Origin: Eledone cirrhosa
Taxonomy: Eukaryota
Direction: 5' to 3'
Length of the DNA: 64,000 bases
Assembly (NCBI GenBank): GCA_964016885.1
Contig: OZ024743.1
Location: forward strand, 150,846,001-150,910,000
The notes beneath the pieces were generated by a model. The model had not been told where the DNA came from, ran no database searches, and saw only the letters and a list, made by a program, of their open reading frames with translations. The position numbers and the translations under genes were made by a program. Of the stretch, positions 1 to 64,000 are shown one piece after another. How positions within the stretch are numbered: the stretch's first letter is position 1; every line of letters starts with the position of its first letter.

Positions 1-742
1 TGACAAGAGGAGTAAACCTCAATAAAACTCCTGCTTGTCTCATAGTAGTAAGAAGTAGCTCTTGCGATGATCATCAGTTTAATTAGATGACTTCCGTGTT
101 GTGAACACCAATGGCTTCACAGATGATCAACTATTAATTTGACAATGAGTTGGCACAAGTGTTCAAGTTAGCAGAGAAATCTATGAGTATGCAAGTGTGG
201 CAAGCCATATATATTCTAACCATTAGAAAAAGCAAAATGAATGCTTCACCTTCTAAAGAGGGCTGACTGAAGAAGAAGAGAAGAAAAATAGCCAACTAGT
301 TACAATTTGGTATTCGTAGCAACCCTTACCTATTGTACTGACCGAAAGAATATGATCACGAATACGAGTGTCTGAAATGGGGTTCCTCCAAAGGGTCTTT
401 GGAGTAATGTTACTTGATAGAGTGCATAGCTCGGAGATCATAGAGTCACTCCAAGTAGAGCCACTACTTCTCCGGATTAGCAGATCACAGCTCTGATACT
501 ATGGCCACATGGTTAGGATGCCTCAGGAAAGAATCACTAGGCAGATTTTATGGGCAAAACCAACTGGCAGGAGACCCAGGGGTAGACCCCAAGCAAGATG
601 GTTGGATAACTTCCATGAGCTTGGCTGGTCTTGCTTGAGAATCCAGCTTGATCAGTTGGAGACGGTTGCTTCTGACAGGACCCACTGGAAGGAGTGTTTG
701 AGGACTCAGCCCCCACGACCCTCTCAAGAAGAAGAAGAAGAA
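1..742 (+). mobile_element. RTE-clade LINE, 3' fragment (decayed RT C-terminus, (GAA)n tail)
   Basis: ORF 509-799 has GHMVRMPQERITRQILWAKPTGRRPRGRPQARWLD, typical of the RTE C-terminus; GAA repeats at ~727-742. Confidence 0.7.
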
Positions 743-2765
743 AGACAAGGATTCCTGAAAACATTTGTGCTTCATCAAGCTCTAAAAGAAGAGGATTAAT
801 AATAAATATAATCAAAACATTACAACAAAGAGGAATATTTTAATGGAGGCAATAACTTTATATGCTTTGTGTGGATTTCTAGAAAGAATCAAGTTTACAC
901 CAGTACTATCACTATCAAGTTCCCATTTATCTACAAAGTCCTTCAAAATCATTAAAAAATACAAAAAAAGAAATGAAATAGCCAAATGAAAAATACCTAT
1001 CACGTTCTACTGTCTTAAAAAAGGAAAGATATATTGGATAATTTATTCTACAGTAAAAAGAATGTATGGGACGGTCATCATAAGAATGTTGTTAATCATA
1101 GGCTCACTGGATAAGGCCTGATCTGGTGCTAAACAACCCATATGACAAAAATTGTTCTGGATTTCATTAAAATATATACTGGTCACAATTATCCTATCAT
1201 TATAAACGTTAACCTGAATCAATTTTTTAATATATATTCCGCTAAATTCAGCAGTAGATAATGTTTTTAATGTTTACTGAAACAAATAAGTAACAACATA
1301 CTGTATGCGTTTGTGTGTATGTGTGTGTGTGCATTTGTTTGGTTTATATGTGTGAAGTTCTATTACTTGCATAATTACATCATCCACTTCCATTTTACAG
1401 TTAAGTGATCAAGTGCCTAGCAGAAGAATGAAGATGTAACTGTAAAATTAGTTTGAAAATATCTAAATTTGCAGAGATCATCTATGTCTCGCAGATATAT
1501 CAAAGAACTGACATAAACCGTAGCATGTGGGTGTATGTTTGAATATATCTGACTACATATACATATTCAAAGTGATTTCTATTTTTAAAACACTATAGAG
1601 AAATAAAACTAATTCCAAAGTATTAAGAAAAATAGAAAATCTAAGAAGAAGATGTCTATAAAATAAATAATTTCTACAGCATATCAACATAGAATGTTAA
1701 GAATATGGAAGAACAGATTGTAGATTACAATTAAAGTTATTAAAAAACAATTTGTAGACATAAATTAAACCAAAAATCATTAAATTCTTTGTAATTAAAA
1801 TGAGAATATATATTAGCCTACATTCTTTAACAATCAAAAAAATTTTTTTCTGTCAATAACTATTTATCTTCCTAATTCAATACAAACAACATATTATATG
1901 CTTTAGTAGATATAAAATTTCAATATAAGTTATACAATATGTTGCATGAATAAGTATTGACAATTGCTAAAAAAAAATTTTTATCACTAATTATAATAAT
2001 AATTAATCAAAATAATTTCATCTTTATATATTTTTAGTTTTCTGCAATGGGAAAACGGTGACTGGACGAAATTATTTTGATTAATTATTATAATTAATGA
2101 TTTTTCCTTTCAATCATTTGTAGAAAATTGTCATTTATCATTTTTTATTATTATTTTCTAAAGATTTCATATAAACATATTTTACGTTTCTATTTCAAAT
2201 GTATTGCAAATCTTACTTCATTATGATTGAAATATCAGTCATAAAAAATGAAAACAAAACTGAAGCAACAATTTGTTATTGTATAACCCAAGGTCAGCTA
2301 TGATAAAATAAACGTACATATGGCACATGTGTAGTTGACTGAATAACTAGGTAAAACACAGAGATCAGATTATACAATTCTGCTGACTATCAGAGTAATA
2401 CACCACACATTCTAACAATCACAATCTTACACTACAAACAGAAATAAACTACAAAGAACACAAAATACTTTAAATCAGCTCAGGTTGTATTGGTTGTATG
2501 TAGACTTCACCCACAAACCACAAATCAATGAAACAAATATACTAAAATTGAAAGATCCCTTTGGACATGCATTGGATATAATTTGTTGCCTCATCAAGCT
2601 CCAGATATTACAAAAGAAAAAAAGAAGTATTGTTATATAACAAAGATGATCTTTTTTCATTATGAGATTGATACCTGAGCTTTACTAAGTAAGGCATTAA
2701 TATTCTGAAAGTTACTATTATATAAATTTATCTAAGGTGTTCGCTCCAACATAGCTGTATACATA

Positions 2766-3021
2766 TAAGTATGTGTATTTTGTATATTGAACAATATACA
2801 GTATGTTTACAAATAAACATTTGAAAGCCTTTAGCTATGAACTTTGGAAGCTGGTGGTGAAGCACCACTTAGTGAGTTCCAGCAGAAGCAAGGGGAAATT
2901 ACCAACAGCTATATATGATATATGGTCATTCACCAGCTTCCAAAATTCATAGCTAAATGCTTTCAAATGCTTACTTGTAAACATACCATGTATCATTCGA
3001 TATACAAAATAGTTATACTCA
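2766..3021. repeat. Foldback inverted repeat, ~92-bp imperfect arms (2766-2857 / ~2930-3021)
   Basis: ...catttgaaagcctttagctatgaactttggaagctggtg is the imperfect reverse complement of caccagcttccaaaattcatagctaaatgctttcaaatg... Confidence 0.8.
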
Positions 3022-3501
3022 TAAATTTACCTTCTTTGACAGGTATATAAAAGCTTTGAAATATGAAATTTAGTAAATAGCCACACACATTAATAGCTAG
3101 GTTTCCACTCAAGGATTTTAATTTAATATTGCAATTCATGAAACATTTCATTTTATCTGCAAAAAGAAGAGCTGTGTTTGATATGAAACTTAAACTAAAA
3201 ATGATTTGTTGATTGATTTATTCATTATTTAATGTGAAAAAGAAAAGCAAGTAAAAGATGAAAAATATTTTATTTTATTATTTTAAAGTGATTCAATACT
3301 ATATTGTGTTGATTATATATTTAAATCTAAATATCATATGTTATATTTCTTCTAAATCTATATCTTTAAAAAGGCCACATTTTGGGCTTCATCAATATAG
3401 TCAATTGCCATTTTCAAGTAGTATATTTAAGTAGTTATTGTCTTCATTCTAAATCAGGCAGAAAGAGGTAAAGTAAGATAGGAAACACAAAAAGGCAGAA
3501 T

Positions 3502-3513
3502 TATATATATATA

Positions 3514-3595
<82 letters not shown>
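3502..3595. repeat. (TA)n microsatellite
   Basis: Seen directly. Confidence 0.95.
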
Positions 3596-3597
<2 letters not shown>

Positions 3598-4507
3598 TTT
3601 CTGAATTTGTTTAGCAAGATTCTTTATCTGAAAACGTGTGTTGAAACCGATATTGTTATGCTTTGGAGGGTCATGTTGCCAATAAGAAACACACGCACCA
3701 GTTGCTTTTACTCCAATTTATTATTATTAAGAATTTATTATTATTAAGAATTTATAAATTTCCGGTTGGTTGGTTGGTTCCATAACCGGATGGTTGTTCA
3801 TATATTGTCAAAGTTCTTTCGTCACACATTCTGTGACCTTTTCAGTGACTGGGGATTCTTGTCTTTGTTTTTGTGCCTCTCCTTTGTTCTGTGTGTGTTT
3901 TTGTGTGTGTTGCGTGCTTAGTTTGCGCATGTGTTACATCCGGGTGTCTGTGTGTGTTTATATTTGTTTATTTATTTGTTTATTTACATGTTACTGGTTT
4001 ATTGTTTGTTCCATGTGAGTGTGTGTTTTCATTTTGTCCTTAATTGTAAGTTGTGATGTTGCTATTCCATTCATGTTTTCTATTTAATTTTGGTTGGATC
4101 ATTTGTGTTTATTGCCTCTGTGATTTGTCTAAACATTGCGTCTTTTCTGTGTGTAGATTCTATTTTTATTTCTATGTTCTCTAATTTGCCCTTATGTTCT
4201 ATTTTAGCATGTTGGTGGAGTATTGATGATTCTTTTTTATCTTGAAGTTCTCGCCAGTGTTCATTTAACCGTTCTCCTATACTAGAGCTGTCTCACCTAT
4301 GTACACTATATTCTTATCTTTACATTGTCCTTCAGTACATCTTATGCTATATACTACATTTCTAGTTTTACAGTTAATATGGGGGCTTAGTTTACAGATT
4401 ATGCATTTCTTATCTATACAGGCTGGTCTTTGAAAAGGGTATGTATTGCTAATAAGTGTTTTTATGGAGGTACCTGGTCTTTCTACTATCTTAATATTAA
4501 GTTTATA
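3596..4507 (-). mobile_element. Penelope-like element, 5'-truncated: GIY-YIG endonuclease remnant plus 3' region
   Basis: Hand translation of the minus strand (with frameshifts): ERPGTSIKTLISNTYPFQRPACIDKKCIIC...CKTRNVVYSIRC...YIGETA..ERLNEH...SILHQH...MFRQITEA...NRKHEWN. Ends at (TA)n. Confidence 0.8.
3807..3849 (-). ncRNA. Degenerate type-I hammerhead ribozyme in a PLE 3' region
   Basis: Minus strand: gtca CTGAAAA(g) gtcaca-gaatg-tgtgac GAAA gaac TT tgac. Stems I and II are intact; the core deviates from CUGANGA. Confidence 0.5.
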
Positions 4508-4593
4508 TTATATATATATATACTGATTTGATAATTTATTATTAATTACTTAGAGAAATATATGTTACATATACATGATATTATATATATATA

Positions 4594-4918
4594 ACTCAAC
4601 ATATAGAGAGAAGTACACAAAGTGATATGTGTTTAATCATATGGGATCAACAACCACCAGAGTGACAAACATATTACCTACGGAAGGAATGGTGAATACA
4701 AATCAATAAAAGGAATATATTAAAGTGTACTAACCATCTGATTATAACAATAACAGGTGTATTGTTATAATCGGATGGTTAGTACACTTTGATATATTCT
4801 TTTTATTGATTTGTATTCACCATTCCTTCCGTAGGTACTACGTTTGTCACTCTGGTGGTTGTTGATCCCATATGATTAAACACATATCTCATTGTGTACT
4901 TCTCTCTATATGTTGAGT
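4594..4918. repeat. Near-perfect palindrome, ~159-bp arms with a 7-nt loop (4753-4759)
   Basis: actcaacatatagagagaagtacacaa...attataacaata ACAGGTG tattgttataat...ttgtgtacttctctctatatgttgagt. Confidence 0.9.
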
Positions 4919-4998
4919 ATAAAGAGCTCAGAATCTATTCCTTGAGCTAATTAAATTATGGGGGTTTAATGTGAGTTTTTAACTCTATTTGTTAATTT

Positions 4999-5029
<31 letters not shown>

Positions 5030-5055
5030 GTGTGTGTGTGTCTATGTGTAGTAAT

Positions 5056-8000
5056 AATGACTACAAAGACCAAAATCCCCAGAGGACTTGATATATGAAA
5101 CTTCAGAGCTGCAAACATCAAAGGTAGGTCAGGTGAGATTGTGGAGATGCTTGAGCAAAAAAAGTTGATGTGTGTTGTATACAAAAAACAGGGAGAGGAG
5201 AAATTTTCAGACTCCTAGTAGGCAGAAAACAACATTTGTATTTTTCTGGAAAGGTAACAACAGAGGGCTAGGTGGAGTGAGTATTATGCTAGCAGAAAAT
5301 TGCAGTAAATAAAATAAATGACAGAATCACTACACTTCAGCTCATCCTAAATAGAACAACAGTAACAATCATGTTGGTTTATGCATCCCAATCTGGACTG
5401 CCAGAGGAACAAAAGGATATATTCTATGAATTCCAATTAAGTGCACGCCCCCCCCCCCCCTCCCCCAACCGGATATGATGACCTCACCATTATTGCAGAC
5501 AACTTCAACGGAGATGTGGGGAGACAAAGTGACAAATACTATGGGGTCCATGAAAGTTTCAGGTTTGGCACAATAAATGAGGAAGGACTGAGACTCCTGG
5601 AATTCTGTGATGCCAGCGAACTGACAATCTGCAGCACAAACCAGCAAACCAACTGATCACCTATAGTTCAGGTGAGCACACCAGCCGAGTTGACTATATC
5701 CTACAAAAAGACTAGATAGAGCAATGGTCGTAAACACAAAACATATCCTGGGTGAGGAATGCACCTCCCAACATAACCTAGTAGTCAGTACCTTTAGAGT
5801 CAGAACCAGTCAGACCCAGAGACAGAAGGCAACCTGGTGGAGAAGGATATGGAAGCTGATGGAGCCCTCAGCTTCTAACAAATTTAAGAGAATCTTGCTT
5901 GATGCTTTTGACAGTAAGGAAATAGAAATAGAGATGTACAGTGGGAGTTCCTGAAAGATAACCTGCTGACAATGACAAACAAGATCTGCAGATGGAGCAA
6001 GGCCCCAGGGAGAAGTAGAGTCACCTAGTGGTGGAATAGTAAGGTGAATGTGACAAGGAAGACCAAAAGACGCAGGGATAAAATGGAAAAATGGAGGTAG
6101 CAGGTACTTTATGATGAAGCTAGGATAGAGGTTAGGTGGCAAGTATACCTGGAAAGAAGCAGAAAAGGAAAGGTTTAAGCATGTTTTACAATATGGGGTG
6201 CAAAAGCAAGAGGTGTTCAAGATTGCAAGGTAATGTGTCAGGGAAAACCATGATGTTAACGGGGATAAATGCATCCATGATGACAATGGCACATTTGTCC
6301 TCACTGTTGCTGAAAAAAAATCAACATGGAAATGTCACTATGAGAGGCTGATGAATGAGGAAAACGCATGAGAAGAAAACAGCAAGCCCTAAGCATACTC
6401 AACAGAAGGCTCAGCTATACAAGTAAGCAGCAGCCTAGTAAGTAAGGCAATTAAGAACATGAAGATGGGAAAAGCAGCTGGACCATTGGGAATAGATACT
6501 GAGATGTTAAAAGATTTGGGATAGTAGGGCACACCATAACCACCTTTATTGTAAACCAAGTAATACAGAATGGTGTTATTCCTAATGACTGGCATAGAAT
6601 CATCATTGTCAACTGTTACAAGGGAAAAGGAGTTGCCCTAGAGAGAAGTAACTACAGAGGTATCAAGCTGATTGACCAGGTCATGAAAGTTACAGGAAGA
6701 GTCATCGCATAACTGATTACAGATCGTATACACCTAGATGGGATGCAGTTTGGTTTTGTACCAGGAAGAAGTACCATTGAGGCCCTCACCTTTTAAATCA
6801 AATATAGAAGAAGTACTTGGCTAAAAGCAAGCCACTCTACGTAGCATTCATGGACCTAGAAAAAGCTTTTGATAAAGTCGCCTGATCCATAATCTGGTGA
6901 GCCCTCAGAAAACTAGGGGTATATGAGTTCCTCATGAGAGCAGTACAAGCCATGCACAGTGGAGCCGCCAGCAAAGTTAAAATCAATAATGAGTACAGTG
7001 AGGAATTCAGTTGAGTACAGTGAGGAATTCAGTGTACAAGTAGGGGTCCACCAGGGCTCTCTCTTAGACCCCCTCATCTTCATTATTGTCCTACAGGCTA
7101 TAACAGAGGAATTTAAGACTGGTTACCCATGGGAACTCCTATATGCCAATGATCTGACCTTCATAGCTGAATATATGATGGAATTAGAGAAGAAATTTCT
7201 GACCTGGAGGCACAGCTTGGAAATAAAAACTTTAAAGAGCCCTACTCAGTGTGCAAGAAAGGTGTAGATAGAAACTCAATCCTGTGTGCGAAATCCAAAT
7301 TGAGAGTACACAGGCGGTGTAGTGGGAAATTAAGCAGACTAGCAAAAAACACAGACTTCACATATGGACGTTGCACAGGGGTAGTAAGCAAAGACCCTCA
7401 TGGGAACAAGCTCCTTTAAATGCATAGAGGACGCCATAGAAATAGTTGATAGCTTCTGCTGCCTAGGTAACCAAATCAACAGTGGTGGAGGTTGCAAAAA
7501 AATAAATCTTTCTGCTAGTATGATGTTTGTGGGATAAAACAAACAGCACAAACAGAAGGACGAAAGAAAACAAAGAGAAGAAAATAATGGGATAGTGGAC
7601 CTCAAGTTGTGGTGTCTGTCCTAAATAGAAAGTTAGTCATAGCTATGATAAAGTTAAAACAATTTTCTTTCCTTTCTTTTCTTTCGTCCTTCTGTTTTTG
7701 TTGTTTGTTTTTTCACACACACATGTAACTAGCAAAAATATTTATTTTTCTGTCGTATAATCCAGCATTTTAAAATGATACTCTCAATTAAACCGTTTTG
7801 CTGGTTTGAGAGCTGATGAGGGTGAAGATGTGTATGTGTAAACCTGTCTTGTACATCACTTTTTTTTTGTTTCCTTCTTCCAGTCACTTTTGTGTGCCAA
7901 CCCACTTCTCCTCGTCGTCTTCCTCTTTCAATCTTTTCTATATTTCATCTGCTTATCACCCACCTTGTAGATTGTCTCCCTGTTGATCACTAGCTGCTGG

Positions 8001-8368
8001 TCTCTGTCCTCTGAGGTATTTTTGCCCAAGTTCCAGCTCTGGAAACAGAATTTGGAACCAAAAGGTCTGAGAAGATAGGGTCCTGATTTCATCAGGAAAG
8101 TGGCCCTACTCAATATGTAGAAAAAGATTAAGCATTAACTCTATAAGATGTACACAATGAAAGGAAGCTGCAGTAGGAGTAGACCAAAAAAGACCTGAGA
8201 AGAGGTGGTGAGAGTTGATCTCAAATCACTGAGACTCACAGAGGAGATGTTGAAGGAACAAAGCGAATGGAGGGATGATGTGCTGAAAAGGACACATTCA
8301 ACCAATGCAAGAGTGAAAATGCGGATGTAAAAATGATGATGAGGATGAGGATGAGGAGGATGACGATG
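5056..8368 (+). mobile_element. RTE-clade LINE, near full-length, heavily decayed (APE + RT), interrupted at ~7497-8115
   Basis: APE remnants (ADNFNGDVG, FGTINEEGLRLLEFC), RT remnants (GVHQGSLLDPLIF, WELLYANDL), (GAT)n tail at ~8333-8368. Confidence 0.85.
7497..7749. repeat. Imperfect inverted repeat (7497-7587 / 7660-7749) at the start of an insertion into the RTE
   Basis: aaaaataaatctttctgctagt...cagaaggacgaaagaaaa vs ttttctttcgtccttctg...actagcaaaaatatttattttt. Confidence 0.7.
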
Positions 8369-11234
8369 TGTGTGTGTGTCTTGATTTACTCAATTCATTT
8401 ATTCTTTATTTTATTTGTTAAGACTAATTCAGTCAATGTATTTAAGCCTTACTTTTGATATCAGTCACTTTGCACTGTTTGCATATCCCATAAAGGCAAG
8501 CTAGGTATGGACACAAACACAGTAATTTCATGTAGATTTGTGGTAATTTACTCTCATAGTAAACCATTGGTTATGGCATGTCTGACAGAAACTTACATAA
8601 GAATATCATGTGCCTGTGTACCCAGTTTACTCATATGGCACACACAAATGCTCCAAATTTGTTAATACTCGGATAAAAATGCTAAAACAGAATAGTTTCC
8701 AGACCACCTGAATTGAAATTTAAACTGTTACACATTTAACATCAAAGTAAAAAGATTATTCTTTGTAATGTACCACACTGTACTTTAATATCTTATCTGA
8801 CTATTAACTTAAAATGACACTGTCTGGTCCACATTCATACTATATATCTCTTTATTCCAATGATTCTTCAACAATTGAATCTGAGATAAAACTAAATAAT
8901 CTACAAAACTTCAAGGTTCTCTTCATTCCAATTCTTTGTATTATGAAAATAAACAAAGTTATACACAATAGTACAAGAAATATTTAATAAAAAACAGAAA
9001 TAATGATAACAATAAAATGATAATTTAAGTCTTCAAAATGAGCATTGCCATTTGTGAAAGATTTTTTCTTGGAACAACTAGAAGAATATCAATAGTCTTA
9101 AGCATTCAGAGTATTGAATTTCTATCTATAAATATAGGTTTTAATCTTCAGTACTTTATTGCATTTATCTGATTAAAAAATATTTTCAAAGAACAGAATG
9201 AAAATACCTAAAGTAAATCCATTCTCCAAATCTTTAGCTGTTTGGCAAATGAAATGATAAAAAAGAATCTACAATAAGATCACAAAATCATCATCTAGCC
9301 AGCATATCTGTAACAATAATCATCTTTTGTTTACTATTTCATAAATCACTACAGCTGGTATAACACAATAGAATAACTATATAATCAATTTCATGCACTT
9401 TCACCTCTCTTTTTCAATTCCATTTCCATCCACAAAGAGCTATACTTTATCCCTTTCAACATATACAAAATAAAAATTTGAAAAAATTTGAAATTTAGAA
9501 TCAGGAAATCAATGAAATAGAAAAATAAATGGATTAACTATAAAAATTGGTAAAATTGATAAAATAATGGATATTAAAGCTTCCAATTATTATATAATAT
9601 ATCTGGTAGTCTTTGATTTGGGATTTTAAATCTATTTTTGAAAAATAGTTAGAAAACAGACATTTTGATAAAAGTTAAAGATCTTTGTAGATTTTGTAAA
9701 AACCAGTCATATCAAAATTGATATTTGTAATTATTAGAACATTGGACATTTGGATAAACTTTATCTTTCCACCCTTAAACTCCAAACTTATTGGAAAAGC
9801 TTTCTCCGAACATTCTGTACTAGATGCAGGGAGAAATTCCATTCATTTCTGTAGTCAAATGGGAAATATTACCAGATATATTATGTATTCCTTTGACTCA
9901 GGAAAGATCAAGGAACATGAAAGTTCAGAAATATCCTAAATTTGTGTTGAAAATCTCATAAGTAGAATTTATTAGAACAGTAATAATTTTAGATTAATTA
10001 GGTTACAAATCATTCAAATACACTACATTTAAAATCATTCTATTGTTTAGTATAACTAAACAAGATATACTTCAAAATATGAATCTATGAAATCAATTGA
10101 TGTATATTGATTTCAGCAATTATTAGTATTGATCATAATACAAAAAGTTATGAAAAATGTAAAAGCAATTAATAATGTTGAAAACTAAAAACAAAAAAAA
10201 TAAACTCAAGCAATCATAAATATTGCTAAAATATACTATTATTATTTATAAAAAGATGTTATTTATCAAAACTATTTAAAAAAATACTTATAAAATATTC
10301 TTTACTTCAGATTAACACTTTTGTTGGCATAAGTTTGTAGTAAAATATATATGATTATAGAAATATTATATTTAGACATCTCTAACCATTTTTCTTTTTT
10401 GTAGAAGATTTTATTTTGACTATTTTCTATCCATTTTTACAAACATATATAAGTAATGGGTTTTGTAAATTTGGACACAGGAAAAATTATTTTGCAGATA
10501 TTTTTACTATTATAATTTGACTTTGATATAAAAGTAGCTCTTGTTTTCAATTAAACTTTTTCTGTATGATGACTGTTTTTTATATTCTTAAACACTTAGG
10601 TGACCATACATCAATAGTTATTACAACATTGCATCTACAATAATCAAACTTGAGATTGGGGATCCTTTGCCACTAAAATAATATGTTATGAATATAGTTT
10701 GATAATCACTATACACGGCTCACAAATGGATTTCTGACCCACTAATTGCTAAACAGTTTTTATTTCCTTTTGTAGTATTAAACTAACTAAATAATAATGA
10801 TTGTATTCAGAAAAAATGATATTGTTGTAATCAAATTTAAAATGGGGACAGGTGATGCCCACAAGCATGCTTGGTTATTCCAGCATCTTAGTCTCAATAT
10901 CACCCAAAGCAAGTCTACAAGTGTGTTGATGCCTCAAAATTTAGAGGAAAATTCAACTGCCTCTTGTTGTGGCATGTCATTGAGTATGCATGTCTTCTAC
11001 CACTGTTTTTTTTCCTCTTGTTTTAATACAAATTCTATTTGATTGTATGAATTCTATTGAAATATACTTTAACAAAGTTTAATCAATAGAAAATTTATAT
11101 ATATAAGCAGATAAAAAAAAAAAATTATATATCTAAAATTTATTTTCATAAGCAGAATTCTCCTTTAGTAAGGAGAGAAAGTATAAGTGCCCATATGCCA
11201 GTATATTATAAGGATCTTATTACTAATCCATGAA

Positions 11235-11443
11235 GGGCGGTGAATTGGCAGTATCGGTAGAGGATCTGACGCCATGCTTTGCAACAAAGAGTTACGGCCC
11301 TTTATGGTCTGAGTTCAAATCCTGCCGAGGTTAATTTTGCCTTTCATCCTTCGATAAAATAAAGTACCAGTCATGCACTGGGGTCGATTTAATCGACTTT
11401 CCCCTCCCTCCAAATTGTTGGCCTTGTGCCTATATAAGAAACC
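11235..11443 (+). mobile_element. tRNA-derived SINE (Nin/Deu-like core) with 19-bp TSD
   Basis: A-box-like tggcagtatcgg, B-box gagttcaaatcc, core gcctttcatcc...gataaaataaagtaccag; TSD cttattactaatccatgaa at 11216-11234 and 11444-11462. Confidence 0.85.
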
Positions 11444-12379
11444 CTTATTACTAATCCATGAATTATAGGATATATATTGATTACTGTAAAATACCTTGTA
11501 TATCTCTAAACCTTTTATGCCGTCACGATTAACATATAGGGCTAATATTTTTAAAGGTAATATTTGTGCGTATACTCACAGGTGTTCTTTAAATGTGTAA
11601 TTAAACGTATTTTTCAATAATGGGTAGAAATATACTCTCTTAACAGGAGGTTCAAAAACATGTTTCTATTTTTCAAACCATGAAGCTCAATGACACCATT
11701 CTATTAAGAAACTCAAATTGTACATACTGAGCATTTTTCAATTTTTAAATTAGCTTTCAATGTGTTAAACCATTTCAAGATAATAGCTCAGAATGTCAAT
11801 GACCCTTTAAAATCAATAAACACATCTGTTATGCCATACACACTCAATGAGTTTAACCAATCAACAAAACAGCTTCTACATAACGAAACACTAAAATCCT
11901 TATTGAATTTAGAAACTTCAATTTAGAATAACATGCCCATAGTAAAAACAAGATGGTAGCAGCTAAATTGACCAAACAAATGTTTTATTTAATCGGCCAA
12001 AAGGCCGATTAAAGCTACTCTAAAACAATCATTGAGTTTGTCTAGCGTAAATCCTTAATAACAAAATGATGTCTATGAAATTTGAAATACATCTGAATAT
12101 TATTTAGAAATGTTGAATTTCTTTACTATATTTGAATTATCCTCTTAGTTACTCTCTTTTCTTCTCTCCTTTCTTCTCCCCCTCTTTCCTTCTCACTCAT
12201 ACTGTCTATCTATCTGCCTATCTATCTTCCTCCTTCTGTCTCATACTCTGCTCTCTTGTATTCTATTTGCTTATATCTTTGTATTTCTAATAAAGTTTAA
12301 TTTGTAATGGTTAATATAGCAATATAGCTTCATTTTAAGCAAGATACCAGCTGGTCTGAGTGTGCTCTACCCACAATAA

Positions 12380-15273
12380 CTGGCAATGAAAAGACTGCAA
12401 CAACTCTGGGAAACTAAACCAGAACAACCTGCATTCTCTACACACCATCATAAACTGCAAGCAGGGTACAAATTGTTGTCCTTAAATGCTTGCAGTTTAT
12501 GCAACGAGATACATCTGTTTAACTCCTACGTCAGAAGCATCGACCCTGACTTCATCACATTCATGGAAACATGGGCACATTCCTTACTCTGTGATGGGGT
12601 TTTCAGCATTACTGGGTATAACCTTTTCGGTAATTCCTTGCGTTGATTTGAACGAATCACAAGAAGTTTTTTTTGTGACATACGTATGACCATGTCAACA
12701 CTTCTGCTTGATGTTGTTTATCCCCCCCCCCCCCCAAAAAAAAACTACCATCAGGACACACAGCTTTGCGATATCTTCAGAGCTGCTGCAAGGAAAACAG
12801 CCACTTATGTGTTTATTGCAGGTGACTTCAATCATCCTGGCCACAAAGTGCAAACGATTTCCTTGAGCTAGTGCTGGACTCAAACTGGTCACAAGTAGTC
12901 ACCTCTCCAACAAGAGGTGACAACACTTTGGATCTGATCTTCACCACTACTCCTGAAGTGGTTATCAGTTGTACTACTGAGAAACCTCTAGGCGACTCTG
13001 ATCATGCTATGATCATTGCCAATCTGGCTTTTGCGGGCAGCAACAAAAACCAGAACCATCGCCAATCTGCTTGCTTTGATTGGAAGAAAGCAGATTGGAA
13101 CTTGTACTGCACTGAGCTACATCGCCCAAACTGGCATGAGTTCTATAACTCTGAAGCTGTGAACACTATACTCCAGAGCATCCTGGACTCAATATGGATA
13201 GCGTGTGCAGCATCGGTGCCACATAAGCAGAAAAAAAACCACCCCAAAAGTGCAATTTGGGAAACTTCAGTGGTCCGACTTGCCAGGAAAGAACGTTGGA
13301 ACACTGAACGGGAATATAAACTGCATAAATCAGATGCCAACAGAAAAAAGCGGAATAAATCTTCCAACCATCTCAAGCAAGTGATAAAAAAGGCAGTGCT
13401 TGAATTTGAACAGTGCATAGCAACCAATCCTGACAGTAAGATGTTCTGGAAATATGTCCATTCAAAGCAGAGACCTCACTCTCCAGTTGGTCTTCTTCGC
13501 AATCCCCACACAAGCCAGATCACTGACGATCCCAAAGAATGTGCAGAACTCATTGCTGAGTGCTATGCAAGCATTTTTACTGTTGAAAACTAGAATGTAC
13601 CATCTCCACCATCTCTAACATCAAATTCCATAACAACTATGGAATTTACACCTGCAATGTTGCGACGTCACCTTAAGAATAAGCGCAACTATGCCTCCCT
13701 TAGTCTTGATGGTGTTACATACCTGCTTCTCAAATGTGGCGTGTACTTCCTTTTGCACCAGCTTTCTTTATTCTTTCAATACTGTCTCAACAATGGTGCT
13801 ACTCCGGAGCAGTGGAAAACTGCCAATGTCATTCTCTTGTTCAAAAAGGGTGACCGCACGTCACCTGTCAACTATCGTCCAGTCTGTCTTACTAGCTGTA
13901 TTGCCAAACTGATGGAATCCTGTGTCAGAGAAACACATTGAAACTTCTGGAGCTCTCACAGCCTCATCCGGCCCTCGCAATTTGGATTTATCCCTAACTC
14001 CAGCTGCTGTGATCAGCTTATCGAGTTCCTTGAAGACATTACCCAGATCACTGACAGTGGCTCATGGGTGGATGTTGTTTCCCTTGACTTCACTAAGGCT
14101 TTTAATTCTGTGTCACACAAAAGACTTATGGCGAAGTCTCTGCAATGGGTGTGAGGGATGATCTTTTTAACTGGTTGAAATCCTTCATTCTCAGCCGAAA
14201 AGAGGTAGTCACGGTTCTAGAACAGCATTCTTCACCATATGAGATGTCATCTGGTGTACCACAGGGATCTGTTCTTGGTCCCCTTTTGTTTGTGGCATAT
14301 ATTAATGACATAGATGCCAACTTAAAGAATGCCACGGTACTTAAATATGCAGATAACATCAAGCTGTACTCTTTCCTACAATCAGACCTGGACACAATGC
14401 AGCAATGGATAACAGACTGGCAACTGAAGCTGGTTGTGGACAAGTGTACCACCATGCATTTTGGGAGGAAAAATCCAGCATCCACATACTCCCTCCACAA
14501 CACTGATATCAAGAAGTCCTCTTGTGAACGTGACCTGGGCATTACTGTCAGCAGCGATTTGCATTGGACAAAGCATGTCTCTAAGATTGTCAAGAAGGCT
14601 GAGGGTGTCTTGGCATCACTCAGCAAGACCTTTGTTAGCCGCTCTCCAGCCATCTATTTAAAGCTGTATACAGCTATGGTACGACCACACTTGGAATTCG
14701 CATCATCAGTCTGGAACCCCTATCTTGCTCAGAACATTGACCTCCTGGAAACTGTTCAGAGACGTGCAACCAAGCGCATACCCTCCATCAGACACCTACC
14801 ATACTCTGAATGCCTTGCTTCCCTGGGCATGGATTCATTGAAGCTCTGACATCTGGCAATGGACTTGGTAAACACCCACAAAGTTATTAACCATCTCGCC
14901 AACAACAACCCTGAGGACCTTTTTGATCTCCATGTGTCTAACACACATTGACATGCCTACAAAATCAGAAAACAGCACAGCTCCCATGACTTTCGGAAAC
15001 ATTTTTTCACACTTAGAGTTGCTGAAGCATGGAACAAACTGCCTGTGTCATTTGTTAGCTGCCGAGACACTGCATCCTTTAAGACACTCATGCTTCCCGA
15101 AATTCGCCAAAACTACACATGATGTACCCCTTCCATACACATGCACATATGTGTATATCATGATTCATGCACTGTTCATTTTCCTGACGTTTGTACATTA
15201 CCCTATTTACTATACATACACTTTTGATGAGTTGTAGTGCACCTGAGCACTGTACACAATATTTGCATTATTA
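12380..15273 (+). mobile_element. CR1/L2-group LINE, decayed APE-RT ORF2 plus 3' UTR
   Basis: IAGDFNHP, PTRGDNTLDLIFT, LGDSDH (APE); NYRPVCLTS, SGVPQGSVLGPLLF, YADNIK, VRPHLEFASSVWNP (RT); stem-loop and (ATT)n at the 3' end. Confidence 0.9.
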
Positions 15274-17213
15274 TAAGTTACATACTTCTAAAAGCTATTT
15301 TCTCAGATACAGAATCAGGTGGCTGAAACTCTAAAAGGGGGTGTTTACAATGTGTATTCTTTTCAGTTTATAGTTTCTATTCTTCAAAATCCTTCACCAC
15401 TTTAAAAAAGTGATCACGGACATACAATCAATTGAATTCAATTCTACTGAAATGCCATTTTATAAATAGCCAATGATTTCAGATAGAAATTTTATACATA
15501 TTCTGTTGGATTTGGAAAAGACTATTGAGATAATATCATTAATAAAGAATCTTGTCCATGTTCCATAGAAGACTTACAAAATGCTGATTTTAATCAAAAG
15601 AATTTAATCAATATGAAAAAGAGAAGAAGATTGGAAACACTTCTGACACGTAATTCCATTAGAAATAAATAATCCAAGAGAAAATAGATGTGTGATAGTT
15701 TTAACAAAGATAGATTCCAAATCATTTTTTTAATTAAAATGAAAACTGAGAAAATGCAGTTATCTTAGATAAAACTGTAGAGAAAAAATTATTCAATACT
15801 TAAGCACGTAAAAATAAAGCTTTGGTCCAAAATGAAAATTACTTACAATTAAAAGATTTACAAACATACATTTCAGTAAGTGATTTTTTATTTATTTTTA
15901 TTTTTTTAGAAATGAAATATTATAAACAATGTTAAAAAATAATAATGTTTGAGTTAAAATAACAGGATCAATTGAAACATTTATCCATGTAAGGTTTGCA
16001 AGGTTTAAAAACTTTTCTTAAGTTATTTAAGTACAACAGCTGTAATTTTAAAGTGCATAGCTGAATGGTCATGAGTTCAGATATGACTTCATTACTTGTA
16101 TAACTCAGCAAACTAAAACATACCAGCCTCACTAAAATTATGAGATACAGGGAAGCTAAGTGATAAATAAACTATTTCTAACAAATATGTATGTCCAAAA
16201 CAGCAAAAATATCTAAGCAATCATAGCAAAGTAAACAAATGTAAAATTATTAAAAGAAAAAGCTCTACTGCCATTAAAATTTTTATTCCAAAGTTTCAGG
16301 TATACTTTAACTAAAACAATCCAAACCGGATGTGAAACTTTTAAGGGTAAAGAAATAAAACCAAAATAATTATAATTCATAACAGTATAATTTGTAATAA
16401 ATTACAACGGTATTATAATATATTAGTTACTTTTCAATATTAACGTTTTTGTCTTTTTACTGTATGTTAAAAATGGTTGTTCCAATTTCATTTCTATTCA
16501 CAAAATGAATTCTCTTTTCAAATGAATCATTAAAAATAAGTTTTATAGGATCTATTCAATACTGCTACGTTTTGATCAGGCTATATTTTATAATCTTTAT
16601 TGATTAATCTATATTAAATTGATCAGTTTGATAAAATATGCAATATTTATAAATTTACTTCAATATGAATTATTCATCAACATAAAAGTTATAGATCTCT
16701 CCTACTTCTCTCAACATGCTAGGCAGTTGTAGCAGTACTTGCAATTGTAAAGAATATGATAGTAGAGAATTCTAGTGTTGCAGTAAAAAATGACAACAGT
16801 ATTGTCACATTATTATAAGATTGTGTGAGATATATATTTATAAAAGAATAAAAGGAAATATATAGACTGATATTTTCCACATAATAATGAGATTAAAAAG
16901 ATTAACAAGATTCAGTATTATGCATTGAAGAGAGTACATATCAAATAAAGTATCAATTAAAGAGTACATGTCATACATTTGAAAACTTCCTAATGGTGTC
17001 TTCTGCATAAGGAAACATAGTTAAGTGCATGTTACTATACTTAATTCTTAATCAACTGAAATTATAACCCTAATGAAAAAAAGGTCATTTGCTTGAATGA
17101 AAATTACTCTCATAAAGAACAAGGGGAAGAACTCTTGAAGTTTCATTTCAAGGAAAATTAAATTGAAATGTACTGAGTTGGACTGAGCTTAATCTTTGGT
17201 AACTATATTGACA

Positions 17214-17425
17214 ACTCTGGACATATTTTGCTCTAATTAGACCTCATCAACAAAGCATTGTCAACCTTCAGCCATGCAGTTTATACATTATACAAATAAT
17301 ACAGTCAACAGTAGTTTGGTTTTATAAAATGTCATCAACAAGTCTAAAATCTATATTATGATTACTTATAATCATTGTTCTATGTTTAAGAATTTATCTC
17401 TAATGAAAAAGGGAGATGTATGCTG
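17214..17425 (-). repeat. Old dispersed repeat, copy 1 (probable PLE pLTR relic)
   Basis: Aligns by eye with 21296-21740; hammerhead-like relic at 17215-17255. Confidence 0.6.
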
Positions 17426-17711
17426 TATGTATATGTGAGATAAAAAGATGATGAGATTAAAACAGGACAAATTTAGAAATAATGTTTCAAAAAACTAAAA
17501 TAAGAATTTTAATGTTACAAAGGAAAAAAAAAAAGAAAGAGCTAATCAATAGAATAAGGTGAACAATTTTATTAAAACTTAGAGAACGAAAATATTTCTG
17601 TATATAAAACAAGAATTGATTTCAGAAAATCTGAATTCAGTTTATGGCATTATATAGAGAGAAAGATTTTGCAGATATCCATTAAAGTTATGTTGTTATT
17701 ATTGTTGATTA

Positions 17712-17880
17712 GTAGTATCAGTAGAACATCGGACAACATGCTTTGCAGCATATAGTTACATCCATTTACATTCTGAGTTCAAATACCACCGAGGTTAGCT
17801 TTGCCTTTCATCCTTTCAGGGTCAATAAAATAAATTACCAGTAACACACTGGCGTCAATTTATTCGCATTTCTCCTCCCT
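17712..17880 (+). mobile_element. tRNA-derived SINE, same family as 11235, diverged and 3'-interrupted
   Basis: ctgagttcaaataccaccgaggttagctttgcctttcatcctttcaggg. Confidence 0.7.
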
Positions 17881-20810
17881 CAAAAGGCCATAGAAGCAGT
17901 GGAGAAGAGAACGGTGCCCTTTAGATGTATTTCAGTGCAGACTAAAAAAGCAACCATCACTCCCCAAGCAGAAGTCAAAGCTGTGCTGACGTGCAACAGA
18001 GATGACACCAAGTTCATAGCAAGGGGCAGACTATATGGCACCAACTTGCTGCTATTTAAGTCAGAAGCCCTCACTGTGAAACACTCAGTGACCCCTTGCA
18101 TAACCAGCATGGTTATTATGTACCCCTCCCACGTGAGAAAAAGAACTGTAAGAGTCCACATTCCCAGGACTAGATTTGTGGTGGCACCTGGAATGCATGA
18201 TTGTGGAGAGGACAGAAGCCATCCCGATTGAGGTGACCAGATCAGTCAGGGAGGACTGGTGCAGGGTTGGACCTGAGACAAATCCCGAAGCACACCCATC
18301 GCCAAATTGGGATGGCTCTACAAGTAATGACTGAGGGCAAAATGCTCACTGTTTCATCTGCAGTGAAACAATGCATTTATGAGTCTTCTTCTGCCCTCAG
18401 CTCAAAAATGCAAAGCGTCATAAGCCTCCACTTCTGCCAATATTGGGGCAAGGACCACTGCCAACACTGGGGCAAGGACCACCACCCAACACCAGCATCT
18501 GCAGCACCACCAGTAGCAACACCACCAACTGTGGCCACCCAGGGGGAAAATGAGGAAAGGTGTCCCATTCCTGCTCCCCCACCTGCTCTTCCACAAAATA
18601 AACACATTCACACAAACAAAGTCACCTCATCTCCCAGAAGCAAATATGAGGCAAAAATCTAAACCAACAAAAGAAAAAGAAGGCACACAAATAAAAATCC
18701 ACACATCACAAAAACACCCACATCAGAAAATGCAGACACCACCCACACAACAAACACAGTCACTTCCATAACAACACCAACACCAACACCAACACCACCA
18801 AATCACAAAAGAAACAAGTACAAAAGAACAGACAAACAACTGAAACCAACAAACACCACACCCAAAACAAACACAGACACATCCAAAACAACTTCAACTA
18901 TGCAATCACCACTACAACCATCCAAACGCAAGCAAGTTTAACCGCAACACCAACAAAGCACACAAAACTTCCCAGTTGTATGAAATGCCAAGGAATTAAT
19001 GGCCCTCGTAGCACAAAGACATAAAATCGAGAAAGGGGGAAATATTTAGAACAAGTACATATTGCATGCCAGATTTGTTTCTGGTACAAATGCCGCTCAA
19101 CACCTACAAAGAGATTAGGAAGAGATTTCCTTATGACGTCGGAACCCCGAATATAAGACCAACAAACAGACTGCTTAAAGGGTCCCCAAAAGAAACTTCA
19201 TGAAATATTGAAGTCAAACCACCCAACCTCCACGAACCCCCAGAAGGTAAGTAAACCTTTCTTCTCTCTTTTAACCTGCCAACATGGCTATGCTAAGAGT
19301 AGAATGTTTAAATGTTCATGGCCTCGTGTTGTCCTGGAAGCAGAGTCACCTGCTGAATGACCTCAGCTCACTAGATATGGATGTGCTTGCTGTCAGCGAG
19401 ACCACGATTCCCAACATGCAGGAAATAGCCTCCATTTTCAATGACTATCAGATCTTCGTACCTCTTAGTCAGCCAGGAACGGGAGATGGGGTGACAGTGC
19501 TGTTTAGGAAAGGACTGGATCTTGAGGTAAGGTCAATCTTCAGGACTCAAATGGTAAGTTGGTTGGTGGTCCTGGATGTGAGCAATATTGAAGGTGGTAC
19601 CTTTATACTGGTGGCCATCTACAATCTGACGGGGCTGGATGGTTGGATTTCTTTAGGCACCTGGAATCCTCTCTGAGAACGTCTCACCCATTACTTAGAC
19701 ACATGTTGGGATAGTGTGGGAGTAGCTGATAGGAGTGGGGGCTGCAAAAGCCTCAAGTACCTGATCAGCCAGTTCCAACTGTCTGACAGGTACTGACTAG
19801 ATTTCCCTAATGCACCCTTGTGGACCTGGACCAACTGCATAGGGTCATCAAGATTGTATATTGATAGGTTTTTCATTAGGTCAATAGATATGGATTGTAT
19901 AGGTTGTCTACACTTTCAAATAGTCACCTTTTCAGATCAAAAGTTGGTGATCTGTATGGTTGAACTAGATAAGACACGTAGGTTAGGTCCTGGTTACTGG
20001 AAACTTAACATGTCATTTCCAGCACTTAAGGCTTATAGGAACCGGGTCAACAATTTAGTTAAGCAAAAGTTGACAGGGGGCGGGGGGCTCAACAATAGGT
20101 GGGGGGAGGGTCTCAAAAGAGACATTAAAGTATTCTCGATAGGTTTTAGCAAAGAAGTAACATTAGAGAAAAATAGAGGGGGGGGGGCTAGTAGCTAATT
20201 TAGATGAGGCTAGTTGTCATGGCATTGCAACTGATATTCTAGCAGCAAGAATGGCATTAGATTATTTCTTCAATGCAAAACACAATGATTGCATTGTCTG
20301 AGCTAAGGCACATGCTCTAAGAAATGAGGGAACCAAAGTTGTTTGATGAGCCTGTGTAGCAGAGGCACAGTGTGGACCGAAACAATTGCGAGCTGAACGA
20401 TTTCAGGCAGATGTGTAAGACCTTCCACCCGCACTTTGTTCAGCTGTACAGGTGAAGTGTGGAGGGGGGGGAGATGATGGCAGATTTCAGTCCCTACCTC
20501 AGTGGGCGGTCAGACCAGTGGATAAGAATTAGGATGAGGTTATGAATAGGCTAGCCCCTCTCACCCAGAAATGGGCCAAGAGGAAGCTATTCTTAAAAGG
20601 CCGGGTAGAGGTGGTGAATGCGTACACCACCTCTGTCATCTACTACTGCCTGACCATCGTGCCATGTCCTCATTGACACCTCGCCAAATTGGAACAGCTC
20701 CTCTGCAACTTCTTGTGGAGGGGACTGGTTCCATTTGTGAGGTGGTCCATCTGCTGCTAAGCACCCTCTAAGAGAGAGGGCTGAGCATTTGAGAGAGAGC
20801 CATGGCTAAG
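17881..20810 (+). mobile_element. Tx1-clade LINE relic (ORF1 remnant, APE, linker; most of RT deleted)
   Basis: LRVECLNVHGL..DVLAVSET, WTWTN..SRLYIDRFF..SDQKLV, GPGYWKLNMS; jumps at ~20510 to an RT C-terminal segment similar to 24030-24310. Confidence 0.75.
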
Positions 20811-20993
20811 AGTATTTGATGGAGTAAGTAGCTTGGAGATCAAAGAGTTGCTCCAGGTAGCCAATACTTCTCTGAATTGAGAGATCACAGCTCCAATACT
20901 ATGGGCATGTGGTCAGAATGTCTCAGGAAAGAACCACTGGACAGATTTTGGTATTATTATTATCAACATAATCGTTTGTAACATCAAAATAAT

Positions 20994-21203
20994 GGTTTCT
21001 TATATAGGCACAAGGCCAGCAATTTTGGGGGAGGGGGAAAGTCGATTAAATCGACCCCAGTGTGTGATTGGTACTTTATTAGATTGACCCCCATAGGGAT
21101 GAAAGGCAACGTTAACATCGGCGAGATTTGAACTCAGATCATAAAGAGTCGTAACTCTATGCATGGCGTCCAACCCTCTACCGATACTGCCAATTCACCG
21201 CCC
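20994..21203 (-). mobile_element. tRNA-derived SINE (family of 11235) with 18-bp TSD
   Basis: Reverse complement of 11235-11443; TSD ttgtaacatcaaaataat at 20976-20993 and 21204-21221. Confidence 0.88.
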
Positions 21204-21295
21204 TTGTAACATCAAAATAATATATATAATTATGTGTGTGTGGGCATGTGTTTGTACACACATACGCACACACACACAGCATGCACATATTTATG

Positions 21296-21740
21296 ACTCT
21301 GAACATGTTCTGCTCTTATTGGACCTCATCAGCAAAGCATTGTCAAACCATAGTCACTTACTGCATATATTGTACAAGAATTTAAAGAAAAATGCATGTC
21401 AAACAGTGTGATTAATCCGTATGGTGAGCAAATGGGGTCCCATGTGCTGGCCTCCCCACAGCCCCGGCGGACAGGATGGAGAAGGCATTTCCCCGGAGGA
21501 TGGTAAGGGAGATGCGCTGGAAGAGCCATTCCAACTCGCGAGGATCACACCTGTGGCTGGCCAGCTCAGCACCTATGGTGGTGAATAGGGAGGTAGCCCT
21601 GGGGCCAAGGACACCAGAAGTCTCTTAATAGTAGTTTTGTTTTTATAGAATGCAATCAACAAGTCGAAAAATTATCATTACATACAATTAATGTTCTGTT
21701 TTTAAGAAATTATTTCTAATGAAAAAGCAAAATGTAAGCC
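21296..21740 (-). repeat. Old dispersed repeat, copy 2, split by a ~220-bp GC-rich insert (~21408-21625)
   Basis: Similar to 17214-17425 on both sides of the insert. Confidence 0.6.
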
Positions 21741-21821
21741 AAACTATTTGTATTCTGTCAGTAATTGCTATGCCCAAAACACTTAAATCACAACAAACCA
21801 GTAATCTTCTTAGATACACGT

Positions 21822-22108
21822 TTGGCTTGAAGTCATGACGTTGTGAGTTCAATTCTCAAACTAGGTGATGCGTTGGGTTCTTGAGCAAGACACTTTATTT
21901 CAAGTTCCTCCAGTTTACTCAGCTGTAGAAATGAGTTTCAACGTCACTGGTGCCAAGCTGTATCTACTATTGCCTTTCCCTTGGACAACATCGGTGACAT
22001 TGAGAGGGGAGACTGGTATGCCTGGGAGACTGCTGATCATCCACAAACAACCTTGTCTGGACTTGTGCCTCGCAGGGAAGATCTCTAGGTGCAAATCCCA
22101 TGGTTATT
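21822..22108 (+). mobile_element. Second tRNA-derived SINE family (CORE/Meta-like central domain)
   Basis: gagttcaattc B-box; cttgagcaagacactttatttca...actcagctgtagaaatgag shared with 27089-27230. Confidence 0.65.
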
Positions 22109-22114
22109 TATTTT

Positions 22115-22223
22115 GAGAACAATACCTTAACATAAGTATTAGTGGCCAGTTGCAGCTTGTTTGAACAGAAAGGGGTGAAAGAATTCTGGCCAGATATGGC
22201 TGGTTTAAATGCTAAAGGGTTAA
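22115..22223 (-). mobile_element. piggyBac-like MITE terminus
   Basis: Minus strand starts TTAA-CCCTTTAGCATTTAAACCAGCC; related sequence at 59853-60070 ends ...aaggg-TTAA. Confidence 0.45.
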
Positions 22224-22866
22224 GACATTTAGTAAATGAATAAAAATTTATAATTGTATATGACAAATTTGATTCTGTATATTCACGGAATAGAGGTAAC
22301 CAAGTCTGTGTAAAAGAGTATATAAATCTACATATTGAGTGTGTAGACAGACAAATATGCCAAATATATGCATTACCCTGTAAATAGAAAAACATGATAG
22401 AGACATTTAACAGGTGTTTCAAGCCTAGTTGAGCTTTCATCGGAAGGCATTATATTATCTAAACAATCACAAAAAAATAATAAGCACTCATGTTGGTAAT
22501 TAATTAAGATGTATATTAAGGTGTGTGCTAAGCAGCTAAAGTATATGATATATATTATTTACATATTTATGTAGATTGTATATATATCTTTATAATAAAA
22601 CACAAGTGCTAAATTTGTTTGGAAACTGATAAATTGATATCTTCCTCCATGCCCTCTCTTTCTCTCTCTCAAGATGATCAGTATTTAGTCAAACAACAGC
22701 TATCTATAGCTACCTACCTATGTATCTCTCTATCTTTGGACAATAAAAAGAAAAGCATCAATCAACCTATCTATCTATGTACCCAACTGCCTATCTACCT
22801 ATCTATCTATCTATGTTTGTCTACTTATCTGTCTATCTATCCATCTATCTATCTATCTATTTTTCT

Positions 22867-25428
22867 CAGGATTCACGACAAGCAGTAGCTAACCCCCAAG
22901 TTCGATGATTTTGAGATCTACACATCTCTTTGTCAGCTAGGAGGTTGAGGAGGAGTTGCTGTTCTGTTTCAAAAAAACTTGGATCTCAAAGTACAGACGA
23001 TTCACTTGGACTCGGAGGGCAGCTGTGGGGTCCTGGACGTGAATGGTAGTGAAGGTGGAGCTTTCAGACTGGTGGCCTTATATGCCCTGACTGGGACATC
23101 GTGACCAGAGTTCTTCAAGCGTCTGGAGCCATTCCTGGGAATGTCTCATTCCTTAGTGTTAGCGGGGGACTGAAATGGCATCTTAGACACACGTCTACTG
23201 CAAGAGGCAGCAGAACGGAAGGATTCCCAGTTCTGTAGGCAGAGGCGTAGTAACGCTGATCAGGAAGGATGAGAACAAGATGGATGAGATAAGCAATTTC
23301 AGGCCCATAACTCTGCTCAACACAGAGTTAAAGATTTTGGCCAAGGTGTTATCAACGAGGCTAGCGTTTGTCGTCGAGAACCTAGTAGGGGAAGCGCAAA
23401 CATGTGCAATCCTGACCAGGTCCATACACAACAACCTCCACTTCATACGATACATCATAGAGAGGGTAGGGTGTAAACCTGGCTTTGGTGGGGCTCTGAT
23501 CAATTTAGATCAGTCTAAGACATTTGATAGGGTCAACCATCAATACTTGGAAGCAGTCCTCACGGCGGCAGGCTTCGGTCCCGTCTTCAGAGGCTGGATC
23601 GCTGCCATGCACACCAGCATCTGTTCGACAGTCAAGGTGAATGGCTACCTATCGGAGCCATTCCAAATCATGTGTTCCATCTGTCAGGGATGCCCTCTCT
23701 CCTCCATTTTGTATGTACTGACTCTCGAGCCATTACTGTGGAAGTTGGAGCTGTTGCAGGGCATCTCGACTGAACCAGGACTGCGGAAAGCAACGTCAGC
23801 CTATGCCAACAACATAATCTTAATGGTGTCGAAAACCTCGGACATTAGGGTAATCGGCAACCTATTACAGGAATACAAAACGTTGACAGGAGCAAGACTA
23901 AACCCAAACAAGTCTGTCGGTTTGCAACTTGGCACATGGAGAGGCAAACCCATGCCTTCCGACAGTGTCATTGGATACTGTACGGAAGGACCGGTGAAAT
24001 TGCTCGAGGTCTGGTTTGGTCCAGACCTCCCGGTGGACAAAAACTGGAACGAGGTCACGGCGAAGGTGTTTGGACTCACCCAAAAGTGGGCTGAGTGCAA
24101 ACTCTCCTTGAAAGGTCGAGTGGAGGTGGTGAACAATTACATAGCGTCCGTCATCTAATACCACTTGAGAGTCATGCCTTGTCCTCACGAACACCTCACC
24201 AAAATGGAACGCCTACTCTTCAAGTTCCTCTGGAAGAAACAGGCTCCATTGGTGAGGAGATCCATCTGCTGTCAACACACTTCTAACGGAGGGCTGGGCA
24301 TGCCTTGATGATGCACAAACACGCACTGAGGCTATGCCATCTCCAGGTATTCCTGACCAGCAAACCGGTGTGGCTGTCGTTTGTGAGACGAGCTCTTCTA
24401 CAACTCGTCTCACTAACAGAGCTGCAGCACTGGGTTAAGCGAAGACCGAAAATGGGTGCCTGCAACCTCGAGTGCCTTCAGGCTCTCACAGCCCTCTACC
24501 AAGCAGAAACGGCAATCAGCGGAGACTCCACTTCGACATTCTATAGGGGATTAGTGGAGGATAAGTGCGACAACGTTCTTGGGGAAACTCTAGGCATCGA
24601 GGAAGACGAACTGACCAGTCTGTTCGGGAGGACTTTCTGTCCAGGGCCTATGGATAACTTCCAGAGGGCTCTGGCCTGGCAGTGCTACCAAGGAACTTTA
24701 CCAGTTCAAGACAAAATCTACAGGCATGGCCGCTGTGGCAGAGATCCTGCCAAAAGAACCTGTCCAAGATGCGAGCAGGATATCGAAACCGTTCTGCACG
24801 CAATTGTTCAATGCCCAGGGGTGACCGACCTGTGGAATTATGTCAAACAGCTACTGTCACGTGTGGGACGCATCCAGTTATCAGCCGAATCCATCATGAG
24901 GATCACCCCGCCGCCTTCATTTAAGAATGAAGGCCAGGTGGTTTTCCTCTGTCTGGTGGCTATGGTGAAAGAGGTAATATGGTGGATGGGGTTAAAAGGA
25001 CTGAGGGCAAACACCTTTCTCTCCGGACAATAACTCATCCCCTTCTTTAAGTACCACTTCAGAAGGAAGGTGGGAGTGAAGAGAGAGGTGCTATACCCCA
25101 GTAAATTTGCTGAAAGGTGGGTGAATGTGGCGAAAATGGCCTGAGTGAATGGGCCTTCTCTGTATATAAACCTGTAGGTTGAGGAAGATAAACAGAGGAA
25201 AGACAGGAACATCTACAAAACGTGTTCCTGGTGTTGAGGGTTGTTCTATCCACGGGGTGTAAAACAACCCTGCAGTAACGTTCCTCCCTATTGGGGATTT
25301 CAATTGTTATTTTATTATATATTGTTTATTGTTATTTATTAATGTTAAAGTTATTTTTATGTAAAACCCCCGCCATCACGTCTTGTAATGTCCCATTTTT
25401 GTATGCCCCTGTGGCAAATAAAGCAAGA
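22867..25428 (+). mobile_element. Tx1-clade LINE, 5'-truncated and internally deleted, inserted in a (TCTA)n tract, 13-bp TSD
   Basis: NFRPITLLNTELKILAK, LDQSKTFDRVNH, CQGCPLS, AYANNI, C-terminal CPRC..ETVLHAIVQCP; AATAAA at ~25417; TSD tatctatttttct at 22854-22866 and 25429-25441. Confidence 0.88.
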
Positions 25429-25789
25429 TATCTATTTTTCTACCTATCTATCTCTCTCTCTCTATGTATCTATCTAATAGAGGTGTATATGAATACATAT
25501 ATGATATGTTTATGATTAATTAAGTTTTGTTATGGATATTTTAAGCTCTGATCATGTCAAAACTATCTCAGTAGCCATGTTTCTGTACTTTTATCCAGTA
25601 TCGGTGACATACTAGATACTGAGACAAGAATAAGCTATTGCATATATGTGTTTTGCATATGAAACAGCAAATGAAGATGCTCATTTGCATATTGTGTGAA
25701 CTTGACTGGATAGGGTTAATTAGTGTGGTTCATAATAGAAGCTTATATAAAGACATACAGGATAATTGTAGTCAAGAGTAAGGGGAATT

Positions 25790-26380
25790 ATGAAATAAAC
25801 TCTCTCAAATATTCAGAAGGCTCACTGGAAGTGGTAGACAGCATTTGATATCTGGAAGGTGGATGTTCTAAAATTATTAGATCCAAAGTGAGAATTGGGT
25901 TATAGAAGCAAGGGAGTTGTTAACTCTGCTGCCAACAAAGGGCTTCTATCTGAGACTGAAGAACAGATTATATGCTGCTTGCATCCAAACACCAATACTG
26001 CAGGACAGTGAGTTGTGGCCCTTGAGTACAGAAGATTTACAGCACCTGGAAAGAAATGAGGGATGAACCAGTGTGCATGAACAACAAAACACAAATGAAA
26101 TGAGAGAAAAACTGAGTATAAAAGGAATTGAATGTAGCACATAAGAGAGGTTATTGTACTGGTATAAGCATGTATTGTATTAAAAAAAGTGAAATGGATA
26201 GAACCTGTGGAAGTGAGAGACCAAGGAACACATGGGAAGAAGTTGTAAAGAAAGACCTCAAGTAACTGAATCTCATGAAGGTGACACAGGGCCAAGATTA
26301 TTAGCAGCATGCCATAATACAAACATTCCATCTGCCAGTACAAGCACAGCAAGATTAAAAGTAAATGTGTTGGGGAGATC
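25790..26380 (+). mobile_element. RTE-clade LINE 3' fragment, decayed
   Basis: DNA similarity to 29150-29700 (agattatatgctgcttgcat...ggacagtgagttgtgggcc-like segment). Confidence 0.65.
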
Positions 26381-27088
26381 AGTCTACAGTATTTTACCAT
26401 TGAACAAATACAATGTAGAGTTTGGAGAAGACTCTTCATTCTGTCCTAGCAGGCAACAACTTCCCTAATGTTGATACCATGATATATTGCAACCAGTACA
26501 CTTGTAAAGTGTTAGTGTTGGTACCCTGAGAAAATGCACCCAGCCATAGAAACCTTAGCAAATACAGAACATAATGAGCAAGATTCGTTGCTTGAGCATC
26601 TCTTATCTTAAACTCTGTAGCCCATTTAGCCCATGCCAATGTAAAAATGATGATATATATATATGTAGTAATATCAATATTAGGGTATATTGTCTGAAGC
26701 ATGTCACCCCGAAAGTTGAACCTAGTTTTTTTTGTGTACCTGTGCACTGTTAGCAATGTTTTATTCGTTTACTGATATACCCATTTTTGGGGGTTTTCTG
26801 ATTTTGATTTTTGATTATTCGTTCCATTCGTTAGTACGAGAAGAACGACACAAAAATACATATATTGTATTTTATTTTATCTTACTTTATTTTATTTTAT
26901 TTTATTTTACTTTACTCAATTTTCACTGTATGTTTTGAATGTTTGCAGTACCCAGCTTTATGTGCATAGAGACAGTTGAATGCATATGTATGTGTATGTG
27001 CATATATGTATGTATATATGAGTGTGTATTTATATATATATATATACATATATGTGTGTGTGTGTGAGTATATATATATATACGTATG

Positions 27089-27475
27089 TGGAGGCACATG
27101 GCTTAGTGGTTAGAGCATTGGCCTTGCAATCGAAATGTGAGCTCAATTCTCAGACCGGGTGATGTGTTGTTTGCTTGAGCAAGACACTTTATTTCACATT
27201 GCTTCCGTTCACTCAGCTGTAGAAATGAGATGATAGGACTGGGGTCCCTATCATTCCACTGCAAAGTGGTCGTGGAGGTGCCACGGCAAAAAAGTACCCA
27301 GCCCACACTGTAAAGTGGACGTGTAGGCGCCACGGAAAAAAAAGCACCCAGCACTCACTGTAAATGCGGTTGGTGTTAGGAAGGGCATCCAGCTATAGAA
27401 ATCAAGCCAGAATCAGTTCCCATCCCACCCTTGCAAGCAGGGAAAAGCAGATGTAAAATGATGATGATGATGTGT
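27089..27475 (+). mobile_element. tRNA-derived SINE with an RTE-derived 3' tail
   Basis: Head tggcttagtggttagag (A-box); tail 27266-27470 nearly matches the RTE 3' UTR at 61480-61645 (minus); (GAT)n end. Confidence 0.8.
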
Positions 27476-27642
27476 GTATGTATGTACATGTATGTATATA
27501 TATTTGTATGTGTGTGTATATATATATATATATGTGCATGTGTGTGTGGGGGGGTGTACATATATATATATAAATATATATATATGTGTGTGCTTATGTA
27601 TGTATATATTTTATTTTTTATATATATACATATATGTATATA

Positions 27643-28433
27643 AAAATCTTAATTCAAAACAAGTCAAGAAGAAAAACTTTATCCTCAGACTTTGTGTAAG
27701 TTGGGGAAAAAAGGCAATACAATCTTAACTCAAAATAAAATCAAGAAAAAATACTTAACTGTCAATTTGAAGAAAACTACAAATGCACTATATAGTCTTA
27801 AAAGACTATTTCACGAAACTTTTCAGTGGGGTTAGTCACGGTTGGCATTGATCTTCAGTATTGATCAACACATTAACTAATGTTCACTGCTAAAATGCCG
27901 GAGGGGAATTAAAAGCAGGCAAGCGAACAGCGTGTAGAATTAAAATAACAAAACACACATGGATACACGCTAGTGATGCAAGGATGAGATGAAAATCTGT
28001 TTACAAGAAACACCAGTCAAAACATTCCGAAAAAACTCAACAAAAATATGGAGTTCAGCATAAGAAATATTATCACAGTTTTTTTTTTTTTTAAACTGGG
28101 ATTAGTCACAAATATTAATAAGCACTCAAGGAAAGCTCCGAGTATTAATATATAAATGAAAATAGAAAAATTAATGTAAGCAAAAAGCCAACAATAATTC
28201 AGACATATAAGTGACTATAACATCAAGATGAAACATTTTTAATGAAAGATATGGGATAAGTAATAAAATCTTAATTCAAAACAAGTCAAGAAGAAAAACT
28301 TTATCCTCAGACTTTGTGTAAGTTGGGGAAAAAAGGCAATACAATCTTAACTCAAGATAAAATCAAGAAAAAATACTTAACCGTCAATTTGGGGAAAACT
28401 ACAAATGCACTATATAGTCTTAAAAGACTATTT
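27643..28433. repeat. 169-bp direct repeats (27643-27811 / 28265-28433), 622-bp period, flanked by (TA)n
   Basis: aaaatcttaattcaaaacaagtcaag...atagtcttaaaagactattt occurs twice with ~4 differences. Confidence 0.9.
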
Positions 28434-28456
28434 GATATATATATATATATATATAT

Positions 28457-30160
28457 ACTTTTCATTGTATGCCAACTACAGGAGAAGTACCTAGCTAAAA
28501 GTAAACCCCTATACTTAGCTTTTGTTGACTTGGAGAAAGCCTTTGACAGAGTCCCCCGTTCCATTATCTGGTGGGCTCTTAGAAAACTAGGTGTTGATGA
28601 ATGGCTTGTGAGAGCTATACAAGCCATGTATAAAGAAACAGTTAGCAAGGTTAGAATTAACAACGAATATAGTGAAGAGTTTAGCGTAAAAGTTGGTGTT
28701 CATCAGTTGGTGTTCTTAGCCCCCTACTAGTTATTATTGCCCTTCAGGCTATAACAGTGGAGTTCAAGACCGGCTGCCCATGGGAACTCCTATATGCAGA
28801 TGATCTAACGCTCATAGCTCATAGCTCATAGCTGAATCAATGGCTGAACTAGAGAAGATATTCCAAACATGGAAGCATGGCCTAGAATCAAAAGACCTTA
28901 AAATTAACCTGTCTAAGACTAAAGTTCTAGTTTGTAGGAAGGAAAATAGGGCACCGGTCCCATCCGGGAAATGGCCATGCTCAGTGTGTAGGAAAGGAGG
29001 AGGCAGAAACTCCATTTTATGTCCCAAATGCAAAGTATGGGTGCATAAAAGATGTAGTGGGATCACTGGTAAGCTAACTAAGAATATAGATTTTATATGT
29101 GGCCGGTGCTCTGGTGCAATAAGTAGCAGCAAGTGCCCACAGAATACTAGCTCATTCCATTGCACAGATGGTTCTATAGGAATAGTGGCCACCTTCCGTT
29201 ACTTGGGTGACAAAATCAGCAATGGCGGAGGGTGCTCTGAAAGTACAGTATCTAGAGTCAGAACTGGATGGAAAAAGTTCAGAGAGCTTATACCACTATT
29301 AGCCGCTAAAGGGTTCTCTCTAAAAATGAAAGGCAGGCTGTATGATGCCTGCATACGAACAGCAATGTTACATGGCAGTGAGACCTGGGCATTGTGTGCA
29401 GAGGATATATGCAGACTGGAGAGGAACGAAGCTTGCATGCTCCGCTGGATGTGTAATAGTAATATATGTGAACGGCAAAGCATAAACGAACTAAGGGAAA
29501 AATTAGAAATAAGAGGGATCAGATGTTGTTTACTCGAGAGAAGACTACGTTGGTACGGTCACGTGATGCGCATGAAAGACGACAGCTGTATAAAAAAGTG
29601 CAGGGCAATAAAAATAGACGGTTGTCATGGAGTAGGCAGACCCAGAAAAACCTGGGATGACTTGATAAATTCCGACCTCACACACTTACACCTCTCCAAG
29701 GCAATGTCACTGGACCGACATATTTGGCGCTACACAGTAATACAGAAGACCCGCCTTACCTAAGTACAAAGTGAAACTTACTACAGTCAGTAGGCACCTC
29801 TAACCAAAATACACCCCCGTCCCACTAGCCCCACCCCATCCACACCACCCCTTTCAATGTAAAGTTATGTTGGTACCACAACATCCAGTCCGAAACAAAT
29901 GAGGTCGTGTAGGTGTCACGACAAAAAAAACACACAGTCCCCGCTGTAATGTGGCCGTGTAGGTAGCACGGTAAAAACCTCCCAGTCCACACTGTAAACG
30001 TGGTTGGAGTTAGGAAGGGCAGCCAGCCGTAGAAAACCCGCCAGACAGTCCTATGCGAGCAAGACAACCACTCTTGCCTCAGGTGGGAAAACTCCCGTCC
30101 AAACCCATGCAAGCGTGGAAGATGGACGTTAAACGATGATGATGATGATGATGATGATGA
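28457..30160 (+). mobile_element. RTE-clade LINE, 5'-truncated, RT with PHD-like insert, 3' UTR and (GAT)n tail
   Basis: LYLAFVDLEKAFDRVPR, YADDL, ORF 28840-29763 ...LRWYGHVMRM..GRPRKTW. Confidence 0.9.
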
Positions 30161-30228
30161 TATATGTGTGTGTTTGTGCGTGTGCATGCGTGTCTCTATA
30201 TATATGTGTGTGTGTATGTATGGAAATG

Positions 30229-30267
<39 letters not shown>

Positions 30268-30348
30268 ATAATAATAAATTTGAAGACTAAAATCCAAAGG
30301 GCTCGATAAGGATAAATATATATCAAATATATAAGAACCGTAGAGCAA

Positions 30349-30481
30349 ATATTTATTAAAATAGCAGATTAAAGTTTAAGCAAAGAATCGCTGCTTTCAC
30401 GCTGCTTTCACGTTTCAGAAGATCCCGTTAAGGGTGAAAGCAGCGATTCTTTGCTTAAACTTTAATCTGTTATTTTAATAA

Positions 30482-30484
<3 letters not shown>
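30349..30484. repeat. Foldback with ~51-bp arms (30349-30399 / 30434-30484)
   Basis: tatttattaaaatagcagattaaag...gctgctttcac / gtgaaagcagc...ctttaatctgttattttaataaata. Confidence 0.85.
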
Positions 30485-30519
<35 letters not shown>

Positions 30520-31464
30520 TCAGCGAGAATCGCATTTCAGCGGGTAGAAAAAGCGAAACGTAACGTAAATTCAGAGTCATATATATATTTAGTATAAAAC
30601 AATATATAGGTTTGTTGTCTTCATTTTATGAGGTGTGTGTGTGCTTGCCCATGTGCATGTATGTATATGCATGTAATCTATCTGTTTCATGTCTTCTAAC
30701 TAATATAGGTTCACTTGTGAATCCTTAGTTGAATACTAAGTTTTGAGATAATAATTTTTGACCATTTATAAGAAACTCTAGTTCAGCTTAAATTATTAAT
30801 TTGAAACATTTCAATATTCTGTCTTTCAATAGTAAACTATCAATAAATGAATTACTATCACAGTTTCTTATGGAAGAATAAGTTAAGTTGAAAGAATAAT
30901 ATATTCAAAAATTAACTATTATAAGTTTATTTTCTTTAGAACATTTTGTAGACGAGAATTTACCAAATGATAGATGTAAAATCATTTCCTATGATAACAT
31001 GATATTGTGGTTCTGATATGGCATATCTTAATTAAGCTGTATTAATTGCTTTGTAAATAATCTGAGTCTTATTAAACAAATTATTCATTTCAAGCATTTT
31101 TCTTTTATATACATCATATGACATTACACAAAAGTAAATTAAATAATGTATGCAGCAAATATTCAAAAATTACAATTCCTACATATAATGATCAAAAACC
31201 AAGTAAAAATTGTAGCTAAATAGTTGACATATAGAAGGATATTAAAAAATATATATGCATGGTTCCATTGTTCAATAGCAATGATGAGATATTGCAGTAT
31301 GGACAGAAAGAAAAAAAATTTGACATCTCACTACTGCTGATTATTAGAAACAAAGCATTTACTATTGTTTGATGATTAATCCTAGAATACAATGAATGCA
31401 AAATAATCACCTATACATTGTTACTTGCTGCATAAAAATTACATTAAAAAAATTATACTACTAC

Positions 31465-31509
<45 letters not shown>

Positions 31510-31602
31510 CAACAACAACAATAACAACAGAACAGCAATATTAACAATAATAGGAAAAGTGTCATTGTAATCATTAGGAGATAGCTAATGTATGTGTGCA
31601 TG

Positions 31603-31657
<55 letters not shown>

Positions 31658-32437
31658 AAAAATATACAGAAAAAGAGTATAAAAGTAATCTCACAAAAGA
31701 ATGCACATATTGAAATGGAAATAACAATGGTAAGTGATGATATAGTGGGAAGTATTATTACCAGACAACAGCATGCATTTATTTTTATTCCATATCTATG
31801 AAATATCATCTCAGCCCTCACATACATTCTCATAGATTTCCAAAATTAAATATGTCCTTTGAAGCTGCTGGTCATCTTGATGTAATTCTCATGACATATA
31901 TCAGACATACTTTTGAATGAGTTAGAACACAAGACAAGATAGATTTAACAAACATTCAATCAACATATAAATACAATCAAATGAGTTACAATACTAACAA
32001 TTCGAACATGACTAAGACAATAGAATCTAATATTGTACTTTGATGCAAAAGAAAAACTATTGTTTCAAATGCTTCCTGTCTAACTGAGATGAATATACTC
32101 CTGTAATACTTTTGTGAGGAAGACTGATTACATAACACAATGTCATGAGAAATGAACAACTTTGAATCTTTAAAAACAAAATTACAATCATTTCAAATTG
32201 AAGATGTAGATATAATGAGTTGTAAAGAAAGGAATTTATTTCAATATGTTTAGCTTACTCTGAGTAACTATGAAAGTATTGTTATTTATAACATTGTGTA
32301 TATGACAGATTAAATTGGTCATTGAAAATATTAGAATTGAAAATATTAGAAATATTAGAATTTTGAATAAAAAGAGTAAGACAAGTGAAATTAAATAGTA
32401 TTTTCTTTGGTTTCATTTCATCTTCCAATATAACAAC

Positions 32438-32787
32438 TACTCAGACATCCTAAATAATAGGGGGGATTGGAATAAGCAGATGGGTTGGAAAATCGATAAT
32501 TTTGTTGTCTCCCTTGAAATTTTAAACCCAGAATTAGTCGTTTAGTTAATATATTGAGACCCCAACCTGTCCTGTTTATTTTGTAATGTATGAGATTTCT
32601 TGTAGTGTTCTTTTTTTTGTCATGTATGTTTTTTATGTCTAAAGAAAATTAATTGTCGCTGGAATGCTACCACTTAAAATAAAATTTTGCCAGAGATAGA
32701 TTAGCAAAATTTAATAAGCGTGGTGGGGGGAGTATATAAAAAAATCTGAAAAATTAGGGGAGGATGATTATTTGAGACCCGAGAGTA
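32438..32787. mobile_element. Possible MITE with degenerate TIRs
   Basis: Left tactcagacatcctaaataat vs right (revcomp) tactctcgggtctcaaataat. Confidence 0.4.
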
Positions 32788-33111
32788 CTAAAATAATCAA
32801 TATCGGTCAGTGTTATACATAAATAGATATTTCCAGAAATAAATATTTAACAATACATATATACATTGTGTGTGTGTAGCCTCTGCACACCCTCTGTACC
32901 CTACTATCGACGCCACCCCATCTATGGCTCAACTAACCACTCGACTCCCGGGAATGAATATGACCACAGCTAGTAAACAAGGACCCACACCCCACCCTCC
33001 CGCACCAAAATTAGACTTATCGTCCCCTGCTTTTGCTCTTTACTCTCTTTACTCTTTGTTCTTGAATGTTTGGTTGGTAGAGTCCATAACACCAATCAAA
33101 CCCCTTTTATA

Positions 33112-33156
33112 GCTCTGACGAATCCTACGGTTACGTAAGGAAGAAACATTGTAAGC
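33112..33156 (+). ncRNA. Minimal type-I hammerhead ribozyme (5' pLTR)
   Basis: gct CTGACGA a tcctacg-gtta-cgtaagga a GAAA cattg TA agc; predicted cleavage after GUA 33153. Confidence 0.8.
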
Positions 33157-33379
33157 CAATAAAAATCTTTTGATGTTGTAGACGCTCTTGTGTTCTTTAT
33201 CATATATACGGCTCTGCTCCAAAGCATAGGGCTAATTATTATGCTGCCAAAACCTTAATGGGACACGGGTATACAATACCTAACTCCTATTAACCTAAGT
33301 ATTTCTACGGCTCCCCCCGGTTGAGCTAAATCCTTATAACCTGTCCACCTTGTGTGTATGATTATAATTGATTGGCAGC

Positions 33380-35907
33380 ATGCTAACTAAAGACTACCTA
33401 CCTATATCACTCAAGAACATCCCAACCCCATCCAGGACTACTTATGAGAAATTACTGATAGCTAGTGTCAACTCCTTCGTTAAGCGTATTAGATGGCGCA
33501 CTTTCCACTTCGATAAGAGAAATAAGAAATCAACCACGGTGTCCCCCAATAATAAATTCGGTTTTAAAACCTATAGGAGCCCGCCCCATAACTCCATGCT
33601 AGATGGATTTGAGAATGACCTCCTATCACTAGTAAGGAATATTAAGTTTAAAAAACCCCATGGGAATAGCAACAAATTCCGGATGAAACTGGAAACCTTA
33701 ACGATAAAAGAGATATCCTGGTCACCTCGGATAAAACCAGAAATATTTATAGCTTAAATTATGATACGTATCGCAGGTTTATATACAATGAATTAAATAG
33801 AAACTATAATAAGACAACAAGCGCAAACCTAGATGAAATTAATAAGGAAGCATGCGCCATAGTGGATAAACTAGGCCTGGAAAAGTATACCCAACCATAT
33901 ACCCCTAGGCAACCCAGGTTAACCCTTAAAGACCATAAGGCTGACTTCATTAGTAAACCCTCTGTTAGATTAATTAGCCCATCGAAGTCAGATATAGGGA
34001 TTATCAGTAAGAAAATTTTAGACGGTGTTATACCTACCATCAGGAGGAAAATAAATCTAGAGCTATGGGAAAATACGGAAGAGGTTTTGAAATGGTTCTC
34101 AAGCCTTAGCAACCATAAATCCCTTAAATTTATACAATTCGACATCGATGCGTACTACACCTCAATCTCCCCCATACTCCTTAATAAAGCCCTAATCATG
34201 GCCATGCAGAAAAGTGACCTCACTAGGTCTCAAATTGATGTCATTCTTGCGGCCCGGAAAACGATAATCACATTTGAGGACGAATTGTGGACCCGCAAGA
34301 ATACGCCCAATAACTTCGACATCACAATGGGATCTAGTGACTCTGCACAAGTAACGGACCTGGTGGGATTGTACCTCTTAAAGGAGTTACATGAGACATT
34401 ACCGCACTTGAAGGGCGGCTTATATCGTGATGACGCCCTCCTCACTCTCGAGTATAAAAAGTGCAATATAGAAAGAACTAGGAAACAGTTACGTAGGTTC
34501 TTTAAAACCTTTAATCTAAGTATTACCATAGATGCAAATGACAAAACAGTAAACTTCCTAGACGCCACCCTTGACCTAGAAACTAAAACATTTGCACCCT
34601 ACCATAAACCGAATGATAGACTAACATATGTAAACGCCAGCTCCAACCACCCCAAATCAGTCCTAACCGCTATTCCCAGGGGGGTCTCTAATAGAATTAG
34701 CAGACTGTCCTGTAATGAGAGTATCTTCAACTCCAATGCAGAGTATTATGACAAGGCCCTAGCAGAATCTGGTTACGGGAATAGATTATCATATATACAT
34801 AAGGACTCCCAAACCATGAGTGTGAAACCTACCAACATAATCACACATAGTATGGCCACAAAGCCTAACCAACTTAGAGGCAAGAATAATAGTAAGAACC
34901 CTAATGGCGGTAACCCAGCTAAATGTAAACCACGTAGAGACAATACTAGAGTCCATCACCACAACTCTAAAACAGTAAATGATCATGCCATGAATATAAA
35001 CCATCCGGGCTTAAGCAAAACAGACAACGCCACTAACGTTAATAACGGAACCCTACAAAATAGTACGCACAGTAACGAGACTCACCCGACAGATAAGAAA
35101 AATAGAAGAAGGAAAAACATGTATTTTAACCCACCTTTTAACTCTGAGGTCCTCACTAACCTCCCCAGAGTATTCTTCTCATTATTAGAAAAAAACTTCC
35201 CACCAGGCAATAGATATCGCAACATAATTAACAAAAACGTGATTAAATTATCCTATTCGACCACACCTAACCTCGCATCACACCTAGCACGCACGAACAT
35301 TAGGAAAACTAGGGAAGGTTTCGAAGCAATTAAAATGGCAGTTAACCACCAGCAACCGACTACACTGGAAAATGGGCAACATAATAGCATCACTGAGCCA
35401 TCTAATGATATAGAGGTACCTAGTGATAATGCTAGTAACCAAAGTTCGGGAGGTACGCTAACTGATCGAACCCACAGTTGCAATTGTAGGCGGAGTAGTA
35501 ATTGTCCCCTAAGGGGGGATTGCCTCATGAAAAACATCGTATATGCATGTGACGTAACCACACACAACTCTACCAAAACATATATAGGATCAACGTCTAA
35601 TACATTTAAAACTAGATTTAACGCGCATATGTACACATTTAGACACGATAGACATAAGAATGCCACCTCACTGGCGGGATACATCTCCTTTTTAAAAAAT
35701 AATAGTACCCCATACAAACTTTTTTGGAGGAAGCTTATTAGATCCACGCCATACCGACCGCAGAGCGGGAGTTGTGACCTGTGTTTACTGGAATGCCATG
35801 CCATAATACACTCTAAATTGAACCTGCTTAACAGGAAATCGGAAATTTTCTCCTCTTGCCAACACAAAATCCTGAGTTCCTTCTTCTATTTTAAACCTAG
35901 CACATAG
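33380..35907 (+). pseudogene. PLE RT + C-terminal GIY-YIG endonuclease; one frameshift at ~33670-33700
   Basis: SLKNIPTP..RIRWR..FGFKT (N-term), DKTRNIY, FIQFDIDAYYTSI, FDITMGSSD, GLYRDDAL, YFNPPF, CNCRRSSNCPLRGDC, IVY..YIGST..FKTRF..H, CDLCLLE, LLNRKSE..SCQH. Confidence 0.92.
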
Positions 35908-36194
35908 ACGTAACATATATTACGCAACCCCCACCTAGACATACCCCCACCTAGACATACCCCTCCTTGACTATAGCTTCCCCCCCCCCAACCCATAACC
36001 CAGATAGATAGGTAGCCTAAGGGTGGAACAGTCCCCTACAAGGTTGGTGTTTGTGTGTGTATGTGTGTGTGTGTGTATCTGTGTGTGTATTCTCCTTTTC
36101 TCTCTCACACACACACACAAACATATGTATATATGTGTGCGTACGTGTGTGCATGCATGCATGCATGTGTACGTGTATTGTATACATGTGTATT

Positions 36195-36226
<32 letters not shown>

Positions 36227-38001
36227 TGTATACATGTGTATTATATTGTGTGTATGTGTATATGTGATATGTATGTGTATATATATATGTATGTGTGTGT
36301 GTATGATATGTATATATGTGTGTATGTATGTATATTTTTTTTGTAGAAGTCTTCTCTATATGTGGTGTTTGGCATGAATTCCTCCTATAATACTCTTCTT
36401 TGAGAGGAGCACGATATGTAGAGTAACACATATGTATTGTCGCAGTTGAAACTGAGAACCACCACTCCTCCTGCTGGCCCAAATGTTTACTGAGGACCAG
36501 AACACCATTCTCCACAATATAAGAGAGGAATGCGCTTGCCGGACTATGGATGACCATAACATCACATTCCAAGGTAATGGCAAAACACAGTGAATGCTAA
36601 ACACGACCAGAACACCACAACATGCACATCGGAGCAACAGAGATATAATATCAATAAGCGAATCGATTGAATTTTTTTAGTTGAAATACATATAAATATG
36701 TGTCTGTGTGTATCGGACACACGTACACATAAAGAAACTGCTGACCTAAATGTACCTGTCATGCCTGTCTGAATTCCTAAGAGAATTTTCGGTCAGTTAC
36801 TATCTTGACCGATTACCCTCACAATTACTACGTAGCGGTTCTTGCATGTGACTGCTGGACTCGGATGAAACGAAGACGAAGAATTTCCTTGCGTACCGTT
36901 TTGTACCACAGATGCGATCTCACTCTGCCTCGTTAATGTTCAATCGACACCAAAGTTCTACGTTCGGGGCAATAGAATTGAATCCAACCACCGACAACAT
37001 AGTTGGATGACCGATAATCACACCAAACCGGAGTACTGTGATCCTTGTGATTTCGAGATATACAACCACTGACACGATTACGAAGACCAGAAAACCATAC
37101 TCCATAATATTGAACCAAGTGATTGATTTGTGCGACCAAAATAACACCACACACATATTGAACTAGGAATATTGGATCCTCCGTCAATGTCTGGGTGAGC
37201 AAAAATAGATTTCTATCTGCATTGGAATTTACGAACTTGTGCATCTGCTGTGGTGTCAAAAACAAACGCACGTGACCGCACAGATGAACAATGGACTACG
37301 CCACCTGGGTTGAACCTGCAAGTGAATTGAAGGATGTGTAACTCTGATATACAGGTTATTTATTATTAAGATGTATAAACTTGACATAACTATTATCATC
37401 TTATATTCTCTCAACTAATCACATTTGATTATATTTCTCTATCCCGTTTTCTCCCCCCATATTTATAATATTTTTATTTGAAAAAATCGGTTTTTTTTAC
37501 ATTGTATCTTTCCCTTTCTAATACTTGCTTATATTTCTTTATATATTCTCTATATATTTTTTTATCCTTATTCTTATTTTCACTTTTATCCTCCTTTATA
37601 TTTTACCTTATTCTTACTTTTATACCTTATTATAGTGTAATCTTCCCCATGCCTTATTATACATTATTAATTATAGATTATTATTATTACTCTTTTTCCA
37701 TTTCTAATTACCTCATGTACTTTCTCCTCCGTTATATATATATTGTATGCCCTGTGTGTGTGTGTGTAGCCTCTGCACACCCTCTGCACCCTACTATCGA
37801 CGCCACCCCATCTATGGCTCAACTAACCACTCGACTCCCGGGAATGAATATGACCACAGCTAGTAAACAAGGATCCACACCCCACCCTCCCGCACCAAAA
37901 TTAGACTTATCGTCCCCTGCTTTTGCTCTTTACTCTCTTTACTCTTTGTTCTTGAATGTTTGGTTGGTAGAGTCCATAACACCAATCAAACCCCTTTTAT
38001 A

Positions 38002-38046
38002 GCTCTGACGAATCCTACGGTTGCGTAAGGAAGAAACATTGTAAGC
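38002..38046 (+). ncRNA. Minimal type-I hammerhead ribozyme (3' pLTR)
   Basis: Same as 33112-33156 except loop II gttg; predicted cleavage after 38043. Confidence 0.8.
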
Positions 38047-38094
38047 CAATAAAAAATCTTTTGATGTTGTAGACGCTCTTGTGTTCTTTATCAT

Positions 38095-38221
38095 ATGTAT
38101 ACATATATACAACTCACAAAATTTGGAGTTGTATACATAAATAGATATTTCCAGAAATGAATATTTAACAATACATATATACATATGTATACATATATAC
38201 AACTCACAAAATTTGGAGTTG
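38095..38221 (+). repeat. 90-bp tandem duplication whose first copy (32814-32866 + 38095-38131) is split by the PLE
   Basis: The intact unit at 38132-38221 matches the two flanks joined. Confidence 0.8.
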
Positions 38222-38621
38222 CATACATGAACAATTCCAGTGTCAACAAACAGATAATTGGCAGGAGGTGAAACTTGCCAAAATATATTATTTTTCCGTT
38301 TATGAGAAAGTTTGAGAGTTCAGCAAATTTTGACTCTAGACAAAATAGTATAAATAATAGGGCATATAAGCCTGACCCTCGTTTAACTAGGGAAAAAATT
38401 AACATCAACACATGCAGGGCTCAAACTCATGCTTGCCAGGCTGATCAGTGTAGCTATTCAACAAAAGAGAAGCTATGTAGTTGATATGAGCATCTAAATC
38501 TCTTGAAGGTAGTGCCTCAGCATGGCTGCAGTCTCATTACTGAAACCATTTAAAGAATGAAAGAATCTTCATTAACATCGTCCTTTTACATCCACTTTTC
38601 CATATTATGTGTGTGCATGCA

Positions 38622-38622
38622 A

Positions 38623-38682
<60 letters not shown>

Positions 38683-38882
38683 TGTAGTGGTGTTTGTATG
38701 TATATACGCATATATGGATGTGTATGTATTTGTATATATGCGTATATGTAAGTGTGTATGTGTGTGTGAGTATATATCTATGTCTATGTATGAGTATGTA
38801 TGTGTGTGTATGTATGTGTGTGTGTATGTATGCGTGTATATATGTATGTGTATGTATATGTATGTATGTATATATATGTATA

Positions 38883-38921
<39 letters not shown>

Positions 38922-39035
38922 GTATATATATATATATTTATTATATGTGTGTGTGTGTGTATATATATCTTTATATATGTGTATGTGTATGTGTGTGTAT
39001 GTGTGTGTGTGTATATGTGTATGTGTGTGTATATG

Positions 39036-39115
<80 letters not shown>

Positions 39116-39116
39116 C

Positions 39117-39180
<64 letters not shown>

Positions 39181-39190
39181 ATGTATATGC

Positions 39191-39236
<46 letters not shown>

Positions 39237-39345
39237 GTGGGTATGTATGTGTTTGTGTGTATATATATGAGTGTGTTTTTATATATATATATGTGTGTAG
39301 ATGTGTCTGTGTATATACATATATATATATATATGTATATATGTG

Positions 39346-39392
<47 letters not shown>

Positions 39393-39473
39393 ATATATAT
39401 ATGTATATATGTGTGTATATGCGTGTATATATATATATATATATGTATATGTATATGTGTGTGTGTGTGTGTG

Positions 39474-39518
<45 letters not shown>
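38622..39518. repeat. ~0.9-kb compound (TA)n/(TG)n microsatellite
   Basis: Seen directly. Confidence 0.95.
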
Positions 39519-39521
<3 letters not shown>

Positions 39522-40115
39522 CTTGATATATTTCTTTTTTCTTTTTCTTTTCTTTTTATTTCTAAGTTTATAGATACATTTATAAATAGGTAGTCTGCTG
39601 ACACCGTTGAATACTGACCTCTCCCCCCCCCCACCTAATTTTTGTATCTGGATCTAGATGTGTGTGGCAGTGTTTATGTGCGTGCATTAATGTCCATATG
39701 CTTATGATAATAGTATATACACATATATATGTGTGTGGGGGTGTGTGTGTGTATGTATGTTCGTAGTTATGTGTATGTTTATGCGTATACGCGCGTGTGT
39801 GTGTGAGTGTACGAATATGTGTGAGTATATGAATGTGTGTATATATTTATTTTATAATTATGTATCTATACGCATTTTATCTGTAGATTAAAAACTTACA
39901 GAGACATTAGCCTTGAATTTTTGTATTTACATACATCTTTTTGTCATGCGTATGCATGTGAACACATATCTTTATGCATATCTGTGAACGAAATTAATTA
40001 CATGTATATACACACACCTAACTGCATAAACTTTTTGTATTTTCATTGGTCAATTTGAATTCTGTTCCCAAACAGACCTGAAATTTTGAATTGTTGTTAT
40101 TATCAATAAATATAT

Positions 40116-40270
40116 TTCATTATTTCTGAAGACGGCATATATATATGTTTGGTATGTATATTTAATTTTGATAGTTTGTATAATTTTGTATAATTTTGTA
40201 CATAGATCTGTTGAATATGCATGCCAATTCTAACACATATATATCCTAGAAACGATCGTTAAATAATGAA
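40116..40270 (+). ncRNA. Type-I hammerhead with a very long domain II (orphan pLTR, ~39540-40330)
   Basis: ttcattattt CTGAAGA [~116 nt] GAAA cgatcg TT aaataatgaa: perfect 10-bp stem I and palindromic stem III. Confidence 0.8.
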
Positions 40271-40324
40271 CTTTTTTTGTTTAATATAAGGAACTGTTTC
40301 ATTGTTTTATTCATTATTTTTTTA

Positions 40325-40410
<86 letters not shown>

Positions 40411-40423
40411 GTTGGTGTTATTA

Positions 40424-40542
40424 TCCAGCCGTAGAAAACCCGCCAGACAGTCCTATACGATCAAGACAACCAATCTTGCCTCAAGTGGGAAAATTCCCGT
40501 CCAAACCCATGCAAGCGTGGAAGATGGACGTTAAACGATGAT

Positions 40543-40545
<3 letters not shown>
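40424..40545 (+). mobile_element. Isolated RTE 3' tail
   Basis: Near-identical to 30023-30145 (ccagccgtagaaaacccgccagacag...ggacgttaaacgatgatg). Confidence 0.8.
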
Positions 40546-40574
<29 letters not shown>

Positions 40575-40615
40575 AAATAAGAGAGACGGTTTTATTCATA
40601 CATCCATATTTTATT

Positions 40616-40689
40616 TATTCGTTATACATATTTCAAAGATGTAAGGTAGTTATATAATAACTGCCTTACGCACTCTCTTCAGACAGACA
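40616..40689 (-). ncRNA. Type-I hammerhead in an orphan pLTR fragment (~40571-40845)
   Basis: Minus strand: tgtctgt CTGAAGA gagtgc gtaaggcagtta-ttata-taactaccttac atcttt GAAA tatgta TA acgaata. Confidence 0.7.
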
Positions 40690-40958
40690 TAGAAACGAGA
40701 TGTAAAATTCCATTGATATGTTACCAGTCGGACGTGTTATTCACCTCGCCAATCAATACACATGTGTGGCATGACTTGTCCCATAATGTGACAACCTATC
40801 TAACCTATGCTATTGTGGAAAACGGGCATTAAACTATGATGTTGCTCTCTCTATATATATATACATATATATATATATAGGTATAGATTTATTACGGTTC
40901 TTATATATTTATCCTTATCGAGCCCTCTTTGGATTTTAGTCTTCAAATTTATTATTAT

Positions 40959-41014
<56 letters not shown>

Positions 41015-41063
41015 TATTCAAAATATTAACAAATGAAGATATTCACATAATCAAAATATATGC

Positions 41064-41126
41064 TTTATTATATATATTTCGAAGGTACTGTGTTGTTTTT
41101 TTTTCAGTACGTCCTCGTCAGATAAA
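41064..41126 (-). ncRNA. Type-I hammerhead (left inverted pLTR)
   Basis: Reverse complement of 42911-42970 with a longer A-run in loop II. Confidence 0.8.
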
Positions 41127-41230
41127 ACATGATTTGATATATGACATACCTCTACGGCCTTGATATTTCAATTTCTGTATTGGCGGTGATTTATTTCATC
41201 AAATCTCAACATTTATATACCACAAATAAT

Positions 41231-41432
41231 TGTTTCTACTTTAGGCACAAAGCCAGCAATTATCCAGTGCATTACTGGTACTTTATTTTATCGACCTCGT
41301 AAGGATGAAAGGCAAAGTCAACCTCGGCGGGATTTGAACTCAGATTGTAAAGGGACGTAACTATGTTCGAAAGCATGGCGTCCGACCCTCTACCGATACT
41401 GCCAATCCACCGCCTTATACCAATCCACCGCC
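41231..41432 (-). mobile_element. tRNA-derived SINE nested in the pLTR, 17-bp TSD
   Basis: TSD tatataccacaaataat at 41214-41230 and 41435-41451; absent from the right arm. Confidence 0.88.
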
Positions 41433-42910
41433 TATATATACCACAAATAATAATATGATAAACTTAAAGAAGAAAAGGACGTGGAGCGCATTAGAGATAT
41501 AAGAAGGCAAGAAAAAAAGAAGAAAAAATAAATAAATACATACATAAATATTTAAATGAATAAAAATAAATAAAAGGATGGATGAATATAGGAAGAAGAA
41601 AGGAGAAATAACGACAAAAGAGAGGGAACATAAAATATATGTTTGGATAGATAGAAAAAAACGTTGTTTTCAAATATTAGGTCAATTGAGGCAACCAATC
41701 AATTACCATAAACCATTGAATATCTCTTGTATTTGATTATGGTTAAGCTAATTATGCTTATATATTATATCAAAATTAATCAATATACATTACTTTTTAT
41801 AGCCATCACGTAATTAGTTTAATTAGAAATTTATATAATTTAATTTAACTCATTATAGATTATAATTTTTGGTTTAGGTAATATATTCCTTAAGTATTTT
41901 GTTACAACTTTTTAAAAAATGTTATCCTTAAAGCAAATTTAAATAATTATTAAACATGCATTTAAAATATATATTAAAATACATCCATATATCACCATCA
42001 GTATATATAATATATTAAGATCATTTTTTTATCCGAATTATTTTATTTAAATAGGATATTCTCTTTATAAAATCATTTCTATTCTTAATTATCATATAAT
42101 TACAGGATTAAATTGCAGTTATATTTACTCTCAAAAGTTTTATATTTACTTCTGTAATTACATATTATTATAGTTTCCTTTTAAAGATACTCTTATATTA
42201 TTAAACTACATAATTCATGTCAAATATAATTTAGTAAGCTATTCAAATAGAATAAAAATATTTACGAAGAATGTAAACAAAAGGAAGATAACTCATTCAC
42301 CATATGTGAACATTTAAACCATGTATCTACTCTGAAATCTAGTGATATTTCTAAACCATAAATCAACAATTGTCTAGTTAAATATTGAACTGTCCTAATC
42401 AAAACATAGGATACAGAGACTCTTAATGAAATTATTCTAATAGATAAAACATCAATAAATTATTACCACAGTAAGGCAAAAATTATATATATATTTTTTT
42501 TAATTATTAATTGTCAATATTTAATCGAAACTTGTACAATGCCTAGAATGTTTTACGGAATTTATGTTGACAGCTGCTGAATAATTCATTTTTCTTGTTA
42601 ATTAAATTGTCATAATTTGTAATTATCAATAGAGTCTCAAGATTGCAAAGATTGCAATTTAGCGAAATGGATGCATTCCGATAGTAATTGGCATTCTTTA
42701 ACCGAGTCCAAGAAATGGAGTATTTAATATTCTTGTCCTTCAAAGACCATATTAATTATCTCTAATACGCTCCACGTCGTTTTCTTCTTTAAGTTTATCA
42801 TATTATTATTTGTGGTATATAAATGTTGAGATTTGATGAAATAAATAACAGCCAATACAGGAATTGAAATATCATGACCGTAGAGGTATGTCATATATCA
42901 AATCCTATAT

Positions 42911-42970
42911 TTTATCTGACGAGGACGTACTGAAAAAACAACACAGTACCTTCGAAATATATATAATAAA
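42911..42970 (+). ncRNA. Type-I hammerhead (right inverted pLTR)
   Basis: tttat CTGACGA ggac gtactg-aaaaaacaaca-cagtac cttc GAAA tatata TA ataaa; predicted cleavage after 42965. Confidence 0.82.
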
Positions 42971-43176
42971 GCATATATTTTGATTATGTGAACATCTTCA
43001 TTAGTTAATATTTTGAAAAATATTAAAAACTCCAGGAAAATTTCTGTTGAGTGCTTTTAATCTATTGTAAAACTGTATTAATTGAGTAATCAATGAACCA
43101 TATTAATCTTTGGTTATATATATGTATATATATCAAAATGAAAATCCGAAGGCAAGGTAAAATTCCGATCATTTAA

Positions 43177-43250
43177 TCACGACACATGTTTCAATAAGAG
43201 ATAGATCGATTGTGAAGCCATGATCGATTATCACTGATCTCATCAAGTGA
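43177..43250 (-). ncRNA. Hammerhead-like motif with UUGAUGA core (left arm)
   Basis: Minus strand: tcac TTGATGA gatcagtgata atcgat...atcgat c tatctcttatt GAAA catgtg TC gtga. Confidence 0.6.
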
Positions 43251-46200
43251 AATTGAATTGTCTTCAAATTCTTGATATGAGGGAGAAAAATAACGATGTT
43301 CTCTCACAGAATTCATTCCCTCATATGAAGACACACCAGTCATATACACGGCGACTGCTATTAACTTCAGTTGGGTCATAAAAGTTTTCAGATTTCTATC
43401 GCTACAAAAGACGCTGGACATCAATCAAATCTGTAGGGATACAGTCAGTCACAGTTATTGTGAGTGGGTACACACACATTCCACACCCACATACACCGGC
43501 TCGAGGTCAAAGAAAAATATATACATATATATACACAGGTCAACACAGTGTTAAACCTGTAGAGTTAGTGTGGGTGGGTACACACCCACTCTCACACACA
43601 CCGAAGCGATGTCCGAGAAAAAACAAATATAAGAAACGAAATAAATAAATATAAAAATGTACCAACACAGCACTCACCGAAAGTTAGTTCACGAAACAAC
43701 AGAAGCTATATTGGTCAAATCTCAATTTGACGATGTAAATTGGAAATATTGGGTTAACCAACGCCCTATACACACACACACACACAAGCAAGTAAGTTCA
43801 GTTCAGTGTTCTGCTATACGTGTATAGATTGAATTGTAACATCCATATCTTCAAGTGTATGTTATGGTATATACACATCCGAATCGTCCAAAAATGGGTA
43901 TGTCCGGGTATATACACATCCATGTGAAGAGCAAGCAATCAGCTCATATCGAACTCAGTATGTACCGCTGTCTCATTGAGAATCCGAGTCACCAAATCCG
44001 TACGTGCAAGCAACCGCAATGTAGGCCAGCAAAGGGCTCCGTGTAGGGTTGGGTATTGGGTAAATGCGTCCGTAAGTGCGATTTCCCGTCATATGGGCCG
44101 ATGAGCTTTTAAGATAGTTGTTTAAGTGGTGGAGGTGTGTTATCCAACACAGAAGGTGAAGTAAAAAAAAAAGCACAGGATAGTAAAATCCAAAGGATGG
44201 GTGTAGGCCCATTAATGGTGTGTCAGTATTATTGTTCAATCCGTAACAGTGAGTCCTCCGTGGTTAGATGATCACGGATCAAAACCTAGTGTAGTGTTCA
44301 GTCGGTAGGAACGTGACATTCGTAATTGTGGGAACTCAATGTCTAAAGGAAACGGGTACTGTGTGTATAGTTATGTATAGAGAGCGTAATCGGTCCTAAT
44401 TAAATGTGTAATACGACTAGCTATATCCCAACTGAGAGAACTCAATGGTTAGGGTATCTTAAAGTAAAGGTAGGTTCGCGTAATTGGTCATGTCCATTGT
44501 GTGCAATCAATTACTAACTAGGTATACTAAGTGTGTAATCAATCTAATTATTTACTAGCTAGGTATTCTAAAAAAGTGCACTCAGCTGTGAGAACCCCGT
44601 GGAAACAGGCCGAGTATCGTTTGTAAGTGCGCAAACAATCTTAGCCGTCTAATTACCTGAGTGTGTGACTGTCTGTTTATTGAGAGAACTCTATGGCTAA
44701 AGTAGAGAGGGGGGAGTTAGTAGTAGGTTACCTTCCAAAAATCCTGCGGAAGGTTTTCGAGGATCTATGTTGGCAGTTGCTGAAAAAATCTGCTCTCCTA
44801 TTAATTAATAGGGGGCTGCCTCTAATAATATTAAAAGTTTCAGCTATACATAAATTGCAAACGCCAGTGCTGCCGTTATAAGGTTGGTCTGAGCAAACTA
44901 TGGACCAGGATAAGGAGTACTCTATATTCTGGTGTCTAAGCTTCCAGACAAATTCAGAAAGTGCCGTGCTATTTTTTAATCTAATCTATTAAAGGTATGG
45001 CGGTGATTATACCATCTATCCTTAAATTCCGTGGCAGTTGCCCCAACATACCTAAAGGTTCTATGAGGAGTGGAGACCTTACAGTCGTAGACTATGTTTT
45101 TGGTAAGGCATTTCCCAACCATGGGGCCGGCGGCGGTGCTTCTGCATTTACATTTTTTGCTATCTACCTGGGTAGTTCCAGATGGACCACGGTACCTTTG
45201 GGGTCGGGTCTCAGTTCCCGTCTGCTCTATAGGTAAATTCCCTGGAGTTGGGGAGACTCGACTCGCCTCACGTATATGAGTCAGTTCCTCAATAGAGCTG
45301 CCATTGTTCCTGCCATGCCTAATTCCCTCATTGGCTGTCCTAAGTCTACTATAATTCATCTTAGCTATATTCTGAGCTATGTTACTAGTTGTGGAGTAGG
45401 ACAGCTTGATGGTATTTTTATTGAATATTTTATAATATCTGTGCGATCTAGGGAAGCATTTGTCTAAGGCCCTAAAGAAAAGCTTAGCTATACTAGTGGT
45501 CAGGCCAGTGGAGTAAGGGGGATTATACCACAGGTCTTTTCTGATGCCTTTTATTCTTACTAGAATTACCTGTCTCCCTAGTAGTTATTGGTCTATTGTA
45601 ACTGGAAATTGCCTGTGGGCCGATGGTGTCCTGGGGTGTCACGATTGTGTTCTGAATCGTCCCATGTCTCCAGGGCAGTGTATCCCCCGTGCGGCCATTG
45701 GGATTACCCTCGATAGCCGGGGTTGTATCCACTATGCGTCTGCTACGCTTGTCCCCATTCCCCTTACTCGACCCTCGTTCCATACTGCATTCAACGGTAG
45801 TTTTAACGGTTCCACAATTAAGGTTACCATTAGAGTTTCCGCTGGCGTTACGTTGCTCAGACCCCGTGTTAGTACCTGGGTGGTTGTTTCTATTGGTACC
45901 AACAGCATTGGGACTAGGCGGCAATACAACATGAAGACTATATGAATCCTCCCTTGTATCCCGCCTGCTGTTAACTAGAGTGTCACTATTTAGGCCTAAG
46001 CTATTGCAGGCAATGTTGCTTCTACTATTTAATGGACGTTTGAATGAGATTCCCTCGCTATGCCCCACGCGTTCCAGGGAGCTATTATAGTAATTCGCGA
46101 TATTATTAAAGGTATCTTCATTGGAAGATAGTCCTGAAATTCATAATAAAAAAATGTAACTCCAGAAGCACCGCCACCTGCCACATGGCTGGGAAATGCC

Positions 46201-48053
46201 TTACCAAAAACATAGTCTACGACTGTAAGGTCTCCACTCCTCATAGAACCTTTAGGTATGTTGGGGCAACTGCCACAGAATTTAAGGATAGATGGTATAA
46301 TCACCGCCATACCTTTAATAGATTAGATTAAAAAATAGCACGGCACTTTCTGAATTTGTCTGGAAGCTTAAACACCAGAATATAGAGCACTCCTTATCCT
46401 GGTCCATAGTTTGCTCAGACCAACCTTATAACGGCAGCACTGGCGTTTGCAATTTATGTATAGCTGAAACTTTTAATATTATTAGAGGCGGCCCCCTATT
46501 AATTAATAGGAGAGCATATTTTTTCAGCAACTGCCAACATAGATCCTCGAAAACCTTCCGCAGGATTTTTGGAAGGTAACCTACTACTAACTCCTCCCTC
46601 TCTACTTTAGCCATAGAGTTCTCTCAATAAACAGACATTCACACACTCAGGTAGTTAGACGGCTAAGATTGTTTGCGCACTTACAAACGATACTCAGCCT
46701 GTTTCCACGGGGTTCTCACAGCTGAATGCACTTTTTTAGAATACCTAGCTAGTAAATAATTAGATTGATTACACATTTAGTATACCTAGTTAGTAATTGA
46801 TTGCACACTCGGACATGACCAATCACGCGAACCTACCTTTACTTTAAGATACCCTAACCATTGAGTTCTCTCAGTTGGGATATAGCTAGTCGTATTACAC
46901 ATTTTGTTAGGACCGATTACGCTCTCTATACATAACTATACACACAGTACCCGTTTCCTTTAGACATTGAGTTCCCACAATTATGACTGTCACGTTCCTA
47001 CCGACTGAACACTACACTAGGTTTTGATCCGTGATCATCTAACCATGGAGGACTCACTGTTACGGATTGAACAATAATACTGTCACACCATTAATGGGCC
47101 TACACACATCCTTTGGATTTTACTATCCTGTGCTTTTTTTTACTTCACGTTCTGTGTTGGATAACACCCCCCACCACTTAAACAACTATCTTAAAAGCTC
47201 ATCGGCCCATATGACGGGAAATCGCACTTACGGACGCATTTACCCAATACCCAACCCTACACGGAACCCTTTGCTGCCCTACATTGCGGTTGCTTGCACG
47301 CATGGATTTGGTGACTCGGATTCTCAATGGGACAGCGATACATACTGAGTTCGATATGAGCTGAATTGCTTGCTCTTCACATGGATGTGTATATACCAGG
47401 ACATACCCATTTTGGGACGATTCGGATGTGTATATACCATAACATACACTTGAAGATATGGATGTTACAATTCAATCTATACACGTATAGTAGAACACTG
47501 AACTGAACTTACTTGCTTGTGTGTGTGTGTGTATAGGGCGTTGGTTAACCCAATATTTCCAATTTACATCGTCAAATTGAGATTTGACCAATATAGCTTC
47601 TGTTGTTTTGTGAACTAACTTTCGGTGAGTGCTGTGTTGGTACATTTTTATATTTATTTATTTGTTTTCTTATATTTGTTTTTTCTCGGACATCGCTTCG
47701 GTGTGTGTGAGAGTGGGTGCGTACCCACCCACACTAACTCTACAGGTTTAACACTGTGTTGACCTGTGTATATATCGGTATATATTTTTTCTTTGACCTC
47801 GAGCCGGTGTATGTGGGTGTGGAATGTGTGTGTACCCACTCACATTAACTGTGACTGACTGTATCCCTACAGATTTGATTGATGTCCAGCGTCTTTTGTA
47901 GCGATAGAAATCTGAAAACTTTTATGACCTCAACTGAAGTTAATAGCAGTCGCCGTGTATATGACTGGTGTGTCTTCATATGAGGGAATGAATTATGTGA
48001 GAGAACATCGTTATTTTTCTCCCTTATATCAAGAATTTGAAGACAATTCATTT

Positions 48054-48127
48054 TCACTTGATGAGATCAGTGATAATCGATCATGGCTTCACAATCGATC
48101 TATGTCTTATTGAAACATGTGTCGTGA
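48054..48127 (+). ncRNA. Hammerhead-like motif with UUGAUGA core (right arm)
   Basis: tcac TTGATGA ... GAAA catgtg TC gtga; predicted cleavage after GUC 48123. Confidence 0.6.
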
Positions 48128-48299
48128 TTAAATGATTGGAATTTTACCTTGCCTTCGGATTTTCATTTTGATAATTATACTCCGTTTTACCTCATCTAGC
48201 TATTCCCTTGAATGGAATTACAGATATACAAAAGCGTGGAGAACTTAATATTTCTAACATAAAGTTATTGGACCATTTTACACAACCAATAATGCACCC

Positions 48300-48361
<62 letters not shown>

Positions 48362-48396
48362 AAATATGTGAGATACTTGGTACAGTTTGGTATATT

Positions 48397-48790
48397 TGAA
48401 AAAAAAGGAAAAGAATGACTTCACTTGTAGTTCTAAACAATTTGATTTAATTTTATAATATTATAATATTATGAGTTGGTAGATCTATTAAGTTCTTTGT
48501 TAACTTCGGTGGGAAGATTTTTAAAGATTCCTGGTTAACTTTCCTGGAGAACTTTCTCGCATTCATCGGTGGCGATTGTCAAACTGAGATCAGGTTGTGT
48601 TGAAATGTTTGACACAATGACGAATGCGAGAAAGTTCTCCTGGAAAGTTAACCAGGAATCTTTAAAAATCTTCCCACCTAAGTTAACAAAGAACTTACTA
48701 GATCTACCAACTCATAATATTATAATATTATAAAATTAAATCAAATTGTTTAGAACTACAAGTGAAGTCATTCTTTTCCTTTTTTTTTCA
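48397..48790. repeat. Near-perfect foldback, ~171-bp arms (48397-48567 / 48619-48790), 51-nt structured loop
   Basis: tgaaaaaaaaggaaaagaatgacttcac...ctcgcattcatc / gacgaatgcgag...gtgaagtcattcttttcctttttttttca. Confidence 0.92.
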
Positions 48791-49089
48791 TATATATATA
48801 TATATATGTACGTATAGGTGCAGGTATGGCTGTGTGGTTAGGACTTTTTCTACTATATCTTCAGGCTAAACCATGCTATATGAGTGAAATTTGTAGGTGA
48901 AAACAGTATGGAAGTCTGTCATACATAGGTGTGAGTGTGTGTGGAGGGGGGGGAGGTAGCAGTCACTGTCAATATTGTATCAACTCCATTTATGATAAAC
49001 AGCTGTGATACTTTTTCAAGTCTCCCATAAACAATATATCTTGTAGTTTAGCAGTTTGATAAATGACAGTTGCATATACCATACAAATA

Positions 49090-49210
49090 ATTGTTTCTAC
49101 TTTTGGCACAAGGCCAACAATTATCCCAGTACATTACTGGTACTTTATTTTTTTCGACCCCCGTAAGGATGAAAGTCAAAGTTAACCTTATCGGGATTTG
49201 AACTCAGAAT
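49090..49210 (-). mobile_element. tRNA-derived SINE, 5'-truncated
   Basis: tgtttctacttttggcacaaggcc...gatttgaactcag, as in 41231. Confidence 0.75.
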
Positions 49211-52200
49211 AATATAGTATGATTTGGTGATAGGAAAGGCAGTCAGCCATAGAAAACAACCTCAAAATGTCTTGTCAAATGAATGGCACCTTTAATTCAA
49301 GGTGTGAACCATGTCACACTTTGTATCATGCTGAATCTCCCTGAGAATTACATTATAGATGTATGTGTCTTTGTAATGCTCAGCTACTTATACAGTAATT
49401 TCATGAGCAAGCAGTTCCTTTGATTGAATCAACTGGAGCAGTCTTAGTCAGAAACAATGAAGAAACCTGTGCTGTATTTACAAAACAACATGTCTGGGGA
49501 AAATGTACTCACTGTAACAATAAATAATAAACTATATAATATCCCCTGTCACACACCCACACTCCACTAGTAGTGAGTGCTCCATCTTTCATTTGACACC
49601 ATCAACATATGTGTGTGTGTGTGTGTGTGCATTTATGCATGTATTCACATAGTTATAAATATGAATAGCTATTTAAAATATTCATATAATCTGCATACAC
49701 ACGCATGCATATATACATACATACATACATACATACATACATACATACATACAAATGTGTGTGGTGTGTGCATATATGTGCATATGTATACATACATACT
49801 TACATACATACAAATGTGTGTTGTGTGCACATACATACATACATACGTACATACATACATACATACATTTCTATATGCCCAGTTAAATATCAGAGACAAA
49901 CACACACGAAGACAAAATGTTTTAATGAAATTCGTGGTAGATTATGAAATAAAAGATAATTAGCTAACAATAATCAATAAAACATAAAAGATAATCAATC
50001 CAAATTAAAGAAAATATTTCTTTTCTATCATTTCATATCATTTTATATTTCCTTATTACCAACAGTTATCAGTAAAATATTTCTATATGTGTTTATAAAT
50101 ATTTATTTCATACATATTTATTTTGTAGACAATGTTCTAGTGCTAACATTCAACATAGCATATTTTGATATTTACTTCTTTTGTAGATTTCTTTTTAATA
50201 GCTCACTAGGTAGCTTAGTTGAAAGGTTGTTTTTAAACTGTGCTTTATAAGAAATAAATAATAAGTATCCATGTGAATTACTGAGATATCATTACTGCTA
50301 AACATAAAGAAAATGTATCAGGATTTGGGTCTGTATTTTCAAATCTACATTTATATTAACAAGTTTACGTTATCAACAAAAATGCACACATGAAAACATT
50401 GAATGCATGTATAAAATGCTTCAGTCAGAAGTTGCTAGTAAGTTCTAATGTGAAAATATTCATATTTGTGTTACAAACTATTTAATAAGGAGAGAATCCA
50501 TAAAACTAACAGAAGAGCTCAGTTAATAAAGAGTATGTTGAGAAAAGAAAATAACATGCTAAAATGTATTGTTTGAAATTATAAGTTATGCAACTCATAT
50601 TTCAACTCTTAAAACCAATAATATATATAAATATGTAATGTTTCCAGCAGATTTCACAATGATATAATTCTTATCAATTTATTTTTATTAAACATATCAT
50701 TGATTGTTAAAGTAAGAGAATAAAGATTCAGATTATAGATAAATGAAAAGTAGAAAGATATCCAGTTAAAATTATCAGTACATTAACTATTTAATCTTTG
50801 AAAAATATGCATAAAACATGAATTTGTGTTGGATATTTGTAAGGAACTTTTAGCTTATCTAAAAGTAGTTTAGTTTAATGTGCAATTCTTCAATATTTCA
50901 GAATTGAAATAAATAATCACGTTTTAACTCTTTGGAATTGTTCCCTTAATAATGTACTATTACAGAATCTTTATAGATTACATTTTCGGGGTTTTAAAGA
51001 AGGAGAAAAGTCTTTATTTCCTTCTGTAATGAACAATACTTATAAGATACTATTCTGCATGCTGTTTTTCTATTCTTTGTATTTTGGTAGAAGATTCTGA
51101 AAGTAAAGAAATATCCCTAAAAGACATTCGATTTTCTTTACTCATAAAATATCTTCACACCTATTATTATGACCTACTGTGGTTTAGCATTATCTTTATA
51201 TTTCAAGCAAACTGTTTAGGTATTTTATTGAAATATTATTCTGTGTTTGGAGGAATAATACCATGTGTATTCTAAATTCTTTAGAAAAATATAAGAAAAA
51301 TAATAGCTGTACACTCAAAAAATATGTATCATCAAAAAGTATTTCTTAATTTTTTCTGGAGTTTACTTTCTCAAAGGCAGTTTAATCAAAACAATTACTC
51401 ATTTATCTTAGAATGTTTTAAAATATAGCTTGAATTACATATATTACATATTCTTGTGATTAAACTCCTTAGCTTGATTAGTTTGGATTTAAATTATTGA
51501 ATTCATATAACAGTTTACATATCTAAATTTTTCATGCTTGACTGACAAATAAGTAAAAAATTTAAAACATTACAGAGGTTTTTCTGTAAAAATTAAGAAA
51601 AAAAAAATCAAGCATAAATGTTGTATTTCAAATTTACACTTGAAACTCTAGTGGTGACAACAACCGAATACATTGGAAAGAAACAATTCAAGTACACAAG
51701 TTTTCAAATATATTGTTCAGAATAAGGTGAAATATGTTCATACCTTTATTGATTGCATCACATTTAAAATGGAGTTGTTTATTATTTTTTTCTTTCATAC
51801 CTATTTTGATATCCATTTTGTATGGAGAAAAATATAATTTGGATGAGTGTCTAATTATTGGGAAGAAAGAAATTCAACATATTTAATCTAATCATTTGAC
51901 TTAGCATCAAAGAAACATAAAGCCTTAATAATAATGACGTTTGGGTGAAATAAGGAAATCTAAAGAAATACAACCTGAAAAAATGTGCTAAATTAATTCA
52001 AGTTGTTATTTTAAAAATTTGATACCAGCTTTTCTCTCTTTTTCTAATGATAACACCTTAGGGTTTATTGATAAATTCTTCCTAAAATAATAGTTACACC
52101 AAATAAACTAGATAGCAAGAACATCAACATTCTATGTTCATTATTGATAATTTCTTATACACTAAAAGTATGAATATTGGATCAAGAAGAAAGATGTATC

Positions 52201-55200
52201 AATATCAAGAGGTGTAATATCTTAGTTCTGTAGCAATAATAAATCCATCTTATCAATTATCATCTAATTTATTCTCCATAACAAGTTTGTTTTCCACTTT
52301 TTAAAAAAACTGATAGTTTGGACTATATCTAAATTTATTAAAGAACAACATTTACAGTCTACTGAAGATGATTGTAAGATATTTCTATAAATTGTAGTTC
52401 GTTTTATATTTTTCTCTTCTAAAAATACCAACAGTTCTCTATAATATTATTTTGTTTGTCACGAATGTGTTTCATTTTTACACTTTTAACAATCTAAGCT
52501 ATGCAACAAAATTGAGGACATAATCCAAATCTAAGCATGATGAAAAAATATTGTGAAGATTTATGAATTTTCGCATCAAATAACATTTTTATAACATGTT
52601 ATTTCTACAGATTTCCCCTAGTTGATATTAATCAGAATAAAACTACAGTCCCTAAATATTTAGACACACTATATAGAATTTCCATACAGTTAATTCACAA
52701 AAAATGCATTAACACTTCATACTGTGAACTATTTAACGCTTCAGTAAAAGAAATGTCCAACAACGAGGTTGATAAATCATTCTTAGTAGCAAGCCTTCTG
52801 GTGCTAAGGGGCTTTTGTGACTTATGCCCCTCCACCCCACCAATAATTTGTTTCAATATATTTGTGCTTTGATTTTTACTATATTGATTTTCTATTGACT
52901 CTATGATCATGTTTTTAATTTCTATCTTAGTATTGGTGATTAAAAGAACATGAGCAAATAATAATAATACATATGTACAGTATATATACTTAATCCCCTC
53001 CAATCCCAAAACTGTAACGGAAGCTCTGAGTAGAGATAATAAAAAGAAATACTATCAGTCAGAGTATTATACTTATATATTTGTTTCTGAAAACGTAATT
53101 TTAACTTAAAATTTCAGTAGATGTAACATTATTAATTAGGTATGGCTACATATTAAATTTGAGGAATACTTCCTATAAACTTTTCAAACTTTCTGAAACA
53201 GGGGTTTATAAGAGCCTAAGGCTAATATAGTAGTTTGAACACAGGTGAAATTCAAACTGAAATCTTTTGCTAAGAGCTCCACAGAATTGTAAAACTAAAA
53301 TCAAAGGGTAAGCAGCTTAGATCAGGATAGAAAAATGTTTTTGAGACATGTCATTAGACAGAGTGCTTACCGCACAATCAACAAATATGGTAGCACACTT
53401 ACAAGATTTTGGTCAAAACTGTTTTTTTTTAAATCTTTCTGTTTATAAATTAACAAATCAATCTGCATATTTGGAACCAATAATTATAAATGTAGAGGAG
53501 GAATAATTTTTTAGAAATTTGAAAGAGCAATGTTTAATGTGAAATTTATAATAAATTGAATTAAAAAAGCTTCTATATTATCTGTAATAAAGTAAGTTCT
53601 AGTTTCTTTTTTAAATACAACATTAATATAAAAATATTTTTGTAGGCATTTTACCAATATAATTTTAATCTTTATATATAAATAGTTTAGTAGGAAATTT
53701 CAATGTGACAAAAGTCATCTGAGTTTAGAAGCAGTTATTATATTGCTAATCAAATAATTTATCAACAAAGAAATCTTATTAGCATATAAATAAAATAATC
53801 ATTACTTTACTTTAAATATATTGATAATTAAGTGAATGCATTGAATTAATCATATATTTGGGCTAATGAAATGTAAATAAAAGTGATGTCATCATTGTCA
53901 ATATGCTGAAAAAGAAGACTGCTAATAACAGCCACTCTAAACATAAATACACAAAGAGATGGTGATGTCTCATAATGTCTCATTTAAAAGCTTGCTACTA
54001 AGCCCAGAAGGTAATAAGATATTATTTTAGTGCTGTTTCTCAAAGTACATGTATGAAGAATATTTTGGCAGCTAGTGTGGATCCCAACATAGTAGATAAA
54101 TAGTATATCAGTATATTTTTTAATTTGTCAAATATTGTATTAAAAAAAAATTAGGCAAAACCCACATACTGCAGACAGATATGTTTATTCACTAGATGCT
54201 CTTCATCCATATTTGGCAGAATATGCATGTTGCATATGTAAGTGATGGCCTCCAAAGGACATTCATTAGTGTTCACACCATATAGCCACTGTCACTTGAA
54301 TCCTTATAAAGATATCTAGAAGCAGAAACACAATATATTTGGTGTCAATGAAGATGAGGAGGCATCAAGAAGTGAAAACTTATAATGAAATTAACTAGAA
54401 GCTATTGTCTGAAATGAGACCAGTGTATTGGATGCAAATCACCAATGTGGCTTAGAAGATGAAGATCATTAGTCATGTGCCTTTTTTTCATGGTCTCTAA
54501 GGCTGATAGAAGAAAAAGGGAGGAAGATCTTGATATCCTAAATTTAGAAGCCTGGTCAGAATACATCTAATAATGCTGACACCACTAAAGGAGCTCAAGA
54601 ACCAAGTGGTAGCATTACACCATTGACTAATGAATTAAGACTGCTGCTCAATAACATGCACAAATTTTATTACAGTTTCCATCTAACTAATTTCCTTAAC
54701 AAGGCTTAAAGTTAAACCATAGCTATACTAGAAGATTCTTGCCTTTAATGTTATACAGTAAGATTGAACTTGAAATCATGGCTTAGCTTCTTAACCACAT
54801 GGCAATGCTTGCACACATAATGAAATTGGCCAGAATAATAAATTAGTTTATTTCATCATCACATTGAGATCAAATAAGAAGTGAATGGATTGATATCTTA
54901 GTTTTGAAAATAATTATTTATTCAATTTTAATTCAATACATATTTTAATTATGATACCATACATAGGGAATATCAGCAAAAATACTTAATTTATTAAAAA
55001 GACAGGAGAATTTAGATTAAATATTTAAGGAGCGTATATCAATATCATTCTGATGATCTACTTTCACATAAAAAATAAATATAGAACAAGGGATTAGAAA
55101 ATTAAACGTATAGATCCTTTTCTGAATATCCAAAATTGCAAACAGTTATGTTGTGTCCTCTTTTCTTCTTTTCTGCAGCTACTGCATTCATCTATGCTAC

Positions 55201-55640
55201 AGAAATAGTCTTTGCTTTTTTGGATTTTTAAAAATATTAATTGATAGAATATGGTAAGGTGTCACACATTAATGTTGCAGGTCCTTTCAGCTTGGTAAGA
55301 TTAATAAGTTGATGTTCTCAAACTGTCACAGGCTACTAATTAGGAGGAAAATATAGATAGGAAAGAGTTCCAGCAAGATGCAGTTCTGAAAAATTATTAG
55401 GCAGGTCTTGGAAATGAAAAACAGTAAAGATTAAGTGAGGGTGTGTAGGTGAATACATGAAGTAGCCAACAGTTTACTAATTCAGAAGGGGTAAAACATT
55501 ATAGTGGCAGTATAGAAACTAGATAGAAGCAATGCATTGTGATGGCTGTTCCATGTCCTTTATGAAAGAGTGGCAGCCAGATAGTTCTAGAATCTTAGAT
55601 AATTTATTTACTTGTCAATACCAGGTGATTTAAAGCTTTT

Positions 55641-57013
55641 CACCCTCCAATGGTCGTTCCTTGTTGTGGTAGGGGGCTTGTATGTCCCAGTGATTCCAAG
55701 AGCAAAGCTGCCTGGAGTTTACAGCTCTTGAAGGGCCACCCATGCAGCATGGTCAAGGAGGTGGGACCAGACTGAATGTGACAAACCCCAAAGACCCCAA
55801 CAGTAGAATGGGTGGAAGAAAATCTACATGATCTCAATGGCCAAACCGGTGGAAGAGGGCAGCACCAGTCAGACTGGCACAACCAAGGCGGCCCTTGAAA
55901 GACCAAGCATTCAGCAACCCAATGCCACCAGGATTGCCAGACCCTGCCTGTCTCAATCCACTTTGATCCACAAGGGAGACACCTCTAACGAAGTGTGTGG
56001 ACTTCTCTGTCATTCAGAGTTGTCCACCAAAATCAAATTGATGTTCTCGTACAAAGAGTACCATCTTCCGTGTGTGAGAACTTCAGTACAGTGACAACAA
56101 TGCAACTGGGGACCAGACAACCATCAACCTCCAGAGATCAGCAAACTTGTACAAACGAGGCTTACAAACGTTTCGGGATGCAGGTTAATGTAAAAACAAT
56201 GAAGATCCTCATCCAACCAGCCCCCGGACAAGCAACACCAGATGTCAGCATCAGCATTGATGGGCAGCAGGTAGAAATTGTCAACGAATTTGCCTACCTT
56301 GACAGTATCACCTGCGAGAAAGACCTTGATAATAGGATCAAAGTGGCCCATGCTGCATACGGAAGACTCTCGCACCGGGTCTTCAGCAATCACAGCCTCA
56401 CCCCAAGAACTAATGTCATGGTCTTTCGAGCAGTGGTCCTCTTCACCCTTCTGTAGACCTGTGAGGTATAGACCTTGTATCATTGGGATATCAAACATCT
56501 AGAGCAGTTACAGCAAACGAAGTTCCAAAGAATCATCCACATCAGTTGAGAGGACCACATTACCAATGAGGTCCTCTCTTGGGTGTCTCTCCACAACATC
56601 AAAGCTACCATCCTTCAACATCACCTTCACTGGGTGGGCCATGTGTCCAGAGTCCACTCAACCCAACTCCCTCATGCCATCCTGTCTGAAGAACTCACCA
56701 GTGAGAGGAGGCTAAGTTAAAGACATTCCTGACACAAGCCAACATCAACCCTGAGACATGGGAAACTATTGCAGCAAATCAGCCTTCCTGGCATAAGCCC
56801 ATCCAGGAGGGGACCGAGACTTTCAAATCCAACCATCGACATAAAGAAGATCTGTGACATGCTGCAAGGAAGGCCCTACTTGCCCAACCATGTCCACCTC
56901 CAACATATCCCTGTGACTCCTGCTTATGACTCTTCAGAAGTAGACTGGGCTTCCACAGTCATGTTCATCACTGCCACCAGGAGAGGAAAAAAGAATAAGG
57001 AGAAAGGATGATG
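55641..57013 (+). mobile_element. RTE (BovB-like) element with a large internal deletion
   Basis: 5' UTR ccttgttgtggtagggggcttg...gggccaccca; RT C-terminus GMQVNVKTMKILIQP..FAYLDS..RIKVAHAAYGRL..VFRAVVL; (GAT)n end. Confidence 0.7.
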
Positions 57014-57589
57014 ATCCCAGTACTCAAACATGATCAGGTGCCAATGAAAACTTTTCAAATCCATTCATATTCTTATGAAACATTAGGACATTGTATATGA
57101 AACCATAAAAATACCTTAAACATTTAATCCTTAAATCCTCAATAACTCCTTAACCCTTAAAATATAGTTACATGACTATATCTTGTACAGAGTTCCCCCT
57201 TTTTAAACTGTAGCCATCTATAATCATTATATGTTGTGCATGTATACAGTATATGTGTTGTATGTGATGCATACATGCTTAATCTAATGCAGTTGTAGTC
57301 TAAAAACCATTAAAATCTGAAGAAAATTTCAGTAAATGAGAAATTAGTAGCAGTCTACATATGATTACATGCACAAAATAGTATGTCATATGTTGTGTCA
57401 TATGTTGTATAATTAATGTTATTGCTCTCTCAAACCATCACCATATTCTGAGCATTAATCTTGTATATCAATAATGTAGAGATGCTTCTTAAATTCAGAA
57501 AATTCCCTACTCCAGACATGTGTATTTACTTATATGTGTGAGTATTTGTGTGTATGAAATAGAGAGATAGATATTTGCATAGATAGATG

Positions 57590-57633
<44 letters not shown>

Positions 57634-57887
57634 CATTATCATCAACATTTGATGTTCATTTCTCCATGCTAGCATGGGTTAGACAAGCTATCCCGCTGCT
57701 TTGCTCATACAGAACTGATTTGGGCTTGGTTTTTACAGTTGGGTGTCCTTCCTAATGCCAACCACATTTACGGTGTGTATTGGGTGCTTTTTGTCATGAG
57801 ACCTACATGACCACTTTACAGTGTGGACTGGGCGCTTTTTCAGTTTAAATGTGTTTCAGCTTTTATATTTATGTAGAATTACAATTA

Positions 57888-58838
57888 CACTATGTAGCAA
57901 ATATTTTACTTTTTAGTTGGTTTTTGGTCAATAAGTGCTATTTCCTTTTTCTGCCTAGAGTTCACAGGAAAAGACTATTATTCTCCTCTAACTTTGCTTT
58001 TGTGACTTGGACAGCCCCTGGTTGATCCCCAGAAGGTATTGTTCCCACCACTTCACTTAAAATTCGACCTTATGAAACAGTTTGTCGCAGCTCTAGATAA
58101 GGAGTTGGCAGACTTCAGGTACCTTCAAGACTTCAGGTACCTTCAAGACTTCTTCCCTAAGCAGTTTGAGGCAAAAGTGAAAGCCGGCATCTTCGTCGGA
58201 CCACAAATAGAGAAGATCATGAAATGGAAGGAATTCCCCAAGAAGCTCACTAAGAAAGTGGAGGCAGCATGGAATGGCTTTGTTCAGGACTTCCTGGGAA
58301 ATGACAAGGCCAAAAATTATGTGGAGCTTGTTGAGACACTGGTGAAGAACTTCAGCAAAATGTGTTGCAGGATGTTCCTCAAAGTTCTTGATGCTCATCT
58401 AGATTAATTTATGAAAGCATACTCAGAAGAACAAGGGGATCGCTTCCACCAGGATATATTTGACTTTGAACGTCACTACCAAGGATCATATAATGAAAAC
58501 ATGATGGGAGACTATATATGAGGGCTGATTCGTTAAAAGCAATTTGCAGCTTAAGTGTAAATCCTGAAAACCCACTCACTTCTAAGTTTTTTGTGTAATA
58601 CTAGAATTTAAAAAATGCTACTTTTTTAACCATATATCATTTTATTCCAACTTTGCTTGAACGAGAATGTTCTGATTTGGCAGTTTTCCCAATAGGATTA
58701 GATAAATCTAGAAATATCATTATCATGACTATAAAAGCAAAGTTTTAAGGAAATATTAGCCATTTTTCATCCTTTCTAGGCATAAGCATATAGAAAGTAA
58801 TAGTTGCTACCCAAGGACAAAAATCGTATTACACAATG
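57888..58838 (+). mobile_element. Chapaev3-like (CMC) DNA transposon, internal-deletion derivative, TTA TSD
   Basis: Transposase C-terminus PPLHLKFDLMKQFV..GIFVGPQI..FLGNDKAKNY..AYSEEQGDRFHQDI..YQG..MMGDY; ends CACTATGTA.../...TACACAATG, flanked by tta (57885-87, 58839-41). Confidence 0.75.
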
Positions 58839-58872
58839 TTATCTACCAACTGAGTCATTTCTTTTCTGAGCA

Positions 58873-59401
58873 ACATCAGGTACTACTGCTTCCTCTGTTG
58901 ACAATGAAGGGTTTCTCACTGCAAACGAAAGGTTCATTGTATGATGCCTGTGTGAGATGTGTGATGCTGCATGGTAGTGAGACATGGGCAGCAACTGCAG
59001 AGGATATGTGAAAGCTGGAGAGAAATGAAGCAAATATGTTCCAATGGATGTGCAATGTCAATGTGCGTGAATGACCAAGCATAGATGAGTTGAGAGAGAA
59101 ACTGTGTATAAGAGGGATAAGTTGTAGTGTGCGGGAGAGAAGACTGCGATGGTATGTGCATGTGATGTGCATGGAGGATGACCGCTGGATAAAGAAGTGC
59201 CAAGAAATCCCAGTAGAAGGAAGACGCAGTAGAGAAAGACCACAAAAAACATGGGCGGAGGTGGTGAGAGCAGACCTCAGATTGCTGAAGCTCACGGAGG
59301 AGATGATGAAGGACCATGACAAATGGAGAGATGTGCTGAAAAGGACCCATTCCACCCTTGCAAGCAGGGAAAAGTGGACGTAAAATGATGATGATGATGA
59401 T
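58873..59401 (+). mobile_element. RTE-clade LINE 3' fragment
   Basis: ERRLRWYVHVMCMEDDRWIKKC..RPQKTW; (GAT)n tail. Confidence 0.85.
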
Positions 59402-60690
59402 TCTATTTTATTCCTCAGTGCATGCTTGTACATATGTGCATATGTGTGTCCTCTTGCTTTTGTCCCTTAATGTAGTAGTTTGTCCAATTAGCAAAAAGTA
59501 ATTGACAGACATGCTCCAGCCTCTGGCCTACATTACTACTGTTACTACAGTTGCATTGTTCCTTGGAGTTGGCTGACCTCATACTACCTTCATTTGGCAT
59601 GACAATAGCAGGGCATCTGATCAAAAGAAAGAAAGTGCAGCCTGGGCTCAATATTATGCAATACCATCCTTGTACACATTGATGCCATTAATGTTCTGGT
59701 TAAACTATTGCAAATCAACGCCAGTAGGAAGGATATAATCAGGGAGGAAGTTCTAAAGTGGTATTATCATCATCATCGTTTTAAGGAAAGAAAAACAAGG
59801 ATTTTGTCATTTATTTATAGAAAATGATATCAAGTGTATTGATACGTATATACTTTAGCATTTAAACTGGCTGTATCTAGCCAGAATTCTCTCACCTCTT
59901 TTTATTCAAATCAGCTGCAACTAGCCACTCATGCTGATGTTAAGGTATTGTTCTCAAAATAAAGAATATCAAAATCTCAAAAATTTGATATTATGTAAGA
60001 TACTATGTGAGATAAAGCCTTTACCACGAAAATACAGTAGTATATATAGCGTAATGTATATAAGGGTTAAGTCTTTCATTTTGTATCTTTTTTTTATATT
60101 TTGTTTTGTATGCATGGCTGCTTTTCAACATTTTTATGGAGTCATCTGCTAATATTTACTGATATTTTCATTAAAGTTTATTGACTATAAAAACAAAACT
60201 GTAAGAATTCTGTTACTACTGTTGCATGGGAACATTTGCACATATTGTTCTTTCTGTATGTACAAACTGAAATTAGAAGATCAGAAAATGTTCCTTGGGA
60301 AGTATAAGCATGATTGACATTTGAAATGTCTTTAATATTAGAGAATTTTGCCTTTTCTATATACCTTGTTATATATACATGTTGATTATCATACATGTTA
60401 TATATTTGTTAGCAGCTAAGCTTTTAAGAAGTAGAATAGTTTTATTCATTAAATGAACTAAACAGAAAGATACTGCTGATTTACAGTAGAATGATAATTT
60501 AAGACACAGCAATTTTGAAAGGCATTTTTATATAATTTCTATCTATAAATATCTATCTATAAATCAGTTTTTTTTATAGAACATGATATATACAACAATA
60601 AATTGAACTTTCATAGTTACAACAAACTTTAATAACCCACTCCTTACTTTCAATGTCTTATAATCACTTTAAGAACATTATTTTAGCATT

Positions 60691-60864
60691 GGGTGGTGGA
60701 TTGGCAGTATCGGTAGAGGGTCAGACGCATAGAGTTACGGCCTTTGCCATTCTGAGTTCAAATCCCGCCAAGGTTAACTTTGCCTTTCATCCTTATGGGG
60801 TCGATAAAATAAAGTACCAGTAATACACTGGGTAATTGCCAGCCTTGTGCCAAAAGTAGAAACA
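60691..60864 (+). mobile_element. tRNA-derived SINE with 12-bp TSD
   Basis: Family of 11235/41231; TSD attattttagca at 60677-60688 and 60865-60876. Confidence 0.85.
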
Positions 60865-61369
60865 ATTATTTTAGCAATGTAAGTAAATGGTAAAATCTGG
60901 AAGACAGAGAAAAGAAACTGAATTCAATCGAATTTACTGCTTGAAAATGTACTTTTTGTCCTTTTATTTGTTCTTATGCAACTTGATAAAACTCAGTTAA
61001 AATGTAAAGAAGAAATTCTATTGAATGTTCAAGAACTAAGAATTCAATCAGCAGAGCACATTAATTACTCTATTAACCTACATGAATTTTTAACCAGTGA
61101 ATATTATATTATGCTTTAACCACTGAATATCTTATAGCATAATAATCACAAATGCAACTTTGTTTTAGCTGATCAAATGATCCACAAATAGGCCAAATAC
61201 TTTGGTAGTTCATTAGCTTGAATACATTCATGTGTCGTGGAGAGAAGAGATAAATGTTTATTCAAATTCACAAACTTCACTTTATAATTTTTCTCAAAAC
61301 AATCACATCCAGTTTCCTAGGACTTTGTTTTTTATAAATATTCTATTCATCAATTGTTTACATTAAGAA

Positions 61370-63402
61370 ATCATCATCATCATTATCATCACCGTTTTAC
61401 GTCTGTTCTTCCACGCGAGCATGAGTTAGACGGCTTGTCCTGTTGTGGGCAGTGTCTGGTTGGCTGACCATGCCTTGCTCATACAGGAACTGATTTGGCT
61501 TGATTTCTACAGCTGGATGCCCTTCCTAACACCAACCTCATTTACAGTGAGTGCTGGGTGCTTTTTCGTGGCGCCTACACGTCCACTTTACAGTGTGGGC
61601 TGGGTGCTTTTTTGCCGTGGCACCTCCACGACCACATTGCAGTGGGAGGGTGTGGGGGCATATTGTCTATATGCTTCAGCTTGTACCCATGGGAGGTCGG
61701 GTACTCTGTATTACTGCGTGACACCAGAGGTCACAGTCGTGTGTCATCGCCTTTGAGAGGTGTAATTGGGTAAGGTCGGCTTTTATCACCTCATCCCAGG
61801 TCATCTTGGGTCTCCCCACTCCGCGGTTTCCATCGACTTCTAGTGCTCTGCACCTTTTTATGCAGCTGTCATCCTTCATACGCATCACATGTCCATACCA
61901 ATGCAACCGCCTCTCCTGCACACAGCATTTGATTCCTCTTATGCTCAGTCTCTCTCTCAATTCATTTATGCTTTGCCGTTCGCGTATATTACTATTACAC
62001 ATCCATCGGAGCATGCAGGCTTTGTTTCTCTCTAATCTACATAAGTCTTCCGCCTTCAGTGCCCAGGTCTCACTGCCATGTAACATTGCTGTTCGGATAC
62101 ACGCATCATACAGTCTGCCTTTCATTTTGAGGGAGAAGCCTTTTGCAGCTAGCAGTGGCAGTAGTTCCCTGAACTTCTTCCATCCCGTTCTTACCCTAGT
62201 TATTGTACTTTCTGAACACCCACCTCCGCTGCTAATTCGGTCACCTGGGTAGCAGAAGCTGTCTACTGTCTCTACAGAGCCCTCCCAGAGATTGGTGGTA
62301 CTTGTTTCCTGTGGCTGTTTGCTGCTTGCTGTCCCAGTACAGCTGCTGCATGTGAAGCCTACATTCTTAATTAAGCTTCCTGAGATCCCGCTACATCTCT
62401 TGTGTACCCATTGTTTGCATTTGGGGTAGAGAATGGAGTTCCTACCTACACCTTTCCTACATACTGAGCAAGGCCATTTCCCTGAAGAGATCTGGGTTCT
62501 GTTTTCTCGTCTACTTACAAGGACCTTAGTCTTTGTCATGTTGACTTTGAGACCCTTTCTTTCTAGTCCCTGCTTCCAAGTTTGGAATTTCTTCTCTAGT
62601 TCTACCATAGATTCAGCTATAAGTGCGAGGTCATCTGCATACAGGAGTTCCCATGGGCATCCAGTCTCAAACTCCTCCGTTATTGCCTGCAGGACTATGA
62701 TGAACAGGAGAGGGCTAAGAACAGAGCCCTGGTGGACACCAACCTGTACGCTAAATTCCTCGCTATACTCATTGCTAATCCTAACTTTGCTGACTGCTCC
62801 CCTATACATGGCTTGTACCGCTTTCACAAGCCATTCATCTACTCCTAGTTTTCTAAGAGCCCACCAGATTACAGCACGTGGAACTCTGTCAAAGGCTTTC
62901 TTGAGATCGACGAATGCCAGGTAGAGTGGCTCACTTTTAGCTAGGTACTTTTCCTGTAACTGCCTCACAAGGAAGAGGGCATCAGTGGTGCCTCTTCCTG
63001 ATACTAACCCAAATTGCATCTCATCTAGTTTCACCCGGTCCCTAATCAACTGTGCTATAACTCTTTCTCTTACTTTCATGACCTGGTCCATCTATAGTTT
63101 CCTCTATCTAGTGCAACACCTTTACCTTTGTAGCAGTTGACAATGATGCTACTGCACCAATCCTTTGGTATGACACCTTCTAATATTACCTGGTTAACAA
63201 TACGTGTGGTTATAGTGTGACCTACAGACCCAGATGCCTTCAGCATCTCGGCAGCTATACCTGATGGACCGGTTGCCTTCCCCATCTTCATATCCTTGAT
63301 TGCCTCACTTACTACACTGCTGCTGACTTGTACTGCTGGCTCCTCTATAGGGTCTACTTGGGGTAGGGTCTCTTCTTCCCATGCATTCTCCTCATTTATC
63401 AT
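61370..63402 (-). mobile_element. RTE-clade LINE, 5'-truncated; RT largely open (61676-63091, 471 aa)
   Basis: GKATGPSGI, QFGLVSGRGTTDALF, FVDLKKAFDRV, GVHQGSVLSPLLF, LLYADDLAL; 3' UTR shared with SINE 27089; (GAT)n tail. Confidence 0.92.
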
Positions 63403-64000
63403 TAACTCAAAATATCAAAAATATGAAAAAAAAAAGCATGTTTTTATTAAATTACATGCTTCCTCAGATGTATCCTTAGTGTTATTTATCTTTCAGTTTG
63501 AAAATTATTTGGAGGTTAAATTCTGTATTTATGTTATATGTTAATTTATGTATTTATGTTATGCGTTAATTTATGTATCTACGTTTGTAAATGTCTGATG
63601 ACCAAAGATACAAATTGAGTTCCAATATATCAAATGATTGTAAATATATTTTTTAAGATGCCAAAATGAAATCATGCAACCTAATTTACATCTACTAAAT
63701 AACTAAACTCATTTGACAATTCTTCAAATAGATGTAACTAGTTAATTGAATTTGTCAATATTATTGAATGATATTCAAATGAAACTTTCAATGCTTTTTT
63801 TTATTTAAGTACTTCATACATTTCTTTTGTATAAAGGCCATACTGAGGGACATGGTCTCAGCACTACTGTCATTGTCATCATCATCATAAAGTTTATTTT
63901 TATTTTGTTTTTTAATGCTGATATCAAATTATCCGGCCAGTAATACTGCACCTCCTTAAGTATCTCAATCTTGTTTAATCTTATCTGAAAGATTGAATGT

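Follow-up and report, generated by a model that had tools for sequence, protein, structure and literature searches.

What fixes the 3′ ends of Penelope-like elements (PLEs) that carry hammerhead ribozymes? The question arises from a 64,000-nt stretch of the Eledone cirrhosa genome (the window), in which several PLE ends fall about 50 nt past a predicted cleavage site. An earlier note on this DNA read the spacing as a fixed ruler in unrelated-looking ends of Naiad elements. By their motifs, these are Hydra-clade PLEs. One open reading frame (ORF), frameshifted in the window copy, encodes reverse transcriptase (RT) followed by a C-terminal GIY-YIG endonuclease. It contains an RWK-like motif (IRWR in protein P0002), DKT replacing DKG (SDKT in protein P0001; DK(T/S) throughout the protein alignment), a CxCX5C linker (CNCRRSSNC in P0001) and CxxC and CxH motifs around E and N (CDLC and CQH in P0001); a canonical hammerhead lies near the 3′ end, and insertion is into (TA)n. 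A Naiad element would be expected to have an N-terminal GIY-YIG domain and no canonical hammerhead, whereas here GIY-YIG spans residues 631–667 of 745 and hammerheads are present; a Neptune/Nematis identity, which calls for a CX2-5CxxC linker, is likewise at odds with CxCX5C. The linker of family P, a non-Hydra family, is of the CX4CxxC type. Nor are the ends unrelated: the RTs of families A, D and E make up a single clade (support 100/97 in a tree of the sequences gathered here), families B and C have matching endonuclease fragments, and the same hairpin follows the ends of all window families (Table 1). The family A element is ~5.2 kb long with a 2-kb 3′ UTR, and the family D insertion sits in (TA)n adjoining the family C end. 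This repeat group is very abundant, with 385–2381 first-look candidates per family in the Eledone cirrhosa genome.

Table 1. Positions of Penelope-like element features in the window.
Feature	Position	Strand	Details
Upstream pLTR of family A (partial tandem copy)	32867..33208	+	99% repeat of 37757-38055; continues into leader
Family A upstream pLTR hammerhead	33112..33156	+	predicted cut after 33153; AATAAA at 33158-33163
Family A leader E1 site	33201..33208	+	end of short copies, +48 to +55; 16/16 TA-junction copies
Family A leader hairpin 1	33211..33235	+	bulged GCUC...GAGC type; here GGGC, a U-G wobble
Family A leader E2 site	33299..33302	+	end of tailed copies, +146 to +149
Family A leader hairpin 2	33310..33327	+	
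Hydra-clade RT and C-terminal GIY-YIG ORF	33380..35907	+	frameshift near 33670-33757 splits ORF
Family A downstream pLTR	37757..38096	+	hammerhead 38002-38046, predicted cut after 38043; AATAAA 38048-38053; E1 end 38092-38096
Family B end	40569..40685	-	hammerhead, predicted cut after 40623; AATAAA; E1 end at 40571-40569, running into (TA)n
Family C insertion, long arm	41011..42756	-	E1 end 41015-41011; hammerhead 41063-41127, predicted cut after 41069
Family C long arm contents	41011..42756	-	endonuclease fragment 42546-42743; nested high-copy repeat near 41213-41420
Family C insertion, short tailed arm	42757..43116	+	hammerhead 42910-42971, predicted cut after 42965; hairpin 1 43029-43055; E2 end ~43114-43116
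Family D insertion, E1 arm	43131..46140	-	E1 end 43134-43131; hammerhead 43177-43250 with C3U, predicted cut after 43181; endonuclease fragments
Family D insertion, tailed arm	46149..48308	+	hammerhead 48054-48127 with C3U, predicted cut after 48123; long hairpin 1 48179-48245; E2 end 48302-48308

All six hammerhead sites of the earlier note have type I anatomy, with a core and three helices, as does a seventh with its cut after 33153, and we regard these window hammerheads as candidate ribozymes. Rfam scans of the window reported no hammerhead, only microsatellite noise, and folding the monomers does not yield the complete structure. Both family D arms in the window carry C3U, the base being C in 30 of 35 family D matches. 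The hammerhead of family S has a U3-A8 core, which rules out an early idea that this family has no ribozyme. The claimed poly(A) hexamer beside the cut is borne out across genome copies: AATAAA or ATTAAA starts at +5 in 31/34 copies of family A, at +4 in 28/35 of family B (3 further copies have other offsets or ATTAAA), at 0 in 47/48 of family C and at +4 in 34/38 of family D. When the suggested enrichment check was run, AAUAAA lay beside the cut in 9 of 12 of our own families (0.9 expected), and 18 of the 36 relatives from metagenomes had it as well (1.65 expected); it is absent near the cut in families K, L, M and S. Scored as A(A/U)UAAA, the total is 27 of 48 families and relatives, with a spacer that is A-rich and then U-rich. 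The ~50-nt spacer probably carries a putative poly(A) signal in roughly one family out of two.

In every family, copies pass into (TA)n at two sharp 3′ ends: a short end, E1, and a tailed end, E2, which lies 64–140 nt beyond E1. As the exact boundary with (TA)n is blurred, end positions are given as intervals; automatic end classes are unreliable for families Q, I and J. E1 is sharp within each family, and for the short ends of families A (48–55 nt from the cut), B (48–50 nt; 52–54 nt in the window copy, through a 4-nt duplication) and D (47–50 nt) it does lie near 50 nt, but the distance in family C is 54–58 nt rather than 52, and across Hydra-clade families of this one genome it ranges from 17 to 61 nt (17–20 in S, 34–38 in K and L, 57–61 in M and 43–61 in several further families). 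The family C query included the spacer, and the family C set is therefore biased to full-spacer copies; the queries for the other families stopped at the cut. Positions 43017 and 48173, previously taken as ends, are passed by copies that carry the tail and stop at +149–151 (family C) and +179–185 (family D). Among tail-selected family A copies, 27 of 29 end at E2 or ≤2 nt from it and two read through. The earlier note missed this second end. Two ends are likewise seen in families P and Q, which are not Hydra families and lack the hairpin motif, and family P keeps a single end sequence while its cut-to-end distance varies from 123 to 171 nt. No pile-up of 5′ truncations was seen at the cut (12, 6, 5 and 7 in 10-nt bins around it), and none of 28 truncations in the tail-selected family A set falls within 14 nt of it. 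At one L-family junction (L180), both arms start at the cut. Family B deletion variants (L093, L101, L102, L111 and L113) are few and partly one-armed.

The constant anchor lies downstream. A bulged hairpin of 20–30 nt, GCUC-Y...R-UY-GAGC-ACU, occurs twice in the leader, giving the order hammerhead, spacer, E1, hairpin 1, E2, hairpin 2, ATG. With hairpin arms anchored by the motif on either side of the variable loops, the fifth pair is Watson–Crick in 70 of 72 hairpins (44 C-G and 26 U-A; shuffle mean 38) and the next two in 48/72 and 40/72 (22 and 18 when shuffled); these are raw counts that include kinship, and pairs 1–4 are partly demanded by the finder. E1 lies 6 nt before hairpin 1 in 82 of 99 TA-junction copies, whereas the best cut-based distance fits 35/99, and for modal intervals the same 6-nt offset fits 10 of 11 families as against 4 of 11, although a near anchor collects fewer indels than a far one regardless. 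In five families, 66 of 72 copies have E2 intervals that overlap the positions 4–7 nt before hairpin 2, but any single E2 offset fits at most 35/72 (mostly 7–10 nt in family A and 4–5 nt in family D). Family S, located via the hairpin alone, fits the rule at both ends (41 E1 and 21 E2 copies). Of 42 metagenome hammerhead tails, 31 have the motif at +25..+70 (shuffle rate 0.0008) and 21 contain it two or more times. An Rfam scan of 33050–33420 gave no match for the hairpin at E≤5, and we found no description of the twin hairpin in the published literature searched. From this sequence pattern, with ends ~6 nt before two conserved hairpins, we consider it reasonably likely that the hairpins act as binding sites and thereby position the onset of reverse transcription. 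Our view that the ends are internal starts downstream of the hammerhead, as has been shown for the PLE called PAc (PMC11167929), agrees with the earlier note. Internal initiation and one-sided tails were already known; what appears to be new here is the twin hairpin with its offset rule.

The two ends are combined in a regular way in inverted insertions. Among 61 classed inverted pairs, 55 join one E1 to one E2 (p 3e-11 against 0.5) and 6 are E1/E1 or E2/E2; 14 of the full 75 pairs had an unclassable end. Visible inverted partners in the tail-selected test set are E1 in 8/8 cases, and pairs of family S are E1 plus E2 in 16/17, some pairings being duplicated. In 40 of 48 cases, the two arms of an insertion resemble each other more than they do other copies. 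Either arm can be longer, but of 22 pairs, in a set that left out 7 family C pairs and L062, 15 have an E1 arm that reaches further 5′, the excess being as much as 1.2 kb; each arm thus holds sequence absent from the other. At 16 of 20 extended tailed family A loci, no inverted arm was found within ~7.5 kb, and twin priming is therefore often incomplete or does not occur.

Our preferred model, held tentatively, is that the leader forms a twin-hairpin RNA landing pad for a dimeric RT–endonuclease, with one subunit per hairpin and both target strands primed at two fixed positions inside a single RNA. This one event would account for initiation within the element, for the tail on one side only and for the inverted ends of PLEs. 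The enzyme, probably a dimer as predicted for PAc, would bind both hairpins on one read-through RNA, either tandem or circular, and nick both strands of (TA)n. Each subunit would start cDNA synthesis just 5′ of its own hairpin, and the two cDNAs would proceed upstream through the hammerhead before being joined head to head, yielding an inverted insertion with the tail, which is the hairpin-to-hairpin interval, on one side only. Failure of one arm would leave a single 5′-truncated E1 or E2 copy. The ~50-nt spacer would be inherited and elastic in length, with the ribozyme playing no part in measuring it.

Other explanations fare less well. The hairpins, or simply their sequence, might be read on DNA, with the endonuclease recognizing cDNA or donor DNA and cutting a few bases upstream, in which case E1 and E2 would be resolution cuts rather than RT starts. 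Craig et al. suggest endonuclease-mediated resolution as the origin of the tail (PMC8557442), the D. virilis endonuclease required tail sequence on plasmid DNA in work cited in PMC11167929, and the wobble pairs are too few to tell folding RNA from folding single-stranded DNA. We nevertheless regard this explanation as unlikely, as the genomic ends of PAc coincide with RT starts mapped in vitro (PMC11167929), recognition of double-stranded DNA needs no covarying stems with a 2-nt bulge, and the private sequence in each arm demands two templated syntheses. It is also distinctly unlikely that the hairpins serve translation, packaging or transcription while AU-rich bases pairing with the nicked (TA)n primer set the ends: E1 and E2 do fall in A/T-rich, often TA-like bases, and hairpin 2 lies 7–39 nt before an open-frame ATG in relatives, but other A/T-rich spacer stretches are seldom used as ends, both hairpins share one offset that family S shows as well, and the PAc start site has no homology to its target (PMC11167929). 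A third possibility keeps the hairpins as start sites but makes the inverted arm by fold-back self-priming of one cDNA instead of a second target-primed synthesis, as proposed for bdelloid PLEs from palindromic junctions (PMC3846280). Here too, private variants are shared between the arms and a few junctions are palindromic; yet folding back would yield a copy of no more than what the first arm, necessarily the tailed one, contains, and the greater 5′ reach of the tail-less E1 arm in most measured pairs makes this explanation highly improbable. Finally, a ~50-nt ruler set by a ribozyme-made 5′ end or circle junction, with a putative ribozyme/poly(A) switch, is largely refuted and has very little left to recommend it, for all the 47–55-nt spacing in A, B and D (43–61 nt in several further families), the AAUAAA enrichment and the L180 junction, as it fails for families S, K, L and M, ignores the second end, calls for 48–53 nt where the predicted distance falls in that range in only 4 of 36 relatives, finds no truncation pile-up at the cut, does not accommodate family P and is at variance with PAc products that ribozyme mutations leave unchanged (PMC11167929).

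These results bear on how PLEs, the sister group of telomerase, choose an internal start and come to bear a one-sided tail (PMC11167929, PMC8557442). A covarying hairpin that is present twice and predicts both ends to 1–2 bases in many families is a candidate for the missing cis element, directly testable with the existing assay. If the twin-hairpin model is correct, a leader of ~150 nt would act as a portable signal that directs RNA-templated insertion into (TA)n. More practically, the hairpin rule guides the annotation of ends in an abundant repeat group and separates the ribozyme from end formation.

In the twin priming of L1 elements, the other target strand primes a second synthesis on the same RNA, which produces an inversion; the position of that second start varies, and the arms are placed differently. 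Here, by contrast, each of the two starts would be at a fixed site, and the 3′ ends both point outward. The canonical PLE insertion unit, a pLTR with an inverted 5′-truncated copy and an optional tail at one end (PMC3846280 and the element descriptions of PMC8557442), has inverted arms and a one-sided tail in common with our elements, in which the combination is now counted and tied to two hairpins. The hammerheads are of the same type I, with a short, often palindromic helix III, as those that Cervera and De la Pena (2014) described in pLTRs (PMC4209133), and their U3-A8 core variant occurs in family S; in contrast to the circular-template model of that work, the cut does not fix the element end here, although the template may be circular. 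PAc, a Poseidon element of Anolis, likewise has two internal RT starts with the tail as the interval between them, needs RNA 3′ of the starts, extends both strands, is predicted to act as a dimer and can dispense with ribozyme cleavage in vitro (PMC11167929). It belongs to another clade, however, with its cut at +26 and starts near +111–118 (~85–92 nt apart from it) inside the ORF in an AC-rich stem-loop, and neither a twin motif nor a pairing of start with strand was reported (PMC11167929). The Hydra clade, which includes an octopus member, is characterized in the clade descriptions of PMC8557442 by RWR/RWK, DKT, CxCX5C, CxxC and CxH, C-terminal GIY-YIG, a canonical hammerhead and (TA)n, and shares its RT motifs, GIY-YIG position, hammerhead and targets with the window elements. 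Those descriptions do not include leader hairpins or an offset rule, and they give a tail of 30–40 nt as against 64–140 nt here. By our own arithmetic on the Hydra tables of the same paper, consensus ends lie either 30–48 nt (10/22) or 63–153 nt (12/22) past the cut, matching E1 and E2.

Type I hammerhead anatomy was recovered at all six sites that the earlier note had named and at one more (33153). For each of the four families of Penelope-like elements (PLEs) in the window, A–D, we retrieved 30 loci from the 3.0-Gb genome, with only the best 40 of 385–1439 candidates scored; the family C query took in the spacer, and queries for the other families stopped at the cut, the predicted cleavage site. 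The short copies run into (TA)n at sharp ends that lie 48–55 (A), 48–50 (B), 54–58 (C) and 47–50 (D) nt past the cut. We call this end E1. In every family another sharp end (E2) lies farther out, near +146 (A), +143 (B), +151 (C) and +185–190 (D), so that tailed copies carry the interval between. The window copies at 42965 and 48123, previously read as ending at +52 and +50, both stop at E2. In the family D insertion, the hammerhead cores of the two arms have a C3U change in common (48058, 43246), which is missing from most genome copies. To the left of the family A element lies a 58-bp stretch (32809–32866) that is found again on its right (38092–38231), within a 90-bp tandem unit; this is not a simple target-site duplication.

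Hammerheads and other repeats in the window
Feature	Position	Strand	Basis or remark
Family A hammerheads	cuts 33153, 38043	+	type I anatomy scan
Family B hammerhead	cut 40623	-	type I anatomy scan
Family C hammerheads	cuts 42965 (+), 41069 (-)		type I anatomy scan
Family D hammerheads	cuts 48123 (+), 43181 (-)		type I anatomy scan
Retroelement fragments	28825-29763, 61676-63091, 23187-25033, 12826-14849		RT with PHD finger; LINE-like endonuclease/RT pieces
Two short near-perfect inverted repeats	48399-48787, 4594-4918		arms 169 nt and 159 nt; outside described insertions

The earlier proposal of a fixed ruler of ~50 nt from cut to element end is not supported. Within families A–D the distances are sharply distributed, but their value is family-specific and each family has two ends. 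One megabase of genome stretches chosen by position, 100 kb of it flanking the window, held 61 hammerhead rows and revealed additional families, three of which were sampled further. E1 lies 17–20 nt past the cut in family S, 34–36 in L, 36–38 in K, 43–46 in F, 50–55 in E, 54–56 in G and 57–61 in M, and the second end varies as well. In family P (CX4CxxC linker), one end sequence is kept while its distance from the cut ranges from 123 to 171 nt. Positions and lengths in the supplement of Craig et al., where we verified one Hydra consensus by eye, give 30–48 nt in 10 of 22 Hydra consensi and 63–153 nt in 12 (PMC8557442). No pile-up of 5′ truncation points at the cut was seen among genome copies. 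The observed feature is real, but it had been tied to the wrong anchor.

The ends instead track a bulged GCUC...GAGC hairpin present twice in the leader. Among 173 E1 copies from 12 families, 159 were anchorable and a clean TA junction was present in 99. Of these 99, 82 agree with an end 6 nt upstream of hairpin 1, as does the modal interval in 10 of 11 families; the best cut-based distance fits 35 copies and four families (50 nt fits 28). Among 72 TA-junction copies for E2, a count that leaves out 21 non-TA junctions and 10 read-through copies, the interval overlaps the stretch 4–7 nt upstream of hairpin 2 in 66, and no single offset fits more than 35. Hairpin 2 is visible in read-through copies of families A, D, F, H and L. 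As an out-of-sample check of the offset rule, a strict motif was searched over the position-chosen megabase, where it occurs 39 times (once in a shuffle). This search revealed family S, which belongs to the Hydra clade and has a U3-A8 hammerhead; its hairpins lie at +26 and +104 and its ATG at +191. E1 is the end of 41 copies (31 with a TA run from +17) and E2 that of 21, 18 fell into other classes, and two read through. Family S (L129:5591-8056 plus 70 other copies) has a long helix III; many of its copies are very short fold-backs, and their inversion junctions fall repeatedly in the loop of stem II, ~45–55 nt before the cut.

The hairpin extends to relatives, 78 metagenome loci with Hydra-type ORFs taken as the best 80 of 346. 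A GCTC...GAGCACT motif starts at +25 to +70 in 31 of 42 distinct hammerhead tails (shuffle rate 0.0008), two or more motifs occur in 21, and most motif-less tails are short-ended copies or variants. The hairpins are spaced 55–83 nt apart in 24 relatives, and an open-frame ATG lies 7–39 nt downstream of a motif. In 72 hairpins with motif-anchored arms, the finder demanded pairs 1–4 for most rows and did not demand pairs 5–7; in counts that ignore kinship, the fifth base pairs across the 2-nt bulge in 70 (44 C-G, 26 U-A; shuffle mean 38), and the sixth and seventh pairs form in 48 and 40 (22 and 18 expected). G-C gives way to A-U at the first pair in four, and ACU directly follows 58. The hairpin has no Rfam match. 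Neither it nor an AAUAAA beside the hammerhead is described in the portions consulted of the PLE literature, including PMC3846280, PMC2377424, PMC7229834, PMC4209133, bioRxiv 10.64898/2026.07.22.740005 and PMC8557442, whose supplementary figures may bear on the hairpin. The twin hairpin is apparently a cis element without earlier description, and it renders questions about PLE start sites and tails testable.

The AAUAAA reported beside the cut is indeed enriched, starting at 0 to +13 in 9 of 12 own families (0.9 expected; one in the next interval) and in 18 of 36 relatives (1.65 expected; none in the next). Families K, L, M and S have none near the cut, and the spacer of S has none at all; K has one 78 nt upstream. 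Along the spacer, A-rich sequence gives way to U-rich, and AAUAAA is kept downstream of differing stem I sequences; its presence switches ten times on the tree. Relatives with AAUAAA have longer spacers (hairpin 1 at a median of +52 versus +43.5, p 0.0003, by a statistic that ignores the tree). From sequence, a putative poly(A) cassette could plausibly set the minimum spacer length. Families P and Q (L153, L139, L180, L184) are minimal-hammerhead PLEs with two ends and no Hydra hairpin, in which AATAAA lies ~70 and ~45 nt upstream of the short end.

The frameshifted ORF at 33380–35907 places RT before GIY-YIG and carries RWR, DKT, CxCX5C, CxxC and CxH, features by which Craig et al. define the Hydra clade (PMC8557442, section 11); judged by this predicted protein, the element is of the Hydra clade. 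The earlier label of Naiad does not hold, since the endonuclease of Naiads is N-terminal and canonical hammerheads are missing from them (PMC8557442), whereas here GIY-YIG follows RT and canonical hammerheads are present. Among named proteins, the nearest relatives come from Argonauta hians and Solemya velum, which would suit a cephalopod-like host. In a 41-row RT tree, for which families F and H had no usable piece, families A, D and E form one clade (support 100/97); the ends, earlier described as unrelated-looking, are therefore not independent. These elements add new members to a clade already known.

Tails on one side and inverted arms have been described before in PLEs (PMC3846280, PMC8557442). 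Here, both ends could be classed in 61 of 75 outward-facing pairs of inverted arms (families P and Q included): 55 join E1 to a tailed end, three are E1/E1 and three tail/tail (p 3e-11). Among 29 new family A copies picked by tail alone, 27 end at E2, and the visible end of the inverted partner is E1 in 8 of 8, one more partner reading through; in 16 of 20 such loci extended to 8 kb, no inverted arm was found. Arm junctions show small gaps or microhomology. In 15 of 22 pairs (families A, D and M) the longer arm is the one with E1, an outcome that simple folding back of the tailed arm could not produce. In 40 of 48 cases, the arms of one insertion resemble each other more closely than they resemble other copies, as expected for a single template. 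In one family L fold-back (L180:6354), both arms start at the predicted cut. Family M (L259, L272, L274, L276, L277, L279, L280) forms retrozyme-like arrays, most ending at E1, in which a ~530-bp monomer bearing a hammerhead and a GTTC/GAAC hairpin 1 variant is repeated head to tail; L189:8780-9713 holds 311-bp tandem repeats, also retrozyme-like, with a canonical hammerhead in each.

The layout, two ends, offsets, covariation and end pairing are observed in the sequences. We lean, with some reserve, towards a model in which the hairpins would bind the RT-endonuclease protein, one per subunit, each subunit priming ~6 nt 5′ of its own hairpin on a template that would be an uncleaved tandem RNA or a circle. 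Twin priming is known from L1. Several elements of this model are taken from PAc, the Poseidon PLE of Anolis, and not from Hydra: for PAc, element ends are RT starts, RNA 3′ of these starts is required, synthesis extends both strands, the protein is predicted to be a dimer and ribozyme cleavage is dispensable (PMC11167929).
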